A stretch of DNA of 64,000 nucleotides from a virus. Of the stretch, positions 1 to 64,000 are shown in pieces. The notes under the pieces were generated by a model. It was not told where the DNA came from. It ran no database searches and saw only the letters and a list, made by a program, of their open reading frames with translations. A program made the position numbers and the translations under genes. The stretch is taken from IMG/VR virus record IMGVR_UViG_3300021375_000013, positions 35,765 through 99,764 of that record. The stretch is one strand, 5' to 3'. Numbering within the stretch: the stretch's first letter is position 1; the number at the start of each line of letters is the position of its first letter.

Positions 1-2
1 TG

Positions 3-3000
3 TACATTCTTGGTGGTACTGAATTAAGACAGGGTGATGTTAGGGCATCTATATTCTATGATAAAGATACTACATCAAGATATCTGAATCCAAATGGTAC
101 ATCAAGAGTAAACGAAATTGAAATCACCGATACTATAAGAATGACTAATTATGGTATTGGTATTACTGGTACATATACATCGACAAGATTACAAACTATC
201 TTTAATATGGATGACCAGTATTCCATCGCACAAGATGGTAATGCTACCAATAATGCATATGGTTTATATTGGTCTCACCCGAATGCAGGTTCATTAGGTG
301 GTGCTAACAACTTAAATGACCATGGTTTATTGATTATCAATAATGGTTCATTTAGAGCGGCAATATCAAGTAGAGCAGTATTTAGTTCTGATGTTAGAGG
401 TACACAATTCTATGATTACAATAACACAGGATATTATGTAAATCCAGCTGGTCAATCTCATATGAATACTCTTACCTTAGCAGGTAATAGAATTGGATTC
501 ATCAATCCAGCATTTGATGCTGAAATTAGAGTATCTGATAGTAACCCAGATGGAACTGGTGCAGAATTTACATTCTATGGTGATACTGGAGCTAGAAATG
601 CACAACTTTCAGCTGAAGTAGGTAGTTTTAACGCAAGAGTTAGAACACCTATAATGTATGATTACAATGATAGTGGATATTATGTTGACCCTAATTCACT
701 TACTAATCTTAATAACTTAACTGTACAAGGTACATTAAACTTAAATGGTACTGTTGATTTAGGTGATGATTATGAAATAGATGTTCATAAAACAATAGCT
801 ATTAACTCAACATTAAATGCAAGTGGAACTCAAGCTCGTAGATTTGAAATTGCTAGAATTGCAATGGATTATAACGATTGGAATGGTACTGGTACATTTG
901 AAGTAGAATTACATGAACAATATTATGGTAGAGGTTCTAAAAAGACATACCAAGTATTTTGGGGATATAACAACGCTTACCAAGTAAGATTAGTTGATGC
1001 TAATATTTATGGTAACAATCATTTTAGAGTAACGATTGGTTCCCCAGTAACAATTAGTGGTGATATTAGATATGTACCTGTTTATGTAGATGTAAGATAC
1101 TATACTCAGGTAAAAGCAAGAGTTAGAACTACTAGGTCTGTAACTTATACTGATAATACACCTGCTAGAAGTTGGGCATATATAAATAAATCACCAGGTG
1201 CATCTAACATAGGAGATTTTAGTGCTGATAATATTATTTATAAAACTGAATCAAATATTGCAGCAGATATTTTCTATGATGCAAACAATACTGGTTACTA
1301 TGGTAACTTCGCCTCTACATCTTATATGAATGATGTAAGAGCTAACATTTTCTACGAAAGAGAAAACACCGCATACTACTTTGGTAGTTCACAGGGTGAT
1401 GCAAGAATGCGTAACGTTAGATTTAATGAAGTTAGAATTGAAAACGGCGTTACAATTCAATCTGTAAATGGTAATGGTAGAATTTATCTTGGTGGTAACT
1501 TCCACATAGATGCTCAAAATGGTAATGATTTATACCTCAACTATTATTCTGGTCGAAGAACAAGAACTTACTATTCATCAAATAGAGAAGCTTGGAGGTC
1601 TGATACTGACGGTATTGTTTATGCATTCAACCAACATCGTTCACCAATCTATTACGATTATAATAATACAGGTTATTACTCTGACCCTTCAGGCGCTTCT
1701 AATTTCAATACATCTATAAGAGCAACTGAGATTTACGCAAGAAACTGGTTCAGAAACGATAATAGTGGTGAAGGTTTATACAACCAAGCAACTGGAATGC
1801 ATTGGTATTCTGATTCATCATCTCGTTGGAGATTATATTCTGGTAGTTCATCAACTGCACAAATTTTATTCACAACATCTGGTAACTCAGCTAGAGGATA
1901 TGTTTACGCAACTAACTCAAATGAAATCGGTTTCTTAGATGCTGGTGGAAGTTGGGCAATGAGACATCAAAATGATAATGGTACTTATTTCTATACTGAT
2001 AATAGTACATTAGAATTCAGAGTAGGTAGAGATACCGTAACTGGTAACTATGGTACTGTTCAAACTTCATCTACTAGAGGTGGTTGGGGTGGATACTCAA
2101 TCAATGGTGGTTGGGTGTTTATGCATGACCACTCAAACGCAGCTGGTATCTTTAACGATTACGAAAATGAGTGGGCTATCTATATGTTGAGAAACTCATA
2201 TGTTGAGTTGATGTACAATGGTACTTGGGAATTGGCAACTCGGAGTGGATATGGTTTAGCTAGAGGTTCAATGAGAGCACCTCTATTCTATGATTCTAAT
2301 GATACTGGATATTATATAGACCCTAATTCAACATCGAATACTGCACTTCGTATGAGAGGTGGAGCATTATTTGGACCAAACCAAAGTTGGGGTGAATACC
2401 TTGCAGTTGGTGGTAATGGTAGATGGACTAGTTCTTACGCAAGTGTTGCTTCAACAAATGGTAACTTACACTTAGATGCAAGAAGTGGAAGAAGTATGTA
2501 CCTAAACTGGTATACTGGTGGTACTGTTTATGTAAATGGTGCAATGCAAGCAAACATTTACTACGATAGAGATAGTACTTCTTATTATGGTAACTTTGCT
2601 TCTACATCTTATATGAATGATGTAAGAGCTAATATTTTCTATGATAGAAATAATACCGCATATTACTTTGGTAGTGGTTCTGGTGATTCTAGATTCAATA
2701 GAGTAACTGGTAATTACTTCATCAATGATGGTTCAGTATCATCAGATGATAGATTTGGTATATTCTGGTCATCTGATAGAAGTGAAGCATACGCAATCTT
2801 TAGAGAATCAGGTGGATGGTCTTATAGATATCCTGATTTAAGAATCGCATTCCATACGGGTATTAAGTTTGGAGCAAACTCATCTTACAATGGTATGCGT
2901 TTCTACAACGATTACAATATGGCAACGCAGGTGATGTCTGTTAACAACGCTACTGACCCATTGGGTGGAAACAATGTGTATGTTAACTACAACCTACAAG

Positions 3001-4283
3001 CTGGAGATTCGTTAAGAGCACCAATCATTTATGATTCAAATAATACTGGTTATTATTTCAATGGTGCATCTGCACACTCTACGAGATTCGAAGGTGTGAG
3101 TAATAGAACGATGGCTTATATGGGATTACCTGGTCATACGAGAAATAGTGGTGAGTATTATAGAAGTAGACCTCGTCAAACTGGTGATACTAACTATTGG
3201 ACTGGTGCTTATGGTTGGGGTAGACAGGATATGAATGTTGTTTCAACTTGGGGTTCTGGTTTCATCGATTCTTGGAGTAATCCAGGTAACCAACCTTCAG
3301 GTACATCTCACTGGGTAGGGATGCAAGCATTCCACTATCGTAGTTCAAACACAGGTGGTTATGGATGGCAAATGGTTGGTGGACCAATTACCAACTTGAG
3401 ATTCAGAAGTTCTTGGAGTGGATGGAGAAGTTGGAGAACTATTCCTGTTCTTGATGAGAATAGTAGTAATGGTGGTTCAATGTATGCTGGTAGATATTAT
3501 GATTCAAATAATACTGGTTACTACACAGACCCCGCATCTACATCTCAAATGAGTAGTATATATGTAAACAATTGGTTTAGAGCACAAGGTTCAACAGGTC
3601 TTTACTTCCAAGATAGAGGATATGGACTTCGTTCAGTTGGTGATGAAGGTGGACAATACGGAACTGTTTCTACATATGGTAGTATAAACGGATGGGAAGG
3701 ATGGTCAATGAATGGTCGTTCACTATTAATGCACAACAATAGTAGTTCAACTGGTTTATATAATGATGTAAATAATGAGTGGTTATGTGAAGCTATTCAC
3801 AACTCTCACTTCTACATTCACTATAATGGTAGTTGGAAAGCAAGAACTGAAAGTTGGGGTCTTAGAATTAACGATAACTTATACGCTGAGGGTAACGTAA
3901 TCGCTTACTACTCAGATATGAGATTAAAGGATAAAGAGGGTGATATTGAAAACGCTCTTGAAAAAGTTGGTAAACTTAATGGTTTCTATTATAGAAACAA
4001 TAAGGAAGCCAATATGATTGGATGGGGTGGAACTGAGCTACAAGTCGGTGTATCTGCACAAGATGTTAAATCAGTTCTTCCTGAAATTGTACATCCTGCT
4101 CCAAAAGCTGAGAGATTGGGATATGATTATATGACTGTTGATTACGATAGGTTAACTCCATTATTAGTTAACGCAATCAATGAACAAAATGATATAGTTA
4201 AATCACAAAAAGAAGAAATTGAATATTTAAAGTCAGAACTCTCTGAATTAAAAGAGATGATGAAAGAATTATTAAACAAATAA
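3..4283 (+). CDS. Long tail fibre / receptor-binding protein with C-terminal peptidase S74 intramolecular chaperone (5'-truncated)
   Basis: Frame is open from position 3, upstream of the listed Met at 141. About 10 copies of an RA(P/N)IFYDxNNTGYY(x)DP-type repeat. C-terminal YYSDMRLK...ALEKV..LNG..Y...VDYDRLTPLLVNAI plus coiled coil is the S74 chaperone signature. Confidence 0.85.
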   Translation, partial: YILGGTELRQGDVRASIFYDKDTTSRYLNPNGTSRVNEIEITDTIRMTNYGIGITGTYTSTRLQTIFNMDDQYSIAQDGNATNNAYGLYWSHPNAGSLGGANNLNDHGLLIINNGSFRAAISSRAVFSSDVRGTQFYDYNNTGYYVNPAGQSHMNTLTLAGNRIGFINPAFDAEIRVSDSNPDGTGAEFTFYGDTGARNAQLSAEVGSFNARVRTPIMYDYNDSGYYVDPNSLTNLNNLTVQGTLNLNGTVDLGDDYEIDVHKTIAINSTLNASGTQARRFEIARIAMDYNDWNGTGTFEVELHEQYYGRGSKKTYQVFWGYNNAYQVRLVDANIYGNNHFRVTIGSPVTISGDIRYVPVYVDVRYYTQVKARVRTTRSVTYTDNTPARSWAYINKSPGASNIGDFSADNIIYKTESNIAADIFYDANNTGYYGNFASTSYMNDVRANIFYERENTAYYFGSSQGDARMRNVRFNEVRIENGVTIQSVNGNGRIYLGGNFHIDAQNGNDLYLNYYSGRRTRTYYSSNREAWRSDTDGIVYAFNQHRSPIYYDYNNTGYYSDPSGASNFNTSIRATEIYARNWFRNDNSGEGLYNQATGMHWYSDSSSRWRLYSGSSSTAQILFTTSGNSARGYVYATNSNEIGFLDAGGSWAMRHQNDNGTYFYTDNSTLEFRVGRDTVTGNYGTVQTSSTRGGWGGYSINGGWVFMHDHSNAAGIFNDYENEWAIYMLRNSYVELMYNGTWELATRSGYGLARGSMRAPLFYDSNDTGYYIDPNSTSNTALRMRGGALFGPNQSWGEYLAVGGNGRWTSSYASVASTNGNLHLDARSGRSMYLNWYTGGTVYVNGAMQANIYYDRDSTSYYGNFASTSYMNDVRANIFYDRNNTAYYFGSGSGDSRFNRVTGNYFINDGSVSSDDRFGIFWSSDRSEAYAIFRESGGWSYRYPDLRIAFHTGIKFGANSSYNGMRFYNDYNMATQVMSVNNATDPLGGNNVYVNYNLQAGDSLRAPIIYDSNNTGYYFNGASAHSTRFEGVSNRTMAYMGLPGHTRNSGEYYRSRPRQTGDTNYWTGAYGWGRQDMNVVSTWGSGFIDSWSNPGNQPSGTSHWVGMQAFHYRSSNTGGYGWQMVGGPITNLRFRSSWSGWRSWRTIPVLDENSSNGGSMYAGRYYDSNNTGYYTDPASTSQMSSIYVNNWFRAQGSTGLYFQDRGYGLRSVGDEGGQYGTVSTYGSINGWEGWSMNGRSLLMHNNSSSTGLYNDVNNEWLCEAIHNSHFYIHYNGSWKARTESWGLRINDNLYAEGNVIAYYSDMRLKDKEGDIENALEKVGKLNGFYYRNNKEANMIGWGGTELQVGVSAQDVKSVLPEIVHPAPKAERLGYDYMTVDYDRLTPLLVNAINEQNDIVKSQKEEIEYLKSELSELKEMMKELLNK
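1296..2673 (+). repeat. Near-identical ~92 bp internal duplication in the tail fibre gene (1296-1387 vs 2582-2673)
   Basis: Both copies encode YYGNFASTSYMNDVRANIFY(E/D)R(E/N)NTAYYFGS and share long identical DNA runs (tctacatcttatatgaatgatgtaagagctaa). Confidence 0.85.
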
Positions 4284-4287
4284 TAAA

Positions 4288-4530
4288 ATGGCATTAGAAA
4301 AATTAGTAGTTTTAAACAAATTAGAAATAAACGTACAAAATCCTTCAATGGATGTTGTAAAGAGAGTTTCTTTTATGGAAGATGGTGTTGAAATTAGTAG
4401 AAGGCACGAAGATGTTCACTACGATAGTTTCAATGAAGCACATTTAATAGCTAGTGAATCTGCATTCGTAATAGAAGCTTGGAATCATGTATCATCAAGT
4501 TGGGTAGAAACTTCTGGAAGTATATCTTAA
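4288..4530 (+). CDS. Small tail-fibre-associated protein
   Basis: Follows the fibre. MALEK...EDGVEISRRH pattern is typical of small fibre-adjacent phage proteins. Confidence 0.55.
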   Translation: MALEKLVVLNKLEINVQNPSMDVVKRVSFMEDGVEISRRHEDVHYDSFNEAHLIASESAFVIEAWNHVSSSWVETSGSIS

Positions 4531-4625
4531 TATTTGTGTTTAATTAAAATTGGTTATATTTATAGGTGATTGTTTTCCGTTTGGGGAACAACCTATATAC
4601 TTATATATATAAAAAGGAAAATAAA

Positions 4626-5018
4626 ATGGCAGTAACTTATTCTTGGGGTGTAACCCAAATGACTAAAAAAACGATAGGTGATCTTGAAAACGTAATTTTA
4701 CACGTTAGATGGACATGTATTGGTACTGAAGGAGCTACCGGAACTGAAGGTAGATTCGTAGGAGCTACTCCACTAGATTTTGATTCAGGTTCATCTGATG
4801 AATTTGTAGCATTTGGAGAACTAACTGAAGAGTTAGTAGCTGGATGGGTATCATCATCAGTAACAAGTCCATCAACTGGATATTGGGACCACATCTCAGA
4901 ACAAATTCAAAAGAAGATTGATGAGGTTGATGATGCTAGTGAAGAAATCGGTATGGAGGACTTACCTTGGTCAACAGGTTCAGTAACTCCAACACCAGTT
5001 AGTGGTTCTGGAGATTAA
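4626..5018 (+). CDS. Tail-fibre-associated/assembly protein (start corrected to ATG 4626)
   Basis: MAVTYSWGV...VILHVRW...F..F.ELTEE.V..WV...LPW pattern; AAGGA lies 7 nt upstream of ATG 4626. Confidence 0.55.
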   Translation: MAVTYSWGVTQMTKKTIGDLENVILHVRWTCIGTEGATGTEGRFVGATPLDFDSGSSDEFVAFGELTEELVAGWVSSSVTSPSTGYWDHISEQIQKKIDEVDDASEEIGMEDLPWSTGSVTPTPVSGSGD

Positions 5019-5091
5019 TTAATGGTTTCAACGTTTTAGTTATATTTATATTTGTAATAACTAAATTGTTTATTTAATAAACGGAGATAAT

Positions 5092-7392
5092 ATGGCAGAA
5101 AGAATTGTATCACCTGGAGTATTTACGAGAGAAAATGACCTTTCGTTCTTAGCACAAGGGGTAGGAGAAATTGGAGCAGCGTTCATCGGACCTTTCAAAC
5201 AAGGACCAGCGTTTGTTCCCACAATAGTTCGAACTCAAAGTGAGTTTGAAGATAAATTTGGTACACCTGATGGTACTTACTATACAGAATATGCAGTGCA
5301 GAACTATTTAAGGGAAGCAGGAAGTGCAACTATTGTTAGAGTAGCAGGTGTAGGTGGTTATAACCAAGCAGACCCAATTGGTATCGCAACATCTGGTTCA
5401 GCTGGAATAAAAATAATTGCAACACTTCACTCAACACATAATGGTGATGAATCTGTTGGATTTCCTTCTACTACAATAACAGATGTAGCAGGAACATCTG
5501 GTTCTTTTGTTATTACTGGTAGTGGTATTACTGGATTTACATCTTCTTTAAATGAAAAAGATAATTATGATGTAAGTGATGTATTTGGTTCTAATGCAAG
5601 AGGTTCGAAAAATGCATATGTTTATTCTTACTTTAAGAATGCATATAGTGGTTTAGAATCATCAGAAGGTCTAGTACAGGAGGTTACATTACCAACTCAA
5701 GACTTTGCTTATGATGCTCAAACTGCATCAACGCCATTCGTAAAATCACAACTAATCTCCGGTGAAAGATACGACCTATTTAAGTTCCATACTTTAGGAC
5801 ATGGTAATGGTGAAAATAAAAGATTTAAAATCTCTATATCAAATGTAAAAGCAGCAGGTGAAGATGGTGGAACTGATTATTCAGTATTTACTGTAACTGT
5901 TCGTTCTTACTCTGATACTGATAAGAGAAAAGTAGTATTAGAAACATTTAGTAATGTAAACTTAGACCCATCATCTCCAAACTATATTGCGAGAGTAATT
6001 GGTGATAGATACAATACAATTGATTCAAATGGTAAAATTACTGAATGGGGTGATTGGATGAACAATTCATCTTACATCAGAGTACAAGTTGGTGAGCAGG
6101 GTTCTTATCCTGTATCAGCCGCACCATTTGGACATGGAGCATATACTAACCCAATTAAAGCAACTATTGAAACTCAGATTCCTGAAGCTATATTCCAAAC
6201 TGGTTCTATCGCTAACACAGCTGGTAACCCACAATTTTATGCTGGATTTGATTTTGAATCAGTTGGTATAAAAGAAGATAACGCTAATTACCTAAATCCT
6301 ATTCCTGATGGAGCTGGAGCTGGTTCAAATGTAGCATTTGGATTTGATGGTAACGTAAGTGGAGTTGGATTATCATTAGAAATGACTGGTTCAGCAACAG
6401 CTGATATGATTAAGAGACAATTCTCATTAGGATTCCAAGGAGGATTTGATGGAATGAGCCCGAATAGAGAAATCGCTTTAGGTTCTACAATCTCAGCTGG
6501 AAATTCGCAAGGATTTGATTTAACTGATTCTACTGCTAGTGGTTCAGTTGCATACTCAAAAGCTGTGAACGCAATTTCAAACGCTGATGAATATGATATT
6601 AATATGGTAGTAACTCCAGGTATTGTAAGAAGATTACACACAGCAGTTGTTACTGATGTGATTGATATGGTAGAAGCTAGACAAGATGCATTCTACATTA
6701 CTGACTTAAGTTCAGTAAACGATACAATCGCACAAGTAACTACTGAAGCTAATAAAATCGATTCGAACTATGTAGGTTCTTATTATCCTTGGGTTAAGAC
6801 AGTAGATACAAATACTAACAAACTAATCTCAGTACCACCTTCAGTACTATTACCTGCTGTGTACGCAGCGAATGACGCTATTGCAGCTGAATGGTTCGCA
6901 CCTGCTGGTTTAAATAGAGGAGGTATTATTGGAGCAGTTTCAGTATTGAATAGATTAACACACTCTGAAAGAGATACTTTATATGAAAACAAAGTAAACC
7001 CAATCGCAACTTTCCCTGGACAAGGTATTGTGGCATTCGGACAGAAAACGTTGCAAGATAAAGCATCAGCATTAGATAGAATCAATGTAAGAAGATTGTT
7101 AATCAACGTTAAGAAATTTGTAGCATCTACATCTCGATTCTTAGTATTCGAACAAAATACGGCATCGACTAGAGGTAGATTCATCAACACTGTACAACCT
7201 TACTTAGAAGGTATCCAACAAAGACAAGGATTGTACGCATTTAAAGTAGTTATGGATGAGACTAACAACACACCTGATGTTGTTGATAGAAACATATTGG
7301 CTGGACAGATATTCCTACAACCTGCTAAGACCGCTGAATTCATTGTAATTGATTTCAACATCTTACCAACTGGAGCATCGTTCTCAGCATAA
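5092..7392 (+). CDS. Tail sheath protein (T4 gp18-like)
   Basis: N-terminal SPGVFTRENDLS; C-terminal WFAPAGLNRG, NKVNPI, GQKTLQ..SALDRINVRRL, FEQN, P.KTAEFI. Confidence 0.95.
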   Translation: MAERIVSPGVFTRENDLSFLAQGVGEIGAAFIGPFKQGPAFVPTIVRTQSEFEDKFGTPDGTYYTEYAVQNYLREAGSATIVRVAGVGGYNQADPIGIATSGSAGIKIIATLHSTHNGDESVGFPSTTITDVAGTSGSFVITGSGITGFTSSLNEKDNYDVSDVFGSNARGSKNAYVYSYFKNAYSGLESSEGLVQEVTLPTQDFAYDAQTASTPFVKSQLISGERYDLFKFHTLGHGNGENKRFKISISNVKAAGEDGGTDYSVFTVTVRSYSDTDKRKVVLETFSNVNLDPSSPNYIARVIGDRYNTIDSNGKITEWGDWMNNSSYIRVQVGEQGSYPVSAAPFGHGAYTNPIKATIETQIPEAIFQTGSIANTAGNPQFYAGFDFESVGIKEDNANYLNPIPDGAGAGSNVAFGFDGNVSGVGLSLEMTGSATADMIKRQFSLGFQGGFDGMSPNREIALGSTISAGNSQGFDLTDSTASGSVAYSKAVNAISNADEYDINMVVTPGIVRRLHTAVVTDVIDMVEARQDAFYITDLSSVNDTIAQVTTEANKIDSNYVGSYYPWVKTVDTNTNKLISVPPSVLLPAVYAANDAIAAEWFAPAGLNRGGIIGAVSVLNRLTHSERDTLYENKVNPIATFPGQGIVAFGQKTLQDKASALDRINVRRLLINVKKFVASTSRFLVFEQNTASTRGRFINTVQPYLEGIQQRQGLYAFKVVMDETNNTPDVVDRNILAGQIFLQPAKTAEFIVIDFNILPTGASFSA

Positions 7393-7444
7393 TATAAAAA
7401 TTTGAACAACTAATATTTATTAGTATAAAGAGGAAAATAAAAAA

Positions 7445-7933
7445 ATGGCAGAAGTATTAGAATTTAACGAAATGATGTTCACCAACTTCGAACCGAAGAT
7501 GAAGAACAGGTATATCATGGAGATTGATGGAATTCAATCTTATTTGATAAAAGCCGCAGCTAGACCATCTATCAATTTCGAAACTGTGAAGTTAGACCAC
7601 ATTAACACTTATAGAAAACTACAAGGTAAAGGAGAGTGGCAAGATATCTCTATTACATTGTATGACCCAATCGTTCCAAGTGGAGCACAACAAGTGATGG
7701 AATGGGTAAGGTTAGGATATGAATCTTTAACTGGTAGAAAAGGATACGCAGATTTCTACAAAAAAGATATCGATTTCTATATGTTAGGACCTGTTGGTGA
7801 TAAAATCGAACAATGGAAGTTAAAAGGGGCATTCATTCAGGCAGCTAACTTTAATGATTTATCTTTTGAATCAAATGACCCAGCTGATATCGAACTAACT
7901 CTTTCATACGATTACGCTATTTTAGAATTTTAA
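7445..7933 (+). CDS. Tail tube protein (T4 gp19-like)
   Basis: Directly after sheath; FEPK..NR, W.DISITLYDPI.PS..Q.VMEW, W.LKGAF, LTL.YDYA. Confidence 0.9.
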   Translation: MAEVLEFNEMMFTNFEPKMKNRYIMEIDGIQSYLIKAAARPSINFETVKLDHINTYRKLQGKGEWQDISITLYDPIVPSGAQQVMEWVRLGYESLTGRKGYADFYKKDIDFYMLGPVGDKIEQWKLKGAFIQAANFNDLSFESNDPADIELTLSYDYAILEF

Positions 7934-7965
7934 GATATTATCCACTACTATCTATATATTTGAAG

Positions 7966-7992
7966 AAGGTTCTCTTAGTGAGAACCTTTTTT
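7966..7992 (+). terminator. Rho-independent terminator after the tube gene
   Basis: AAGGTTCTC-ttagt-GAGAACCTT followed by a T tract. Confidence 0.8.
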
Positions 7993-8050
7993 CGTTTTAC
8001 AACTTTTTAGTTTTGATATACTTATATATACAAACAAATAAAGGTTAATT

Positions 8051-8824
8051 ATGAGCGAAAATAAATTTGATTTCCCAACTGAGGTAGTGGATTTACCATC
8101 AAAGGGATTACTTTATCCAGAAGGACACCCTTTAAGAAAGGGAAATATTGAGATTAAATATATGACAGCAAGAGAAGAAGATATTCTTGCATCTCAATCT
8201 CTAATCAAAAAAGGTGTAGTATTAGATAAGTTATTTGAATCAGTAGTTGTAGAACCAGGTGTAGATATTAATGATATCTTCATTGGTGATAAGAACGCAA
8301 TTCTGTTAGCAACTAGAGTAATGGGATATGGTTCAGAATATAAAGTAGAAATAACTGACCCATCTACATTAGAAGAGCAAGAGGTAAGTATTGATTTATC
8401 TAAGGTAAAAACAAAAGATTTTAATGAATCATTATTAAATGGTGAAAATCTTTATAAATTTAAATTACCAAAAAGTGGGACAGAGTTGGAATTCAAACTT
8501 CTAACACATGGTGATGAAACCGAAATCACAAAAGAAAACCAAGCATTAGCTAGATTGTATAAAGGAAAAGGAGATACTACATTTGATGTAACAACTCGTT
8601 TGAAATATATGATTCAATCGGTAGATGGTAATGAAGATAGGGGATTTATTACTAAGTGGGTATCAAACTCATTCTTGGCATTGGATACTAAAGCATTCAG
8701 AAAATATGTAAGAGAAATCAGTCCAGATATGGATTTAACATTCAACTTTGTATCAGAGTTGACGGGTGAGGAGGAGGCGCTCGATATCCCCTTTGGGGCC
8801 GGGTTTTTTTACCCTTCCGAGTGA
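8051..8824 (+). CDS. T4 gp26-like baseplate hub / tail assembly chaperone
   Basis: LPSKG..YP, IKYMTAREEDIL, GDKNAIL...R..GYG, C-terminal IPFGAGFF; located between tube and tape measure. Confidence 0.75.
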   Translation: MSENKFDFPTEVVDLPSKGLLYPEGHPLRKGNIEIKYMTAREEDILASQSLIKKGVVLDKLFESVVVEPGVDINDIFIGDKNAILLATRVMGYGSEYKVEITDPSTLEEQEVSIDLSKVKTKDFNESLLNGENLYKFKLPKSGTELEFKLLTHGDETEITKENQALARLYKGKGDTTFDVTTRLKYMIQSVDGNEDRGFITKWVSNSFLALDTKAFRKYVREISPDMDLTFNFVSELTGEEEALDIPFGAGFFYPSE

Positions 8825-9017
8825 TTACTCGATTCAATTACATAATCAAATTTGGGAACTGGTTAACTTTGGTAATGGATTTACTTGGAGAGATGTTTAC
8901 TTCATGCCAATACAATGGAGAAAGTTTTACTTCAAAAAGTTATTAGACCTCAAAAAGAAAGAAGCAGACGAATACAAAAAAGCAGAACGTAAATCAAAAG
9001 TAAGGGTTAGGAAATAA
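8804..9017 (+). CDS. Frameshift extension of the tail chaperone (+1 frame ORF without its own good start)
   Basis: Overlaps the upstream gene in the +1 frame across GGGTTTTTTT; encodes LHNQIWELV..G.GFTWRDVYFMPIQWRKFY. Confidence 0.6.
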
Positions 9018-9032
9018 TCCTTACTTTTTTTT
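8997..9032 (+). terminator. Rho-independent terminator
   Basis: AAAGTAAGGGTTA-ggaaa-TAATCCTTACTTT (one G-U pair) followed by a T tract. Confidence 0.7.
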
Positions 9033-9075
9033 TATCCAATATTTATAGTAGTATAAAACTATAAAGAAACTAATC

Positions 9076-9279
9076 ATGTCAAAAAAAGAAATAAATGAAC
9101 TAAATATGGTTTCTCGATTCATAGGAGATTTTTTCGATGGATTGCAAAAAGGTACTGCTAATAGAATAATTAAAAAAGCATCTGATAGAGGTTTACCCAA
9201 ATCTTTCACAGATAAAATGGAAAAAATTAGAAAAGAAAAAGCAGAACTAGATGACCTTATAAAGAAATATTCAAAATAA
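9076..9279 (+). CDS. Small basic hypothetical protein upstream of tape measure
   Basis: 67 aa ORF preceded by the ATATTTATA motif; begins MSKKEINE. Confidence 0.6.
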   Translation: MSKKEINELNMVSRFIGDFFDGLQKGTANRIIKKASDRGLPKSFTDKMEKIRKEKAELDDLIKKYSK

Positions 9280-9287
9280 ACTCCTAA

Positions 9288-11534
9288 ATGGCACAAAGTA
9301 GAGCTGATTTATTAAAAGAAATAAAATCTCTTCAATCTGAAATAAATAAGATTGAAGCTGCTGGTAGTGCCATTACTCAAGAGCAAATAAAACAAAGAAA
9401 AGACTTAAAAAAAGAAATAATATCTACTGCTAAAGAGCTTAAAAAAGTAAATGATACAAGACAACAATATTTTGCTGATGAAGAAGCTTCAATAAAATCA
9501 ATATCCAGTATTTATTCTGATTTTAAAACTAAACAAACTAATAATTTAAATTTAATAGCTAGTGGTCAAGACAAAAATGTAAAAAAATCTTTAGAAATTC
9601 TTAGTATAAATCGTGATATAGCAAATTTAAGTTCAGATGATGAACAACAACGATTACTATTAGTGGGTAAAAGAGATGATATAATGAATTCTCTTGATAA
9701 ACGAAGTAAAAGTTTAATAGCTAGTTTAAAAGAAGAAAATGCAATAGCAAATAGTTTATCAAACCTGTCTGAAGAAGAAGAAGCATCTCTTGAAAGACAA
9801 AAAGCAGCACAAGAAGCATTAAAATCTTCAATGCAAGCTATAACAGAAACTGCTGAAACATTTGTTACTAATCTAAAAAGTGCAGAAGGTATAACTGGAT
9901 TACTACTAATAGGTGGTGGAAAGTTTTTTGGTAAACTATCCGAAGTAAATAAAGAATTAGGGCAAGTTGGTGAAGGTTTAAGTGGGGCAGCTGGTAGTGC
10001 AACTGTATTAAGTTTTGCATTTGGTGATTCTGCAGAAACTCTAAAATCATTATCTGCCGAAATGGGTGGATTAGAAGATGCTACATTTGGAGCACAACTT
10101 CAAACTAACTTAATGGCTAATAATTTAGGTATTAGTGGTACTGAAGCAGCAACATTAAGTGGTTCTTTAGCTAGGTTAAATGGTGGTTCATTAGAAACTG
10201 CTGGTAATCTCGCAGCAGGTACTAGAGAATTCGCTAAAATGAATAACATACCAGTTTCTCAATTAATGGGTGATGTAGCTGGTTCAGCTGAAGAATTTGC
10301 TCTATTTGGTAAAGATGGTGGTAAAAATATATTAGAAGCAGCTGGTTATGCTGCTAAACTTGGTACTAATATGAGTACCATTAGTGGTATTGCTGATAAT
10401 CTCTTAGATTTTGAAAACTCTATAAACAAAGAATTGGAGTTAGGTGCAATGCTCGGTAAAAATATCAATTTAGATAGAGCTAGGTCATTAGCTATGCAAG
10501 GGGATTTAACAGGTGCTACTGAAGAAACATTAAGAGCTTTAGGTGGAGTTGAATCTTTCAATAAAATGGATTACTTCCAAAAGAAAGCAACAGCTGATTT
10601 ATTAGGAGTATCGGTTGCAGAACTTGGAAAGATGGCAGCAAACCAAGAAAAAGCACAAAATATATCTAAGTTAATGAGTGGGGATTTCTCTAACATAGGA
10701 GAATCTCTAAAAGCAGTAGTTTCTCAAGCAGGCCCAAAACTTTTAGATTGGGGTGGTAAGTTTTTAACACTATCTGCCCAAGCTGGTCAATCTTGGAGTG
10801 GTATAACCACTGTAGTGGGTGGGATTAGTAAGAAATTCAAAGGACTTGGTGGAGCCGCAGCTGGAGGAGGACCTTTAACTAAAGCTGGTAAACCTGATAT
10901 GAGATTCGGCGCTAATAAAGGTGGTGGATTAGCAAAAGCCTCTAAAGGTGGTGGAATTGGTGGAATGATGAAAGGTATGGGAGCTGGACTCAAAGGATTG
11001 GCAAAAGGTATTGGAGCATTTGCTTCCCCACAAGCCATAGTAGGATTAGTTGCAGTAACTGGAGCAATTATTGGTATTGGATTCGCACTTAAAGTAGCAG
11101 CACCTGGTATTAAAGCATTTGGTGAAGCTATTGGTAACATTGTAGTATCAGTAGGTACAGCCGTTGCAAAAGTATTTGGTGGATTGGGAGATTTCTTTGG
11201 AAAGATAGCACAAGTAGCAACCCCAGAACTAGCATTATCCGTATTAGGATTAGCTGGTGGATTTGCTGCACTAACCGCATCTTTAGTAGGATTCTCAGTT
11301 GCTGGTATAGCAGCAATTCCAGCAATGATGGCTGTTTCAGCATTTGGAGCCGCAAGTTCCTTATTAGGTTTAGGTGGTGATGCTGGTGGAGGAGCTGAAG
11401 AAACCCCAGCTTGGGTAGAAGAATTAAAAACAACATTTAGAGAAACAAAGGATGTTTATATAGATGGCGGAAAAGTTACATCAGCGATAGCAAGTAGAGT
11501 AAATAAGATAGGAAGTAATTCATACTCAATATAA
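9288..11534 (+). CDS. Tape measure protein
   Basis: Coiled-coil N-terminus, Ala/Gly-rich helical body (LLDFENSI..ELE...LGK.INLDRAR), hydrophobic C-terminal segments, C-terminal VYIDGGKV; canonical position. Confidence 0.85.
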   Translation: MAQSRADLLKEIKSLQSEINKIEAAGSAITQEQIKQRKDLKKEIISTAKELKKVNDTRQQYFADEEASIKSISSIYSDFKTKQTNNLNLIASGQDKNVKKSLEILSINRDIANLSSDDEQQRLLLVGKRDDIMNSLDKRSKSLIASLKEENAIANSLSNLSEEEEASLERQKAAQEALKSSMQAITETAETFVTNLKSAEGITGLLLIGGGKFFGKLSEVNKELGQVGEGLSGAAGSATVLSFAFGDSAETLKSLSAEMGGLEDATFGAQLQTNLMANNLGISGTEAATLSGSLARLNGGSLETAGNLAAGTREFAKMNNIPVSQLMGDVAGSAEEFALFGKDGGKNILEAAGYAAKLGTNMSTISGIADNLLDFENSINKELELGAMLGKNINLDRARSLAMQGDLTGATEETLRALGGVESFNKMDYFQKKATADLLGVSVAELGKMAANQEKAQNISKLMSGDFSNIGESLKAVVSQAGPKLLDWGGKFLTLSAQAGQSWSGITTVVGGISKKFKGLGGAAAGGGPLTKAGKPDMRFGANKGGGLAKASKGGGIGGMMKGMGAGLKGLAKGIGAFASPQAIVGLVAVTGAIIGIGFALKVAAPGIKAFGEAIGNIVVSVGTAVAKVFGGLGDFFGKIAQVATPELALSVLGLAGGFAALTASLVGFSVAGIAAIPAMMAVSAFGAASSLLGLGGDAGGGAEETPAWVEELKTTFRETKDVYIDGGKVTSAIASRVNKIGSNSYSI

Positions 11535-11540
11535 TATATT

Positions 11541-13352
11541 ATGCCAACATTAGAAGAATTATTTAAAAGTAAACAACTCCCTTCACAAGGTGGTAAAACC
11601 GCTGAAGAAGCATACGCTATACGAAACTCAAAGGATATTCGTATTTCAGCAGCTGACCCATTTGTGAATACAGTTGGTATGTCTTTAGCTAGATTAGCTA
11701 GAAAAAATTTAGGAGCTAAAGGAAGTGAAACTCTTTTAGAAGAAGAAGTAACAGGAGCTAGATTAATAAGAACGGCATCAATGCCATTTATATATGGTAG
11801 TGAATTACCAAGATTAACACTTAGAACTACTACACTTTTGGATACAATGAGAGCAGCAACTGGTGGTGATGATGGTGGTGGTGGTCCATTGGGTAATCTT
11901 ATCAAAAAAGGTAGAGATGCAGTACTTAATAGTAAATTCTTAGGAATTCCACAAACAATAATACCAACCAAAGTAGCAACTAATAAACTGATTAAAGAAA
12001 TGTTAGCTGGTACTAGTGATAGTGCAGATAGTGGTCAAATTCAAAAAAATTATCTACAAACTTTAAAATCTGTAAAAGAAGCTGGTGAAGGTAAACCATT
12101 AGGACAGTTCTTAAAAGGTTTAGGTGGTGGTAATATAAAAGATATCGGTAAACAGGCATTAGGTAGTGCACTAAAATTAGGAAAGGATAAATTAAGAGGA
12201 GCATTATTTGGCGGAGCTCCTACAACTGGATTCAATGGGGCATCATTAGCGGGTTTAAAAAATACAACAACAAATTATGGTAGTATTTCTGTTCCTGGTG
12301 AAATCAATAGAACAGCTGATAATAATGGTGTAATAGATGTTGGAGGTTTAATGTATTCTAAGACATTTGATTTAAAATTACCACCAGCAGTAGAATTCCC
12401 AATGTGGGGTGTTACTTTAGATGGAGTTAACTCAAAGGGTACAGATACAAGAGTTGGTTTAGATAAAAATAAACAAATTGACCCTACATTAACTGATAAA
12501 CTAGATTTTGTTGATATATCAGATGAAGGTGGTTTGGGTGGAAGATATTCAAAAGCTCTAACTGATTTAGATATTCCAAATAAAATATTATTTAGTTCAA
12601 ATCCTGATAGAAAGGGTAAATCATTTGCAAGTAAGATTAAATCACCAATATCAAAAAATGATTTTGTAGAAAAGAAAAGAGGGATGAATCAGATATCTGA
12701 TATTATAAATAGTACCAATATCTTTGAAGGTGAAACTCTTACATTAGGTGATGGAGTAACAACCTTAGATGATAAAGATTTTGTACCATTGAAGTTTACT
12801 TCAGTACATAGGAATAAAACTGTACAATTTAGAGCAACATTAAGTGGGTTAAGTGAAACACTTTCTCCATCTTGGGATTCTCATAAGTTTATTGGTTCAC
12901 CATTCAGTAATTACACATATAGTGGAATAGAAAGAAGTGTAACTTTTAATTTTAAAGTTTATTCATTAAATGCAGAAGAACACAAAATTGGATGGGATAA
13001 AATTAATTTTTTAAATTCATTAGTATTCCCACAAGGGTATTATGATTCATCTGCAGTAGTTCCACCATTTATTAGATTAACAATTGGTGATTTATATAAA
13101 GGTAAATTATCATTTATAGAATCTTTATCACATACATGGGATGATAATACTCCTTGGAATGTAACTAATAAAGAAAGAAAAGTATTATCAAACGAAGCAG
13201 GAGTTATAACAGGTACTTCTGAAAAGGATATAGATATGAAAGGATATCGATTACCAATGATTACTGATGTATCAATGACTGTTAAATTTTTAATAGGTAG
13301 AAATAATACATCAGGTAGAAAATTCTATTCATTTGAACCTCAAAGTAAATAA
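11541..13352 (+). CDS. Baseplate / tail-tube initiator-like protein
   Basis: C-terminal FRATLSGLSETLSPSW...Y.Y..IERSV.F.FKV...PPFIRLTIGDLY tube-initiator-like domain; follows the tape measure. Confidence 0.6.
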   Translation: MPTLEELFKSKQLPSQGGKTAEEAYAIRNSKDIRISAADPFVNTVGMSLARLARKNLGAKGSETLLEEEVTGARLIRTASMPFIYGSELPRLTLRTTTLLDTMRAATGGDDGGGGPLGNLIKKGRDAVLNSKFLGIPQTIIPTKVATNKLIKEMLAGTSDSADSGQIQKNYLQTLKSVKEAGEGKPLGQFLKGLGGGNIKDIGKQALGSALKLGKDKLRGALFGGAPTTGFNGASLAGLKNTTTNYGSISVPGEINRTADNNGVIDVGGLMYSKTFDLKLPPAVEFPMWGVTLDGVNSKGTDTRVGLDKNKQIDPTLTDKLDFVDISDEGGLGGRYSKALTDLDIPNKILFSSNPDRKGKSFASKIKSPISKNDFVEKKRGMNQISDIINSTNIFEGETLTLGDGVTTLDDKDFVPLKFTSVHRNKTVQFRATLSGLSETLSPSWDSHKFIGSPFSNYTYSGIERSVTFNFKVYSLNAEEHKIGWDKINFLNSLVFPQGYYDSSAVVPPFIRLTIGDLYKGKLSFIESLSHTWDDNTPWNVTNKERKVLSNEAGVITGTSEKDIDMKGYRLPMITDVSMTVKFLIGRNNTSGRKFYSFEPQSK

Positions 13353-13355
13353 TAG

Positions 13356-13646
13356 ATGGCAAGTAGATACGAAAATAACGAAAGTAAAAAATTAAATGAT
13401 GGTAGGACTGTATATCGTTCTAAGATATATCCTAAAATACCATTAAGAGATGATGATGTTTATGTAGCATCTGAAACTGGTGATAGATTAGATACCTTAG
13501 CATATCAGTACTATGAAGATTCATCACTTTGGTGGATTATAGCAGCTGCAAATAATATACATAATGCTCCATTTGGTTTGAAAGATGGTACAATTTTAAG
13601 AATACCACAAAACTATATTGAAATATTAGTAAACTTTAGTGAATAA
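13356..13646 (+). CDS. LysM-containing baseplate wedge protein (gp53-like)
   Basis: GDRLDTLAYQYYEDSSLWWIIAAAN...G..LRIP. Confidence 0.8.
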   Translation: MASRYENNESKKLNDGRTVYRSKIYPKIPLRDDDVYVASETGDRLDTLAYQYYEDSSLWWIIAAANNIHNAPFGLKDGTILRIPQNYIEILVNFSE

Positions 13647-13651
13647 CAGTT

Positions 13652-15958
13652 ATGGGAACATTTCCAAAATTTTCAAATATTGCGGGATATGCTACAAAAA
13701 CCTTAGAAAGTAGAAAACGTAGTGTATATAACGTATCTAAGTTAAATGCTTGGGTAAGAGTAACATCTGCCGTTTCTGGTAATAAGGGGGATGGATTAAC
13801 AATAGTATCTAATCCAAATTTTAAATTATTTGGAGCTGCTGGTGTTTCTTCTATTTATGGAATTAATAAACAAAGTGGTACTATTGGTGAAACTTGGGGA
13901 GGTTCCCCAATAAATCCATCGGAGGGGCAAGGTTATAAACCTTCTCCAATTATTGAATCTATTGAAATAGATGAGGGAGCTGGTAATTTAAGTAGAAAAG
14001 CTAATTTTACAATTAAATGTTTTTCTAAAGACCAAATGGAATTAATAACTGAATATTTCCAAGAACCAGGATTTACTGTATTTTTAGAATGGGGATGGAA
14101 TACTCCAGAATCTATGAAAGGTTTGGTAAAAAAATTAAATGCAACTGAAATAGCTAATTTTCAAAATTTTAAAAATCTTACAAGTAGAAGAGAAGCATCT
14201 AAAGGACAATATGATAACTATTTAGGATTTATAACTGGTGGTGGAATAGCAACCGAAGGTGAAAATTGGACTGTTGAAGTAAAATGTACAGGTTTTACGG
14301 AATTACCAGCTTATTTGGTAAATGGTGATAACGCTGGTGATGATTCTGATAAAAGTGCTAAAAAAGAACCTGATTATAAAAATTTAAGTGATGAAACTGA
14401 TTTAAATGTAAAACGATGGATGTTTGCGTTCAATGCACTACCATCTAATAGAAAAACTGCAGAAATTAAAGCATTGGGTTCTAAAAATGATGATTCCCTT
14501 AGAAAGATACCAATGGCACAGGCAGTTAATTATGTAAACTTTGATGAAACTATTGCTGATGCATTAAACAACAAAGCAGATGGAACGGCTATTGGTAGGC
14601 TCTTTGGTTGGGGTGGTGCAAAGGAAAAAGGTAATGATGGAAAAGAACGTATAGATATACCAGGAGGTACTAAGATAGTTGGTGGTGAAAAGTTTATAAG
14701 ATTTGGTACTCTTATGAAGATAATGAACCAAATGATTATAAAGGGTTTAAAAATTGGTAAGAAAGTGGTTTCTATGGAAATTCATTCAGAGCATACCATA
14801 TGTTCAGCGTATCCAAATATATTTAGTACTGATAAAAGTAAGTTGTTAATACCAAATGTAAACACACCAAAATTTAGTTTTCTTGATGCTAAAAACAATG
14901 AACAAGCATTAGAAGTTATACCATCTGATTTTGAAGATTGTTCAATAGAATATGGTGGTGTAAAAATACAATTTCCTTTTGAAAATCCTATTATTGGTGG
15001 TTCTGTTCAAGTTGGTGGTAATTTTTATGATTTACAATATAAAGATGGAACCACACCATCTAGTGAATGTATAGATAAAGATAAAGGAGAATGGGGATTT
15101 TTAGATGACTTGTATGTAAACTTCGATTTCGCATCGGGTATTATGGGAACAAGTAACTTTACAGTAAAGGATGCTTTATATCAAATCTTAAATGGAATGT
15201 CATCAGCTGTGAATGATTTATGGAATTTTCAGATAATGGAAACAACTTTGGAAAATGATAGAGGAAACCTAAAAAAAGGAGACCAAATAATTACCATACA
15301 AGAAACTAACTTTACATATAAACCAAAAGTAAATCCATATACATTTAATCTAATAGGTAGTGATTCTATTTTTAAAGATGCATCTTTAAATTTAGATATG
15401 AGTGCTGCTAAGATGAATCAAGTTATTGGTACAAGATTAGGAAAAAAGATTAATGGTGAAACTCAACCACTTTTTGGTAGGTTAGATTCGGGTAAGATTA
15501 CCGATTTAGTTTTAAAGGAAATCGAATCTAAAAAAGAATCACCACCACCACCTAAAGGTGGAGAAGAAACCGATGAAGAACTAAAAGAAAAGAATTATGC
15601 TAATTTTTTGGGTAAGATAGGTACATATCCAAAAGTACAATTTGAAAAAAAGGATATAAAAGATAAGTTTGTTGTACAAGAAAAAACTTATGCATCTGTT
15701 TATGATGATAAACAATTACTAAAAATGGCTAAATCTGAAGCAGATAGGAAATCAAATGTATCTATTTTGTTACCAATTAATTTTACATTTACTGTATATG
15801 GTGTTAGTGGTATTAAGAGAGGAGATAGGTTTAGAGTAAAGGGTATTCCTGCAAAATACGAAACGCAAGGATTTTTCCAAGTTTTAGGTGTAAAACATAC
15901 TATTCAAGGAATGGAATGGACTACTGAAGTTGAAGGTGGATTTAGAAACAATACATAA
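13652..15958 (+). CDS. Baseplate hub-like structural protein
   Basis: PGFTVFLEWGW, YDNYLGFI, C-terminal T.YGVSGIK.GD.F.V..IP.KY...FFQV..VKHTI...W.T; position in the baseplate module. Confidence 0.6.
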   Translation: MGTFPKFSNIAGYATKTLESRKRSVYNVSKLNAWVRVTSAVSGNKGDGLTIVSNPNFKLFGAAGVSSIYGINKQSGTIGETWGGSPINPSEGQGYKPSPIIESIEIDEGAGNLSRKANFTIKCFSKDQMELITEYFQEPGFTVFLEWGWNTPESMKGLVKKLNATEIANFQNFKNLTSRREASKGQYDNYLGFITGGGIATEGENWTVEVKCTGFTELPAYLVNGDNAGDDSDKSAKKEPDYKNLSDETDLNVKRWMFAFNALPSNRKTAEIKALGSKNDDSLRKIPMAQAVNYVNFDETIADALNNKADGTAIGRLFGWGGAKEKGNDGKERIDIPGGTKIVGGEKFIRFGTLMKIMNQMIIKGLKIGKKVVSMEIHSEHTICSAYPNIFSTDKSKLLIPNVNTPKFSFLDAKNNEQALEVIPSDFEDCSIEYGGVKIQFPFENPIIGGSVQVGGNFYDLQYKDGTTPSSECIDKDKGEWGFLDDLYVNFDFASGIMGTSNFTVKDALYQILNGMSSAVNDLWNFQIMETTLENDRGNLKKGDQIITIQETNFTYKPKVNPYTFNLIGSDSIFKDASLNLDMSAAKMNQVIGTRLGKKINGETQPLFGRLDSGKITDLVLKEIESKKESPPPPKGGEETDEELKEKNYANFLGKIGTYPKVQFEKKDIKDKFVVQEKTYASVYDDKQLLKMAKSEADRKSNVSILLPINFTFTVYGVSGIKRGDRFRVKGIPAKYETQGFFQVLGVKHTIQGMEWTTEVEGGFRNNT

Positions 15959-16308
15959 TGGATAACGATAGATATAAAGAAATAGCAAGTGCACAATCTT
16001 ATATTATTGGAGATGTAACAGCATTTGTTCCAACTATAACCGATAGACAATATCAGAGAGGATATATTGAAAGATGTTTTGTACAAAAAGCTAACGATTC
16101 CTCATCTAATATATTTGAAGTTTCAGTAAGTGAAATTAATCGATATAAAGGTAATCCTTTTTATATTCAGACAAAATTAGATTGGAGAATAACTGGAGAC
16201 CCTATTGAAGTAAAGAAATCTAACTCAATATCTCTACAATTAGCATCTGAGGATATCCCTAAGATTGCATTGTACTTACCAAACCTTTTACAATTTCATA
16301 AAAAATAA
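15958..16308 (+). CDS. Conserved phage baseplate-region hypothetical protein
   Basis: P..T...Y.RGYI.R.FVQK.N...W.ITG pattern; coupled to the upstream gene (TAATG). Confidence 0.55.
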   Translation: MDNDRYKEIASAQSYIIGDVTAFVPTITDRQYQRGYIERCFVQKANDSSSNIFEVSVSEINRYKGNPFYIQTKLDWRITGDPIEVKKSNSISLQLASEDIPKIALYLPNLLQFHKK

Positions 16309-16340
16309 TTTGGATATTACAAATATTTTTCTTATATTTG
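16309..16340 (+). promoter_or_regulatory. Bacteroidota-type sigma-A promoter (-33/-7)
   Basis: TTTG-N20-TATATTTG matches the TTTG / TAnnTTTG consensus. Confidence 0.8.
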
Positions 16341-16344
16341 TTAG

Positions 16345-17628
16345 ATGATTGTAGTAGAATCTAATAAAGAGAAAGAGAATTTTATGCAAATGTGGGAAAA
16401 TAATCCCTCAATTGTAATTCCTATATGGTCTGATTTGGATAAACATCCAATGAACAACGAACTTGCTTTCTTATTCGTAAGGATGGGAAAAACTGACTTT
16501 ATTCTCATATATAATCATATTGATGGAAAATCCCATCATTTAGACCTTTCTAAATCTACACAACCAAAGTGGGTATGGAATAAGAAAGGATTATTACAAA
16601 CTGGTACAAATATACAAAATATTTTTGATATATCCAACTATTACTTCTTTGAAAAGAATCAAACTATACCCGATGAGGTACAAAATCAACCATTTATATC
16701 ACATTATACCCGAATGGGTATAAGAGATGGTTTAGGAAAGATAGCACCTTTAATGAAGTGGGGAGAGTACTTAAAATCATTTGTTGACAATATAAGTAGT
16801 ACTATTCCTCCTCCCGATTTATCTCCTAAAAGTTGGATTGATAATACAATGATTCCTCTTTTATCTCAGATTGAACGATATGGGGTTCGGGTCGAAGGGG
16901 GAAAATTTTTTGATAGATATCCACAAGCCACTAAACATTTAAACAACAATATCGTATATACCGAATATAACCCATATACGATTACATCCCGTCCTTCCAA
17001 CCGATTTGGGGGAATCAACTTCTCTGCTTTAAATAAAAAGGATGGAACTAGAGAAGTATTTATTCCCAAAGATGGGCACATATTCCTACAAATGGATTAT
17101 GATGCCTATCACCCCCGAATCATAGGTAAGTTGATTGATTACGATTTACCCGATACTTCGGTTCACCAATGGTTAGCGGACCAATATGGAGTTCCTTATG
17201 ATGAATCCAAAGGAATTACCTTCCAATTACTTTATGGTGGGATACCTGAAGAGTTTGATTCTATTCCTTATTATAAGAAGGTTAGAGAGTACATCGATGA
17301 AATGTGGAGTAAGGCATCAAAAGTGGGTTATGTATCCACAAACAATAGAAATATCCCTTTAAAATACATAGAACAATCGAATCCTCAAAAAGTATTCAAC
17401 TATTTACTACAAGCAACTGAAACTGAGTTAAATATGGATACAATGAGGAAAGTGTTGGAGTTTATTCAACAAACCGATATTGAGTTGAGTTTATACACTT
17501 ATGATTCATTCTTATTCTCTTATCCATTAGATACTCCTAAAGAACATGCTCTTAAATTAAAAGAAATTGTAGAAAGTAATGGGTTTCCTATAAAAGCTAG
17601 TTGGGGAACGGATTACTCAAAACTTTAA
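16345..17628 (+). CDS. Divergent short family A DNA polymerase-like protein
   Basis: TSRPSN..GGINF..LNK...R, motif A MDYDAYHPR, motif B SKGITFQLLYG, NYLLQATE, motif C LYTYDSFLF. Confidence 0.8.
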   Translation: MIVVESNKEKENFMQMWENNPSIVIPIWSDLDKHPMNNELAFLFVRMGKTDFILIYNHIDGKSHHLDLSKSTQPKWVWNKKGLLQTGTNIQNIFDISNYYFFEKNQTIPDEVQNQPFISHYTRMGIRDGLGKIAPLMKWGEYLKSFVDNISSTIPPPDLSPKSWIDNTMIPLLSQIERYGVRVEGGKFFDRYPQATKHLNNNIVYTEYNPYTITSRPSNRFGGINFSALNKKDGTREVFIPKDGHIFLQMDYDAYHPRIIGKLIDYDLPDTSVHQWLADQYGVPYDESKGITFQLLYGGIPEEFDSIPYYKKVREYIDEMWSKASKVGYVSTNNRNIPLKYIEQSNPQKVFNYLLQATETELNMDTMRKVLEFIQQTDIELSLYTYDSFLFSYPLDTPKEHALKLKEIVESNGFPIKASWGTDYSKL

Positions 17629-17655
17629 TATTTATAGGATATAGGAAGAGTTACT

Positions 17656-19830
17656 ATGAACAAATACGAATTTTTTACTGAATTATTATCTGAGTTATCT
17701 TATCGTTCTAATGAAGGGTATCCTATCTTAGATAATAGAGAGCACATTTCTATCTTATCTGAAATCTTAGATGAGTGGGGATATACTGAAATGAAAAACG
17801 AATTAATTGGAAATCTTTTAGAAGCAGAGGAAAAATTCTATGCTATAAGTAAAAAGAGTGGACAAGTTGTTGATTTTGATTCTGAAGAAAATAGAGATGC
17901 GGCAATAGAAGCTGGTACTCATGAAAAGAGAAAAGAAGATTCTGAAGAAGATGATTCTAAAGAAAAGAAAAAAAGTATATTTTCTAAAGATACTGGATAT
18001 TCAGCACCTGATTTAGAAAAAAATAAGCGTAATACAAAAAGTAGAGTACTTCCCAAAGAAATTGATAGTACCGAAATGGGGAAAGTTGTATCAGAAACTG
18101 GAGATACTGATGTTAAAAACACAATGCTTGATGTAGGGTATGGTGGATATGAAAAGAAAACAGGTTCAAAACCAGCTCCCGGTGGGCCTGGTTCTGCATT
18201 TAATGAAATAGTTTCTGGTGAGTTAGTTCTCATATTAGAAAAATACCCTGATATGACTGAAGATGAATTAGCAGACTATTCTCACAAAAGATTTGGAAAT
18301 ACTAAATTAGGTAAAGAACAAAAAGATACTTCTGGTCTTGTAAAAAATCCTGATATAGAAAAACGAAGAGAAGAGGCTAAAGGAACAGGAACACATACCA
18401 AACCAGAATTTCCAGAACAACATAAGCAAGTTATGAAGGAAAGAGCAGCATACTCCAAATCTAGAGTTGCGGCAGCTTCTGCTATAAAAAAACATAAAAA
18501 TACTCAAAAAAGAATTAAAAATCTTCAATCAAATAAATTATTTGGTAAAAAAGCAAAAACATATCCTTTCTATGGAGCTGGTGCTAGTATAGATGCTCAA
18601 GTTGATATGGTAAACAACGCAAAAGGAAAAGTTTACTTACCAAATGGAACTGAGGTTGATAAAAATGATTTAATTGAATTCATAAAAGCTGGTGGTGGTG
18701 GAATGAATCCATCTGATACTGCAACTTTCGTAACTGATGAAAATGGAAATTTATTAGTACAATTTCATAGTGATAAAACCACAACAAATGATATTCAAGA
18801 TAATTCTACACTAGCAAATGAAAAATCTAACTATGATTCATATATTGATAAATCTTCATTATCTGATGAATATAAGGTAGAATGTAAAAAAATAAACAAA
18901 GAATATGCTGATAGAATGAGTTCAATTGAGGAAAAGTATAATCAACAATCAGTTCCCATAGCAACTAACTTATTAAAATTAGATAAATCTAAGATAGAGA
19001 AAATCATAGATGAGGATAAGGGTACTATGGTACAAAATATGAACGATGCAATTTATGGTGAAACGGCACGTAAAGCTGGTAATTTTTCCAAAATAAATAA
19101 GAAATGGGATAAATATTTACCAGATGGTGTAAAGCCGGAGGACTTAACAAATATTCAAAAATCCGAAATGATAAATAAATTTGTTGCAGATGGTGGTAAG
19201 TTAAATGCCTCTATGGTTAAATCAATTAATAAAGTTGCATTACAATATCAAAAAGAAAATCCTGATACACTTGGATTGGATGTAAAGAAATTATTATCCG
19301 AACAAAGAACAGAAGTTGTAGAAATGCAAAGAGAACGGATTCGTACAATGAACAACTTTAAAGTTGATGTAGATGGTGAGAGTGTTGGGGCAGGTACTTT
19401 AATGGAAGCTGAAGAAAATATTAGAGGATTTCATTTAACTATGATGGATTATCCACCTAAAGCATATGTAAAAGGAGACCCATCATCAATAACTGGTGCT
19501 TCTCTTGATGTAAATATGGGTGGTGTTGAAGTAAATGGTGAAGTTCTAAGGGAATGTTTGGATGTAAAAGATACAACAGAATTTAAACAAAAATTTAAGT
19601 TAATAGAAGAAGAAGAGTTAACATATGATTCAGACGATAGAGATGAACAAGGTAATCGTACGGGTAATGTAACCGGTAAAAAGGTATTCACATATATAGT
19701 TGATACTAAAGGTGGAAGAAAAGAACTTGGCTTCAAATCTTATAGAAGTAAAGAAGGTGCTTCTGGAAAGACAAATAATACAATGACTTACTCAACTGAA
19801 ATGCAAAAGTGTTTTAAATCCAAATCTTAA
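17656..19830 (+). CDS. Large hypothetical protein, probably head-internal; possible PD-(D/E)xK-like nuclease domain
   Basis: Preceded by ATATTTATA; leader with LxE sites (LSE, LDE, LLE); internal FNE...NPSD...FHSDK pattern. Confidence 0.4.
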   Translation: MNKYEFFTELLSELSYRSNEGYPILDNREHISILSEILDEWGYTEMKNELIGNLLEAEEKFYAISKKSGQVVDFDSEENRDAAIEAGTHEKRKEDSEEDDSKEKKKSIFSKDTGYSAPDLEKNKRNTKSRVLPKEIDSTEMGKVVSETGDTDVKNTMLDVGYGGYEKKTGSKPAPGGPGSAFNEIVSGELVLILEKYPDMTEDELADYSHKRFGNTKLGKEQKDTSGLVKNPDIEKRREEAKGTGTHTKPEFPEQHKQVMKERAAYSKSRVAAASAIKKHKNTQKRIKNLQSNKLFGKKAKTYPFYGAGASIDAQVDMVNNAKGKVYLPNGTEVDKNDLIEFIKAGGGGMNPSDTATFVTDENGNLLVQFHSDKTTTNDIQDNSTLANEKSNYDSYIDKSSLSDEYKVECKKINKEYADRMSSIEEKYNQQSVPIATNLLKLDKSKIEKIIDEDKGTMVQNMNDAIYGETARKAGNFSKINKKWDKYLPDGVKPEDLTNIQKSEMINKFVADGGKLNASMVKSINKVALQYQKENPDTLGLDVKKLLSEQRTEVVEMQRERIRTMNNFKVDVDGESVGAGTLMEAEENIRGFHLTMMDYPPKAYVKGDPSSITGASLDVNMGGVEVNGEVLRECLDVKDTTEFKQKFKLIEEEELTYDSDDRDEQGNRTGNVTGKKVFTYIVDTKGGRKELGFKSYRSKEGASGKTNNTMTYSTEMQKCFKSKS

Positions 19831-19892
19831 ATAATCATTCTAAAAATATTATTTAATATTTATAGGTGATTGATTAATACAGAAAAAAATTT

Positions 19893-20294
19893 ATGAAAAC
19901 ACAATTATTGTGTACATTTACTTCAAAGGATGGGTTACAAAAGACTCTGCAGGATATCAGAGAGACTTATGTGATAGTGTATAACTATATCTATATCTTA
20001 CAAAATAAATCAAACTTAGATGAACTTTACGTTACCTATAATATAAATACGGAGTTCAAACCACCACAACCTTTAGAAGATACAATACTAATACACAGAA
20101 AAAAAGAATCAAATACTTTATATACCATTAACGCACTAAACCAATTAGTGAGAGAAGAAAATGGTGGTGTATTAGATAAGACATTTGTAATAGACTGGCA
20201 AAAATTTAGAAATTCAATAATACTTACAAATACTGAGGGTACGAAACGTATTCAGACTCGTATCTTTGAGGTTATAGAATTTAATCAGAAATAA
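19893..20294 (+). CDS. Conserved phage hypothetical protein
   Basis: QLLCTF...TYNI...TILIHRKKESNTLYTINALN...W..FRNSIILT; preceded by ATATTTATA. Confidence 0.65.
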   Translation: MKTQLLCTFTSKDGLQKTLQDIRETYVIVYNYIYILQNKSNLDELYVTYNINTEFKPPQPLEDTILIHRKKESNTLYTINALNQLVREENGGVLDKTFVIDWQKFRNSIILTNTEGTKRIQTRIFEVIEFNQK

Positions 20295-20306
20295 AAAACA
20301 CATAGT

Positions 20307-21218
20307 ATGCTATTAAAAGTAGGTTCAAGAGGAGAAGATGTAAAAGCAGTTCAACAATTCTTAGGATTGGGTGCTGATGGTATCTTTGGTAAAGGAACGG
20401 AACAAGCCGTAAAAGATTTTCAATCCTTAAATGGATTAACTGCTGATGGTTTAGTTGGAAAAGGAACTTGGGCAGCAATGGGATTAAATGATACTGATGT
20501 AACTGGACAAGAAGAATCAGATGCACCAGATATCTACTCAAAGAAAAAAGTAAACGAAGGTGGATTGGAGTATGTAGAATACTTTATGCCTGAAGATGAA
20601 TACAAACATGGGCCTGTAAAATACGAATACCTTTTCTTACACCACACCGCTGGATGGCATAATCCATACAAATGTATTGAGTATTGGGATAGAGATGGTG
20701 GAACTATTGCAACTGAATGGGTAATGGGTGGACCATCAGTAAAAGGAAACAACGAAGTATATGATGGAGAATTAGTACAATGTTTCCCACAAGGTAACTA
20801 CGCATGGCACTTAGGTAAAAATGGTTCACAACATATGCATGTACACTCAGTAGGAATTGAGATTTGTAACTTTGGATATGTGGTAAATGGAAAAACTTAT
20901 GCTGGTACTCAAGTAGCAGATTCACAAATCGTAACTCTAAAAGAAGAATTTAGAGGACACAAAACTTGGCATAGATATTCTGATAAACAAATCGAACAAT
21001 TAGAAAAGTGGATGAAGTTTATCGGTGAAAGAGATGGAATTGATATCAGAGCTGGATTACCTACTTTAATCAAAGAAAAAGGTGCAGCTGCATTTGAGTT
21101 CAACGAAGATGCTTACTATGGTAAAGTAAAAGGAACTTGGACACATACTAATACTCGTAAAGATAAATTCGATTTATTCCCTCAACAAGAGTTGATGGAT
21201 ATGTTAGTATCTCTATAA
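20307..21218 (+). CDS. Endolysin: peptidoglycan-binding domain plus N-acetylmuramoyl-L-alanine amidase (Amidase_2)
   Basis: LKVGSRGEDVK..Q..LG..ADGIFG..T..AVK.FQ...GL.ADG.VG..TW; catalytic LHHTAG, AWH, SVGIEICN, H...RKDKFD. Confidence 0.9.
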   Translation: MLLKVGSRGEDVKAVQQFLGLGADGIFGKGTEQAVKDFQSLNGLTADGLVGKGTWAAMGLNDTDVTGQEESDAPDIYSKKKVNEGGLEYVEYFMPEDEYKHGPVKYEYLFLHHTAGWHNPYKCIEYWDRDGGTIATEWVMGGPSVKGNNEVYDGELVQCFPQGNYAWHLGKNGSQHMHVHSVGIEICNFGYVVNGKTYAGTQVADSQIVTLKEEFRGHKTWHRYSDKQIEQLEKWMKFIGERDGIDIRAGLPTLIKEKGAAAFEFNEDAYYGKVKGTWTHTNTRKDKFDLFPQQELMDMLVSL

Positions 21219-21232
21219 TATAAAAGTTAGTT

Positions 21233-21781
21233 ATGACACTTACACTTTCTGGTCAAATAGCGGCAGGTAATATAAACCAAGAGTTTGGTAGAGCATATTC
21301 TACCTATATGTCTATTTGGCATGCTAGAAATGGTAGTTATGGTTCTATCAACACTCAATCAGCAAGGTATCCAACAAATGGAATCAGTAAAGCAAATAAT
21401 GGTTATGCTTATTCCGATTGGTATGGATATAGGCATAATGCAGTAAGTGCTACAATAAATCTTTTTCAAAGTGAAAGAAGTGCCGATGCAGATACTAGAG
21501 CTTGGGAATTTAGATATAATGGAACAGCTTTAGGTCAAAGTTGGCAATGGGGAACCACAAGTATACGTGGTTGGCTTCGTATTCCATATGGAAATGGCTT
21601 AGATGTTTATTTTGATAATAGTATTGGTTGGGGTTCATCTTGGACAACTGCTTTTAGAGCTATATATTCAAATCAAAGAGGATGGCTTTTAAATGTAAGA
21701 GAACCTGCAAGAAATTATAGAAATTATTCTAGATTATATGTTCAATCATCAGAAAATGTTAGTATTTATAATCAAAGTTAA
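21233..21781 (+). CDS. Trp-rich putative fibre-tip/adhesin-like virion protein
   Basis: MTL..SGQI....IN.EFG...SDWYGY N-terminus resembles small phage adhesin N-domains; 9 Trp in 182 aa. Confidence 0.45.
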   Translation: MTLTLSGQIAAGNINQEFGRAYSTYMSIWHARNGSYGSINTQSARYPTNGISKANNGYAYSDWYGYRHNAVSATINLFQSERSADADTRAWEFRYNGTALGQSWQWGTTSIRGWLRIPYGNGLDVYFDNSIGWGSSWTTAFRAIYSNQRGWLLNVREPARNYRNYSRLYVQSSENVSIYNQS

Positions 21782-21792
21782 AAAAAGTTATT

Positions 21793-22041
21793 ATGGCAAA
21801 TCATTATTTTAAAGAAAGAGATTCTTATTTTAAGTTAGTAGATGAAACACATGAGGTAATTTGTGTAACTACTAACTTTACAAATAAATGCATAGCTATT
21901 AGTTTTGATAACGATGGTGGATATGAAAATATGAGAGATGCATATATAGGTGGTGATGTGGCTGGTGTTGAACTTATATCTGAAGAACTCTTTGAGGCAA
22001 AAAGAGATGAAGTAAAGGATTACATAATTGAAAATCTATAA
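21793..22041 (+). CDS. Small hypothetical protein (paralog of 22044-22346)
   Basis: Shares YFK..D...YE..RD...ISE.L.E.K..E.K.YII..L with the next ORF. Confidence 0.6.
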   Translation: MANHYFKERDSYFKLVDETHEVICVTTNFTNKCIAISFDNDGGYENMRDAYIGGDVAGVELISEELFEAKRDEVKDYIIENL

Positions 22042-22043
22042 AA

Positions 22044-22346
22044 ATGGGTAATTGGTTTGTAAAATCTTTTGATAACTACTTTAAATTTATAGATGATGAT
22101 TCATCTATGATAGTATTAACATCAGGTAGTATAAATGAAAGTGGTAGTGTAGATACTGTAATTTCTTACAATTTTTTATCTGAGAGTGTACCTAAATATG
22201 AAAGTATTAGAGATTCTTTTATATCATCATCATTTTTTACATCATCATATACAGGTTCATCAGAACCAGTACCACAAATTATTAGTGAATCCCTTTGGGA
22301 AGAAAAGAAAACAGAATTAAAAAGTTATATAATAAATAGTTTATAA
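22044..22346 (+). CDS. Small Ser-rich hypothetical protein (paralog of 21793-22041)
   Basis: Same scaffold as the previous ORF plus SGS/SSS/TSS/TGS motifs. Confidence 0.6.
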   Translation: MGNWFVKSFDNYFKFIDDDSSMIVLTSGSINESGSVDTVISYNFLSESVPKYESIRDSFISSSFFTSSYTGSSEPVPQIISESLWEEKKTELKSYIINSL

Positions 22347-23879
22347 ATGAAAATAGTTATAGCGGGTGGAGGAACTGCTGGTTGGTTATCAGCATTATTC
22401 CTAGCCAAACAAAATCTACATAGAGATAAACCAGCATACGATATCACTTTAATAGAAAGTGAAGATATTCCTATAATCGGAGCTGGTGAAGGTTCAACTG
22501 GAGTACTACAAAAAGTACTTTTATCAACACTAACACAATTAGAAGGATTTGGAGAGCAAGAGTTTTTTCAACATTGTAACACTACATTTAAATTAGGAAT
22601 TGATTGTATTGATTGGAATGGAGTAGGTGATAGATTCTTTGAATCGTTATCTGGAACACAAACTTCATTGTGGCCATTGGATAGAGATTTTACTCTTTGT
22701 TCAAAATATGGAGTAGCTGCAGAATCTAGTCCTAACAAATATCTTTGGGAAAAAAATCTAACACCATTTTTAAAAGCTGAAAGTAGTGATAGTTACGAAA
22801 CTGGATATGCTTATCACTTTGATGCACATAAAGTTGGTGAGTGGTTTAAAAAGATTGCATTAGAAAACGGAATCAAACTTCAAATAGGTACAATAACTGA
22901 TACAAATCTAAATCCTAAAAATGGTGAATTACAAAAAGTAATTTTAAAAGATGGAACTGAAATAGAATCTGATTTTTGGATTGATTGTACTGGATTCAAT
23001 AGAGTATTAAGTAATGCAGTTGGAGCAGAGTGGGTTTCATATTCAGAATACTTACCAATCAATTCAGCATTAGTTTACACACATCAATATGAAGAGAATG
23101 AAGAAATACCAAATGTAACAACTGCTTGGGCAATGCCAAATGGTTGGATGTGGCAAATTCCAACTCAAGAAAGATTAGGATGTGGATATTGTTATTCTGA
23201 TAAGTTTGTATCTGAGGAACAAGCTCTGAAAGAACTACAAGAAGTTACTGGTAGAAAGATAACACCTCTTAGAACTATTAAGTTTGATAGTGGTAGGTTA
23301 AACGAAGTTTGGAAAAAGAATGTACTTTCAATAGGATTATCATCTTCCTTCTTAGAACCATTAGAAGCAACATCGATACATTCATCTATAATTCAGTTAG
23401 TACAATTAACACAACATCACTTATCACCTTACAAAGAGGATATGATGAGAGAATCAAACGTCAAAGCAAATAATGAACACTTTAATATGATGTTAGATGA
23501 ATTTAGAGGTTTGATTCAAATGCACTATATTACAAAAAGAAATGATACTCCATTTTGGAAATATGTACACAATGATTTGAAAAGAGACCCATTGGTTGAA
23601 AGTATTTTAGAAGTATGTAAATGGAGAGTTCCCAATGCTAATGATTTTCCACATTACAATGGTTCAGCTGGTTGGGGTGTGTTTAATTGGATATTAGCAG
23701 GTAATGATTTAATTAGTAAAGAGGTATTAGATAAATCCTTACATACTCATAATTTTGAAAAATCATCTGAACAAATTTATAAACATATGGTAAAACAGTA
23801 TACATTTGATAGTAAACAACACTTTCCACATACTGATTTTATCAAATGGACAAAAGATTTCGCAAAAAATCCAAAATAA
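22347..23879 (+). CDS. Flavin-dependent tryptophan halogenase family protein (PrnA-like)
   Basis: GGGTAGW FAD motif, IGAGEGS, catalytic Lys in TFKLGI, YHFDA, IDCTGF, GWMWQIP (WxWxIP), FLEPLEATSI. Confidence 0.9.
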   Translation: MKIVIAGGGTAGWLSALFLAKQNLHRDKPAYDITLIESEDIPIIGAGEGSTGVLQKVLLSTLTQLEGFGEQEFFQHCNTTFKLGIDCIDWNGVGDRFFESLSGTQTSLWPLDRDFTLCSKYGVAAESSPNKYLWEKNLTPFLKAESSDSYETGYAYHFDAHKVGEWFKKIALENGIKLQIGTITDTNLNPKNGELQKVILKDGTEIESDFWIDCTGFNRVLSNAVGAEWVSYSEYLPINSALVYTHQYEENEEIPNVTTAWAMPNGWMWQIPTQERLGCGYCYSDKFVSEEQALKELQEVTGRKITPLRTIKFDSGRLNEVWKKNVLSIGLSSSFLEPLEATSIHSSIIQLVQLTQHHLSPYKEDMMRESNVKANNEHFNMMLDEFRGLIQMHYITKRNDTPFWKYVHNDLKRDPLVESILEVCKWRVPNANDFPHYNGSAGWGVFNWILAGNDLISKEVLDKSLHTHNFEKSSEQIYKHMVKQYTFDSKQHFPHTDFIKWTKDFAKNPK

Positions 23880-23880
23880 A

Positions 23881-23991
23881 TTTGGTAATCTCAAAATAAT
23901 TTCTTATATTTGTATCAACAAATGAGAAAATCAGCATTTCAAAAAAAAAGTAAAAAAGATTTGGAATTGTTGAAAACTTTTCGTATATTTG
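23881..23991 (+). promoter_or_regulatory. Two tandem Bacteroidota-type promoters upstream of SSB
   Basis: TTTG-N20-TATATTTG at 23881-23912 and again at 23960-23991. Confidence 0.8.
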
Positions 23992-24109
23992 TATAAATAA
24001 ATGGAGATAGACCTTCTTAAAACTAGGTTTTTTGATATTTATATAAGGTGTAGGAAAGACACCATAATAAAACCATTAAAATAAATAAAACTTTAAAATT
24101 TAAACAATT

Positions 24110-24934
24110 ATGGCACTAGATTTAAGCGCAATCAGAGGTAGACTGAACAAACTACAAAACACTTCCAATAGAACATCTAATCTATGGAAACCCACACCGG
24201 GTAAACATCAAGTAAGAATCGTTCCTTACAAATTCTCTCCTGAGAATCCTTTCATTGAATTATTCTTCCATTACAACATCAACAACAAAACGTATTTGTC
24301 TCCTTCTTCTTTTGGAAGACCAGACCCTATCGTTGAGTTTGCTGAAAAGTTGAAAAGAATGGGTGATAAAGAAGATTGGAAAGCAGCTAAGAAGATGGAA
24401 CCAAAATTAAGAACTTTTGTACCTGTACTTGTAAGAGGAGAGGAATCAGAAGGAGTTAAGTTCTGGGGATTCGGAAAGACTGTTTATCAGGAAATCTTAG
24501 GTTACATCGCTGATCCTGATTATGGAGATATTACTGACCCTACCAATGGTAGAGATATTACTATCGAATATACATCAGCTGAAGATGCAGGAACTTCTTA
24601 TCCTGTAACTACTATCCGTGTTAAACCTAATGTAACTCCATTAGGAGAAGATGCAACGGCAAATCAAAACTTTATGGAAACTCAAAGTAACATTACTGAT
24701 ATCTATTCAGAATTATCTTACGATGAGTTGAAATCAGTATTAGAAGGTTGGTTGAACCCAACAGCTGAAGAAGCTGAAGAGAGTGTTTCACAACAATCTC
24801 TAGCAACTCCATCAGCACCGAAAACTGAAGCTAAAGCAGCACCAGCTGCAGCACCTTCAAACGCGGTAAGTACTGAAGAGAAAAAGAAAATGGATGATGT
24901 TGCATCAGCATTTGATGATTTATTTAACGGATAA
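24110..24934 (+). CDS. Single-stranded DNA-binding protein (T4 gp32-like)
   Basis: LWKP..GK..VRIVP, G..DPI.E, GVKFWGFGKTVY, DITDP..GRD, acidic tail AFDDLF. Confidence 0.9.
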   Translation: MALDLSAIRGRLNKLQNTSNRTSNLWKPTPGKHQVRIVPYKFSPENPFIELFFHYNINNKTYLSPSSFGRPDPIVEFAEKLKRMGDKEDWKAAKKMEPKLRTFVPVLVRGEESEGVKFWGFGKTVYQEILGYIADPDYGDITDPTNGRDITIEYTSAEDAGTSYPVTTIRVKPNVTPLGEDATANQNFMETQSNITDIYSELSYDELKSVLEGWLNPTAEEAEESVSQQSLATPSAPKTEAKAAPAAAPSNAVSTEEKKKMDDVASAFDDLFNG

Positions 24935-24944
24935 TATACACTAA

Positions 24945-26063
24945 ATGGCAAAAAAAGAAATGGACTTAGCGGCGGAACTAGCTTCCGAGCTAAACAAAAC
25001 AAACAAAGACCAAAAGGTTGCCTTCTTCTTAGGAGAGAATGATGCACCCACAAATGTGGATGGATGGATATCAACTGGCTGTGCTATGTTAGATGTTGCC
25101 ATTTCGAATCGCCCTTATGGTGGACTTCCTGTTGGAAGGATTACTGAAGTAACTGGTTTAGAACAAAGTGGAAAATCATTAGTATCTGCACACCTCCTTG
25201 CTGAAACACAAAAGCAAGGCGGTGTTGCGGTTCTAATCGATACTGAAACTGCGGTAAGTAGAGAGTTCTTAGAAGCAATTGGTGTAGATGTAGCAAAACT
25301 ACTTTATGTATCAGCTGATTCGGTAGAACAAATTTTCGAATTTACTGAAACAATCATTGAAAAGGTAAGAACCACACAAAAGGATAAATTAGTTACAATT
25401 GTAGTAGATTCAGTTGCAGCAGCTTCAACTAAGAATGAGTTGGCAGCTGATTATGGCAAAGATGGATATGCTACTGATAAAGCTATTATTATCTCAAAAG
25501 CGATGAGAAAGATTACCAATCTAATTGGTAGGCAAAAAATCACCTTAGTATTCACTAATCAATTAAGACAAAAGATGAATGCTATGTTTGGTGACCCTTG
25601 GACTACTTCTGGAGGAAAAGCTCTTGCATTCCATGCATCGGTTAGACTTCGTTTGAAGAATATGGGACAAATCAAACAAAAGGTAAATGGTAAAGATAGA
25701 ACCATTGGTATGAAAGTTAGATGTCAAGTGATTAAGAATAGAATGGGACCACCTCTTAGAGCGGCTGATTTTGAAATCTTCTTCGATAGAGGAATCGATA
25801 ACTTCGGTTCTTGGATTGGAGTAATGAAAGAAAATAAGTTAGTATCACAAGGTGGAGCATGGTACACATATGTTGATACGGAAACTGGTGAGGAAATTAA
25901 ATTCCAATCCAAAGATTTCATCGATTTGATGGAAGAAAGAGAAGATGTTAAAGAACAAATCTATAAAAAGATTTGTGAAGCAACTATCTTACAATACAAA
26001 TCAGATTCTAAAGATATCGAAGCACATGAGTTAGATACTGAGGGAGCTGAGGTAGTAGATTAA
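24945..26063 (+). CDS. uvsX: RecA/UvsX recombinase
   Basis: ISTG...LD, GGLPVGRITEVTGLEQSGKS (Walker A), IDTE, VVDSVAA, NQLR, TTSGGKALAFHASVRL, KNR.GPP. Confidence 0.95.
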   Translation: MAKKEMDLAAELASELNKTNKDQKVAFFLGENDAPTNVDGWISTGCAMLDVAISNRPYGGLPVGRITEVTGLEQSGKSLVSAHLLAETQKQGGVAVLIDTETAVSREFLEAIGVDVAKLLYVSADSVEQIFEFTETIIEKVRTTQKDKLVTIVVDSVAAASTKNELAADYGKDGYATDKAIIISKAMRKITNLIGRQKITLVFTNQLRQKMNAMFGDPWTTSGGKALAFHASVRLRLKNMGQIKQKVNGKDRTIGMKVRCQVIKNRMGPPLRAADFEIFFDRGIDNFGSWIGVMKENKLVSQGGAWYTYVDTETGEEIKFQSKDFIDLMEEREDVKEQIYKKICEATILQYKSDSKDIEAHELDTEGAEVVD

Positions 26064-26078
26064 ATAAAATAATAAGTT

Positions 26079-26324
26079 ATGAGCAAATTAAAAGAAATGT
26101 TACAAGCATCTGCGAAAGCAGATAGAGCGAAAGCACTCCTTACTTTGGAGTTGTTAGAGAATAAAGCAGTAGGTATTGGAGACCACTCAACTGAGGATTT
26201 TTATAAAAACGCAGAAGAGGCACTATCCAAACTATGTGATGCAGAAGATAGATTACAAACTATCGATAATTATTTCGGTGAAGGTATTCACAACTATTTT
26301 TCTGATTCAACAACAACTACATAA
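26079..26324 (+). CDS. Conserved small phage hypothetical protein
   Basis: L...AVGIGDHS...AEDRL pattern common in T4-like phages. Confidence 0.65.
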   Translation: MSKLKEMLQASAKADRAKALLTLELLENKAVGIGDHSTEDFYKNAEEALSKLCDAEDRLQTIDNYFGEGIHNYFSDSTTTT

Positions 26325-27370
26325 TGAAAGACCTCTATAAAAACATTCTAAACGAAGTTGAGCAGGAACGAGAAACTAATCACCTTCGAGAAAGAAATAG
26401 TAGAGTTCTAATTATTGATGGACTAAACACCTTTATCCGTAGCTGGACAACCAACCCTACAATGAATGAGGATGGTGACCATACGGGTGGGGTGATTGGC
26501 TCCCTCAAATCTATTGGATACCAAATTAGAGAATTTAATCCAACCCGATGTATCGTAACCTTTGATGGTAAAGATGGTTCTCAATCCAGAAAGAAAATCC
26601 ACGAAGGATATAAAGCTGGTAGAGAAAAGAACCGATTTAGAGTAAACCGTCAATATCAAGGTATGATGGATGAGGAAGAGGAAAGATTATCTATGAAACA
26701 ACAATTCGTTTGGTTAAATGATATTTTAGATTATCTACCAGTATCAACAATGATTTATGATGGTATTGAAGCAGATGATACAATAGCATATATAACTAAA
26801 CACAATGAATCAGATTTAGGTAATGAGGTTGTTATTGTTTCAACTGATAAAGATTTCCTTCAATTGGTTTCTGATAAGGTAAAGGTATTCTCACCAACTA
26901 AAAAGAAGTTATACGATAGACAGATGGTGTTTGATGAGTATGGAATTTGGCCTGAGAATCTTTTATTATATAGAACATTGGATGGTGACAAATCAGATAA
27001 CATACCAGGCATCAGAGGATGTGGTATTAAAACTCTTTTAAAGAGGTTTCCTGAACTTTCTGAAGATAGAACTATAACACATAAAGAATTCTTTGAACTG
27101 TGTGAGGAGAAGCAAGGTAAAATCAAAATGTATGATGATATCTTAAAAGCAAAAGACCAACTTCTTATGAACAAAAGATTGATGGAGTTAGACCAACCCC
27201 ACATTCCAACAAATCAGAAGTTGAAAATCTTAGATAGATTCAATCAGAATGATATTGAATTTAAGAAGTTAGATTTTCTTAGAGTAGGTCAAAAATACAA
27301 AATTCTTCAAAATTGGAGAGATATTAACGATTGGTTACATTCAACCTTTCATAATATTATTACAAAATAA
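26324..27370 (+). CDS. rnh: 5'-3' exonuclease / RNase H (FEN family)
   Basis: IIDGLN, FDG, YKAGR, EADD.IA, STDKDFLQ, GDKSDNIPGIRG.G.KT. Confidence 0.95.
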   Translation: MKDLYKNILNEVEQERETNHLRERNSRVLIIDGLNTFIRSWTTNPTMNEDGDHTGGVIGSLKSIGYQIREFNPTRCIVTFDGKDGSQSRKKIHEGYKAGREKNRFRVNRQYQGMMDEEEERLSMKQQFVWLNDILDYLPVSTMIYDGIEADDTIAYITKHNESDLGNEVVIVSTDKDFLQLVSDKVKVFSPTKKKLYDRQMVFDEYGIWPENLLLYRTLDGDKSDNIPGIRGCGIKTLLKRFPELSEDRTITHKEFFELCEEKQGKIKMYDDILKAKDQLLMNKRLMELDQPHIPTNQKLKILDRFNQNDIEFKKLDFLRVGQKYKILQNWRDINDWLHSTFHNIITK

Positions 27371-27371
27371 A

Positions 27372-27403
27372 TTAGGTTTATTCAAATATTTTTCTTATAT
27401 TTG
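27372..27403 (+). promoter_or_regulatory. Bacteroidota-type promoter upstream of helicase
   Basis: TTAG-N20-TATATTTG. Confidence 0.7.
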
Positions 27404-27424
27404 TAAAATCAAATTAGGTTATAG

Positions 27425-28783
27425 ATGCAAAATATAGATACTCTTTCCAAATACGGACAATCATTTCAAACAAAGGTTTTATCATCTTTGATTACTGATG
27501 TTCGTTTATTGGATACTCTTAGTGAGATTATACATCCAAAGTTTTTTGAAGCTGAAGCTAATAAATGGATAGCAGAAGAGATTGTTTCTTATTACGATGA
27601 GTTTAAGAAATCTCCAACGTTAGATGTTTTCAAATCAGAGGTTTCAAAGTTAGATGATAGAGGTTTTCAGAAAAGTATAGTGGAGCAACTAAAATCAGTA
27701 TTTACCAAAGTTGGTGATTCTGATTTAGATTATGTAAAGAAAGAGTTTTCTTCTTTTTGTATCAACCAAAACCTAAAACAAGCTATTGTTAGTTCAGTTG
27801 ATTTACTAAAAGCTGGTAACTATGATAGAATCAAAGATTTAGTAGATAAAGCAATGAAGGTAGGAGTGGATTCAGATATGGGACACGATTACCTTTTAGA
27901 TTTTGAAGAAAGAACTAACGAAGTTAATAGAAGTACAGTTCCAACTGGTTGGGATTGTATTAATGAATTGATGGATGGTGGTTTGGGACCTGGCGAATTA
28001 GGAGTAGCAGTAGCACCTTCTGGTGTTGGTAAAACTTGGGTACTATGTGCATTAGGAGCAGCAGCTGTTAAGCAAGGATTAAATGTAGTACATTACTCTT
28101 TAGAATTATCAGAACATTATGTGGGACAGAGATACGATACTGTATTTACACAAATCCCATCTGCAGATGTGAAAGATAAGAAAGAAGTAGTATTAGATAA
28201 AATTGGTAGATTAAGTGGAAAACTTCTTATTAAGTATTTCCCACCAAAAGGTATATCTGCTAAAAAATTAGAATCCCATATTGAAAAGATGACAGCAGCC
28301 GGAAATAAACCTGATTTGATAATTATTGACTATGCTGATTTGTTATTATCTCACACTAATAAATCTGATTCAACTTATGGAGAGCAAGGTGGAGTTTACA
28401 TTGAGTTGAGAGGTATTAGTGGTGAATTGGGTATTCCTATTTGGACAGCATCCCAAACCAATCGTTCAGCAATTGATTCGGAAGTTATTGAGGCTGATAA
28501 GGTAGCAGATTCCTACGCTAAGGTAATGAACGCTGATTTCATTATGAGTATCAGTAGAAAGAGTAAAGATAAATTGAACAATACTGCAAGGTTCCATATT
28601 ATGAAAAACCGATTTGGACCTGATGGAATTACTTTTCCTTCTAAGATGGATACTAACACTGGATTCATTGAGGTTTACGATGGTAACTCTTCAGATGGAA
28701 TCATCACACAAAAAGAATCTGCTAATGGAGAGCAAATGGAAAAGAAATTACTTCATAAAAAATATGTAGAGAATTTTGGATAG
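27425..28783 (+). CDS. Replicative DNA helicase (DnaB / T4 gp41-like)
   Basis: PTGW, GGLGPGEL...APSGVGKT, SLEL, IIDYADLL, WTASQTNR, KNRFGPDG. Confidence 0.95.
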   Translation: MQNIDTLSKYGQSFQTKVLSSLITDVRLLDTLSEIIHPKFFEAEANKWIAEEIVSYYDEFKKSPTLDVFKSEVSKLDDRGFQKSIVEQLKSVFTKVGDSDLDYVKKEFSSFCINQNLKQAIVSSVDLLKAGNYDRIKDLVDKAMKVGVDSDMGHDYLLDFEERTNEVNRSTVPTGWDCINELMDGGLGPGELGVAVAPSGVGKTWVLCALGAAAVKQGLNVVHYSLELSEHYVGQRYDTVFTQIPSADVKDKKEVVLDKIGRLSGKLLIKYFPPKGISAKKLESHIEKMTAAGNKPDLIIIDYADLLLSHTNKSDSTYGEQGGVYIELRGISGELGIPIWTASQTNRSAIDSEVIEADKVADSYAKVMNADFIMSISRKSKDKLNNTARFHIMKNRFGPDGITFPSKMDTNTGFIEVYDGNSSDGIITQKESANGEQMEKKLLHKKYVENFG

Positions 28784-28922
28784 TACTATCAAAATTGGTA
28801 AACTCTATAAAAAATATTTTAACAGTCAATTGAAAAGTTGATTAAAAAATATCAAAAACAAAAAAGTACTAAAAAACGTATTGGAAATATATTTTTTTTC
28901 AATATATACAATAGTTATAAAC

Positions 28923-28952
28923 ACCGAACAACATTCGAGTGTTCGGTTTTTT
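28923..28952 (+). terminator. Stem-loop plus T tract between helicase and the Hc1-like gene
   Basis: ACCGAACA-N9-TGTTCGGT followed by TTTTT. Confidence 0.6.
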
Positions 28953-28982
28953 AATTTAATTAATTTATAAAAAATAAAATTT

Positions 28983-29153
28983 ATGGCAAATTCACAACAA
29001 ATTTTCGAAGAAATCACAGAACTATTTTCTCAGTTTGAAGAAAATCACAACTCATCAACTAAAGCAGGTAAATCAAGAGCTAGAAAAGCAATTGGTGAAA
29101 TCAAAAAATTAGTAACTGATTATAGAAAAGCATCTGTAGAAGAAAATAAGTAA
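28983..29153 (+). CDS. Histone H1-like protein, Hc1 family (not in ORF track)
   Basis: Manual translation, 56 aa: MANSQQIFEEITELFSQFEENHNSSTKAGKSRARKAIGEIKKLVTDYRKASVEENK. The KA..RARK...E..K....(Y/F)RK.SV pattern matches Hc1-like proteins of Chlamydia and Bacteroidota. Confidence 0.75.
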   Translation: MANSQQIFEEITELFSQFEENHNSSTKAGKSRARKAIGEIKKLVTDYRKASVEENK

Positions 29154-29158
29154 TTAGA

Positions 29159-29569
29159 ATGGAAGTTCTTGAGTATCTCAAACATCATGTAAAAACAGAC
29201 ATTGCACCATCTCCTATACATGGAATTGGTACATTTGCACTAACTGATATAAAAGTTGGTGAACCAGTTTTTATGTTATGGCCTAACGAAAGTAGAATTT
29301 ATACTATTGATAGAAATGAGTTTGAAGAACTTCCAAACTATTCAAAAAAAATGATTCTTAAATCATATCTAAACAAACCGGAATATCCTCTTATTTGGTT
29401 TAGATTATTTAAGGATTCTTACTTTAATTTAGCAAATCCGTTAGTTTATACTAACACCGCTGGTGAAGATGGTAACTTTGATTCAATGAAAAGAAAAGCT
29501 ATCAAACCAATTAAAGCAGGGGAAGAAATTTTAGGTAATTATAAATTAGAAGATACACTATTAAAATGA
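29159..29569 (+). CDS. SET-domain protein (putative lysine methyltransferase)
   Basis: SPIHGIGTFALTDIKVGE (motif I), YTNTA in place of NHS, AIKPIKAGEEILGNY (GEE..Y motif). Confidence 0.8.
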   Translation: MEVLEYLKHHVKTDIAPSPIHGIGTFALTDIKVGEPVFMLWPNESRIYTIDRNEFEELPNYSKKMILKSYLNKPEYPLIWFRLFKDSYFNLANPLVYTNTAGEDGNFDSMKRKAIKPIKAGEEILGNYKLEDTLLK

Positions 29570-29877
29570 CATTTGATAAATTAATTGATAACATCACCCA
29601 ATGGGCTGATGATAAAGGAATACTTGTTTCTGATAATATCCCACAACAAACTATGAAAGTTATGGAAGAGTTGGGAGAAACTGCAGGAGCAATTTTAAAA
29701 CATAAAAAGACAGATGAGGTTATCGATGGAATCGGTGATATATTTGTAACAGTTATAATTTTAAGTAAACAATTAGGGTTAGACCCAACCGAATGTTTGG
29801 AATCAGCATGGAATGAAATCAAAGATAGGAAAGGTAAAACAGTAAACGGTACATTTATAAAAGAAGAAGAACTATGA
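29566..29877 (+). CDS. MazG-like nucleotide pyrophosphohydrolase
   Basis: WADDKG, KVMEELGE, DGIGD..V, ECL..AWNEIKDRKG. Confidence 0.85.
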   Translation: MTFDKLIDNITQWADDKGILVSDNIPQQTMKVMEELGETAGAILKHKKTDEVIDGIGDIFVTVIILSKQLGLDPTECLESAWNEIKDRKGKTVNGTFIKEEEL

Positions 29878-31151
29878 GTAACTTTGTAGATACAGCAGCG
29901 GAAAACGTAAGATTCGTAATTAAGAGAAATGGTGAAAAAGTTTCATTTGAATTAAGTAAAATGAAAAGTGCAATTACCAAAGCTATGGAAAGCATCGATA
30001 AGGTAGATGTAGAAATGGTTGAAAAGATTGCAAGAAGTAGTGAAATAACTATTTATAGAAATCCAAATCATATCCCTCATGTAGATGAGATTCACGATAT
30101 AGTGGAAAACAAACTGATGGATAGTGGTTTGAATGATGTAGCAAAAGAATACATCATCTATCGTTCAAAAAATAAACCAAATATCTTTAAGAAAAGAGTA
30201 AATCTTAAACCTTACGAATATCCTCAGTTAGTAGAATACGTTGATGCTATTAGACACTCTTATTGGGTTCATACTGAGTTTAACTTTACATCAGATGTTC
30301 AAGACTTCAAAGTTCACTTGAACGAAAAAGAAAGAACTGCAGTACAAAGAGCTATGTTAGCAATCTCACAAATTGAAATCGCTGTTAAATCATTTTGGGG
30401 AGATATCTACAAAAAAATGCCAAAACCTGAGATTGGAGCAGTTGGTGCAACTTTCGCTGAATCGGAAGTTAGACATGCTGATGCATATTCCAACCTAATT
30501 CAAGTATTAGGATTAAACTCAGAGTTTGAAAATCTTTTACAGGTACCAGGTATTAGAAAAAGAATTAAATATTTAGATAAAACAATGAGTGCAAGTAGGT
30601 CAATTGAAAACAAAGATTACTTTGAATCAGTTGTTTTATTTTCAATGTTTATCGAAAACGTATCGTTGTTCTCACAATTTTTAGTTATTATGTCTTTCAA
30701 CAAATACAAAAATGTATTGAAAGGTACTAGTAATGCAGTTGAGGCAACATCAAAAGAAGAAAAGATTCATGCAGAATTTGGATTTGATTTAGTAAATACA
30801 ATCAAACAAGAAAATCCAACTTGGTGGACTGATGAATTAAAAGAAGATTTAGTTGATGCAACCTTAGATGCTTACGATGCAGAAGCAGATATAGTTGAGT
30901 GGATTTTTGAAGAAGGTGATTTGGATTTCCTTACCAAAGAACAAACTTTAGAATTTATTAAACATAGATTCAACGAATCATTAAACGCTATTGGTATTGA
31001 TAGTGTATTTAGTGTAGATGAAAAATCATTAGAAACTACTGAGTGGTTCGATGATGAGATTCTAACTACAAAACATACTGATTTCTTCAATAAGAGAAGT
31101 ATTAATTATAGTAAAAAACAAAAGTCAATCACAGAAGATGACTTATTTTAA
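29874..31151 (+). CDS. nrdB: Ribonucleotide reductase beta subunit with N-terminal ATP-cone
   Basis: VIKRNG.K..F...K...AI ATP-cone; KPYEYP, W.H.E, QIEIAVK, ESEVRHADAY, FIENVSLFSQF, KEEKIH, DFF..R...Y. Confidence 0.92.
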   Translation: MSNFVDTAAENVRFVIKRNGEKVSFELSKMKSAITKAMESIDKVDVEMVEKIARSSEITIYRNPNHIPHVDEIHDIVENKLMDSGLNDVAKEYIIYRSKNKPNIFKKRVNLKPYEYPQLVEYVDAIRHSYWVHTEFNFTSDVQDFKVHLNEKERTAVQRAMLAISQIEIAVKSFWGDIYKKMPKPEIGAVGATFAESEVRHADAYSNLIQVLGLNSEFENLLQVPGIRKRIKYLDKTMSASRSIENKDYFESVVLFSMFIENVSLFSQFLVIMSFNKYKNVLKGTSNAVEATSKEEKIHAEFGFDLVNTIKQENPTWWTDELKEDLVDATLDAYDAEADIVEWIFEEGDLDFLTKEQTLEFIKHRFNESLNAIGIDSVFSVDEKSLETTEWFDDEILTTKHTDFFNKRSINYSKKQKSITEDDLF

Positions 31152-31168
31152 AAAGTTATAGATAAATT

Positions 31169-32875
31169 ATGAACGATAGAAAACCCTTTGAGTGGATTAA
31201 TGAAGAATCCATCACCTTTCTTAGAAGAGGATATCTAAGTGAAGGAGAAGAACCCTTAGAAAGAATTAGAATCATTGCAGACCATGCTGAGAAATTATTA
31301 GGAATCGAAGGGTTTGCTGATAAGTTTTATGGATATATGAGTAAAGGATGGTATTCATTATCATCACCAGTATGGGCAAATTTTGGTAAACAAAGAGGAT
31401 TACCTGTAAGTTGTTTTGGTTCAAATATTGGAGATAATATTGAATCAATTCTTTTTACACAAGCTGAAGTTGGTGAGATGAGTAAAATGGGAGGTGGTAC
31501 TTCTGGTTACTTTGGAAACCTAAGAGGTAGAGGAGCACCAATTACTGATAATGGTCATGCACCAGGCGCTGTTCACTTTATGAACTTATTTCAAAGTGTA
31601 GTAGATAATATTTCTCAAGGTTCAACTCGAAGAGGTAGATTCTCACCTTACTTACCAATTGAACATCCAGATATTATGGAGTTCTTAGAAATTGGAACTG
31701 AAGGAGCATCGATTCAAGACTTAACACATGCAGTAACTGTTACTGACCAATTTATGGAAGAAATGATTGGTGGTGATAAAAAGAAAAGAGCTGCTTGGGC
31801 AAAAGTAATTCAAAGAAGAGGAGAAATCGGATATCCTTATATTATGTTCCACGATACTATGAACAAAAACACTGTTGATGTTTATAAAGAAAAAGGAGCA
31901 AAAATCTATAACTCAAATCTATGTTCAGAAATTGCTCTTCATAACTCAGAAGAAGAATCATTTGTATGTGTACTTTCATCTATGAACGTATTACATTATG
32001 ATGAATGGAAGGATACTGATGCAGTAGAAACTCTAACTTATTTCTTAGATGCAGTTGTAACTGAATTTTGTACTAAAATAGAAGCATATAGAGATAATGG
32101 TACTATTGAAGGTAAGAGAGCATTTATGTATATGGAAAAAGCTTACAACTTCGCTAAAAGACAAAGAGCATTAGGTTTAGGTGTTTTGGGATGGCATTCA
32201 CTTTTACAATCTAAAGGATTGGCATTCGATACTAAAGATAGTGCAAAATTAAATGTTGAAGTATTCAAACTAATCAAAGATAAATCATATAAAGCATCCG
32301 AAGAGATGGCACAAAAATATGGTGAACCTGAATACTTAGTTGGATATGGTAGAAGAAACGTTACTCTTAATGCAGTAGCACCAACCACATCTTCGGCATT
32401 TATTTTAGGACAAGTTTCACAATCAATTGAACCTATTTGGTCAAATTGTTATGTGAAGGATGTTGCCAAAATGAAGGTAACTATTATGAATCCAATCCTT
32501 AAAAAATTACTTATTGAATTAGGTAAAGATACTAAGGCAACTTGGAATAGTATTAAAAAAGCAGATGGTTCAGTACAACATTTGGAATTCTTAACTGATG
32601 AACAAAAAGATGTATTCAGAACATTTGCAGAAATCAATCAATCATCTATTATTAATCAAGCAGCAATCAGACAAGATTTCATTGACCAATCACAATCATT
32701 GAATATAATGGTTTCACCTGATATGCCAACTAAGACTATTAATAAATTATTGATTGATGCATGGAAGTTAGGAGTTAAAACTCTTTACTACCAACATTCG
32801 ATGAATTCAGCACAAGCGTTTGCTAGAAAGAAATTAAATCTTAATGATTTAGCATGTGTAGCTTGTGAAGGTTAA
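31169..32875 (+). CDS. nrdA: Ribonucleotide reductase alpha subunit (class I, no ATP-cone)
   Basis: LPVSCF, GGGTS, SNLCSEI, VCVLSS, LGLGVLG, APTTSS, IDQSQS, GVKTLYY, C-terminal CVACEG. Confidence 0.95.
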   Translation: MNDRKPFEWINEESITFLRRGYLSEGEEPLERIRIIADHAEKLLGIEGFADKFYGYMSKGWYSLSSPVWANFGKQRGLPVSCFGSNIGDNIESILFTQAEVGEMSKMGGGTSGYFGNLRGRGAPITDNGHAPGAVHFMNLFQSVVDNISQGSTRRGRFSPYLPIEHPDIMEFLEIGTEGASIQDLTHAVTVTDQFMEEMIGGDKKKRAAWAKVIQRRGEIGYPYIMFHDTMNKNTVDVYKEKGAKIYNSNLCSEIALHNSEEESFVCVLSSMNVLHYDEWKDTDAVETLTYFLDAVVTEFCTKIEAYRDNGTIEGKRAFMYMEKAYNFAKRQRALGLGVLGWHSLLQSKGLAFDTKDSAKLNVEVFKLIKDKSYKASEEMAQKYGEPEYLVGYGRRNVTLNAVAPTTSSAFILGQVSQSIEPIWSNCYVKDVAKMKVTIMNPILKKLLIELGKDTKATWNSIKKADGSVQHLEFLTDEQKDVFRTFAEINQSSIINQAAIRQDFIDQSQSLNIMVSPDMPTKTINKLLIDAWKLGVKTLYYQHSMNSAQAFARKKLNLNDLACVACEG

Positions 32876-32898
32876 ATTAAAAATTAAATTATAAAGTT

Positions 32899-33162
32899 AT
32901 GGTAGAAATCAAAAAATTCGAAGCAGATTGGTGTGGTCCTTGTAGGATGTTAAAACCAACATTTGAAAAATTAGAAGAATCATTTGGAAATTCGGTAAAA
33001 TTTTCGTATATTAACGTAGATGAAAACCAAGATGAAGCAGCTAAGTATTCAGTTCGTTCAATCCCAACAGTTATTATTGAAAAAAATGGGGAGATTACTG
33101 AAAGACTTACAGGCGCACAATCAGAGTTAGCATATAAGAATGCGTTAAACGAATCTTTATAA
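32899..33162 (+). CDS. trxA: Thioredoxin
   Basis: F.ADWCGPC, VRSIPT. Confidence 0.95.
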   Translation: MVEIKKFEADWCGPCRMLKPTFEKLEESFGNSVKFSYINVDENQDEAAKYSVRSIPTVIIEKNGEITERLTGAQSELAYKNALNESL

Positions 33163-33165
33163 AGA

Positions 33166-33369
33166 ATGCCAATACTAAGGGGACAGACTCATCCTTCCGC
33201 AAAATTAACGGATGAGCAAGTTTTAAATATCAGAAAACTATGGAAAATGGGACACCGAAATGTTCGAGTTATGGCTCGTAACAATAAGTGTTCTTCAGCC
33301 AACATCATTAAGATTGTTAAAAATCAAACTTGGACACACTTGAATGAATTTTGGTCTGGTAGTTTATGA
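33166..33369 (+). CDS. Small HTH DNA-binding protein (HNH-associated C-terminal type)
   Basis: RGQTHPSAKLTDEQV..IR...I..I....TW.H; no nuclease domain. Confidence 0.6.
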   Translation: MPILRGQTHPSAKLTDEQVLNIRKLWKMGHRNVRVMARNNKCSSANIIKIVKNQTWTHLNEFWSGSL

Positions 33370-34133
33370 AAGAAGAAAAAACATATTGTGATACTTCGAA
33401 ACTTTCCATTCGTCTTATCACAAAATCAGTAGCTAAAGATATCATTGTAAACAACCATTATAGTGGTTTGTGGACAAAGGTATCTTACGCAATTGGTTTG
33501 TTTACTTCAGATGTTGAGGAACATCCCTTCTTTGATAATATAGAAGATAAACTAATTGGAGTAGCTTGTTATGGAGACCCAATTGGTAGAAGTGCTGGGC
33601 AATCGATTTCCCCTTTATTAGAAAGAACCGAAGTTTTAGAACTAACCCGATTATTTGTATTTGATAATTATGGTTCAAATATAGAGAGTTGGTTCTTAGG
33701 TCAAACTTTTGATTGGTTAAGGGAGAATGTACCACAAATCAAAGCACTTATTTCATATTCAGACCCTAAAGAAGGTCATTGTGGTACAATTTACCAAGCA
33801 ACTAATTGGTTGTATCAAGGTAATAAATTAAGATTCAATGATAGTTGGGATTTCAGATGGGAAGAAGGTGGTGAATGGCACCACGGAAGAACTTCCTATG
33901 TAAAATTTGGAACAAATAATCCCAAAGAAATACAAAAAATGACACCATCTACATTTTGGATAAAGAAGAATCCAAGAAAACATAGATATGTGTACATTTT
34001 AACCAAAGGTGGTGAAAGAAGGAAGTTGTTAAAGAATATTAAACACCCAACTTTCCCTTATCCTAAAGAAAATGAAGAATTTGTGGAAGAAATTCATAGA
34101 ATGGACCCAATAAATTTGGAAATTACAAAATAA
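33366..34133 (+). CDS. mom: Mom-family GNAT-fold DNA modification protein, copy 1
   Basis: NHYS, LIGVACYG, LELTRL, NIES, ISYSD..EGH.GTIYQATNW.Y.G, KHRYVY. Confidence 0.8.
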   Translation: MKEEKTYCDTSKLSIRLITKSVAKDIIVNNHYSGLWTKVSYAIGLFTSDVEEHPFFDNIEDKLIGVACYGDPIGRSAGQSISPLLERTEVLELTRLFVFDNYGSNIESWFLGQTFDWLRENVPQIKALISYSDPKEGHCGTIYQATNWLYQGNKLRFNDSWDFRWEEGGEWHHGRTSYVKFGTNNPKEIQKMTPSTFWIKKNPRKHRYVYILTKGGERRKLLKNIKHPTFPYPKENEEFVEEIHRMDPINLEITK

Positions 34134-34146
34134 TTTATTATATTAG
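34115..34146 (+). promoter_or_regulatory. Bacteroidota-type promoter
   Basis: TTTG-N20-TATATTAG. Confidence 0.65.
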
Positions 34147-34153
34147 TAAAATT

Positions 34154-34312
34154 ATGACAGAAGAAAGAGAAATAGAAGAAATTCTAATGGAATCTCACTC
34201 ATTTGGGTTGAGAAACGAAGTGATGAAAACTGCTTCTGAAATTATGGGTAGTAATCCTAAGATAAGAAGAGTAGATGCGTATCACCAAGCTTTTAATGAA
34301 TGGGTAAAGTAG
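34154..34312 (+). CDS. Small hypothetical protein, 52 aa (not in ORF track)
   Basis: Manual translation MTEEREIEEILMESHSFGLRNEVMKTASEIMGSNPKIRRVDAYHQAFNEWVK; fills the gap between the promoter and mom copy 2. Confidence 0.6.
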   Translation: MTEEREIEEILMESHSFGLRNEVMKTASEIMGSNPKIRRVDAYHQAFNEWVK

Positions 34313-35106
34313 AAGGAAAACATTATTGTGATGCAACTAAGGTGAGTATAGCACCTATTTCTAAATCTATCGCTAAAGATATGATTATTAAGAAACATTA
34401 TACTCATGCTTGGACTATGTGTAGATATGCTTTAGGTATTTACCATCAGATGGAAGAAAACGATATCTTTGGAAACGATAAAAAGTTAATAGGGGTAGCT
34501 GTATATGGATTTCCAGTAGGAGCAAAAGCATCCACTTCAGTTTGTGAAGGCTTAACAAAAGATAATATCTTAGAACTTACTCGTTTATATGTTGATGATG
34601 GTTATGGTTCTAATATAGAGAGTTGTTCATTAGGAAAAACGTTTCAATGGTTAAAGGATAACGATAAAAATATCAAAGTTCTTCTATCTTACGCTAATAA
34701 TGGACAAGGACACTTAGGTGGGATTTACAAAGCAACCAATTGGATTTATCAAGGTTTGAATACCGATATCGCTTTGATGCCAAATTGGGGTATCTCACTA
34801 ACCAAAGAACCTTATGATTGGTTACATAGTAGAACTGTGTTTAATAAATGGGGAAGTGGTAACTTAGAACACCTTAGAAAAGAAATTGGTAAACAAGGTT
34901 ACAAAGAATTTTGGAGAAGAGAAGAACCACCAAAACATAGATACATTCAAATACTATCTCAGAATAAAAAAGAGAAAAAGGATTTGATGAAAAGGTTGAA
35001 GCATGAAATCAAACCTTATCCAAAAGAGTTGAATGATTACAATACTGAAGTGGTACATCATACAACATATGCACCTGAAGAAAGTAACGAAATAAACTTT
35101 TGGTAA
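34300..35106 (+). CDS. mom: Mom-family GNAT-fold DNA modification protein, copy 2
   Basis: KHYT, LIGVAVYG, LELTRL, NIES, LSYAN..QGH.GGIYKATNW.Y.G, KHRY. Confidence 0.8.
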   Translation: MGKVEGKHYCDATKVSIAPISKSIAKDMIIKKHYTHAWTMCRYALGIYHQMEENDIFGNDKKLIGVAVYGFPVGAKASTSVCEGLTKDNILELTRLYVDDGYGSNIESCSLGKTFQWLKDNDKNIKVLLSYANNGQGHLGGIYKATNWIYQGLNTDIALMPNWGISLTKEPYDWLHSRTVFNKWGSGNLEHLRKEIGKQGYKEFWRREEPPKHRYIQILSQNKKEKKDLMKRLKHEIKPYPKELNDYNTEVVHHTTYAPEESNEINFW

Positions 35107-35123
35107 AAAAAAGTGAAAAAATA

Positions 35124-35155
35124 TTTGGATAATTAAAAAATTATCATTATATTAG
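35124..35155 (+). promoter_or_regulatory. Bacteroidota-type promoter
   Basis: TTTG-N20-TATATTAG. Confidence 0.65.
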
Positions 35156-35228
35156 TATTAATGTTTAACAAAGCTGAAGATGAGGGTATTTAAATCCCCA
35201 AAATGACTCAGTATTAATTTTTAAAAAT

Positions 35229-37208
35229 ATGGAAATTTCAAATTTTAAGGTTGCTAGGTTTAAGGCAACGGCAGAAACCAAAAATGAGTTGATAGATGTT
35301 ATTAAAAAATATCAACCAAAAGTGAGTAAGTTATTGAAAGATGAACAAATCGGAAAACTCACAATTCACACATCAAGAAAAAATTTATTACAAAATTATC
35401 AACTAAATGAACATGATTCCAAAGATTTAATGGAAGAATATTCTTTGGTTGATTATGGTGGAACACAATTCAGAAATCATATAATTAATCGTTATATGAA
35501 TGAATCTGATTCTGGATTAAGAACGCAAGCTAGATTGGTAATCGAAGGTATTATGGGAGTTTGTGTTATTGATTATATTCCATTTGGTTGGTCAAATGGT
35601 GATTCTTTGGAAATTGGTTCTACTGATAAAGGTAACTTCCTTAGAGGACATACAATGATTTTCTCTAATGAAGTACAACCATCTCAATTACAAACTAAAA
35701 TACCAACTTTAAGATTTACAAAAAGTAAACTTACACAAATTATAGATTCATCAGCTGCATTGAGTACTCCTCAGTTATCGAATTTACGAAGAGAGTTTCA
35801 AAGTAAGTTGGATGATAAGTTTCAATATACTATTAGAGAAGCATTTGATACAATTGGTAGAGGCGATTTAGTAGATGATTATTTAAATTCTGAATGTACT
35901 TTAAATATTGTTATTGGTGATGATGATGTTATCATCAAAGAAATGATTGATACAAACAATATCTTTAACCTTTGGGAATCTGTTGTATATGCATATTGTT
36001 CTATTTCTAAAGATAGTAAAGAAACTGATTTGGGTAATGTGTTATCCGATATATTTTCAGAAAACAATAAATCATATACGGATTTCTTAGAGAAAAAATA
36101 TCTATCAAAAATAAAAAAGAAATTATCTTCTTGTAAAGAGTATTATCTATTACCTGTACTTTTATTAGAGGGATATAAAAACGGATTCGGAAGAATAAAT
36201 TCAGATACAAAAAATAAAATTAAATTTTTAGAATTGTGTGAAAAATATGCAGATGTTAACTCCAAAAATTGGATGCAATCACCGATAGTTGATTTTACAT
36301 CAAAGTATATTTCTAAAACTCCTTCTTTAAATTTTGATGATTCCATTAAGTTTATTGGTTTGTTGGGTGATAGAAGTATAACTAAAGAATTCGATGAGTT
36401 TACTAAAGTTGTTCAAAGTTTAGAAACAGCAATAGATAAGCACATTGATGTTGATGAGATAAACAAAGATGGTTATAAGAAAAATGATTTAAGTAAATTT
36501 AGATTTACTGGTTCTGCTGCATCTGAAGAAACTTTGTTGTATTTCTTTTCTAAGATATATTATAAGTTATCTAAGAAACAAAGTTTTCACACCAAACATA
36601 TAACCTTTATTTTGAGTAGACTGAGAAAAACATTAGAATCATCATTCGAAACGAAAAAAGATGGTAGATTATTCCTTACAGAATCATCGATAAAGGATGG
36701 TTTGAAAAAGGCAATTACAAATGCTGGTTACAAATATAGAATTGAACTTAGTGATAGTTTATTCGAATCGGCATTTAGTGATTATGATAATGAGTATGGT
36801 TCTAAGAGTAAAAATGCTGAATTTAAAAGAAAAGAAGTAGAACTTTTAACTAAATTATGGGAAGAGGCTAAAATTAAAAATACACCAATTCCATTTGTAG
36901 TTCCAACTGGTAAACTAAATGATGAGGAGTTTCTACACTTTGATGATATTAGAGATAATTCATTTTCTATGGATTGGTCTCATATTGAATCTGGTGTTGA
37001 TAAATTTGAAAATGGTTACTTATGGGGTGATATCCAAAGAGGAGTTGGAGCTAGTTCTCAGTACCTATATGATTCCAAATTAGATGCATATACTACAATG
37101 GTAGATGTTATGGAAGATTCTAAATTGAATCCTGCTGGTGTGGTACTTTGGAAAATGGTTTTAGATTATTGGAAAGCTAACTATAAAGCAGATTTAACTG
37201 ATTTTTAA
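35229..37208 (+). CDS. Hypothetical 659 aa protein; faint ParB/DUF262-like N-terminus and HNH-like C-terminus
   Basis: Long ORF with its own promoter. Only weak resemblance: TQFR...STDKGNFLR and DWSHI...ENG. Confidence 0.3.
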   Translation: MEISNFKVARFKATAETKNELIDVIKKYQPKVSKLLKDEQIGKLTIHTSRKNLLQNYQLNEHDSKDLMEEYSLVDYGGTQFRNHIINRYMNESDSGLRTQARLVIEGIMGVCVIDYIPFGWSNGDSLEIGSTDKGNFLRGHTMIFSNEVQPSQLQTKIPTLRFTKSKLTQIIDSSAALSTPQLSNLRREFQSKLDDKFQYTIREAFDTIGRGDLVDDYLNSECTLNIVIGDDDVIIKEMIDTNNIFNLWESVVYAYCSISKDSKETDLGNVLSDIFSENNKSYTDFLEKKYLSKIKKKLSSCKEYYLLPVLLLEGYKNGFGRINSDTKNKIKFLELCEKYADVNSKNWMQSPIVDFTSKYISKTPSLNFDDSIKFIGLLGDRSITKEFDEFTKVVQSLETAIDKHIDVDEINKDGYKKNDLSKFRFTGSAASEETLLYFFSKIYYKLSKKQSFHTKHITFILSRLRKTLESSFETKKDGRLFLTESSIKDGLKKAITNAGYKYRIELSDSLFESAFSDYDNEYGSKSKNAEFKRKEVELLTKLWEEAKIKNTPIPFVVPTGKLNDEEFLHFDDIRDNSFSMDWSHIESGVDKFENGYLWGDIQRGVGASSQYLYDSKLDAYTTMVDVMEDSKLNPAGVVLWKMVLDYWKANYKADLTDF

Positions 37209-37211
37209 TCT

Positions 37212-37541
37212 ATGTTTCATATAAAAGGAGAATTTTACAATAAGATTAGTGAGTGGGTAACATCAAACCCCACTCACTCCTTTTATTTATATTCATCTCA
37301 ACAAACTGATGCTAATTTTTATGATTTTTGTTCAGCAGTTTTGGATAATGATAAAATACCAGTAATCATTACAAATGTTGGTGGGTTTGATAATAGATAT
37401 CCTTTGAATTTGAGACAAGCTATGAATCTATCGGATGAGGTTAGGGTTTACGAATCAGCTAAAATGGGTATGGATTTGGTATTGGAAACCAAAGCTAAAT
37501 TGTTTATAAAAACTAACGGAGGTATTTTATGGATACAATAG
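37212..37541 (+). CDS. Hypothetical protein
   Basis: 109 aa ORF in operon context; no recognised motif. Confidence 0.5.
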   Translation: MFHIKGEFYNKISEWVTSNPTHSFYLYSSQQTDANFYDFCSAVLDNDKIPVIITNVGGFDNRYPLNLRQAMNLSDEVRVYESAKMGMDLVLETKAKLFIKTNGGILWIQ

Positions 37542-38218
37542 TAGTTTATATAGAGAATGAAAATAAACATTTCAATTTGGTAAAATCTTTTGAAATGTTA
37601 AATATAAATCATCATAGATTGTATGAAGGTGGTGAATGGACTGGTATGTTTGAAAAGTTACAAATCTATATAGATGGACTTTCTAAATTAGATAATGAAT
37701 GGGTTATTTTATCCGATTCTCGTGATGTTTTGTTTTATAAAAATATAGATGAAATAAACGAAGTATATAAGACTTATTTTTCGGATAAAGATATAGTTAT
37801 ACAGGGAGAAGATGCAGAAGATGGTGATGTTTACTTTAGAGTAACGAATATGAAACGATATTCTTTTTCAGATACTCTTTACAAATATCCATGTAGTGGA
37901 TTGATTATGGGTAAACGAAAAGTAATTATAGATTTCTTTAAAGAAATTATAGATAAAGTTCCTTCTGAATGGGCAATAGCTGACCAACCAGCGGTTGAAT
38001 GGGGAATGGCAAATTTAGATTACAATATTTCATTGGATACCGAATGTAGATTATTTCAACAAATGGGAATGGGTGATTATAGTGGTGTAAATTTTAATCT
38101 CCATTTTAATAAGAATTTTATAAGAAATACACATACAAATACCGAACCTTGTATCTTTCATGGTGCTGGTGGTACTTTTTTAAATCAGGTTTGGAAAATA
38201 ATAAATAAAAAATATTAA
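37529..38218 (+). CDS. GT-A glycosyltransferase resembling the PLOD/LH3 glycosyltransferase domain
   Basis: G.EW.G...K, VILSDSRDV, YPCSGLIMG, DQ, LD..C.LFQ, P.IFHGAG. Confidence 0.65.
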   Translation: MDTIVVYIENENKHFNLVKSFEMLNINHHRLYEGGEWTGMFEKLQIYIDGLSKLDNEWVILSDSRDVLFYKNIDEINEVYKTYFSDKDIVIQGEDAEDGDVYFRVTNMKRYSFSDTLYKYPCSGLIMGKRKVIIDFFKEIIDKVPSEWAIADQPAVEWGMANLDYNISLDTECRLFQQMGMGDYSGVNFNLHFNKNFIRNTHTNTEPCIFHGAGGTFLNQVWKIINKKY

Positions 38219-39348
38219 TGCGAGTACTAATAATTCCTAATTACACAAATTTCGGCCAGGTAAAGGATATCAACAGAGATTCTTTCCTTCTGGTCTTTAA
38301 ATCATTTTTAGATAATAGTAAAATCGGTAAAGAATGGGAGTGGATTCTACCTTATCCTGGCGGTGGAATGCATAATCATCCTGGTATTATAAATACCTTT
38401 GAATACCCGAATGTAACGATGTTACAAATGGACCCGTTAGACTGTTTTCCAGCAAAAATGAGAGTTGATTATCCTCACAAATTTTTTGAGAAAGTTATTG
38501 AAAAATATGAAGGAAAATTTAATCTCATCTGGAGCCATTTACCTGAGTGGACAAATTTATTTAAGATATCAAGAATCTACAATAAATTACAACCCATAAT
38601 TGGTTATTGTCATTGGAGCGAGATACCTGAAAATGGTGCTAGAACTGATAATTCATTTTGGACAAACATTAGAGGTATTTTACAAATGGAAGTTTGTGGT
38701 GTAAACTCTGAATATCAAAAAAGTGTTATTCTTAAAAACGCAGCTTTAGATTTCAAACCACATATCGTTGAGAAGTTAGATAAGATTATTCAACCTTGGT
38801 ATTTGGGATGTGATACAGCCACTCCTTCAAATGGATATGATGATAAAACAATCGTATTCAATCATAGAGAAGGTGTTTATACTGGTTCTAAGTGGTTCTT
38901 TGAAACTATGGATGAGTTGTGGAAAGAAAGACAGGATTTCAAAGTTTATACTACCTTAAAAGAAATGGGTAAACCTTATACAAAGTATATTGGAGCAGCT
39001 GATAGAAAAGTGTATCTAAATCAATTATCAAAAGCACATTTTGGTGTTGGTACTTTCCAAGGTTATTCAGCTTGGAGTATGAGTACAACTGATGGATTTT
39101 CAGTAGGTGTACCATATTTACTACCAAATGGTTTTTGTTATCCTGAAATGGTAGGTGATGATTATCCACTTCTTTATAATGGTAAGAAAGAATTTAAAGA
39201 AATGGTAATAAAGTTATTAGATGGTGATATTCCAAGACCTGATGTAACTCACCTTGCTCAATCTCTCCTATGGGAATCTCAGATTGAAAAATATTGGAAT
39301 GTGGAAGAAAATTTTATTGGTAACCTAAGAACAAAATTTAACGATTAA
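38218..39348 (+). CDS. GT-B glycosyltransferase translationally coupled to DNA polymerase
   Basis: IWSHLPE, YCHW.E, IVFNHR, WSMSTTDG...GVPYL.P...CYPE; stop overlaps the polB start (TAATG). Confidence 0.7.
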   Translation: MRVLIIPNYTNFGQVKDINRDSFLLVFKSFLDNSKIGKEWEWILPYPGGGMHNHPGIINTFEYPNVTMLQMDPLDCFPAKMRVDYPHKFFEKVIEKYEGKFNLIWSHLPEWTNLFKISRIYNKLQPIIGYCHWSEIPENGARTDNSFWTNIRGILQMEVCGVNSEYQKSVILKNAALDFKPHIVEKLDKIIQPWYLGCDTATPSNGYDDKTIVFNHREGVYTGSKWFFETMDELWKERQDFKVYTTLKEMGKPYTKYIGAADRKVYLNQLSKAHFGVGTFQGYSAWSMSTTDGFSVGVPYLLPNGFCYPEMVGDDYPLLYNGKKEFKEMVIKLLDGDIPRPDVTHLAQSLLWESQIEKYWNVEENFIGNLRTKFND

Positions 39349-41870
39349 TGTACCAAAACGCTTACTACCAACGAGAAAAGAATCTCGTTCATATTTGGGA
39401 TGATAAAAAGGGATATTTCAATTTCCCATATACTCGATACGCATATGAAAAAGCTGATAGAGGTGAGTTTACAACTCTTTATGGAGATAAAGTAACCAAA
39501 ATCTATAAATTCAAAGGAGATGACCCAAATCTTTTCGAATCAGATGTACCTGAAACTACGAGAGTTTTGGTGGATACTTATACTGATTCAGATATTCCAT
39601 CGGAAGGGCATGTTATTCTTACTTACGATATTGAGTGTGAAATGGAGAGTGGTTTACCTAATCCAGAAGAAGCTACTAATGAGTTAACTTCAATTGCACT
39701 TCATGATTCTGCAACAAATCAATATTGGGCATTGGTTGTTGATAAGACGGGAGATATGGTTGAACGAAAAACCGATAAGGCAATAGTTTTACCATTTAGA
39801 ACTGAAGAAGAAATGCTACTCAAATATTTGGAATTGTATGAGATGATTAATCCAACAATTGTTACTGGTTGGAATATTGATTACTTCGATACACCAATGT
39901 TGTACAATAGAATTGTTAGGTTATTGGGTAAGAAAACTGCAAATCGTTTATCACCGATTGGTAAGTGTTTCTGGTCACCATATCGTAAAAGATATTTTAT
40001 GGCAGGTGTATCTTATTTAGATTACATACATTTGTATAGAATTTATACATATAAAATGTTAGATAACTATCGATTGGATACAGTAGCTAAATTAGAAATT
40101 GGTAGAGGTAAAATCGAATATGATGGTAATTTAGATATCCTTTTCGAAACTGATATTGAAAAATTCATTGAGTATAACTTAGTGGATGTTGAGTTGGTAG
40201 TTGAAATGGAAAATAAACTTCAATTCGTAGATTTGTGTAAAGGTATATGTCATGCAGGTCATGTAACTTATGAAGATTTTGTTTACTCTTCAAAGTATTT
40301 GGAAGGAGCTATGTTAACCTATCTGAAAAGAAAAGGTATTGTTGCACCTAACAAACCTGCTGATAGAAGAGAACGAATGGAAGCTCTTAAAGAAAATAAG
40401 CAAGAGAAGTTTATTGGAGCATATGTAAAAGCACCAATCGTTGGTAAGTATGAGTGGATTTATGATTTGGATTTAACATCTCTATATCCATCTATTATTA
40501 TGACTATCAATATTTCACCTGAAACTAAGATGGGTAAAATTAAAGATTGGAGTGCTGAGGATTATGTTAAAGATAAAAGGGATAGTTGGGTTATCAATGG
40601 TGATACCATTACGCAAGAAAACCTAAAGAAGTTCTTTGAGAGAAGTAAATTCTCAGTTGCATCAAATGGTGTTCTTTATAGAACTGATAAAGTTGGTTGT
40701 ATTCCTGATATTTTAGACTTATGGTTCAGTAAACGTGTTGAATTTAAAAACGAAATGAAAAAATATGGAAAAGCAGGAGATAAAGAAAAATACGCTTTTT
40801 ACCACAAACGTCAGTTGGTTCAGAAAATTTTACTTAACTCTTTATATGGTGTGCTTGGGCTTCCTGCCTTTAGGTTCTATGATGTTGATAATGCTACCGC
40901 TGTTACCACAACGGGACAGACAGTTATTAAATCAACTGCTGACATGGCTAACATCAAATACAATAAGGAACTTGGTAATCCTGATTTGGATTCTAATATA
41001 TACATTGATACTGATTCTGTATTTTTCTCCGCAGTTCCTTTATTGGATAAACGAATTCCAAATTGGAAAGATAGTGAGCAAGATACTATTGCTGTTTATG
41101 TAGATAATATAGCAGGTGAGATGCAGGATTATCTAAATGATTTTTACGATATTCTTGCTGAAAAGGTATTCAATGTTGATAAGGATAAACACCGATTTGA
41201 GATTAAGAAAGAATATGTTTCTAAATCAGGTATTTGGATTGCTAAGAAAAGATATGCGCAATGGATTATTTCAGATAATGGTGTACCTGTTGATAAGTTG
41301 GATGTAAAAGGATTGGATGTTGTTCGTTCTTCATATCCAGCCGCATTTAGAGAATTTATGAGTGAAGTACTTATTGAAATTCTAAGAGGTGATACTGAAG
41401 AACAACTTACTGATAAAATTTACAATTTCAAAAATGATTTGGTAAATATGGATGTAGTTAAGATTGCTAAAGCTGGAGCTGTGAAAAACTTATCAAAGTA
41501 TATGCCAAAGAAAAGAGAACAAACGGCTATGTTTCAATTCGCAAGTGGAACTCCAGCCCACGTAAAAGCATCAATAGCATATAATCAATTGTTAAAGCAC
41601 TTTAAAATTCAAAATCAATACGAACCCATAAAAGATGGAGATAAAATTAAATGGGTGTATCTAAAACAAAATCCATTTGGATTGGATGCAGTAGCTATGA
41701 ATGGTTACAATGACCCACCACAAATTATGGAGTTAATTAAAACATATATTAACTATGATAAAATCTTCGAAAGAGAACTTCTAAAAAAATTAGAAGATTT
41801 CTACGGAGCATTGGATTGGGGACAAGTTTTATCCTCAACAAAAACAGCTGAGAAATTTTTCTCATTTTAA
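39348..41870 (+). CDS. Family B DNA polymerase (T4 gp43-like)
   Basis: Exo YDIE, TGWNI..FD, YN..D; Pol DLTSLYPS, KILLNSLYG, YIDTDS, KKRY, KG.D.VRS. Confidence 0.97.
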   Translation: MYQNAYYQREKNLVHIWDDKKGYFNFPYTRYAYEKADRGEFTTLYGDKVTKIYKFKGDDPNLFESDVPETTRVLVDTYTDSDIPSEGHVILTYDIECEMESGLPNPEEATNELTSIALHDSATNQYWALVVDKTGDMVERKTDKAIVLPFRTEEEMLLKYLELYEMINPTIVTGWNIDYFDTPMLYNRIVRLLGKKTANRLSPIGKCFWSPYRKRYFMAGVSYLDYIHLYRIYTYKMLDNYRLDTVAKLEIGRGKIEYDGNLDILFETDIEKFIEYNLVDVELVVEMENKLQFVDLCKGICHAGHVTYEDFVYSSKYLEGAMLTYLKRKGIVAPNKPADRRERMEALKENKQEKFIGAYVKAPIVGKYEWIYDLDLTSLYPSIIMTINISPETKMGKIKDWSAEDYVKDKRDSWVINGDTITQENLKKFFERSKFSVASNGVLYRTDKVGCIPDILDLWFSKRVEFKNEMKKYGKAGDKEKYAFYHKRQLVQKILLNSLYGVLGLPAFRFYDVDNATAVTTTGQTVIKSTADMANIKYNKELGNPDLDSNIYIDTDSVFFSAVPLLDKRIPNWKDSEQDTIAVYVDNIAGEMQDYLNDFYDILAEKVFNVDKDKHRFEIKKEYVSKSGIWIAKKRYAQWIISDNGVPVDKLDVKGLDVVRSSYPAAFREFMSEVLIEILRGDTEEQLTDKIYNFKNDLVNMDVVKIAKAGAVKNLSKYMPKKREQTAMFQFASGTPAHVKASIAYNQLLKHFKIQNQYEPIKDGDKIKWVYLKQNPFGLDAVAMNGYNDPPQIMELIKTYINYDKIFERELLKKLEDFYGALDWGQVLSSTKTAEKFFSF

Positions 41871-41902
41871 TTTGGATAATTGAAAAATTATTCGTATATT
41901 TG
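41871..41902 (+). promoter_or_regulatory. Bacteroidota-type promoter upstream of the sliding clamp
   Basis: TTTG-N20-TATATTTG. Confidence 0.8.
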
Positions 41903-41934
41903 TAAAACAATAAAATAAATCTTAAAAGTAAATT

Positions 41935-42630
41935 ATGGAAAAAGCAAAATTTGATGGTTTCATCAATCGATACAATCTCGGTGGAGAGGTTGAATCAGTA
42001 ATGGTAAAATCTGAAGGTTCTAACCTTTCAGTTAGAATGATTTCAGATGATAAAACTCTTTTAGGAGATGTAACGGTAACAGGTGCAGATTTTCCCAATG
42101 GTGAATTTGGTATCTATACTACATCTCAATTGAAAGGGTTATTAAGTGTATTAGATAATACAATCGATGTAGAAGAAGTAACTGGTGCATTAAAGTTCTC
42201 AGATAAAGGAACTAAAATGCAGTATATGTTAGCAGCACCTTCAGTTATCCCAGCGGTACCTGATTTAAAGGCACTTCCTCCATTTAATGTAGATATTACA
42301 TTAGATAATGATTTTGTAAACAAATTCATCAAATCTAAAGGAGCATTAGCAGATGCTGATACATTTACATTCACTTGTAAAAATAACAAAGGAGAAATCA
42401 TCTTAGGATATTCTTCTATTAACTCAAATAGAATCTCTATTTCAGTTGATTGTAAGTGTGATGGTGATGTAGAACCAATCGCATTCTCTGCAAAATATCT
42501 AAAAGCTATCTTATTAGCAAACAAAGGTTCATCAACTTCATCTCTACAAATTTCTTCGCAGGGATTATCTAAAGTTGCATTTACCGAAGGAGATTATGTA
42601 TCAAATTACTATTTGGTAGAGATTAAGTAA
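41935..42630 (+). CDS. Sliding clamp (T4 gp45/PCNA-like)
   Basis: 231 aa, EFGIY...QL..LL, C-terminal YYLV; lies between polB and the clamp loader. Confidence 0.75.
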   Translation: MEKAKFDGFINRYNLGGEVESVMVKSEGSNLSVRMISDDKTLLGDVTVTGADFPNGEFGIYTTSQLKGLLSVLDNTIDVEEVTGALKFSDKGTKMQYMLAAPSVIPAVPDLKALPPFNVDITLDNDFVNKFIKSKGALADADTFTFTCKNNKGEIILGYSSINSNRISISVDCKCDGDVEPIAFSAKYLKAILLANKGSSTSSLQISSQGLSKVAFTEGDYVSNYYLVEIK

Positions 42631-42651
42631 TAACCATTAAATTAAGTAACT

Positions 42652-43869
42652 ATGAGTTTTTGGGATTCAGAACCAGCAAAACCAGAATTTATATTCGAAG
42701 ATGAGAAAAGAAAACTCATTGAGAATATGGACTACCTTATGACAATGAGTGTAGAAGAACAAACACTTTACAAAAAGTGGGTTGAGCTGCAAGAGGATTC
42801 TATGATTAGAGATAAATCCCAAATCGCTACTCTTTATGATACTCAATGGAAACCAACTGATATCAATAATAAAGAACTAACAATCAAAGAAATTGAAGAG
42901 TTAGAACCTTATGTTGAAATCGTAGAGGATTCATCTGAAGCTACAAAGTGGACTTATCTTAGAAAGATGATTCACACTATGAGTTGGACAGCTAATCCTG
43001 GTCGAAATGTGAAGTTATTTATCAAAGATAAGAAGAGTGGTAAACTTTTAGGTTTAGTATCTTTAGCATCAGATGTAACATCTATGAAAGTAAGAGATGA
43101 TTATATCGGATGGAATAAAGAGAACAAATTCAAAGAGGGTAAGTTGAACTACACAACTATCGCATCCACTATTGTTTGTACCCAACCTTTAGGTTACAAC
43201 TTTTTAGGTGGTAAACTCACCGCAATGATGACTACTGTTCCAGAAGTTAGAGAGTATTGGAAAAAGAAGTACGGACAAACATTGATAGGTGTAGGAACAA
43301 CTTCCCTTTATGGAATTCATTCACAATATAATGGTATTCCACATTTTAAAACGTTAGGAGAATCAGCTGGTAAGATTGCATTGAAACCTGATGATGAGTT
43401 CTATGACCCTTGGCATCAATGGATTAAGGAAAATAGAGCTGATTGGTATGAAAATGCTATTACTAATGAAAGAATCCGAAATGGTAAATCTATGGGAACT
43501 GGTAAAGGGGCTAGTGGACCTGTTAGTGGTATCAAACAAAAGATACTTTCTCAGATTTTCAAAGAATGTGGTATTAGAGCATCCGATTATCATCACGGAT
43601 TCAAGAGAGGGGTATATCTTGCTATGATGTATGAAAACGGACCTGAGTTCCTTCGTTCAGAAATTGAGGAATCAGAACTTAAAATGAAAAAGAAGTTTGT
43701 TGAGGGTGTTGATTACATTAATAATTGGTGGAAAAGACAAGCAATTAAAAGATACTCAAAGTTACATGATTCTGGTAGATTGAAACCTGAAGATTTATTC
43801 TATATCGATGGTATAGGTAAAGATTGGGAAACTTTCAAAGCAGATAGATTAAAAGAAGTAGGTAGATAA
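42652..43869 (+). CDS. DUF4338 / DruA-like protein
   Basis: PGR.....D..SGK.LG...L.SD....RD.YIGW, P..YN.LGGKL, TTSLYG..SQYN, GE(S)AG. Confidence 0.75.
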   Translation: MSFWDSEPAKPEFIFEDEKRKLIENMDYLMTMSVEEQTLYKKWVELQEDSMIRDKSQIATLYDTQWKPTDINNKELTIKEIEELEPYVEIVEDSSEATKWTYLRKMIHTMSWTANPGRNVKLFIKDKKSGKLLGLVSLASDVTSMKVRDDYIGWNKENKFKEGKLNYTTIASTIVCTQPLGYNFLGGKLTAMMTTVPEVREYWKKKYGQTLIGVGTTSLYGIHSQYNGIPHFKTLGESAGKIALKPDDEFYDPWHQWIKENRADWYENAITNERIRNGKSMGTGKGASGPVSGIKQKILSQIFKECGIRASDYHHGFKRGVYLAMMYENGPEFLRSEIEESELKMKKKFVEGVDYINNWWKRQAIKRYSKLHDSGRLKPEDLFYIDGIGKDWETFKADRLKEVGR

Positions 43870-43880
43870 AAAAATATAAT

Positions 43881-44828
43881 ATGGGATTTTTTGAAGAAAC
43901 AAATAATGAACAAGTTGATAATAGTTTATGGGTAGAATCATATAGACCTGTAACATTAGAAAACTATGTAGGTAACGAACACCTTAAAGAAAAGGTAAGT
44001 GGTTATTTAGAAACTGGTGATGTACCTCACCTTCTACTTTATGGTAGAGCAGGTACTGGTAAAACAACTCTTGCTAAACTAATTGTAAAATCAATGGATT
44101 GTGATTATATGGTAATCAACGCATCTGATGAAAACAATGTAGAAACTGTAAGAAATAAAGTAAAAGGATTCGCATCATCGATGGGATTCAAAAAGTATAA
44201 AATCATTATCTTAGATGAGTTTGATTATATGTCTCAGAACGCACAAGCGATTCTTAGAAATCTTATGGAAACATTTTCACAACATTGTAGATTCATTTTG
44301 ACTTGTAACTATGTTGAGAAAGTTATTGACCCTATCCAAAGTAGATGTCAAACTTTCCAAATCATTCCTCCTACTAAAAAGGATGTAGCAGTTCAAATCT
44401 CAAAGATTCTTAAAAATGAAGAAGTAAAGTTTGAACCAAAAGATTTAGTTCCAATTATTGATGCTGGATATCCTGATATTAGAAAGATTATCAATACTTG
44501 TCAATTAAACTCAATCAAAGGTGAGTTGAAAGTAGATACTCAAAACCTTTTAGAGAATGATTACAAAATGAAAGTTTTGGATATCTTAAAATCTTCAGAT
44601 GATAAAAGAAATAAATATGTGAAAATGAGACAAGCTATTATTGATAGTAGAGTAACTGATTTCTCAGAATTATTCACATTATTGTATGAAAAAGTTGATG
44701 AATATGCTCCACAAAATACAGCGAATGTAGTTATTGCTCTTTCCGAAGGACAGAACAAACACTTCAACGCTATTGATAAGGAGATTCCAACTGCAGCAAC
44801 TTTGATTGAAATTTTAAATTTAATATAA
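43881..44828 (+). CDS. Clamp loader AAA+ subunit (RFC / gp44-like)
   Basis: LWVE.YRP, HLLLYGRAGTGKTT, INASDE, ILDEFD, AQA.LR, SRC. Confidence 0.95.
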   Translation: MGFFEETNNEQVDNSLWVESYRPVTLENYVGNEHLKEKVSGYLETGDVPHLLLYGRAGTGKTTLAKLIVKSMDCDYMVINASDENNVETVRNKVKGFASSMGFKKYKIIILDEFDYMSQNAQAILRNLMETFSQHCRFILTCNYVEKVIDPIQSRCQTFQIIPPTKKDVAVQISKILKNEEVKFEPKDLVPIIDAGYPDIRKIINTCQLNSIKGELKVDTQNLLENDYKMKVLDILKSSDDKRNKYVKMRQAIIDSRVTDFSELFTLLYEKVDEYAPQNTANVVIALSEGQNKHFNAIDKEIPTAATLIEILNLI

Positions 44829-44829
44829 G

Positions 44830-45141
44830 ATGGCAAATATAATTGGTAAAGGTGGTAGTAAACCACAAAAAGCATCTGAACAAAGTACACAACAACCAAA
44901 ATTAGATTTAGGTAAATCAACTCCTATTGTATGTGCTCATTGTGGATATGATGTATTTATTGATGGTTCTAAATTCCGTAAAATCTCAAAACTAATAACT
45001 GGTACTCCGCAAGATGTAGTTGTACCAATTGAAGTAATGATGTGTGGTAATTGTGGTGAGATTTGTGAAGAGTTACTTCCAGAACAAATGAAAGTATTAG
45101 CAGAGATTGATAGAAGAAACGCTGAAGAAACAAATGGCTAA
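44830..45141 (+). CDS. Small zinc-ribbon protein
   Basis: CAHCG...CGNCG. Confidence 0.65.
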   Translation: MANIIGKGGSKPQKASEQSTQQPKLDLGKSTPIVCAHCGYDVFIDGSKFRKISKLITGTPQDVVVPIEVMMCGNCGEICEELLPEQMKVLAEIDRRNAEETNG

Positions 45142-45583
45142 ATCACTATTCGACCATATTAAACAAATTACTAACGTTCAAGACCCAAAGTATTGGGATA
45201 AGTTAGAAGAAGCAGATAAAAAGACTTGGAGTAACTATATGGTACTTCGTTTTTTATCTATGAAATACGAATGGATTGAAACCATTGCTGCTGTACAACC
45301 TTATCTACAAGAAGTTCCTCCTAAAGCAATGTATTTAGCTCTGATTGATTTACTTCCAAAGGGTAGACACTTTATGAAGTATATGAAAGCTACGGGAGCT
45401 GATAAATACGAAGGTTGGTTAGTAGAGTTGGTAGCTAAACATTACGAAACCTCAAAGTTAGAAGCTGAGGATTACTTAAAGATTCTATATGCTAGTAGAA
45501 CTGGTAAGGAAAGAATCAAACAATTATCAGAGGATTATGGAACTGACCCGAAGATAATTAAGAAATTAAAATTAAAAATATAA
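45134..45583 (+). CDS. Clamp loader small subunit (gp62-like), start corrected to ATG 45134
   Basis: LFD.I..I, YMV.RFLS, Y..L...LPK...F.KY.K, V.K.YE.S..EA..YL.IL. Confidence 0.65.
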   Translation: MAKSLFDHIKQITNVQDPKYWDKLEEADKKTWSNYMVLRFLSMKYEWIETIAAVQPYLQEVPPKAMYLALIDLLPKGRHFMKYMKATGADKYEGWLVELVAKHYETSKLEAEDYLKILYASRTGKERIKQLSEDYGTDPKIIKKLKLKI

Positions 45584-45586
45584 TTA

Positions 45587-45625
45587 AAAAAAGTTTGGAA
45601 ATCCCAAACTTTTTTCGTATATTTG
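45587..45625 (+). promoter_or_regulatory. Bacteroidota-type promoter overlapped by a terminator-like 12 bp inverted repeat
   Basis: TTTG(45594)-N20-TATATTTG(45618-45625); AAAAAAGTTTGG-aaatc-CCAAACTTTTTT. Confidence 0.75.
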
Positions 45626-45643
45626 TATAACAAATAGAAGTTT

Positions 45644-46510
45644 ATGGCAAAAGTAAGTTTTTCACAATACCAACTATATTCATCTTGTCCTCGTGCATAT
45701 AAACTGAGGTACATAGATAAGTTGGGTGAATCATCTGCTAACATTTATACAATCTTTGGAACGGCTATCCACGAAACCATACAACATTTCCTTTCAGTTA
45801 TGTATGGAGTTTCGAAAAAACAAGCAATGGAGATTGATACTGATAAGTTGTTATTAGAGTGGATGAGAAAAGAATACATCAAAGAGAACGATAAACTAAG
45901 TGAGGGTATTGTATGTACTCAGTTAGAGTTAGAAGAGTTCTATGGTGATGGTAGAAGAATATTAGAGTGGTTTAAAAAGAAATTAGATAAGTTTTACACA
46001 AAGACTGGATTTGAATTAGTAGGAATAGAGATTCCACTAAATGCTAAAGTAAAAGAAGGTGTAAACTTTATTGGATTTGTTGATGTAGTAATGAGGGATT
46101 TATCAGATAACTCAATTATCATTATTGATTTAAAAACATCAACTAGAGGTTGGAACAAATACCAAAAATCAGATAAGTACAAAAATGCACAAATTGTATT
46201 ATATAAAAAGTACTATTCTGAGTTGTTCAATATTCCATTAGAAAAAATTAAAGTGGAGTATCAGATTATGAGAAGAAAATTATATGAAGATGCACCATTC
46301 CCAATTCCTTATATGTCGAGGCATGTACCAGCGAATGGTAAACCAACTACAAATAGAGTTTATAAAGAGTTTATGGACTTTGTAGATGAGGTATTCGATA
46401 ATAAGGGAAACTTCAATGATTTACCTTATCCAAAGGTTCCTGGCGATAGACAAAAGAATTGTAGATTTTGTGAGTTTAAGACTAGGGGAATTTGTGATGG
46501 TAAAGTTTAA
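45644..46510 (+). CDS. PD-(D/E)xK exonuclease (RecB/Cas4-like, Fe-S cysteines)
   Basis: SFSQ.....CP, FGTAIHE, G.E, GFVD, IIDLKTS, Q...Y, C..C......C. Confidence 0.85.
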   Translation: MAKVSFSQYQLYSSCPRAYKLRYIDKLGESSANIYTIFGTAIHETIQHFLSVMYGVSKKQAMEIDTDKLLLEWMRKEYIKENDKLSEGIVCTQLELEEFYGDGRRILEWFKKKLDKFYTKTGFELVGIEIPLNAKVKEGVNFIGFVDVVMRDLSDNSIIIIDLKTSTRGWNKYQKSDKYKNAQIVLYKKYYSELFNIPLEKIKVEYQIMRRKLYEDAPFPIPYMSRHVPANGKPTTNRVYKEFMDFVDEVFDNKGNFNDLPYPKVPGDRQKNCRFCEFKTRGICDGKV

Positions 46511-46561
46511 CGGAAAATAAATATCTATATACTTATATATATAAATACAAAACTATATACT

Positions 46562-46759
46562 ATGAGTGTAGAAACTAAACTAACAACTGTAAAGATTATA
46601 AAAGGTGTTTATTCAAATTTTAAAAGAGTTTCTTTTGAATCAGATGTAACACTTCAAAAATTAGTAAACAGAACAGTTGAACGATATGTAAGCGATGATG
46701 AATTTAGAAAAGAGATGAACGAATATCTCAATTTACAAATATCAGGTTCGCAATTTTAA
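46562..46759 (+). CDS. Small ribbon-helix-helix-like DNA-binding protein
   Basis: KLTTVKI...Y..FK......TLQKLVNR....Y; beta strand plus two helices. Confidence 0.5.
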   Translation: MSVETKLTTVKIIKGVYSNFKRVSFESDVTLQKLVNRTVERYVSDDEFRKEMNEYLNLQISGSQF

Positions 46760-46781
46760 AAAAAGTTATTTTAAATAAGTT

Positions 46782-48167
46782 ATGACAAAAAAGAAAAAGA
46801 TTCTTCTCCTTTCAGATGATATGAGGATGAGTAGTGGTATAGCTACTATGAGTAAAGCATTGGTAATGGGTACTCTTAAAGAGTATGATTGGTTCCAAGT
46901 AGGTGCAGCAATTAAACATCCAGACAAAGGTAAAGTTTTAGATTTATCTGCAGATATGCAGAAAAGAACTGGTGTAGAAGATGCATCGGTTAAAATCTTA
47001 CCTTGGAATGGTTATGGAAATGCAGATTTGTTAAGACAAATTATGAATTCCGAAAAACCTGATGCTATCCTTCACTTTACTGACCCACGTTATTGGACTT
47101 GGTTATATGAGATGGAACATGAAGTAAGAGAAAATTGTCCAATTCTTTATTATACTATTTGGGATGATTTACCAGACCCACTATACAATAGAAATTACTA
47201 CGAAAGTTGTGATTGGTTGGGTGCTATTTCAAGACAAACTTATGGAATTGTAAGTAGGTTAACTTCTTTAACCGATAAACCAACTTGGAAACCTCATTCA
47301 GATTGGCAAGTATCTTATGTACCACATGGTATAAACCAAAATGATTTTAAGCCAATTGATGTACCTTCTGATTTTAGAAATAAAATATTAGCAGGTAATG
47401 ATTACGATTTTATCTTCTTTTGGTCAAATAGAAACATTAGAAGAAAACAACCATCTGATGTTATTATGGCATTTAAGGAATTTTGTGATAAAATTGGTAA
47501 AGATAAAGCATCAAAAGCTGTGTTACTAATGCACACAACACCAAAAGACCAAAATGGTACTGATTTACCAACAGTTGCTGAAACACTTGCACCTGATTGT
47601 AATGTAGTATTTTCAACTGCTAAGTTAAATACTGAACAATTGAATTACCTTTATAATATGGCTGATTGTACAGTTAATATTGCTGGTAATGAGGGGTTTG
47701 GATTAACAACTGCAGAATCGGTAATGAGTGGTACACCAATAATTGTAAATGTAACTGGTGGATTGCAAGACCAATGTGGATTTAAAGTAGATGGTAAATA
47801 TCTAACTGCTGATGATTACATTAAAATCGGTTCACTTCACAAATGGAGAGATTGGGAAGATAAAGTAACTTGGGGAGAATGGGCTACACCAATTTGGAGT
47901 AGAGCACAATCTTTGACAGGTTCAGTTCCAACTCCTTATATTTGGGATGATAAAATCGATGTAATTGAGTTATCAGAAAAAATGGAGAAAGTTTATAATA
48001 CTCCAAAAGAAGAATTAACAAAGAATGGTTTAGAAGGTAGAAGAGCATTTATTGAGGATATGGGATTATCTGCAGAAAATATGTGTCAACAACTAAAAAA
48101 TGGTGTTGAATCTACTTTAAAAAATTGGAAACCAAGAAAAAGATACGAACTATTTAAAATTGCTTAA
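46782..48167 (+). CDS. GT-B (GT4-like) glycosyltransferase
   Basis: LLSDD.R..SG, HFTDP, YVPHG, NRNIRRK, NEGFGL...ES...GTPII...TGGL. Confidence 0.88.
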   Translation: MTKKKKILLLSDDMRMSSGIATMSKALVMGTLKEYDWFQVGAAIKHPDKGKVLDLSADMQKRTGVEDASVKILPWNGYGNADLLRQIMNSEKPDAILHFTDPRYWTWLYEMEHEVRENCPILYYTIWDDLPDPLYNRNYYESCDWLGAISRQTYGIVSRLTSLTDKPTWKPHSDWQVSYVPHGINQNDFKPIDVPSDFRNKILAGNDYDFIFFWSNRNIRRKQPSDVIMAFKEFCDKIGKDKASKAVLLMHTTPKDQNGTDLPTVAETLAPDCNVVFSTAKLNTEQLNYLYNMADCTVNIAGNEGFGLTTAESVMSGTPIIVNVTGGLQDQCGFKVDGKYLTADDYIKIGSLHKWRDWEDKVTWGEWATPIWSRAQSLTGSVPTPYIWDDKIDVIELSEKMEKVYNTPKEELTKNGLEGRRAFIEDMGLSAENMCQQLKNGVESTLKNWKPRKRYELFKIA

Positions 48168-48489
48168 AATGATTTATACGTTAAAAACACAAGAATACTT
48201 TAAAGCATTTAGTAGTAAAGATGTTAAAAAATTATCTCAACTATATTCTCCAACTATTCGATTAGTTGATTGGGATATTAATATTACAGGAAGAGAAGAA
48301 GTTTTAAATGTAAATTCTGAATTATTCAATTTAGATTTCGAATTGACTCTACACAATGTATATCAGAGTGGAGAAAAAACTTTTAATGAAATTACAATTA
48401 CGATTGGTGATGATGTGTTAGAAATTATGGATGTAATAACGTTCAACCAATTAAACCAAATAGAAAATATTACAGCATATAAAAGATAA
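48160..48489 (+). CDS. SnoaL/NTF2-like protein
   Basis: YF.AF..KD...L..LY...I.L.DW....G.E.V, DVI.F....I..I.AY. Confidence 0.7.
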   Translation: MLKMIYTLKTQEYFKAFSSKDVKKLSQLYSPTIRLVDWDINITGREEVLNVNSELFNLDFELTLHNVYQSGEKTFNEITITIGDDVLEIMDVITFNQLNQIENITAYKR

Positions 48490-48495
48490 GAAGTT

Positions 48496-49797
48496 ATGAA
48501 CAAACCTTTATTAGTATATCAAGCTCCTGTATTTACTCGAAGTGGTTATGGTGACCATGCTAGAGATATTCTCAGAAGTTTATTTGAATTGGATAGGTAT
48601 GATATTAAGATTGTACCAACACGTTGGGGAAATACTCCTCAAAATCAAGCTGACCCAACAACTGAATTTGGGCAGAAAATGTTATCTAACGTTGCAACTA
48701 GAGTTGATAGAAAACCAGATATTTTTATTCAAATGTCTGTTGCTAATGAGTTTGAACCAAAGGGTAATTTTAATATTGGTATTACTGCTGGTGTAGAAAC
48801 TACTGTATTACCAAAAGAATTTTTGGATGGTGGTAATAAGATGGATTTAATTATAGTACCATCTCAGTTTACTAAATCACTATTTGATAAAACACAATTC
48901 CAAGAACAAGATAAACAAACTAAACAAATAATTAAAACTTTCAAAAGTGAAAAACCTTGTGAAGTTTTATTTGAAGGGGTTAATAAAGAGTTATATGAAA
49001 ATCCACAATTTACTGAAGTAGATGTATTAGATGGAATTGAAAGTGATTTTAATTTCTTATTTGTTGGACATTGGTTAAAAGGTGGAATCGGACAAGATAG
49101 AAAAGATGTAGGAATGGTTATTAAAACATTCTCTACTGTTTTCAAATATCTACCTAAAGATAAAAGACCAGGTCTTATACTAAAAACATCATCAGCTGGA
49201 TTTTCTGTAATGGATAGAGAAAACACAAGACAAAAAATAGAACAAGCCATAAAAGGTTTAGAAGATGTACCACCAATTTATTTATTACATGGTGATTTAA
49301 AAGAATCTGAAATGGTTGAACTTTATAATCATTCTAAAGTAAAAGCAATGATTTCATTCACAAAAGGTGAGGGGTATGGTAGACCTTTAGCAGAATTCGC
49401 TACAACTGGTAAACCAATCATTGTTTCTAAGTGGAGTGGGCATGTAGATTTTTTACCTGAAGATAATACTGTTTTCTTATCGGGTCAATTGACAGATGTG
49501 GATAAATCAGCAGCAGATAAATTCTTATTAAAAGAATCCAAATGGTTTACAGTAAATTATTCTGAAGCCGCTAATAAGATTTATAAGGTATTCAATGAAT
49601 ATGATTCTTACCTAAAAAAATCACAAGGTTTAAGAGCAAATATTTTGAGTAATTTTACAATGGAAAAAATGACTGAACAATTGGGTAAACTTATGGATAA
49701 GTATGTTGGAAATATTCCAGTTCAAAAACCATTTCAACTACCTAAATTGAAAAAACAAGAACCTAAACTTAAATTACCAAAACTAAATAAGTTATAA
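48496..49797 (+). CDS. GT-B (GT4-like) glycosyltransferase
   Basis: SGYG.H.R, TAGVET, IVPS.F, FLFVG.W...RK, GEGYGRPL.E...GKPII..WSG. Confidence 0.88.
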   Translation: MNKPLLVYQAPVFTRSGYGDHARDILRSLFELDRYDIKIVPTRWGNTPQNQADPTTEFGQKMLSNVATRVDRKPDIFIQMSVANEFEPKGNFNIGITAGVETTVLPKEFLDGGNKMDLIIVPSQFTKSLFDKTQFQEQDKQTKQIIKTFKSEKPCEVLFEGVNKELYENPQFTEVDVLDGIESDFNFLFVGHWLKGGIGQDRKDVGMVIKTFSTVFKYLPKDKRPGLILKTSSAGFSVMDRENTRQKIEQAIKGLEDVPPIYLLHGDLKESEMVELYNHSKVKAMISFTKGEGYGRPLAEFATTGKPIIVSKWSGHVDFLPEDNTVFLSGQLTDVDKSAADKFLLKESKWFTVNYSEAANKIYKVFNEYDSYLKKSQGLRANILSNFTMEKMTEQLGKLMDKYVGNIPVQKPFQLPKLKKQEPKLKLPKLNKL

Positions 49798-50261
49798 TGA
49801 ATTACGCATCACAATATAGAACATTTATTGATATAGGAAGTCGAATTACAAAAGGAAGTATTCAACCTTACGGATTATATAAACTATCTACATACAAATA
49901 TGTTGATGAAGGAAGAAAAACTTTAAGAGGAAGTGAAGAAACTTTAATATTCGTTACAGGTATTTATGAAAAAAAAGTACAAGCTCTTAAATTATCCAAT
50001 ATCCCACCAGTAAAGTTTTTAAGATGGTTTAAACAAATTGCTAACAACACATATAAAGATAGTGGATTAGACCAAATTCCATTATATTCTTTTGAAAAAC
50101 CAATGGATGTTGGTGGTAATAGAATTTATGATATATACATAAAAAGAAATAAAGAATTTGTAGCAAAAGGAGCAGCTTTTAGAACTTATAAGTTAGATGG
50201 TATCCAATATGCAACTGAAGTATTTTTAAAGAAAAACGTTTTAGAACAATATTATGGTTAA
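49797..50261 (+). CDS. Hypothetical protein, weakly like T4 DNA end-protector proteins
   Basis: G.Y..Y.Y...LIFV.G....AL.L..IPP...AFRTY pattern. Confidence 0.35.
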   Translation: MNYASQYRTFIDIGSRITKGSIQPYGLYKLSTYKYVDEGRKTLRGSEETLIFVTGIYEKKVQALKLSNIPPVKFLRWFKQIANNTYKDSGLDQIPLYSFEKPMDVGGNRIYDIYIKRNKEFVAKGAAFRTYKLDGIQYATEVFLKKNVLEQYYG

Positions 50262-50883
50262 TGTTACATATGCAATTACAGTTTGTAATGAGATAAATGA
50301 GATTACAAAATTAGTAAACTTTCTTCATCCAAGAATCCAATCAGAAGATGAGATTTTGATTCAATATGATGAAGGTGGTGTAACTGATGATGTGAGAGGA
50401 TATTTACGAATTATAAATGATTTACATGATAATGTAAATGTAATTGGATTCCCACTTAATAAAGATTTTGCATCTTATAAAAATAACTTAAAGAATCATG
50501 CAAAGGGTATCTTCATTTTCCAAATAGATGCTGATGAATTACCAAATGAATATTTGATTACAAATATGCATGATTTATTAGAAGCAAATTTGGATATTGA
50601 TTTATTTTTTGTACCAAGAGTAAACACAGTTAAAGGATTGACACCAGAACACATCCAAAAATGGAGATGGAATGTAAATGAAAAAGGATGGGTGAATTGG
50701 CCTGATGTTCAGACACGAATTTATAGAAGAACTTCTGAAATAGAATGGGAAGGTAAGGTACATGAAAGAATTAAAGGTTACAACACAATGACTTATTTAC
50801 CATTAGAGGAAGATTTTGCATTGTATCACCCAAAAGATATAGATAGACAAGAAAAACAAAATGCTTTATACGAAACAATATAA
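50254..50883 (+). CDS. GT2 glycosyltransferase
   Basis: V.NE, DF...KN, IFQIDADE, VPR.N, WPD.Q.R, W.G.VHE. Confidence 0.85.
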   Translation: MVNVTYAITVCNEINEITKLVNFLHPRIQSEDEILIQYDEGGVTDDVRGYLRIINDLHDNVNVIGFPLNKDFASYKNNLKNHAKGIFIFQIDADELPNEYLITNMHDLLEANLDIDLFFVPRVNTVKGLTPEHIQKWRWNVNEKGWVNWPDVQTRIYRRTSEIEWEGKVHERIKGYNTMTYLPLEEDFALYHPKDIDRQEKQNALYETI

Positions 50884-51461
50884 TGGGACAACACAATTTT
50901 TCCGAAGAAGTTATAGTAGAACTCTTCAAAAGAGAACCAATAGATGTTTGGATAAATTCCTTTGGAGGGTGTAGGTCAAACTATATCAGAGATTGTATCA
51001 AAGATAAGTACACCACTTACAACTTTGCTTATGAAATGAAAGCATGTCATTACATCAGACCTTTGGATGTACAAGTTGGTAGTGGTATTTTTTGTTATAC
51101 TGAAGATGTTGGTATCGCAATATCATCTCAAATTAAAAGAGGAATGTATCATAACTTTCAGAAATTAATGAGAGGTGATAATGAAGTTCCATTTAGTGTT
51201 GATATTTGGTTAGATAATATTGATAAACAAATTGATAATTGGACTAAACCATCTAACTTCCCAATTGTAATTATCAATACTGATGTTGTTGGTGATTATA
51301 AAGATAAATTTGAAGAAATTTACGAAGTAGAAATGCTGTCATTTAAAAAAAGAAGTACTTCAGAGTATATTGATGAAGTAAAACCATACTCAGATAAAAT
51401 AGAAAAAATAAATACTAAATTAAGAAACTTACCAAACTTTAGTGTAAATGAAAAAATTTAA
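50883..51461 (+). CDS. Possible sulfotransferase-like/P-loop protein
   Basis: WINSFGGCRSNY resembles a degenerate PAPS-binding loop; located in the glycan island. Confidence 0.35.
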   Translation: MGQHNFSEEVIVELFKREPIDVWINSFGGCRSNYIRDCIKDKYTTYNFAYEMKACHYIRPLDVQVGSGIFCYTEDVGIAISSQIKRGMYHNFQKLMRGDNEVPFSVDIWLDNIDKQIDNWTKPSNFPIVIINTDVVGDYKDKFEEIYEVEMLSFKKRSTSEYIDEVKPYSDKIEKINTKLRNLPNFSVNEKI

Positions 51462-51966
51462 CAAAATATTTGTATGTGGTTTATCAAGAACTGGTAGTAA
51501 AAGTTTAGGTGATTATTTTAAGCTATTAGATTTAAAAGTTCAACATAATGGAGGACAAGTTCTTAATCCTTCATTATTTTCTGAAATTGATGTTTTATTG
51601 GATGATAAACAAACCCAATTCTTATATGAAGTTTTAAATCAGAAATTTCCAAATTCACTTTTTGTTTATACAAATAGAAATGATGAAAGTTGGGTAAATA
51701 AAATAATCGATTGGAAGTCAGATTATAGCTACATCTATCACCAATCATTTGGGATAGGTGAAGGAACAACCCCAGATACAAAAGAAATGTTAACTTCTTT
51801 TAAACAACAACATTTTATTAGATTTAAATCATTTGCAACTGAATTACCAAATGATAGAGTTTTATATTTGGATTTAGAAGATAATGAAAAGGGTGAAAAA
51901 GTTTGTGAATTTTTAAATGTAGAATATAATCCAAAATTAGAATATCCAAACATAAAATATAGATAA
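51448..51966 (+). CDS. Sulfotransferase-family protein
   Basis: KIFVCGLSRTGSKSL 5'-PSB loop, FPNS.F..T.R...SW, LDL......CEFL. Confidence 0.7.
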   Translation: MKKFNKIFVCGLSRTGSKSLGDYFKLLDLKVQHNGGQVLNPSLFSEIDVLLDDKQTQFLYEVLNQKFPNSLFVYTNRNDESWVNKIIDWKSDYSYIYHQSFGIGEGTTPDTKEMLTSFKQQHFIRFKSFATELPNDRVLYLDLEDNEKGEKVCEFLNVEYNPKLEYPNIKYR

Positions 51967-52739
51967 TGGAAAATATTATATTATTTGTTAAAAGTTATAG
52001 AGGTGATTTACAAAGATGTATGGAATTAGCTAAAAGTATTGAAAAATACAATAAAGATAACATACCATTTTATATATCAGTTCCAACTGGAGATATTGAA
52101 TTATTTAAACAAAATATACCTCAATGTAAGAACATAATAGATGATAATATCATAACTCAAAATTCGGATGGTTGGATAGGTCAACAAATGGTAAAATCAT
52201 TGGTATATAAATTGAATTTGTGTAAATTCTATGTTTGTTTAGATTCAGATGTTTATTTCTTCAAAGATTTTTATATTAAGGATTTCTTATATACTAAGGA
52301 TATTCCTTATATGATAATGCATGAGAGAGATGATTTTTATGAATTCGTAGATAGATTTCCAGAATTGATGACTTATGATGTAAGAGCTGGACACGAAGGT
52401 GAATATAAATCTATTATGGCTCACTTTGGTAGAGAAGGTAAAATATACCATTATGGAATATCTCCTTATATTTGGGATACTAAAGTTTGGGAGTGGTTAG
52501 ATACTGAGTGGGGATTGGATACTTTATTTGCAAAACATGCAAATGAATTAAAGTGGTATGGTGAAGGGGCATTAGCAATGGGTACACCAATGATGCCAAC
52601 ATCACCTTTATTTAAAGAATTTCACTTTCCTGGTCAATATCAATTATATAAACAATTAGGTTGGAAAGAAGAACACTTCCATAAACAATATATGGGTATT
52701 GTAATGCAGAGTAATTGGGGAGCACCTTTAAAATATTAA
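51966..52739 (+). CDS. GT-A-like protein (DUF6492-like)
   Basis: KSY..DL.R...L..SI, GW..QQ.VK, LDSD..F. Confidence 0.6.
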   Translation: MENIILFVKSYRGDLQRCMELAKSIEKYNKDNIPFYISVPTGDIELFKQNIPQCKNIIDDNIITQNSDGWIGQQMVKSLVYKLNLCKFYVCLDSDVYFFKDFYIKDFLYTKDIPYMIMHERDDFYEFVDRFPELMTYDVRAGHEGEYKSIMAHFGREGKIYHYGISPYIWDTKVWEWLDTEWGLDTLFAKHANELKWYGEGALAMGTPMMPTSPLFKEFHFPGQYQLYKQLGWKEEHFHKQYMGIVMQSNWGAPLKY

Positions 52740-52741
52740 GA

Positions 52742-53578
52742 ATGATAACATTTTGTATTTCAACATATAATAATTTAGAATATCTAAAGATAGCAGTAGA
52801 TAGTGTTCGTAAGAATTCTTTCTATAAAGAAGCACCATTTATCATACATGCAGAAAATTGTACTGATGGAACAAATGAGTGGTTAAAAGAAAATTCTGAA
52901 AAATATAACTTAGAATACTATTTGGATAAAAATGATAATCCAAAGGGAATCGGTGGTGGTATGAACTTTTGTGCTGATAGAGTAGAAACTGATTACATTA
53001 TGTTTTTACATTCAGATTTTTATGTAACTCCTAATTGGGATAAAGCTCTGATGGATACACACAACAAATATCCAAATGAAAAATTATGGGTAAATTCACA
53101 TAGAGTAGAACCTCAAATGTTTCCTAACTCACAAAGTAGACCAGGTACAGTTGTAGTTGCAAAAGAAACTTTTGGAGCATACCATAATGATTTTAAACCA
53201 ATGTTGTTTGATAAATACGCTGAGATATTCACTTCAGAAAATGATTTTGAGATTCCAAAAGGTGAAGGTGTAAGTGGATTGATTAAAAAAGAACATTGGG
53301 ATGCGATTGGTGGGAATGACCCACTATTTGCTCCGGCATCTTATGATGATATGGATTTATTCCTAAGAATGTTACAAAATGGATTTAGATTCATTTTACC
53401 AACAACTTCATTAGTTTGGCACTTTGGAGCTAGAGGTTCACATAGATTAGAAGAAAACGATGGTAGAACATCTGAAAGACAAATAAAAGCAGAACAATCC
53501 AATATTCAAAAATGGGTATCAAAGTGGGGTTCACCTCCAACCTTTGATGAATATGGAATGATAAATGGTGTACGATGA
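52742..53578 (+). CDS. GT2 glycosyltransferase (start corrected to ATG 52742)
   Basis: I.TYNNL.YL, C.DGT.EWL, FLHSD, IGG.D..F.P...DD.DL..R, HF. Confidence 0.88.
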   Translation: MITFCISTYNNLEYLKIAVDSVRKNSFYKEAPFIIHAENCTDGTNEWLKENSEKYNLEYYLDKNDNPKGIGGGMNFCADRVETDYIMFLHSDFYVTPNWDKALMDTHNKYPNEKLWVNSHRVEPQMFPNSQSRPGTVVVAKETFGAYHNDFKPMLFDKYAEIFTSENDFEIPKGEGVSGLIKKEHWDAIGGNDPLFAPASYDDMDLFLRMLQNGFRFILPTTSLVWHFGARGSHRLEENDGRTSERQIKAEQSNIQKWVSKWGSPPTFDEYGMINGVR

Positions 53579-54369
53579 AAGTATTCGAATACAACAATGG
53601 AAATGAACAATTTCCACATAGAGCAAAAAATTGGGGAGATATCGTATCCTATCCATTAGTTAAAACAATCTCACAAAGTGAAAAAGTTGAACTAACTAAC
53701 GATAGAGTAAATGGTAAACTTATTGTTGTAGGTTCAGTATTACAGCATTTAAACCCAACGGATTTAGTATGGGGTGGTGGTTGTATTGACCAAAACCATA
53801 TATCAGCCATACCTAATAAGGTATTCGCTGTGAGAGGACCTCTTACAAGACATGAGTTATTATCAAAAGGTATTGAATGTCCTCCTATATATGGAGACCC
53901 TGCTTTATTGATGCCGTACATTACGGATTATAAAAGAAAGGAACCAAACTACAAATATGGATTGATTCCACATTATGCTGATGAATATGAAATTGAGGTT
54001 AAAAATCTAAAAAATCAAGGTGTAAAGATTATTGATATTTGTGGTGGGTTAGAAAAATTTATGGAGGATATTATGGATGTTGAGTTTATTTTATCTTCAT
54101 CGTTACATGGATTAATTGCAGCTGATGCTTGGGGTATTCCAAACGCTAGAGTTATTATTAAAGGAACTCTTTATGGTGGACATTTTAAGTTTATCGATTA
54201 TTGTTTATCGGTAAATAGAAAAATTGATTATGGATATCAATTAACACCAACAACTTCATTGGAAAATTTGAGTAAAATTAAATACAATGATAAAATCCAA
54301 TTCAACGCTGAACAATTAGTTAATTCAGCACCTTGGAACGATAATGATTATAAACATTTGTTTTATTAA
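53575..54369 (+). CDS. Polysaccharide pyruvyl transferase (ExoV-like)
   Basis: NWGD, VGS.L, VWG.G, AVRGPLT, GDPALL, GLIPHY, SSSLHGLI.ADA.GIP, FKF.DY. Confidence 0.88.
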   Translation: MKVFEYNNGNEQFPHRAKNWGDIVSYPLVKTISQSEKVELTNDRVNGKLIVVGSVLQHLNPTDLVWGGGCIDQNHISAIPNKVFAVRGPLTRHELLSKGIECPPIYGDPALLMPYITDYKRKEPNYKYGLIPHYADEYEIEVKNLKNQGVKIIDICGGLEKFMEDIMDVEFILSSSLHGLIAADAWGIPNARVIIKGTLYGGHFKFIDYCLSVNRKIDYGYQLTPTTSLENLSKIKYNDKIQFNAEQLVNSAPWNDNDYKHLFY

Positions 54370-54388
54370 AAATAATTTAGTATATTTG
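54357..54388 (+). promoter_or_regulatory. Bacteroidota-type promoter inside the glycan island
   Basis: TTTG-N20-TATATTTG; ATG follows 4 nt later. Confidence 0.7.
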
Positions 54389-54392
54389 TAAG

Positions 54393-55154
54393 ATGTATTT
54401 AGAAGTAAATCAAACAATAGAAGAAACTGTAAATCTAATCAAAGATAGAATTAGAACAAACACACCATTAGCAATTTCAAGATATGGTGATGGGGAGATT
54501 TATTTTCTAAATAGAAACTCACCACCAGAACATCAACAAAGAGGTTGTAATGATTGGGGATATAATTATCCAAATGATGTAAATAAATTTTATGATGATG
54601 CTGGTAGAATTCTGATTAATGGTATTCAGAATAGTGATGTTATTGGTATAATGGATAAAAATAATGATATATCTAAATCCATAAATTATAAAGAAGAAAA
54701 GTGGTCAATTAAAAAATCCTTATTAGAGGAAAATGATGTAGATATATCTAATCTGATAATATGTGACCATATGTTACCAAGAAACGAAAAATTTGGAAAA
54801 CCTGAAAATTTTAAAGAAATTCTTCAAGGTAAAAGTTTGAATATAATCAGTCCTAATACAGATATTCTTAAAACAAAAAATTTAAGTAAAATGTTTGATG
54901 CTGAAGTAACATATACTCATCATCCATATAATGTTAATTTAAGAAATAGGGATGAATTTATACAATCATTTGATAACATAAAATCAGATGTTGTTTTAGT
55001 TGGTTGTGGTATTCAAAAAGATTATGTATCTTATTTGAGATATAATCATAATAAAATTGCAATAGATGTTGGTGCTTTATTAGATGCTTGGTCTGGATTA
55101 TTAACAAGACCTTGGTTTGGTAAGGGTGGAAAACAAGAATACTTAGTTTTATGA
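54393..55154 (+). CDS. GT-D fold (DUF1792-like) glycosyltransferase
   Basis: ISRYGDGE, VLVGCG, AIDVG...D. Confidence 0.75.
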   Translation: MYLEVNQTIEETVNLIKDRIRTNTPLAISRYGDGEIYFLNRNSPPEHQQRGCNDWGYNYPNDVNKFYDDAGRILINGIQNSDVIGIMDKNNDISKSINYKEEKWSIKKSLLEENDVDISNLIICDHMLPRNEKFGKPENFKEILQGKSLNIISPNTDILKTKNLSKMFDAEVTYTHHPYNVNLRNRDEFIQSFDNIKSDVVLVGCGIQKDYVSYLRYNHNKIAIDVGALLDAWSGLLTRPWFGKGGKQEYLVL

Positions 55155-56518
55155 AAACAAAATTAGTAATATTTGATTTAGATGGTGTTTTGGTTGAGGC
55201 TAAGAACATCCACTTTGATGCACTTAATACAGCATTAGGTGATGATTATGCAATTAGTTGGAAAGAACACTTATCAACATATGATGGATTAAAAACATTC
55301 CAAAAGTTAGATATGTTAAGTGAGCAAAAAGGATTACCAACTGAAATACATAAACAAATTTGGGAAAGTAAACAAAAGTTGACTTTACAAAAGTTAAAAG
55401 AATTGAAACCAAATCAAAATCTACAACAACTAATGAATGCATTAGTAGATGAGGGATATAAGATATCAGTATGCTCCAACTCAATTAGAAAGACAGTTCT
55501 AACTGTACTTTCAAAGTTGGGATTAATGGAGTATATGGATTACATCATATCAAACGAAGATGTACAAAACTCTAAACCTCATCCAGAGATGTATTGGAGA
55601 GCAATATCAAAGATGGGATGTTTACCTGAAGAAACTTTAATTGTAGAAGATTCACCATATGGGTTACTTGCAGCATCTCGTTCTAAAGCTCATGTGTTAA
55701 GAGTAAAAAATCCAACCGAAGTAACTTATACAAATATATTTAAAAAACTAACTGAAATAGAAATGGGAAAAACAAACGATTTACCAAAATGGGAAGATAA
55801 GAAAATGAATGTACTAATTCCAATGGCTGGAGCTGGTAGTAGATTTCAACAAGCAGGATACACTTTCCCAAAACCATTGATTGATGTAGAAGGAAAACCT
55901 ATGATTCAAGTTGTGGTAGAAAATCTGAATATAGATGCTAACTTTATCTTTGTAGTTCAGAAAGAACATAGAGAACAATATAACTTAGATACATTACTTA
56001 ATCTAATAGCACCTAACTCTAAGGTAGTTGAGGTAGATGGTTTAACTGAAGGAGCTGCTTGTACGGCACTTTTGGCAAAAGAATATATTGATAATGATAA
56101 TCCTTTATTCTTCGCTAACTCAGACCAATTTGTAGAATGGGATTCAACTGAGTTTATGTATAAGATGAATGAAACTGATGCAGATGGTGGGATTGTATCA
56201 TTTAGAGCAACACATCCAAAGTGGAGTTTCGCTAAAGTAAATGATGAAGGATTAGTAACTGAAGTTGCTGAAAAGAATCCAATATCAGATATAGCAACAG
56301 TTGGATATTACTATTGGAAGAATGGTTCTGATTTTGTAAAGTATGCAGAAGAAATGATTGAAAACGATATCAGAGTAAATGGAGAGTTTTATGTTTGTCC
56401 TGTATTTAATCAAGCAATTGAAGATAACAAAGAGATTCGTACCTTTGATATTCCTAAAATGTGGGGATTGGGTACACCTGAAGATTTAAAATACTATTTA
56501 GAAAACTATGGTAAATAA
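55151..56518 (+). CDS. HAD phosphatase fused to a nucleotidyltransferase (NTP-sugar pyrophosphorylase-like) domain
   Basis: FDLDGVL, CSNS, KPHPE, VEDS; LIPMAGAGSRF...PKPLI, T.GAA.T, NSDQ, EK..IS, GEFY, LGTPEDL. Confidence 0.85.
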   Translation: MKTKLVIFDLDGVLVEAKNIHFDALNTALGDDYAISWKEHLSTYDGLKTFQKLDMLSEQKGLPTEIHKQIWESKQKLTLQKLKELKPNQNLQQLMNALVDEGYKISVCSNSIRKTVLTVLSKLGLMEYMDYIISNEDVQNSKPHPEMYWRAISKMGCLPEETLIVEDSPYGLLAASRSKAHVLRVKNPTEVTYTNIFKKLTEIEMGKTNDLPKWEDKKMNVLIPMAGAGSRFQQAGYTFPKPLIDVEGKPMIQVVVENLNIDANFIFVVQKEHREQYNLDTLLNLIAPNSKVVEVDGLTEGAACTALLAKEYIDNDNPLFFANSDQFVEWDSTEFMYKMNETDADGGIVSFRATHPKWSFAKVNDEGLVTEVAEKNPISDIATVGYYYWKNGSDFVKYAEEMIENDIRVNGEFYVCPVFNQAIEDNKEIRTFDIPKMWGLGTPEDLKYYLENYGK

Positions 56519-57668
56519 CGTTACATTAGTTATTCCAACATATAATAACTTAAAACATATTAAAAACGCTTATACATCGATTCGTAAATACTATCCAACG
56601 TTAGAGTTAGTATTATTGGATGATGGTTCCTCAGATGGTACATTTGAGTGGTTAGAATCTATTGAAGAAAAAGATGGGAATGTAGTTTTGTATCAAAGTG
56701 AAGAAAGAGTAGGACATACTATCTTATATGATGTGGGTATTGATATGGCTAAAAATGAAATCATTGGTATTATTCATGCTGATATGATTGTTAGTGAAAA
56801 CTACTTAGAAAATCTACTTAAACATTTGGATAAAGGTAAGGTAGTTTGTGGTACTAGAATAGAACCACCATTACATCCACCAGGTAACGAAAAGATTGTA
56901 CAAAACTTTGGAATGGATTTCGATGATTTGAATATCCCAGCATTTGAAGAGTTTGTTAAAACAGCACAATTAGAAAATAAAGATGTAACTACTAAAGGTA
57001 TGTTTGCACCTTGGATTCTATATAAAGAGGATTTCCAATCTATTGGTGGACATGACCCATTATTCGCACCATTCCCTTATGAGGACAGTGATATCTTTCA
57101 AAGATGGATATTAGCTGGATACGAATTGATTCAAAGTAGAGATTCATTTGTATATCATCTAACTTGTAGAGGACATCGGTGGAATGAACAAGTTCAGAAA
57201 GATGATGATTACTACAAAGTAGCATCCAATAAAGCAGCAAGAAACTATTTGAGAAAATGGGGAATATGGATTGAAAATGATTCTTACCAATATCCAATCA
57301 TAACACCAAAGTATGATATTGAATTCAGAATATTTAATTCAAATTCACAACTACTTAAAGTGTTAGAACCTTGGTGTGGTAGAATCTATGTTGATTTATA
57401 TAAAGATGAGGTTGAAAAATATATTAAAGAAGAACAACCAAACACACTTATAGATTTATCTACTAAAATTAATCAAACAGCTAATTCAGATATTGTAATT
57501 AGAATGGATGGTAATAAATTTACACAAGAGGATTTTAAACTGATTCAACAACTTCCAAAAATTATAAAGGATAGTGGTGAAGTTGGAAAATTTACTTTGG
57601 GTAATTTAGAAATCACAATAAATTCTTTGGAAGAATATCAGAATTCACTAATAAATGTAAATCGATGA
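56508..57668 (+). CDS. GT2 glycosyltransferase
   Basis: VIPTYN, DDGSSDGT, IHADM, IGG.D..F.P..EDSD, YH. Confidence 0.88.
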   Translation: MVNNVTLVIPTYNNLKHIKNAYTSIRKYYPTLELVLLDDGSSDGTFEWLESIEEKDGNVVLYQSEERVGHTILYDVGIDMAKNEIIGIIHADMIVSENYLENLLKHLDKGKVVCGTRIEPPLHPPGNEKIVQNFGMDFDDLNIPAFEEFVKTAQLENKDVTTKGMFAPWILYKEDFQSIGGHDPLFAPFPYEDSDIFQRWILAGYELIQSRDSFVYHLTCRGHRWNEQVQKDDDYYKVASNKAARNYLRKWGIWIENDSYQYPIITPKYDIEFRIFNSNSQLLKVLEPWCGRIYVDLYKDEVEKYIKEEQPNTLIDLSTKINQTANSDIVIRMDGNKFTQEDFKLIQQLPKIIKDSGEVGKFTLGNLEITINSLEEYQNSLINVNR

Positions 57669-58555
57669 GTAAAACTTTAGTTGTAACCCATGTAATGCCA
57701 ATGGAATTGGAAATGTTTGAAAGATTCATTTCTTATTATAAGAATTGTTTCAAATATTTGGATAATCAAGATGATGTAACTATGTATGTTACTTTAAATC
57801 TAAATCCAAAGTTGACTGATTGGGATAAAAGTGAACTAAAACAACAATGGTTTATAAATAAGTTTACTGAAGCTATGATAGGAATACCATCACATCTTCA
57901 GATTATAGTAGATGAATCAGTATGGGGAACAACCCAACAAAAAAGAGATGTATCTTTTTTAGATTACGATTACTTTATATTCGTTGACCCAGATATTTCA
58001 GTACATGAGCAACAACTGAAGTTACAAATAATGGCAGCTGAACAAATATCATCTGAATCAGATTTCTTTGTACTTTCACCAAATATTCCAAGATGGTGGG
58101 ATAATACTTGGGATGTAGTAGTTCATCCAAATAATAGAAATGATGAATTGGGTAAGTTTAGATTAAAACAAACATTTATTGATACATTTACTCAAAATCC
58201 AAATGAAATGAGTATTAGAAGAATTGGTGAGTTTAAATTTGGATGTGGTATGCACACCCTATACTCTAAGAAGTTTTGGGAAACCTTTAGAATACCCGAA
58301 GAGTTTGGAGGATATGGTTCTGAGGATACATTTGGTATGATAGCATCAACTGAATCGGCTAAGTTTGGAATAGATGTAAGACAATATGTTTTAGATGGAT
58401 TGTACATCACCGAAGATAAAGATGAAGTACATAGAGAACCATCATATAAAGATAAAATATCAGTATTTAGAGTGAAAGAAGATGGTAAAGCAAAATCTAT
58501 GGAAATCATGCCTATGGTAATTAGTAGATTAGGAAAATCTCTCTTAAATCAATAA
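57665..58555 (+). CDS. GT-A-like glycosyltransferase
   Basis: FIFVDPD (DxD), FGGYGSEDT (GYG.ED). Confidence 0.65.
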   Translation: MSKTLVVTHVMPMELEMFERFISYYKNCFKYLDNQDDVTMYVTLNLNPKLTDWDKSELKQQWFINKFTEAMIGIPSHLQIIVDESVWGTTQQKRDVSFLDYDYFIFVDPDISVHEQQLKLQIMAAEQISSESDFFVLSPNIPRWWDNTWDVVVHPNNRNDELGKFRLKQTFIDTFTQNPNEMSIRRIGEFKFGCGMHTLYSKKFWETFRIPEEFGGYGSEDTFGMIASTESAKFGIDVRQYVLDGLYITEDKDEVHREPSYKDKISVFRVKEDGKAKSMEIMPMVISRLGKSLLNQ

Positions 58556-58623
58556 CTTTAATATTTATATCAAATAAGTTTCAATAATAAAGGTTTTATA
58601 ATTTAATCTAAAAGAAATTTATT

Positions 58624-58851
58624 ATGGCATTTAAAGATATGTTTAAAGACGAAAATGACATTAACGAAAAATCGGTTGTTGGATTCGCATCATTCGCTAT
58701 GATGTGTTTATTTGCAATAGCTGATATCGCTACTGGATTTTTTGGAAAAGATTTAGTTATTCAGGAATTCATCTATAACTCATTCGTCATCATTACACTT
58801 GGTTCGTTTGGTATAGCTGAAGCTGGTAAAATCTTTGGAAAGAAAGAATAA
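58624..58851 (+). CDS. Holin-like two-TM membrane protein
   Basis: 75 aa, two hydrophobic helices, basic C-terminus; preceded by ATATTTATA. Confidence 0.5.
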   Translation: MAFKDMFKDENDINEKSVVGFASFAMMCLFAIADIATGFFGKDLVIQEFIYNSFVIITLGSFGIAEAGKIFGKKE

Positions 58852-58882
58852 AACATAAACCCTCTTCGGAGGGTATTGTTTT
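58851..58882 (+). terminator. cUUCGg-tetraloop terminator
   Basis: ACCCTC-TTCG-GAGGGT followed by attgtttt. Confidence 0.7.
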
Positions 58883-58936
58883 CTTCCTTTAAATCAAAAT
58901 ACATTATATTTATCTTTAGATAACAATATAACTGAT

Positions 58937-59527
58937 ATGGAAAAGTTAAAAAAGTATATCGTTGAAAACTATGAAGGCCAGTTCACTTGGAACCAATTGG
59001 TTAGTGAAGGTATTCCTAAGTTGTTTTTGAAGATTGAGGCTGTTAAAAAGGAAATTGCAAGATTAGAGGCTGAAAGAAGAGAAGCTGTAAAACCTTGGAA
59101 AACCGAAAAAGACCCAAAAAAGAAAGAAAAAATCCTAAATGTACTTAGAGATTTAACTAAGAAGATTAAAGCCAAACAAAAGAATCTAACACAAATGTTA
59201 GATATGGAGGAGAAGTATATTTCTCAGATGGCTAAAGATACTGAGTTAGATGCTAAAGCATTTGATGGTGTTTTTGAAGATACTGATTTGGGACACCAAG
59301 ATAATGAGCCAGGTATGTTAAGAGCTGATTTAAGTATCATCGAAAGATATGCTGAGGAATTAGGTGAAATGATGAAAGATTTCGATGAAATGGATACTGA
59401 AATCGATTTACCTCATTGGTGGCAAACCAAAATCATCAAAGCAAAGGATTACATAGTTGGGGCTAAGCACTATCTAAGAGCTGAGTTAGAAAAAACTGAC
59501 GGTATATTACATAATAAAGATAAATAA
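58937..59527 (+). CDS. Probable head-internal protein
   Basis: Leader LKKYIVE..LVSE; basic coiled coil; C-terminal D.GHQDNEPGML...LP.WWQ.KI..A.DY...HYL module. Confidence 0.45.
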   Translation: MEKLKKYIVENYEGQFTWNQLVSEGIPKLFLKIEAVKKEIARLEAERREAVKPWKTEKDPKKKEKILNVLRDLTKKIKAKQKNLTQMLDMEEKYISQMAKDTELDAKAFDGVFEDTDLGHQDNEPGMLRADLSIIERYAEELGEMMKDFDEMDTEIDLPHWWQTKIIKAKDYIVGAKHYLRAELEKTDGILHNKDK

Positions 59528-59529
59528 GA

Positions 59530-59844
59530 ATGCAACCAGAATCAATCTACGCAGTAATAATTACTCTTATTACAGTATTGGGCTCAGCAGGAGCTTGGAG
59601 ATACTATGAAAAGCGTGCGCAAGAAAAGAAAGAAGAAGATGATTACATCAAAGATGATTGTGCGAAGAGAATAGATAGATTAGAAGAATTATTAGAAAGA
59701 AGTTCAAGAGAAAAAGATGAACTTAGAGAGAAAATATTAGAACTTACCAAAGATGTAGCAGAGTTAACTATCAAAGTTAAATATCTTGAGATGGAGAATA
59801 AAAGATTATTAGAACTTAATAATCAGATTCTAAATAAATCGTAA
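59530..59844 (+). CDS. Single-TM coiled-coil protein (lysis-associated?)
   Basis: N-terminal TM (IITLITVLGSAGAW) followed by a heptad coiled coil. Confidence 0.5.
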   Translation: MQPESIYAVIITLITVLGSAGAWRYYEKRAQEKKEEDDYIKDDCAKRIDRLEELLERSSREKDELREKILELTKDVAELTIKVKYLEMENKRLLELNNQILNKS

Positions 59845-59849
59845 AAATA

Positions 59850-59881
59850 TTAGGATTTTTCCTAAAAATTTCGTATATTAG
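59850..59881 (+). promoter_or_regulatory. Bacteroidota-type promoter (variant)
   Basis: TTAG-N20-TATATTAG. Confidence 0.55.
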
Positions 59882-59882
59882 T

Positions 59883-60440
59883 ATGTTTACCAAAAAGCAA
59901 GAGGATATGATAGCAAGAAGTTTATTCACAGAATCAAAAAAACTCAGAGTATTTGATTTCGATGATACACTTGTTTTCACCAATTCTTTTATATACGTTA
60001 AATCAATAGATGGTAAGGAAAAGAAACTAACACCAGGTGAATTTGCAGTATATAAAGAGAAACCAGGTGAGGAATACGATTTCAGAGATTTCTACTCTGT
60101 ACAAGAACCCAAAGAATTAAAACGAATCACTAAAGTTCTTAGAAGAATTATTGATAAGAACAAAGGAGAAGGTGTATTCATTCTAACCGCAAGACCTCAA
60201 GCGGTAGATAAGCATGTACAAAGATATTTGAAAGATATAGGAATTAAACAAAGAATTCCAGTAATAGGTTTACAATCTAATAACCCAAAAGATAAATCAG
60301 ATTGGGTTGAAAAAAAGATTGATAACGAAGGTTATGATGATGTTTATTTCGCAGATGATTCTATTAAGAATGTTAATCAAATGAAGAAGATGTTAAGAGG
60401 TAAGGATATCAAATGGCGTGTACAACACATTAAACATTAA
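59883..60440 (+). CDS. HAD-superfamily phosphatase
   Basis: VFDFDDTL, ILTAR, K, F.DDS.KN. True start may be Met 59907. Confidence 0.8.
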   Translation: MFTKKQEDMIARSLFTESKKLRVFDFDDTLVFTNSFIYVKSIDGKEKKLTPGEFAVYKEKPGEEYDFRDFYSVQEPKELKRITKVLRRIIDKNKGEGVFILTARPQAVDKHVQRYLKDIGIKQRIPVIGLQSNNPKDKSDWVEKKIDNEGYDDVYFADDSIKNVNQMKKMLRGKDIKWRVQHIKH

Positions 60441-60459
60441 AATCTTATATTTATAGTAT

Positions 60460-60909
60460 ATGATTAAGTTAACTGATATATTGAACGAAGATTGCTGGAA
60501 AGGATACAAGCAAATTGGGGGTAAAATGAAGAACGGAAAGATGGTTCCTAATTGTGTTCCTGAATCTGTTGTTAAAGAAGAATTATCTTCCAAAGATAGA
60601 ACTTTAATATATAAGTTGACAACTATGGCGTTAAAAGCAATGCCAAAATCCAAAAAACAAAAAGAGATTATAAAGAAATTAAATTTCGTTAGAACTAAAA
60701 ATGGTATGAAACCATTATCAGAAGAAGTAATAAACGAAATAGGTATTTTCAAAATAAGTAATTATATTAATGGTATAATACCAAGCGGAATGATGAATAC
60801 TGTAAACAGACAAAATAAAGAAAAGTATCAAGCAGTAATCAGAGATTTAATGCAAACATTGAATGGATTTTGGAAAAGACATAACATACCATTTAGAGTA
60901 AGGAAGTAA
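60460..60909 (+). CDS. Probable head-internal modular protein
   Basis: MIKLTDILNE leader; CWKGYKQ.G.K.K.GK.VPNCVP motif; several (I/L/V)xE sites. Confidence 0.55.
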   Translation: MIKLTDILNEDCWKGYKQIGGKMKNGKMVPNCVPESVVKEELSSKDRTLIYKLTTMALKAMPKSKKQKEIIKKLNFVRTKNGMKPLSEEVINEIGIFKISNYINGIIPSGMMNTVNRQNKEKYQAVIRDLMQTLNGFWKRHNIPFRVRK

Positions 60910-60911
60910 GT

Positions 60912-61229
60912 ATGAAACTATTAGATATTATATACCAAAACGAAGATTTAAGAAAGTGGTTCGGTAAAGGAAAGACCGGTTCATCTTCTGGTGGTGGTTG
61001 GGATAGATATAGCTCTACTGGTAAAAAATTAGGAAAATGTGGTGATGGTGATGAAGGTGATGCTTATGCAGCTTGTTTATCTAAAGAGAAAGCAGCTAAG
61101 TTAGGACCTAAAGGTAGAGCATCATTTGTAAAAAGAAAAAGAGCTGACCAAAAGAAAGCTGGTGATACTAAAAAGGGTGGAAATAGAACAAAAGGTAAGA
61201 CACCTACCTTTTCAAAAACAGGTGCATAA
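60912..61229 (+). CDS. Conserved basic phage protein, probably head-internal
   Basis: MKLLDII..NE-DLRKWF...W...GKCG...CL...KR. Confidence 0.55.
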   Translation: MKLLDIIYQNEDLRKWFGKGKTGSSSGGGWDRYSSTGKKLGKCGDGDEGDAYAACLSKEKAAKLGPKGRASFVKRKRADQKKAGDTKKGGNRTKGKTPTFSKTGA

Positions 61230-61240
61230 TAGTTACATTA

Positions 61241-61483
61241 ATGGGTAAAAAGCTAGTTACAATAAAAGTACGGAAAGGTGATATTAATCGAGCTTTAAAA
61301 AGATTCAAAAGAGCAGTAATGGATTCTGGTCATTTGTTTGAATTAAGAGAAAGACAAGAATATACCAAACCTACAACAATTAGGAGAAAACAAAAACAAA
61401 AAGCTATCAGAAATCAACAAATTGAAGATATGAAGCAAAATGAAATAGAAATTCCTAATAAAAAGAAAAAGAAAAAAAGATAA
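61241..61483 (+). CDS. rpsU: Phage-encoded ribosomal protein bS21
   Basis: I.VR..DI.RALKRFKR.....G...ELR.RQ.Y.KPT..RR....A. Confidence 0.88.
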   Translation: MGKKLVTIKVRKGDINRALKRFKRAVMDSGHLFELRERQEYTKPTTIRRKQKQKAIRNQQIEDMKQNEIEIPNKKKKKKR

Positions 61484-61499
61484 ACATATTTATTAGGGT

Positions 61500-64000
61500 A
61501 TGGCAGATAATATTAAAATATCAGAATTAGTAGAATTAACATCGGGCTCACTTAGTGATGCTACGATTTTTCCAGTTGTAGATGGTGGTAGTACTAAAAA
61601 AGCTAGTTTATCATCTTTACAGTCATACCTTACTGATGATTTAGCAACTGATGCTGAATTATCTTCACAAATTTCAAATGTTAACTCTACAATTAGTGGA
61701 TTAACAACTGATAATATTACAGAAGGTGATAATCTATACCTTACTGATAGTGGTATAGATGAAAGATTAAATACTAAAAATGTAGTAAGTTCATCTGCAC
61801 AAGTACAAGATTCATTGGGTGGTAGTAATATAGTTTCCTCATCTAACCAAATATCAGCATCAGCTGCAGCATCTGGATTCGGAGCTGGTGGAGGTGGTGG
61901 AACATCTAATTATAATGATTTAACAAACGTACCAACAGGTATAGTTTCTTCATCAGCACAAACGATAGCAAATTTAGGAAGTAGTACAATACTATCTGGT
62001 TCAATAACATCAACTGATATATCTGATTTTAGTGATGCAGTATCATCATCAGCAGCAGCTGCTGGATTTGGTGGTGAAGGTGGCGGAGGTGGTTCTTCTG
62101 ATTATGTATCGAATGTAACATTCTCAGGAACTACTTTAACATTTACAGGAGTAGGTAGTGCATTTGGTAGTGGTGTTGATTTATCTGGAGAAGGTTTAGC
62201 TTCACAATTAGATGTTGATGGTAAATTAGCAGTATCAACATATAATACGGATTCTGCATCTTTCGCATCAAGAATTGGTGGAGGTGGAGGAGGAAGTGTT
62301 CCATCTGGAACTGTTTCTTCATCAGCACAAACAATAGAACATATTAATACTATTAATGTAATATCTTCTTCAGCTCAAGTAGTAGTTCGTAGTGCTGATT
62401 TAACTAACTTCACTACTGATGATATAACTGAAGGTACTATTAACAAATATGGAACCAACGCTAATATATTATCTTATATAAACTCAATTGGAGTTGTATC
62501 TGGTTCTGGTGGTGGTGGATTTGATGTATCTGGTACTAATATTGTATCATCATCTAATCAAATTCAATTACTTGGATTTATTACTAATGGTACATTTGGA
62601 ACAGCAACAGCATCTTTACAAACTCAAATAGATAATATCGATAGTGGTATTAGTGTAAATGATGTAAACGTTTATTTAGCAAAACAAAAATATACACAAG
62701 ATATTGAAGTAACTGGTAGTATCCTACTTAACAATGGTTCATTTAGTGGTAGTGGTGCTCAATTAAGTAACATACCAGCATCAGCAGTTGTAGGACTTAG
62801 TTCTACAAATACACTAACTGATGGTTCTTCATCATTGGCAGTAGTGGAACCGCAAGGTATAACCGCTACAGTAGATTCTGGAAACTTTAGAGTAAACTTA
62901 GATAGTGGAGGTGATTTAATTGTAAGTGGTGGACACTTCTTTGCAGCTAGTGGTTCGGTATTTAGTGGTAGTGGTGCTGGATTAACTGGAATTCCAGGTT
63001 CAGCAATTGATGGTGGAGTTGATGGACAGAAAATAGCATCATCATCCTTTTCAGCATCTATTGAAGATGGAACAGGTAATTTTGTAGTAGGACCTCCTGC
63101 TATATTTGAAAGTACAATATCAGCTTCTGGTGAAATAACGGCACAATCGATTTCAGTTGGTACTTCTGGTACTCCAACAATATATTCATCCAATAACTTA
63201 AACTTATCATCATCTGGTACAGTTGTAGTTACTGATTCAGCACTTAGACTGAATCCATTAACTGATACTCAGACTGGTTCATTAACGATTCAGACTGGTG
63301 ATATGATTTTTAGTAATGATTCTAATGATTTCTATGGATATAGAGTAGTGAATGAAACTGGTAGTTGGTACTCATTAACCGAAGGTACAGTTACATCCGT
63401 AGAATGGAGTATAATAGCTGGTGTACCTGCTGGTTTAGTTTCAGCATCTTCTCAGATAACATCTTTAGGTGGTGGATTAATTTCATCATCAACACAATTA
63501 TTACCTTCTGGAGCAGCAGTTGGTACTGTTTATTTTGAAGATACTTTAGATAATATAAGTGGTTCATCTGATTTCACATATACTGCTGGAACAAAAACAT
63601 TAAATGTTAATAAGGTAGTAGCAAATGAATTAGTTTATAATACTTCTTTAACCGGAGCTGGTAACGATACTGGTTCTTATGGTAGAGTAGAAACGGATGC
63701 ATTGGAAATTAATGGAATATTAGAATTCCCAATAGCAGATGGTACAACAAATCAGGTACTAAAAACTGATGGTAATGGTAATTTAGATTTCGCAGATTTC
63801 GCAGATGTACTTGGAAATGATAATATAACAACGAATGGTACTATAACAATGGGTACAGGTTCCGTAAATACTAATTTAACTGTTGGTGGAACTTTCAATA
63901 TAGGAACTCCTGTTCATTCAACTTTCAATAATCTAACTACAACTGTTGATGCTGCAAATGTAAGTATATTATCATCTGGTTCTTTAATACTTAGTTCAAG
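61500..64000 (+). CDS. Large Ser/Gly-rich virion (fibre-like) protein, 3'-truncated (not in ORF track)
   Basis: Frame open from ATG 61500 to the window end: MADNIKISEL...FPVV.GG.TKK, TTD.ITEG repeats, VSSS(A/N)Q repeats, FSGSGA.L..IP repeats, FP.ADGT.NQVLKTDGNGNL.F. Confidence 0.8.
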   Translation, partial: MADNIKISELVELTSGSLSDATIFPVVDGGSTKKASLSSLQSYLTDDLATDAELSSQISNVNSTISGLTTDNITEGDNLYLTDSGIDERLNTKNVVSSSAQVQDSLGGSNIVSSSNQISASAAASGFGAGGGGGTSNYNDLTNVPTGIVSSSAQTIANLGSSTILSGSITSTDISDFSDAVSSSAAAAGFGGEGGGGGSSDYVSNVTFSGTTLTFTGVGSAFGSGVDLSGEGLASQLDVDGKLAVSTYNTDSASFASRIGGGGGGSVPSGTVSSSAQTIEHINTINVISSSAQVVVRSADLTNFTTDDITEGTINKYGTNANILSYINSIGVVSGSGGGGFDVSGTNIVSSSNQIQLLGFITNGTFGTATASLQTQIDNIDSGISVNDVNVYLAKQKYTQDIEVTGSILLNNGSFSGSGAQLSNIPASAVVGLSSTNTLTDGSSSLAVVEPQGITATVDSGNFRVNLDSGGDLIVSGGHFFAASGSVFSGSGAGLTGIPGSAIDGGVDGQKIASSSFSASIEDGTGNFVVGPPAIFESTISASGEITAQSISVGTSGTPTIYSSNNLNLSSSGTVVVTDSALRLNPLTDTQTGSLTIQTGDMIFSNDSNDFYGYRVVNETGSWYSLTEGTVTSVEWSIIAGVPAGLVSASSQITSLGGGLISSSTQLLPSGAAVGTVYFEDTLDNISGSSDFTYTAGTKTLNVNKVVANELVYNTSLTGAGNDTGSYGRVETDALEINGILEFPIADGTTNQVLKTDGNGNLDFADFADVLGNDNITTNGTITMGTGSVNTNLTVGGTFNIGTPVHSTFNNLTTTVDAANVSILSSGSLILSS

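Follow-up and report, generated by a model that had tools for sequence, protein, structure and literature searches.

A 64,000-nt stretch of an IMG/VR virus record (IMGVR_UViG_3300021375_000013, positions 35,765 to 99,764; hereafter the window) carries two adjacent genes that are best explained as real and separable: a core gene for a tail-less protein of the Hc1 family and an accessory gene for a minimal SET-fold protein. We give this reading a probability of roughly 0.6; it does not favour the pairing of the two products as enzyme and substrate. The original prediction had proposed them as a candidate writer-substrate pair, and this was only partly upheld: the family assignments and the published precedent stand, while compaction, adjacency and the comparison of Hc1 lysines speak against it. 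A dedicated chromatin writer with its own substrate is possible but not supported.

In our preferred explanation, the Hc1-like protein would imitate or compete with a small host protein that associates with nucleic acids or the nucleoid. It would act through its second helix, probably in dimeric form, without condensing DNA in the manner of a lysine-rich protein. The SET product would be a minimal lysine methyltransferase resembling vSET, with no post-SET region and with the NH motif changed to N-T/S/A, whose gene occupies variable slots of a nucleotide-metabolism cassette or lies elsewhere in the genome.

Organization of the locus

The features considered here are the following:

27425-28783, plus strand, DnaB-like replicative helicase, the constant upstream neighbour of the Hc1 gene
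28892-28925, plus strand, conserved promoter-like box of 34 nt (T-run, AATATATAC, AATAGTTATA, AACACC)
28923-28947, plus strand, hairpin (ACCGAACA / TGTTCGGT, 9-nt loop, then T6)
28983-29153, plus strand, Hc1-family gene, 56 aa (containing TKAGKSRARKA...YRKASV), with a PF07432 match and a predicted two-helix hairpin
29159-29569, plus strand, minimal SET-fold gene, 136 aa, with a Pfam SET match and a predicted SET fold
29566-29877, plus strand, MazG-like pyrophosphatase (PHROG MazG matches, E 3e-35)

The Hc1-like gene sits in a block of replication and nucleotide-metabolism genes, outside the virion block. A spacer of 5 nt (29154-29158) separates it from the SET reading frame, as had been predicted, and the SET stop codon overlaps the MazG start at 29566 (ATGA). 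MazG is the steadiest neighbour of SET in the clade, being contiguous with it in 22 of 26 SET-bearing cassettes, including those with nrdB between SET and Hc1. Contigs from RNA libraries span Hc1 into SET and SET into MazG, which fits one transcript, although DNA carry-over is possible. In this phage, Hc1 and SET probably share a transcript, and the translation of SET and MazG is probably coupled. One of the RNA-library runs holds a 76-kb contig, making DNA carry-over likely, and gaps in contig cover at about 28923-29078 in the other run were set aside as uninformative.

Upstream of the Hc1 gene, the 34-nt box is nearly invariant in an alignment of 11 relatives whose intergenic flanks have otherwise diverged, and it occurs once in the window when up to 3 mismatches are allowed. 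It resembles the late-type motif of the window, ATATTTATAG, at 8/11 positions, yet is distinct from it: it differs from true late motifs at a conserved T and has extra conserved flanks. With motif classes read from upstream regions, the box is also unlike the host-type TTTG...TATATTTG promoters. We infer that it is a promoter. A variant of the late motif had been proposed at 28911, and ATAGTTATA is indeed present at 28911-28919, inside the box. Taken as a 9-mer with one mismatch allowed, ATAGTTATA shows no enrichment in the window (50 matches vs 54.7 expected), and we rejected it as evidence of motif class by itself for this reason.

The hairpin that follows has a fold energy of -11.6 kcal/mol (z -2.1). 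Relatives form a stem at the same site through compensatory changes (CCAAC/GTTGG, CCAC/GTGG, GACC/GGTC), with the T-run mostly missing, and a terminator scan made no call at 28923-28947. More probably than a conserved terminator, this element is a stem-loop in the 5' leader of the Hc1 transcript.

The Hc1-like protein

The 56-aa reading frame was correctly predicted as Hc1-like: it matches Pfam Hc1 (PF07432) well above the curated cut-off (36.7 vs 23.5 bits, E 3.8e-9, profile positions 2-56 of 57), and scores 35.6 bits in a search of the whole record. All of its 663 close homologues are PF07432 proteins, the gene has 417 related IMG/VR stretches, and its dN/dS of 0.05-0.27 indicates purifying selection. 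The AF2 model (pLDDT 94.1) is a two-helix hairpin with helices at residues 4-21 and 27-55, the first acidic (net -5) and the second basic (net +6). Helix 2 is invariant and contains the segment RARKA, which recalls the ARKS context of H3K9/K27, a resemblance only. Foldseek returned just generic helical hairpins for this model (best E 0.63) and no significant PDB fold match, as expected of a generic hairpin. Neither the Hc1-like nor the SET protein had a meaningful match in PHROGs or NCBIfam.

The idea that this is a DNA-compacting, histone-like protein is not supported by its sequence. The chain ends at residue 56, with no lysine-rich C-terminal DNA-binding domain, and its net charge is about +1 (0 to +1 for the phage form). 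K/A-rich tails are likewise absent from longer database homologues, in which the extra length consists of N-terminal extensions or a membrane anchor. Judged by its sequence, the phage protein is solely the two-helix N-terminal module of chlamydial Hc1, to whose N-terminal domain the 57-position Pfam model would correspond. The label "histone H1-like" is misleading for the phage and FCB-group proteins, which have just the module that does not bind DNA.

The SET protein

The assignment of the downstream gene was likewise borne out. Its 136-aa product passes the Pfam SET model (PF00856) marginally, at 23.1 bits against a cut-off of 22.4 (E 1e-4), more distant members of the phage SET family reaching 37-40 bits, and the SET fold was predicted independently. 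The AF2 model (pLDDT 93.4) is matched by Foldseek to vSET, MLL1 and SETD8 with probability 1.0, and by VIA with Z 9.5-9.8, the top 50 entries listed being all SET-domain proteins. On these models, we confidently assign the product to the SET fold.

The GxG SAM-binding motif is present as H-G-I-G-T-F-A, which aligns with MLL1 SPIHGRGLF and in which G22 and G24 are invariant among 25 sequences. The C-terminal acidic motif with the catalytic Tyr is present as G-E-E-I-L-G-N-Y, with G121, E123 and Y128 invariant in 25 sequences, and N106 is likewise invariant in the alignment of 25 family members. The NH(S/C) motif is replaced by Y97-T98-N99-T100-A101, so the earlier remark that NHS reads NTA (N99-T100-A101) was correct; all 25 family members keep N99 and have T, S or A in place of the His. 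There is no post-SET Cys cluster in the phage protein. The dN/dS of the gene (0.12-0.27) indicates purifying selection. A divergent, phage-restricted family of minimal SET proteins thus exists.

Linkage of the two genes among phages

Conservation of the Hc1-SET adjacency had been set beforehand as a test of the pairing, and it failed beyond close relatives. Among 58 complete cassettes, Hc1 and SET are adjacent in 17, nrdB lies between them in 9, and SET is absent from 32. The window's own subclade keeps SET within about 2 kb of Hc1 in 26/26 SET-bearing cassettes, and in two further records, G004 and G005, SET lies about 80 kb from Hc1. The synteny of helicase and Hc1 is kept at all loci showing both, including G004 and G005, where the helicase is 71-72% identical. 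SET is absent altogether from immuto and LR745206, two complete phages that carry Hc1, and one SET-bearing phage record that is 90% complete has no Hc1. An unrelated jumbo record, G003, whose helicase is just 25% identical, carries both families. We considered the 3/3 co-occurrence in G003-G005 (79-100% complete) as independent support and rejected it for two of them, G004 and G005 belonging to the same helicase-Hc1 clade. Hc1 was unseen in the fragmentary SET-bearing G001, G002 and G006-G010 (25-55% complete) and in G279-G281 and G283, which we did not count since fragments cannot prove absence.

In other phage lineages, no Hc1 was found within 10 kb of about 25 SET loci, a broadened HMM included. 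The settings of SET there comprise a DUF6065-SET fusion, coupling to a Trp halogenase, a cytidylyltransferase/RraA neighbour, a class-I methyltransferase as neighbour or fusion partner, and tandem SETs. For DUF6065, we found neither a paper nor a solved relative. The nrd cassette itself is mosaic, nrdA and nrdB being 32-38% identical in many relatives vs 80-99% in close ones, and dS is greater in SET than in the flanking genes.

The presence of SET does not covary with Hc1 residues: every lysine is unchanged, and an identical Hc1 sequence is found both with and without SET. Gene linkage does not support a writer-substrate pair. By these genome comparisons, the Hc1-like gene belongs to the core of a large clade of big aquatic phages, SET is an accessory, mobile gene, and their adjacency is a local arrangement and not a conserved two-gene module. 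The Hc1-like gene is a highly conserved core marker for this large, abundant clade of uncultured aquatic phages.

Cellular homologues

An identical helix 2 is present in cellular Hc1-like proteins from Neomarinimicrobiota MAGs and one single-cell genome, and the cellular homologue that was examined (L197) lies in a genuine cellular context. This close match is a possible clue to the host. SET was unseen in three named Neomarinimicrobiota, a Flavobacteriales MAG and a Muiribacterium MAG, which we discounted as evidence, MAGs being incomplete.

Short Hc1-like proteins do occur in Bacteroidota, as had been stated: PF07432 is found in 122 of 201 genomes of this phylum. SET is found in 98 of the same genomes, and both families in 35 vs 59.5 expected, a negative association (odds ratio 0.10) that concerns cellular SETs of a different, canonical subfamily from the phage SET. 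The two genes are never adjacent in the 201 genomes, the nearest pair being 14 kb apart. The literature searched holds no functional characterisation of short Hc1-like proteins in any organism, so that the role of a host mimic is one we infer.

Possible roles of the two proteins

Tentatively, the SET protein may act on some other protein that is abundant in host or phage (for instance a translation factor, ribosomal protein, different nucleoid protein or virion protein), in host takeover or anti-defence, its place beside Hc1 marking an insertion hot spot in the nrd/MazG cassette. The changing slot of SET inside the nrd cassette and beyond, the mosaic make-up of the cassette, the elevated dS of SET over its flanking genes, its heterogeneous neighbours and fusions (DUF6065, class-I methyltransferase, Trp halogenase) and its tandem copies in some lineages are consistent with this, but no candidate substrate emerged from the analyses here, and MazG is the sole consistent SET neighbour in the clade. 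It is unlikely that the target of SET is instead a lysine in the phage's Hc1-like protein (such as one within the invariant KSRARKAIGEIKK helix), whose methylation would tune the binding of nucleic acids or partners, with the host Hc1-like protein possibly modified too. Such a pair has precedents in cpnSET-Hc1 and Go1-SET-MC1-alpha (PMC3980110). It would also agree with the 5-nt spacer and the probably shared transcript, the short distance in all 26 SET-bearing cassettes of the subclade, the independent presence of both families in G003, and a helix 2 common to phage and cellular proteins. The invariant catalytic Tyr, GxG and Asn of a SET gene under purifying selection (dN/dS about 0.15) point the same way, as does the resemblance of RARKA to ARKS, given that the H3K27 enzyme vSET ranks with the closest structural matches. 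The candidate lysines, however, lie in a confidently predicted helix, whereas SET enzymes accept extended peptides. Further against the pair, SET is missing in 32/58 cassettes with Hc1 and its lysines unchanged and is 80 kb off in G004 and G005; the SET loci of other lineages are flanked by unrelated genes, Hc1 not being found within 10 kb; Hc1 is also absent from a SET-bearing phage record that is 90% complete; the association in the 201 Bacteroidota genomes is negative, for the canonical SET subfamily; and the chlamydial NUE does not methylate Hc1 (PMC3980110). We also regard as doubtful a broader version, in which SET methylates a lysine in the basic helix common to phage and host Hc1-like proteins, the phage supplying a mimic and switching the host or phage pool, with SET an optional upgrade in some members of the clade. 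If such methylation were true, it would be a bacteriophage analogue of histone-tail writing (protein-lysine "chromatin" writing), and would provide a first clue to what the short Hc1-like proteins present in 122/201 of the Bacteroidota genomes sampled do. By precedent, an Hc1-type protein of phage or host is the best single candidate for the SET substrate, but it does not outweigh all the remaining abundant proteins of host and phage combined.

Two further possibilities concern each protein by itself. That the SET-fold protein is not a methyltransferase, and serves as a SAM-binding or scaffold protein, appears very improbable. The NH His is replaced in 25/25 family members, the protein passes the Pfam cut-off by a narrow margin, and it has no counterpart to the post-SET Cys cluster of Bacteroidota cellular SETs; but G22/G24, N99, N106, G121, E123 and Y128 are invariant, and the gene is under purifying selection. 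Moreover, vSET, a top structural match, is active though it too has no post-SET region, and the NH residues of SET enzymes touch SAM largely via the backbone. Rather improbable, too, is a late, abundant Hc1-like protein that compacts or packages DNA, as suggested for moraphages, where a packaging role has been speculated on (PMC12619734). The match of the upstream box to the late-type motif at 8/11 positions and a leader hairpin that could stabilise an abundant mRNA would suit this role, but the protein is devoid of a lysine-rich tail, its net charge is 0 to +1, its gene belongs to the replication and nucleotide-metabolism block and not to the virion block, and the box, with its extra conserved flanks, does not agree with true late motifs at their conserved T.

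Comparison with known systems

Chlamydial Hc1 (HctA) has two domains, an N-terminal module that dimerises and a lysine-rich C-terminus that binds DNA (PMC2848022). The phage protein shares with it the family HMM and a conserved helical module with K-x-A-x-x-R-x-R-K but, unlike it, stops after the N-terminal module and is nearly neutral. Closer counterparts are the short Hc1-like proteins of the FCB group (Bacteroidota; Neomarinimicrobiota MAGs), which are of the same 56-62 aa class and have the same two-helix plan; in Neomarinimicrobiota, helix 2 is identical to that of the phage over SRARKAIGE[IV]KKLVTDYRKASV. Helix 1 of the phage protein is more acidic than in the FCB-group forms (net -5 vs -1 to -2; pI 8.1 vs 9.3-9.7).

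Phage-encoded Hc1 genes are already known from the literature. Those of moraphages were published in 2025 with no SET reported (PMC12619734), and PF07432 proteins are carried, as here, by large aquatic or gut phages of Bacteroidota that include moraphages, Flavobacterium phage immuto, LR745206 and Lak phages. The Hc1-like proteins of immuto and LR745206 are 56-62% identical to that of the window; the immuto gene follows GroEL, whereas that of the window follows the helicase.

On the enzyme side, the statement that a chlamydial SET protein methylates Hc1 holds for cpnSET of Chlamydia pneumoniae, which binds and methylates it, though not for NUE of C. trachomatis; Go1-SET of Methanosarcina mazei methylates MC1-alpha, and these two small chromatin proteins are the sole native substrates of prokaryotic SETs reported in the review (PMC3980110). 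As in these systems, a SET protein and a small Hc1-type protein are encoded in one genome; here the linkage of their genes is not conserved. The canonical small SETs of Bacteroidota, common in the presumed host phylum, are stand-alone proteins like the phage SET, of 130-200 aa, but differ in their NHSC..PNC motif, their post-SET Cys cluster, an identity of 24-27%, and Pfam scores of 50-93 bits vs 23 for the phage SET. The vSET protein (PBCV-1 A612L) differs in coming from a eukaryotic virus and acting on a histone, in its weak sequence similarity (PDB profile E 0.11), and in that the phage family has no NH His. This H3K27 methyltransferase is nonetheless a viral, stand-alone SET of about 120-136 aa with no post-SET region, like the phage protein, and is among the best structural matches to the phage model (Z 9.5, rmsd 1.7 A over 65 residues, 32% identity).

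Layout and families of the two genes

The Hc1-like ORF of the window lies directly before the SET ORF, as the original prediction had it, and both were located where it placed them. The evidence fits two separable genes. The spacer between them is 5 nt, and a MazG-like gene starts at 29566, overlapping the SET stop. Besides a helicase, a FEN-type exonuclease is found upstream of the Hc1-like ORF; nrdB and nrdA are the downstream genes. The parent IMG/VR virus record is 99.8 kb long, with a CheckV completeness estimate of 53%.

Features of the locus
27425-28783: DnaB-like helicase, upstream of the Hc1-like ORF
28892-28925: Hc1 upstream box, 34 nt
28923-28947: hairpin, directly after the box
28983-29153, + strand: Hc1-like ORF, 56 aa, Pfam Hc1 (PF07432)
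29159-29569, + strand: SET ORF, 136 aa, Pfam SET

Both family assignments stand, at 36.7 bits for Hc1 (cut-off 23.5) and 23.1 bits for SET (cut-off 22.4); PHROGs and NCBIfam searches added nothing for either protein.

The Hc1-like protein

Close homologues of the Hc1-like protein (n = 663) are 55-90 aa long and carry PF07432 in all cases, many coming from Tara or other marine data, and 417 IMG/VR stretches are related to the gene. The AF2 model is a two-helix hairpin (pLDDT 94), for which a fold search found no specific PDB relative. The net charge is -5 for the acidic helix 1, +6 for the basic helix 2 and +1 for the whole protein, whose pI is 8.1. In chlamydial Hc1, the conserved N-terminus is responsible for dimerisation and the C-terminus, rich in lysine, for binding DNA (PMC2848022); we infer that the 57-position Pfam model and the 56-aa phage protein can correspond only to the conserved N-terminal part. 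Longer database forms have N-terminal extensions or a membrane anchor, and none has a K/A-rich tail. Because only the N-terminal module is present, the charge is +1 and the longer forms have no such tail, the sequence does not show a histone H1-like DNA condenser, and the "DNA-compacting" label first given to this protein, which has no lysine-rich tail, is unsupported.

Phage-encoded PF07432 proteins are already known from "moraphages" (PMC12619734), and we also found them in Flavobacterium phage immuto, in megaphage LR745206 and, weakly, in Lak phages. Among 185,579 species genomes, the closest cellular homologues found were 58-aa proteins of Candidatus Neomarinimicrobiota (SAR406), from MAGs and one single-cell genome (loci L189-L206), whose helix 2 is identical to that of the phage. 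One of these genes (L197:3001-3174) has a T9SS-sorted metalloprotease on one side and TypA/BipA on the other, a cellular context. The family is patchy in Neomarinimicrobiota (4/61 genomes) and common in Bacteroidota (122/201). The Neomarinimicrobiota match may hint at the host of an abundant uncultured phage clade, a hint that has to be balanced against the window's Bacteroidota-type promoters.

The SET protein

In an alignment of 25 SET homologues, with identity down to 37%, residues G22, G24, N99, N106, G121, E123 and Y128 are invariant. They represent the GxG motif, the NH-motif Asn and, at the C-terminal end, the acidic motif together with its Tyr; where the NH motif would have His, 25/25 members have T, S or A. 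AF2 modelled the protein with confidence (pLDDT 93.4), and the model's top PDB matches are all SET domains: Foldseek gives probability 1.0 for vSET, MLL1 and SETD8, and VIA-align Z scores of 9.5-9.8, with an rmsd of 1.7 A over 65 residues for vSET. Sequence similarity to solved SET proteins is limited to the N-terminal motif. The family is small (93 representatives at E < 1e-3 among 1.84 billion proteins), the loci examined are viral contigs, and dN/dS against relatives is 0.12-0.27. The product is probably a vSET-like minimal lysine methyltransferase, its activity being predicted.

Linkage among relatives

Conserved adjacency of the two genes was not borne out by a census of 58 Hc1 loci in which the whole cassette is visible up to nrdA: SET is adjacent in 17/58, separated by nrdB in 9/58 and missing from 32/58. 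The helicase is always directly before Hc1.

Gene order in the 58 Hc1 loci
Hc1-SET-MazG-nrdB-nrdA: 17 loci
Hc1-nrdB-SET-MazG-nrdA: 5 loci
Hc1-nrdB-SET-nrdA: 3 loci
Hc1-nrdB-MazG-SET-nrdA: 1 locus
no SET: 32 loci

Differences in Hc1 between SET-plus and SET-minus phages were sought and none was found, the seven lysines in helix 2 and the tail included; the two groups share one identical Hc1 sequence. Two larger relatives (G004, G005) keep the helicase-Hc1 synteny, with helicases 71-72% identical, and have their SET genes about 80 kb off. G005 has two separate SET genes.

The nrd cassette (window 29874-32875; same slot in loci L018-L027 and L045-L107) is swapped between otherwise close relatives. 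Many loci have nrdA/nrdB only 32-38% identical despite helicase identities of 72-92%, and others reach 80-99%; MazG presence or absence is independent among these ribonucleotide reductase cassettes.

More distantly, two genome fragments with helicases 48% identical (G001, G010) encode a SET domain 60% identical, fused to DUF6065 and placed between polB and ligase; Hc1 was not found in either fragment. The DUF6065-SET protein at L155:9149-10411, with DNA polymerase B and DNA ligase as its neighbours, is 420 aa long, and a 328-aa protein (P0237) is a class-I methyltransferase-SET fusion. For DUF6065, the resources searched held no literature and no solved relative. In two related jumbo-phage records (L171:8448-10414, L177:8469-10414), the SET start lies on the stop codon of a Trp halogenase; the window's own Trp halogenase is at 22347-23879, about 5 kb upstream of SET. 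Another lineage has SET after a cytidylyltransferase-RraA protein, and one jumbo-phage lineage has tandem SET pairs of 157 + 144 aa (L165-L167, L174; about 10001-10908 in L167).

About 25 SET loci outside the clade were searched with a broadened Hc1 HMM, which recovers the cellular type, and at none of them did Hc1 turn up within 10 kb. Hc1 occurs without SET in the complete genomes of immuto and LR745206, a 90%-complete record of 32 kb encodes SET and no Hc1, and both families are present, about 200 kb apart, in G003, a jumbo record that is unrelated. Of 201 sampled Bacteroidota genomes (G017, G079-G278), 98 encode small canonical SET proteins, 122 encode Hc1 and 35 encode both, versus 59.5 expected, a negative association (odds ratio 0.10, Fisher p 1e-12); the nearest distance is never below 14 kb. 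Phylogeny confounds this test, and the SET proteins in it belong to a different subfamily. With those two limits, it lends no support to a general SET-Hc1 partnership.

Upstream signals and transcripts

The 9-mer upstream of Hc1, originally read as a late-motif variant, is by itself not enriched. Upstream motifs of the window fall into two classes, host-type TTTG...TATATTTG and late-type ATATTTATAG, and the Hc1 box, a third kind of signal, is in neither.

Upstream motifs in the window
Host-type TATATTTG, before replication genes: upstream of 16345, 27425, 41935, 45644, 54393
ATATTTATAG-type, before structural or late genes: upstream of 4566, 5092, 17656, 19893, 24110, 60460

The box is unique in the window and nearly invariant across relatives in which the surrounding spacer has diverged. 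In relatives, the hairpin stem is kept through compensatory changes, the T-run being mostly gone. We infer a dedicated promoter followed by a 5' leader stem-loop.

RNA-library contigs span Hc1 into SET and SET into MazG, with DNA carry-over possible because one such library also has a 76-kb contig of a relative. In run X2 (metatranscriptomic label, 'algae metagenome'), that 76-kb contig, from a ~95%-identical relative, spans the whole of window 28300-30300, and the longest contig reaches 173 kb; these contigs suggest that the RNA library contains phage DNA and that a relative's genome is present in near-complete form.

Two genes or a writer-substrate pair

The original prediction saw a chromatin writer and its substrate, with SET methylating an Hc1-type protein. 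It was right about the families and about precedent, since cpnSET binds and methylates chlamydial Hc1 and Go1-SET methylates MC1-alpha (PMC3980110), and the tight local arrangement also speaks for it. However, the chlamydial NUE does not methylate Hc1 (PMC3980110), and loss of adjacency in relatives, named beforehand as evidence against the pair, is largely what the census revealed. With the pairing unproven and linkage against it, we regard such a pair as unlikely.

Under the two-gene reading, the Hc1-module gene would be a core, strongly constrained copy of a small protein of the host lineage. SET would be an accessory minimal methyltransferase that landed in different slots, the slot in the window's subclade being the mosaic nrd/MazG cassette beside Hc1.

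Both proteins are variants of known families. The Hc1-like protein is a tail-less Hc1. Canonical small Bacteroidota SET proteins, 24-27% identical to the phage protein, keep NHSC..PNC and the post-SET Cys cluster, whereas the phage SET is an NH-less, post-SET-less form.

Follow-up and report, generated by a model that had tools for sequence, protein, structure and literature searches.

Genes of the tail and of the glycosyltransferase island

The window, by which we mean the whole 64,000-nucleotide stretch of viral DNA analysed here, opens within a giant fibre gene, and the features described below all lie on its plus strand. The C-terminal 1426 residues of this 3156-aa fibre (positions 3–4283) are followed by an 80-aa ORF upstream of the sheath (4288–4530), a DUF7936 protein of 130-150 aa (4566–5018), the tail sheath itself (5092–7392; phrog_23, PF04984) and a block of inner tail and baseplate genes (7445–15958; tube, hub, tape-measure-like 9288, 11541, gp25-like 13356, 13652), which served as an internal negative control. 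A 100-aa serine-rich ORF is found at 22044–22346, and the last ORF (61500–63998) encodes a fibre-like protein of which 833 of about 884 residues are visible before the contig end cuts it. This last ORF contains four poly-Gly runs and was without a match in Pfam, PHROG, PDB profiles or phage tblastn; an AlphaFold2 monomer model of its family had a mean pLDDT of 37 and was unusable.

Family searches confirmed that the predicted glycan island at 46.5-58.5 kb is a real cluster of glycosyltransferase (GT) genes. It is headed by a conserved 64-aa ORF (46562–46756) that is 82-96% identical across the clade, followed by a core of three genes: GT4 #1 (46782–48167), with orthologs in Flavobacterium phage immuto, Microcystis phage Mel-JY01, LR756508 and Rhodothermus phage RM378; GT4 #2 (48496–49797), whose orthologs among 50,697 phage records were found only in Mel-JY01 and immuto phages, RM378 p014 showing a weak collinear similarity to it; and a small GT2 (50254–50883), with orthologs in immuto and Mel-JY01 and a homolog in RM378. 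The closest solved relative of GT4 #1 is the chlorovirus protein B736L (NY-2A, PDB 3OY2; E 8e-11). For the core GTs, searches of the PDB and NCBIfam returned only generic matches, far below curated cut-offs, a general family similarity that does not mark them out as protein GTs. The rest of the island (50883–58555) differs in gene content among relatives and encodes sulfotransferase-like, DUF6492, GT2, pyruvyl transferase, GT-D-like and HAD plus nucleotidyl-transferase proteins, another GT2 and unknowns. The GT-D-like gene (PF22882, E 2e-13; NF040628, E 9e-10, the latter below the curated cut-off) is restricted to the clade of the contig. No TM-like segment was found in any island protein, but the solubility of these enzymes is not decisive, because lipid-linked acceptors are also served by peripheral GTs that have no such segment. 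There was no flippase, polymerase or initiating phosphoglycosyl-transferase among the island proteins either, although host enzymes could supply such functions. DNA glucosylation or hypermodification by phage GTs by way of a hydroxymethyl-pyrimidine would call for an enzyme of the ThyA/dCMP hydroxymethylase family. A search for this family, which recovered td and gene 42 from T4 as a positive control, found no member in the complete Mel-JY01 genome, which has the GT core, or in the 53%-complete contig.

The island and the sheath have in common a class-B promoter-like motif, ATA[TC]TTATA, located at 5042–5050, 50 nt upstream of the sheath gene, and at 46529–46537 at the head of the island; another copy at 4556 lies by the DUF7936 gene. 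The motif precedes 68 of 68 sheath loci and is present at all 41 GT loci of the clade, 247-262 nt upstream of GT4 #1, and before the island in immuto as well. Intergenic sequence makes up 2.3% of the contig and holds 12 of its 14 copies, which are found at the island head and in front of genes for fibres, sheath, hub and baseplate. The enrichment of this degenerate form is significant, unlike that of the exact 9-mer ATACTTATA alone (4 copies versus 2.1 expected). A T4-type late promoter, TATAAATA, was considered and rejected, as only 7 copies occur, with no association to virion genes. The common promoter-like motif suggests that the GT genes are expressed together with the virion genes.

An order-specific motif on the tail exterior

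The original prediction was that the tripeptide [ST][GAS]S saturates the virion proteins of this phage, and its manual copy numbers were matched exactly on recount. There are 30 copies in the last ORF versus 13.7 expected (z 4.6), 10 in the sheath versus 3.0 (z 4.1), four in the DUF7936 protein versus 0.74, two in the 80-aa ORF versus 0.41, which is weak alone, and five in the 100-aa ORF versus 1.5. For this last protein the five copies stand but membership in the virion is conjectural, its gene sitting between an endolysin and a tryptophan-halogenase homolog. The claim of saturation proved too broad, as the enrichment is found in outer tail parts only. Fibres and sheath together have 479 copies where 202 are expected, while the inner tail and baseplate have 3 versus 7.9; none of the tube, hub, tape-measure-like and baseplate proteins exceeds expectation, and the tail tube has no copy at all. 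The remaining ORFs have 36 versus 25, a residual excess that is due to small fibre-module ORFs. The motif excess is absent from enzymes, as had been proposed. In the relatives, portal and terminase contain no copy and the capsid proteins are marginal (3 versus 1.9 and 5 versus 2.0), and the Mel-JY01 proteome apart from its motif-rich proteins has no excess (125 versus 125). The motif is thus confined to the tail exterior, that is to the giant fibres, the last fibre-like ORF, the protruding domains of the sheath and small fibre-module ORFs.

A concern with any such count is that a motif picked after inspection of the data could seem enriched through serine- and glycine-rich composition, through collagen-like tracts and through the tandem duplication of a few domains. 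The giant proteins are indeed repetitive throughout, and most copies in the 3156-aa fibre, like many in a 3724-aa protein, lie in collagen-like G-[ST]-S tracts, much of the excess in these two giants consisting of G-[ST]-S-G-S triplets. The excess of the 3156-aa fibre is located in a collagen-like tract upstream of the part within the window, which has no excess of its own (7 versus 6.2). In the last ORF, about a third of the copies (11 of 30) fall within internal repeat modules of two kinds, with eight units of hhS[SGA]S[ANST]Q and two of FSGSGA.L..IP.SA. The small proteins at 4288, 4566 and 22044 are each weak after local shuffling (z 1.3-2.4). Against an artefact, the enrichment persists under global shuffles and, for the last ORF and the sheath, under shuffles within 12-residue blocks; it also persists when the collagen-like tracts are masked, and in the last ORF when both repeat modules are masked (19 versus 9.5, p 0.003). 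It recurs in proteins of other phages that have next to no detectable homology, and in sheaths at sites that are not homologous, and it is absent from five control genomes. The controls largely refute the composition artefact, and we regard it as very improbable.

The excess is also specific in its chemistry. In the sheath, permuted patterns occur at expectation, which ties the excess to the residue order [ST][GAS]S, and in an unbiased scan SGS, TGS, TAS and SAS were the most enriched among abundant tripeptides. The form [ST]GS alone is found 154 times in surface proteins versus 33.7 expected. The motif has hydrophobic flanks at -2, -1 and +3, and the sharpened pentapeptide Phi-[ST]-[GAS]-S-Phi, where Phi is a hydrophobic or aromatic residue, reaches 103 copies in fibres and sheath versus 8.7 expected. 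Variants with Asp or Asn are not enriched, either in the contig (0.7-1.6-fold) or across three GT-core phages (0.5-1.6-fold), and position 3 is Ser in 93.7% of cells and Thr in 1%. That D/N variants are not enriched weakens the case for a generic tight-turn signature. The proposed recurrence in unrelated folds was borne out, with an excess in sheath insertion domains, a neck protein, fibres and small ORFs alike. The excess is real, order-specific and hydroxyl-specific, and it is carried by unrelated outer tail proteins.

Conservation and structural setting of the motif sites

The main rival to a modification sequon is a structural strand-turn-strand motif. The copies would then be unmodified elements of strand, small-residue turn and strand, or a serine ladder, inherited with the fibre and outer-domain architecture of the lineage, and the GT island would have a different target, for example DNA, an intermediate of the host envelope or some small molecule. 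We consider this quite possible, although we would not call it probable. In fibre homologs the Ser/Thr of motif sites are conserved at 0.90 versus 0.66 (p 3e-11) and 22 of 32 sites are kept in every homolog, a pattern that suggests purifying selection. Some copies belong to recurring modules (hhSSSxQ, FSGSG) that an immuto fibre protein also contains. In the sheath, nine of the ten sites fall in the variable insertion region (residues 90-490), outside the conserved core, which speaks against burial; the structural model places the sheath sites at hairpin turns, strand ends and helix N-caps, and they are modestly more conserved than other serines (72-75% versus 63-64%). Such fixed positions, hydrophobic flanks and predicted turn, strand-end and cap sites look like what is expected of a purely structural element and count against a sequon, as does the density of sites, which would imply very heavy glycosylation. 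The positive phages are moreover related by descent and offer few independent contrasts.

Several observations speak against the structural explanation. A generic turn would accept Asp, Asn or Thr, variants for which we saw no enrichment; hairpins are also present in enzymes and in inner tail proteins of these phages, which yet have no excess; the excess extends over unrelated folds; and T4 fibres are without it. We also considered D/N replacements at motif sites as evidence for ST/Asx-turns and set them aside: 94.6% of cells retain the hydroxyl, with D/N prevailing only among the rare changes, so that the substitution spectrum does not discriminate. Clustering of motif contexts gave no count of independent origins, as control windows in the repetitive giants cluster equally.

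Co-occurrence with the core glycosyltransferases

The observed/expected ratio of [ST]GS was 4.05, 2.83, 2.53 and 2.65 in the genomes having homologs of both GT4 #1 and the GT2 (this contig, Mel-JY01, immuto and RM378), versus 1.42, 1.30, 1.22 and 0.75 in four genomes without this pair, a difference with an exact Mann-Whitney p of 0.029 when phylogeny is ignored. T4, LR756508, S-SKS1 and GXN1 served as negative controls. Motif-rich relatives thus have the core GTs, as a link between the two would predict. The co-occurrence stands in that the excess was seen only with the GT pair in the eight genomes, but it amounts to about two independent contrasts because LR756508, whose placement the sheath-only tree left unsettled, lies outside the positive clade in the concatenated tree. 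The same tree led us to reject a joint loss of motif and GTs inside the clade. Conservation linked to the motif is limited to the first three GTs, the sulfo-, pyruvyl- and GT-D genes being clade-specific. Phages that infect Flavobacterium and Microcystis have orthologs of the GT core in conserved gene order, with 38-47% identity, which argues for a target intrinsic to the phage.

The fibres of immuto, Mel-JY01 and RM378 carry the motif with the same flanks and have almost no BLAST-detectable homology. The sheath, fibres and baseplate of T4 show no excess ([ST]GS 7 versus 8.7), so the motif is not a generic property of myovirus fibres and its excess is lineage-specific. Collagen-like tracts were considered as the partner of the GTs and rejected: they are present in two of the three GT-core clade genomes, and immuto has none yet shows the motif excess.

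A candidate sequon for virion glycosylation

The original prediction had taken the motif as the acceptor sequon of the island GTs. Enrichment, restriction to the surface and co-occurrence with the GTs are as such a sequon would have them, but the fixed positions and hydrophobic flanks of the copies suit a structural strand-turn-strand element equally well. The sequon reading gains support from the promoter-like motif that the island shares with the sheath and from the negative controls without excess, and we consider a role of the motif as acceptor site plausible, though somewhat short of an even chance. On this reading, Phi-[S/T]-[G/A/(S)]-S-Phi would be both the recognition and the acceptor element for cytoplasmic O-glycosylation of outer tail proteins. 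A soluble conserved core of GT4 #1, GT4 #2 and the small GT2, transcribed from a promoter type shared with the sheath, would act before or during tail assembly, and elongation and further decoration of the glycan would fall to the clade-specific GT2s, the GT-D-like enzyme, the pyruvyl- and sulfo-transferases and the sugar-nucleotidyl-transferase. Action of the GTs on proteins at all, with the motif as their site, is our inference, and the explanation as a whole is offered tentatively. In its most general form, which we hold with the same reserve, a widespread group of aquatic T4-distant myoviruses (the uncultured clade, immuto, Mel-JY01 and RM378) may coat the tail exterior with O-glycans by way of Phi-[S/T]-[G/A]-S-Phi and a conserved, late-expressed GT4-GT4-GT2 core, and enzymes particular to each clade, here with pyruvyl and sulfo transfer among them, would make the glycan diverse.

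The hydroxyl specificity and surface restriction of the motif could also reflect another role of the hydroxyl group, such as phosphorylation, sulfation by the sulfotransferase-like enzyme encoded within the island, acylation, or unmodified serine-rich patches that hydrate the fibre or bind polysaccharide. However, the sulfotransferase-like gene lies outside the core and is absent from the motif-rich immuto and Mel-JY01, and we saw no kinase or acyltransferase whose occurrence follows that of the motif, so that we regard a role of this kind as unlikely.

If glycosylation at the motif is correct, phages would have a first described case of protein glycosylation directed by a sequon, and it would explain the large, fast-changing GT islands of such phages. 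With the motif as acceptor, sequence would suffice to predict the glycosylated sites of a large group of environmental phages, and the modification would matter for how they adsorb, how they withstand proteases and grazers, and how host defences recognise them. A marine phage proteomics study (PMC12014285) contains no glycosylation data on phages. With immuto, Mel-JY01 and RM378 in culture, the hypothesis is open to direct laboratory tests. Should the motif be structural only, it would still be a useful marker of which parts of the tail proteins face outwards in these phages.

Comparison with known glycosylation systems

The general O-glycosylation system of Bacteroidota, the likely host phylum, resembles the one proposed here in using a short sequon on many unrelated proteins. 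It is, however, periplasmic and uses a lipid-linked glycan, and the relative Mel-JY01 infects a cyanobacterium. Its sequon, D-[ST]-[AILVMT], is not enriched in the surface proteins (50 versus 61.7), in agreement with the prediction that the two motifs differ. Chloroviruses encode the enzymes that glycosylate their capsid protein, and the similarity of GT4 #1 to B736L is limited to the generic C-terminal GT-B domain.

In the TibC/AAH systems, autotransporters (TibA/AIDA-I) are heptosylated in the cytoplasm (PMC4358343). The likeness lies in the cytoplasmic hyper-glycosylation, proposed in our case, of many Ser/Thr residues in a surface protein of repetitive beta structure. Recognition by TibC/AAH has been ascribed to a motif of two strands joined by a short loop. 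No member of the GT9/heptosyltransferase family was found among the island proteins, so both the enzyme family and the sugar would differ.

The serine-rich adhesins of streptococci are glycosylated stepwise on serines by soluble GTs before they leave the cytoplasm, Gtf1/Gtf2 being followed by Gtf3, dGT1 (with a GT-D DUF1792 domain), GalT2 and Gly (PMC5207161). The island likewise encodes a tandem GT-B pair, several GT-A enzymes and a GT-D-fold enzyme. These adhesins and the heptosylated autotransporters are precedents for the glycosylation proposed here. The tandem GT4 pair is conserved in three lineages, and PDB searches gave it no similarity specific to GtfA/GtfB. Gtf2 is regarded as non-catalytic, whereas GT4 #2, as read from the alignment, apparently keeps the E-x7-E motif. 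In contrast to the long S-x dipeptide repeats of the adhesins, the candidate acceptor is a pentapeptide in folded domains together with G-[ST]-S collagen-like tracts; the GT-D-like gene lies outside the conserved core, and accessory Sec genes were not found among the proteins scanned in the contig.

To our knowledge, glycosylation of virions by phage enzymes has been demonstrated for mycobacteriophages only, and we know of no phage with a known acceptor sequon. The candidate system differs from theirs in its hosts, here Bacteroidota and Cyanobacteria rather than Actinobacteria, and is known from sequence alone. In mycobacteriophages, phage-encoded glycosyltransferases O-glycosylate the virion (Freeman et al. 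2023, Cell Host Microbe, cited in PMC12619734), with the glycans, as far as the account in PMC12619734 goes, on C-terminal extensions of capsid and tail-tube subunits. By that account our candidate sites are placed differently, being internal and in the fibres and outer domains of the sheath, with the tube free of the motif and the capsid marginal. What the two would have in common, on the same account, is that structural proteins receive glycans in the cytoplasm from GTs that the phage itself encodes, to give a glycan-coated particle, and the contig resembles the mycobacteriophages in having GTs, namely GT4, GT2 and GT-D-like genes, with a promoter-like motif that is shared with the sheath.

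Contig layout and relatives

The source contig (IMG/VR; 99,764 bp, estimated completeness 53%), of which the window is the final 64 kb, carries every gene on the + strand at a GC content of about 31%, and a capsid module is missing from it. Its gene order starts with three giant fibre proteins of 5407, 3724 and 3156 aa, the last of which stops at window 4283. These are followed by small ORFs, the sheath (5092..7392), tube, hub, gp25-like and further baseplate proteins, an endolysin and a tryptophan-halogenase homolog, the replication module, a 12-kb glycosyltransferase (GT) island (about 46.5-58.5 kb) and a fibre-like ORF (61500..63998) truncated by the contig end, for which homologs indicate a full size of about 884 aa. 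The sheath is 48% similar to that of the Microcystis phage Mel-JY01, 44% to that of the 484-kb uncultured phage LR756508 and 41% to that of the Flavobacterium phage immuto. A 252,603-bp contig, IMGVR_UViG_3300020810_001156, encodes the first GT4 of the island (GT4 #1) at 76% identity and is possibly a near-complete genome of the same clade.

Several other genes deserve mention. A 748-aa protein (window 9288-11534) with TM-like hydrophobic segments at residues 577-686 is weakly similar to the immuto tape measure protein and is probably a tape measure itself. The halogenase homolog, a 510-aa protein (22347-23879), hits the 'tryptophan halogenase' family of PHROG at E 2e-106, which is unusual for a phage; its gene shares a unit with that of the endolysin, and a promoter-like ATA[TC]TTATA motif lies upstream, at 19856. 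The ORFs at 33366 and 34300 have no orthologs in immuto, Mel-JY01 or LR756508.

A serine motif of the tail exterior

Our recount of [ST][GAS]S reproduced the numbers of the original prediction exactly, and composition shuffling did not remove the excess: the last ORF has 30 copies against 13.7 expected and the sheath 10 against 3.0, an excess that persists after shuffling in 12-residue blocks and that in the sheath is tied to the stated residue order. An unbiased scan over all tripeptides of the surface proteins, run after the collagen tracts had been masked, puts SGS (96 vs 19), TGS (58 vs 14), TAS (42 vs 9.5) and SAS (48 vs 12.5) ahead of the other abundant ones. The flanks are hydrophobic, and the form Phi-[ST]-[GAS]-S-Phi, in which Phi is hydrophobic or aromatic, occurs 103 times against 8.7 expected. 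Asp/Asn variants show no enrichment, and neither does the Bacteroidota sequon D-[ST]-[AILVMT], from which the motif had been proposed to differ. The observation is thus real, and it is sharper than first described.

The further claim that the motif saturates virion proteins holds for the outer tail and fails for the inner tail and baseplate (3 copies vs 7.9 expected). In relatives the portal and terminase have none and the capsid proteins are marginal; the part of the 3156-aa fibre within the window is at expectation, and for the 100-aa protein at 22044, which had been counted among the virion proteins, we saw no virion link. Two internal modules of the last ORF, hhS[SGA]S[ANST]Q and FSGSGA.L..IP.SA, account for 11 of its 30 copies; the other 19 still exceed the expected 9.5. 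Many copies in two of the giant proteins are collagen-like G-[ST]-S-G-S triplets. The motif is a marker of the tail exterior and not of the entire virion. Upstream of the window, a 110-aa fibre-module ORF (contig 29897-30226, window -5867 to -5538), preceded by ATA[TC]TTATA, has seven [ST]GS copies and includes the run SGSFTGSFTGSLSGSF.

That the motif is an ordinary feature is contradicted by the controls in T4, immuto and Mel-JY01. In T4, [ST]GS is at expectation in the sheath, the baseplate and both the long and the short fibres (7 vs 8.7). In the complete immuto and Mel-JY01 genomes the entire excess lies in about 12 tail-fibre or tail-spike-module ORFs and the sheath, the remaining proteomes being at expectation (75 vs 83 and 125 vs 125, respectively). 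Their motif-rich fibres have the same flanks despite almost no BLAST-detectable similarity to the fibres of this contig, and the immuto sheath sites are at positions non-homologous to those of our sheath. In the Rhodothermus phage RM378 the proteins rich in the motif come from unannotated ORFs between 64 and 76 kb and from an ORF of 100 aa close to the tail tube. LR756508, otherwise motif-poor, has a 576-aa ORF (170106-171836) with nine [ST][GAS]S against 1.7 expected.

In the family of the last ORF, Ser/Thr conservation is 0.90 within the motif and 0.66 elsewhere (p 3e-11), and position 3 is nearly always Ser; in the sheath, the sites exceed other serines in conservation by a modest margin only. 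A purely structural strand-turn-strand element is a possible explanation, only a little less likely than a glycosylation sequon: it accounts almost as well for sites that are fixed in position and flanked by hydrophobic residues. The predicted sheath model is confident from residue 30 to residue 560 and matches solved sheath structures, T4 gp18 among them. In it the sites fall on hairpin turns, at strand ends, in loops and on helix N-caps, and thus have no single local structure in common. Nine of the ten sites map to residues 90-490, the insertion region (p 0.016 relative to its length and 0.064 relative to its share of Ser+Thr); its counterpart in T4, matched by region and not residue by residue, forms the protruding domains.

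The glycosyltransferase island

By Pfam the island encodes two GT4-type, three GT2 and one GT-D-like glycosyltransferases, along with sulfotransferase-like, pyruvyl transferase, DUF6492 and SnoaL-like proteins and a HAD and nucleotidyl-transferase fusion. No island protein has TM-like segments, and no flippase, polymerase or initiating transferase was found in the island. GT4 #1 (46782..48167), GT4 #2 (48496..49797) and the GT2 at 50254..50883 form a core with syntenic orthologs in immuto and Mel-JY01 (38-47% identity), and in all three phages this core directly follows the same PD-(D/E)XK nuclease gene. Across 47 uncultured loci a small ORF, GT4 #1, GT4 #2, the gene at 49797 and the GT2 are retained and the downstream genes vary. 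Over 41 loci of the clade, the 64-aa ORF at the island head (46562-46756) is 82-96% identical, a conservation no lower than that of the GTs that follow it. Among 50,697 phage records, GT4 #2 orthologs occur in only two cultured lineages, immuto and Mel-JY01. RM378 has GT4 #1 and GT2 homologs in the order seen here; its 9165-15269 region encodes a GT4, then a 425-aa protein that matches GT4 #2 in size but shows only weak collinear similarity to it, and then a GT2-like protein; a ribonucleotide reductase gene interrupts the series.

The observed/expected ratio of [ST]GS, with collagen masked, was set against core GT homologs in eight genomes. It is 4.05 in this contig, 2.83 in Mel-JY01 and 2.53 in immuto, which have all three GTs, and 2.65 in RM378, which has GT4 #1 and GT2; it is 1.42 in LR756508 (GT4 #1 only), and 1.30, 1.22 and 0.75 in GXN1, S-SKS1 and T4, which have no core GT homologs. 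The predicted co-occurrence is borne out as a complete separation (exact p 0.029, ignoring phylogeny), but an eight-gene tree places LR756508 outside the positive clade, as its sister, with RM378 among the distant outgroups, so that only about two independent contrasts lie behind the link.

The core GTs are about as conserved as the sheath and tube despite hosts from different phyla, a pattern that a host lipid-linked acceptor as their target fits poorly. Hydroxymethyl-pyrimidine DNA as the target is disfavoured because the complete Mel-JY01 genome has no ThyA/hydroxymethylase-family gene, in a search whose T4 control detects both of T4's.

Promoter-like motifs

Two promoter-like classes were found in intergenic regions. 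One fits the Bacteroidota sigma-A type (-33 TTTG, -7 TAnnTTTG) and precedes replication genes, the nuclease at 45644 among them; its intergenic matches (TTTG, about 19 nt, TAnnTTTG; + strand) at window 16309, 23881, 23960, 35124, 41871 and 45594 stand before replication-type genes. Judged from sequence, these matches support a likely Bacteroidota host and a putative early/middle gene class separate from the ATA[TC]TTATA class. Of the latter, 12 of 14 copies are intergenic, though intergenic DNA is 2.3% of the contig. They stand before genes of the fibre module, the sheath, the hub and the baseplate, at a distance of 10-75 nt, and one heads the GT island, with no further copies from there to the island end. 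All 68 related sheath loci have ATA[TC]TTATA ahead of the gene, and at all 41 loci of the clade it stands a fixed distance before the GT core (background 0.022 per 400 nt); its placement before the core is the same in immuto. Because the SSB gene is also preceded by the motif, the label 'late' for this class is one that we infer.

Possible glycosylation and its precedents

Collagen-like tracts total 1440 aa in this contig and 468 aa in Mel-JY01, with none in immuto or LR756508, and they may be one substrate class among others, not the sole one. In Mel-JY01 the ORFs that start at 635 (805 aa) and 9444 have Pro-poor G-S-S/G-T-S tracts, 447 and 21 aa long, that belong to the type found in the giant fibres of this contig. 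That the motif is an acceptor sequon for phage glycosylation fits all tests run; the support is circumstantial, and we regard this reading as quite possible, short of probable. It would have precedents in the stepwise action of soluble GTs on Ser-rich adhesins (PMC5207161), in the heptosylation of autotransporters by TibC (PMC4358343) and, as cited within PMC12619734, in the glycosylation of mycobacteriophage virions.
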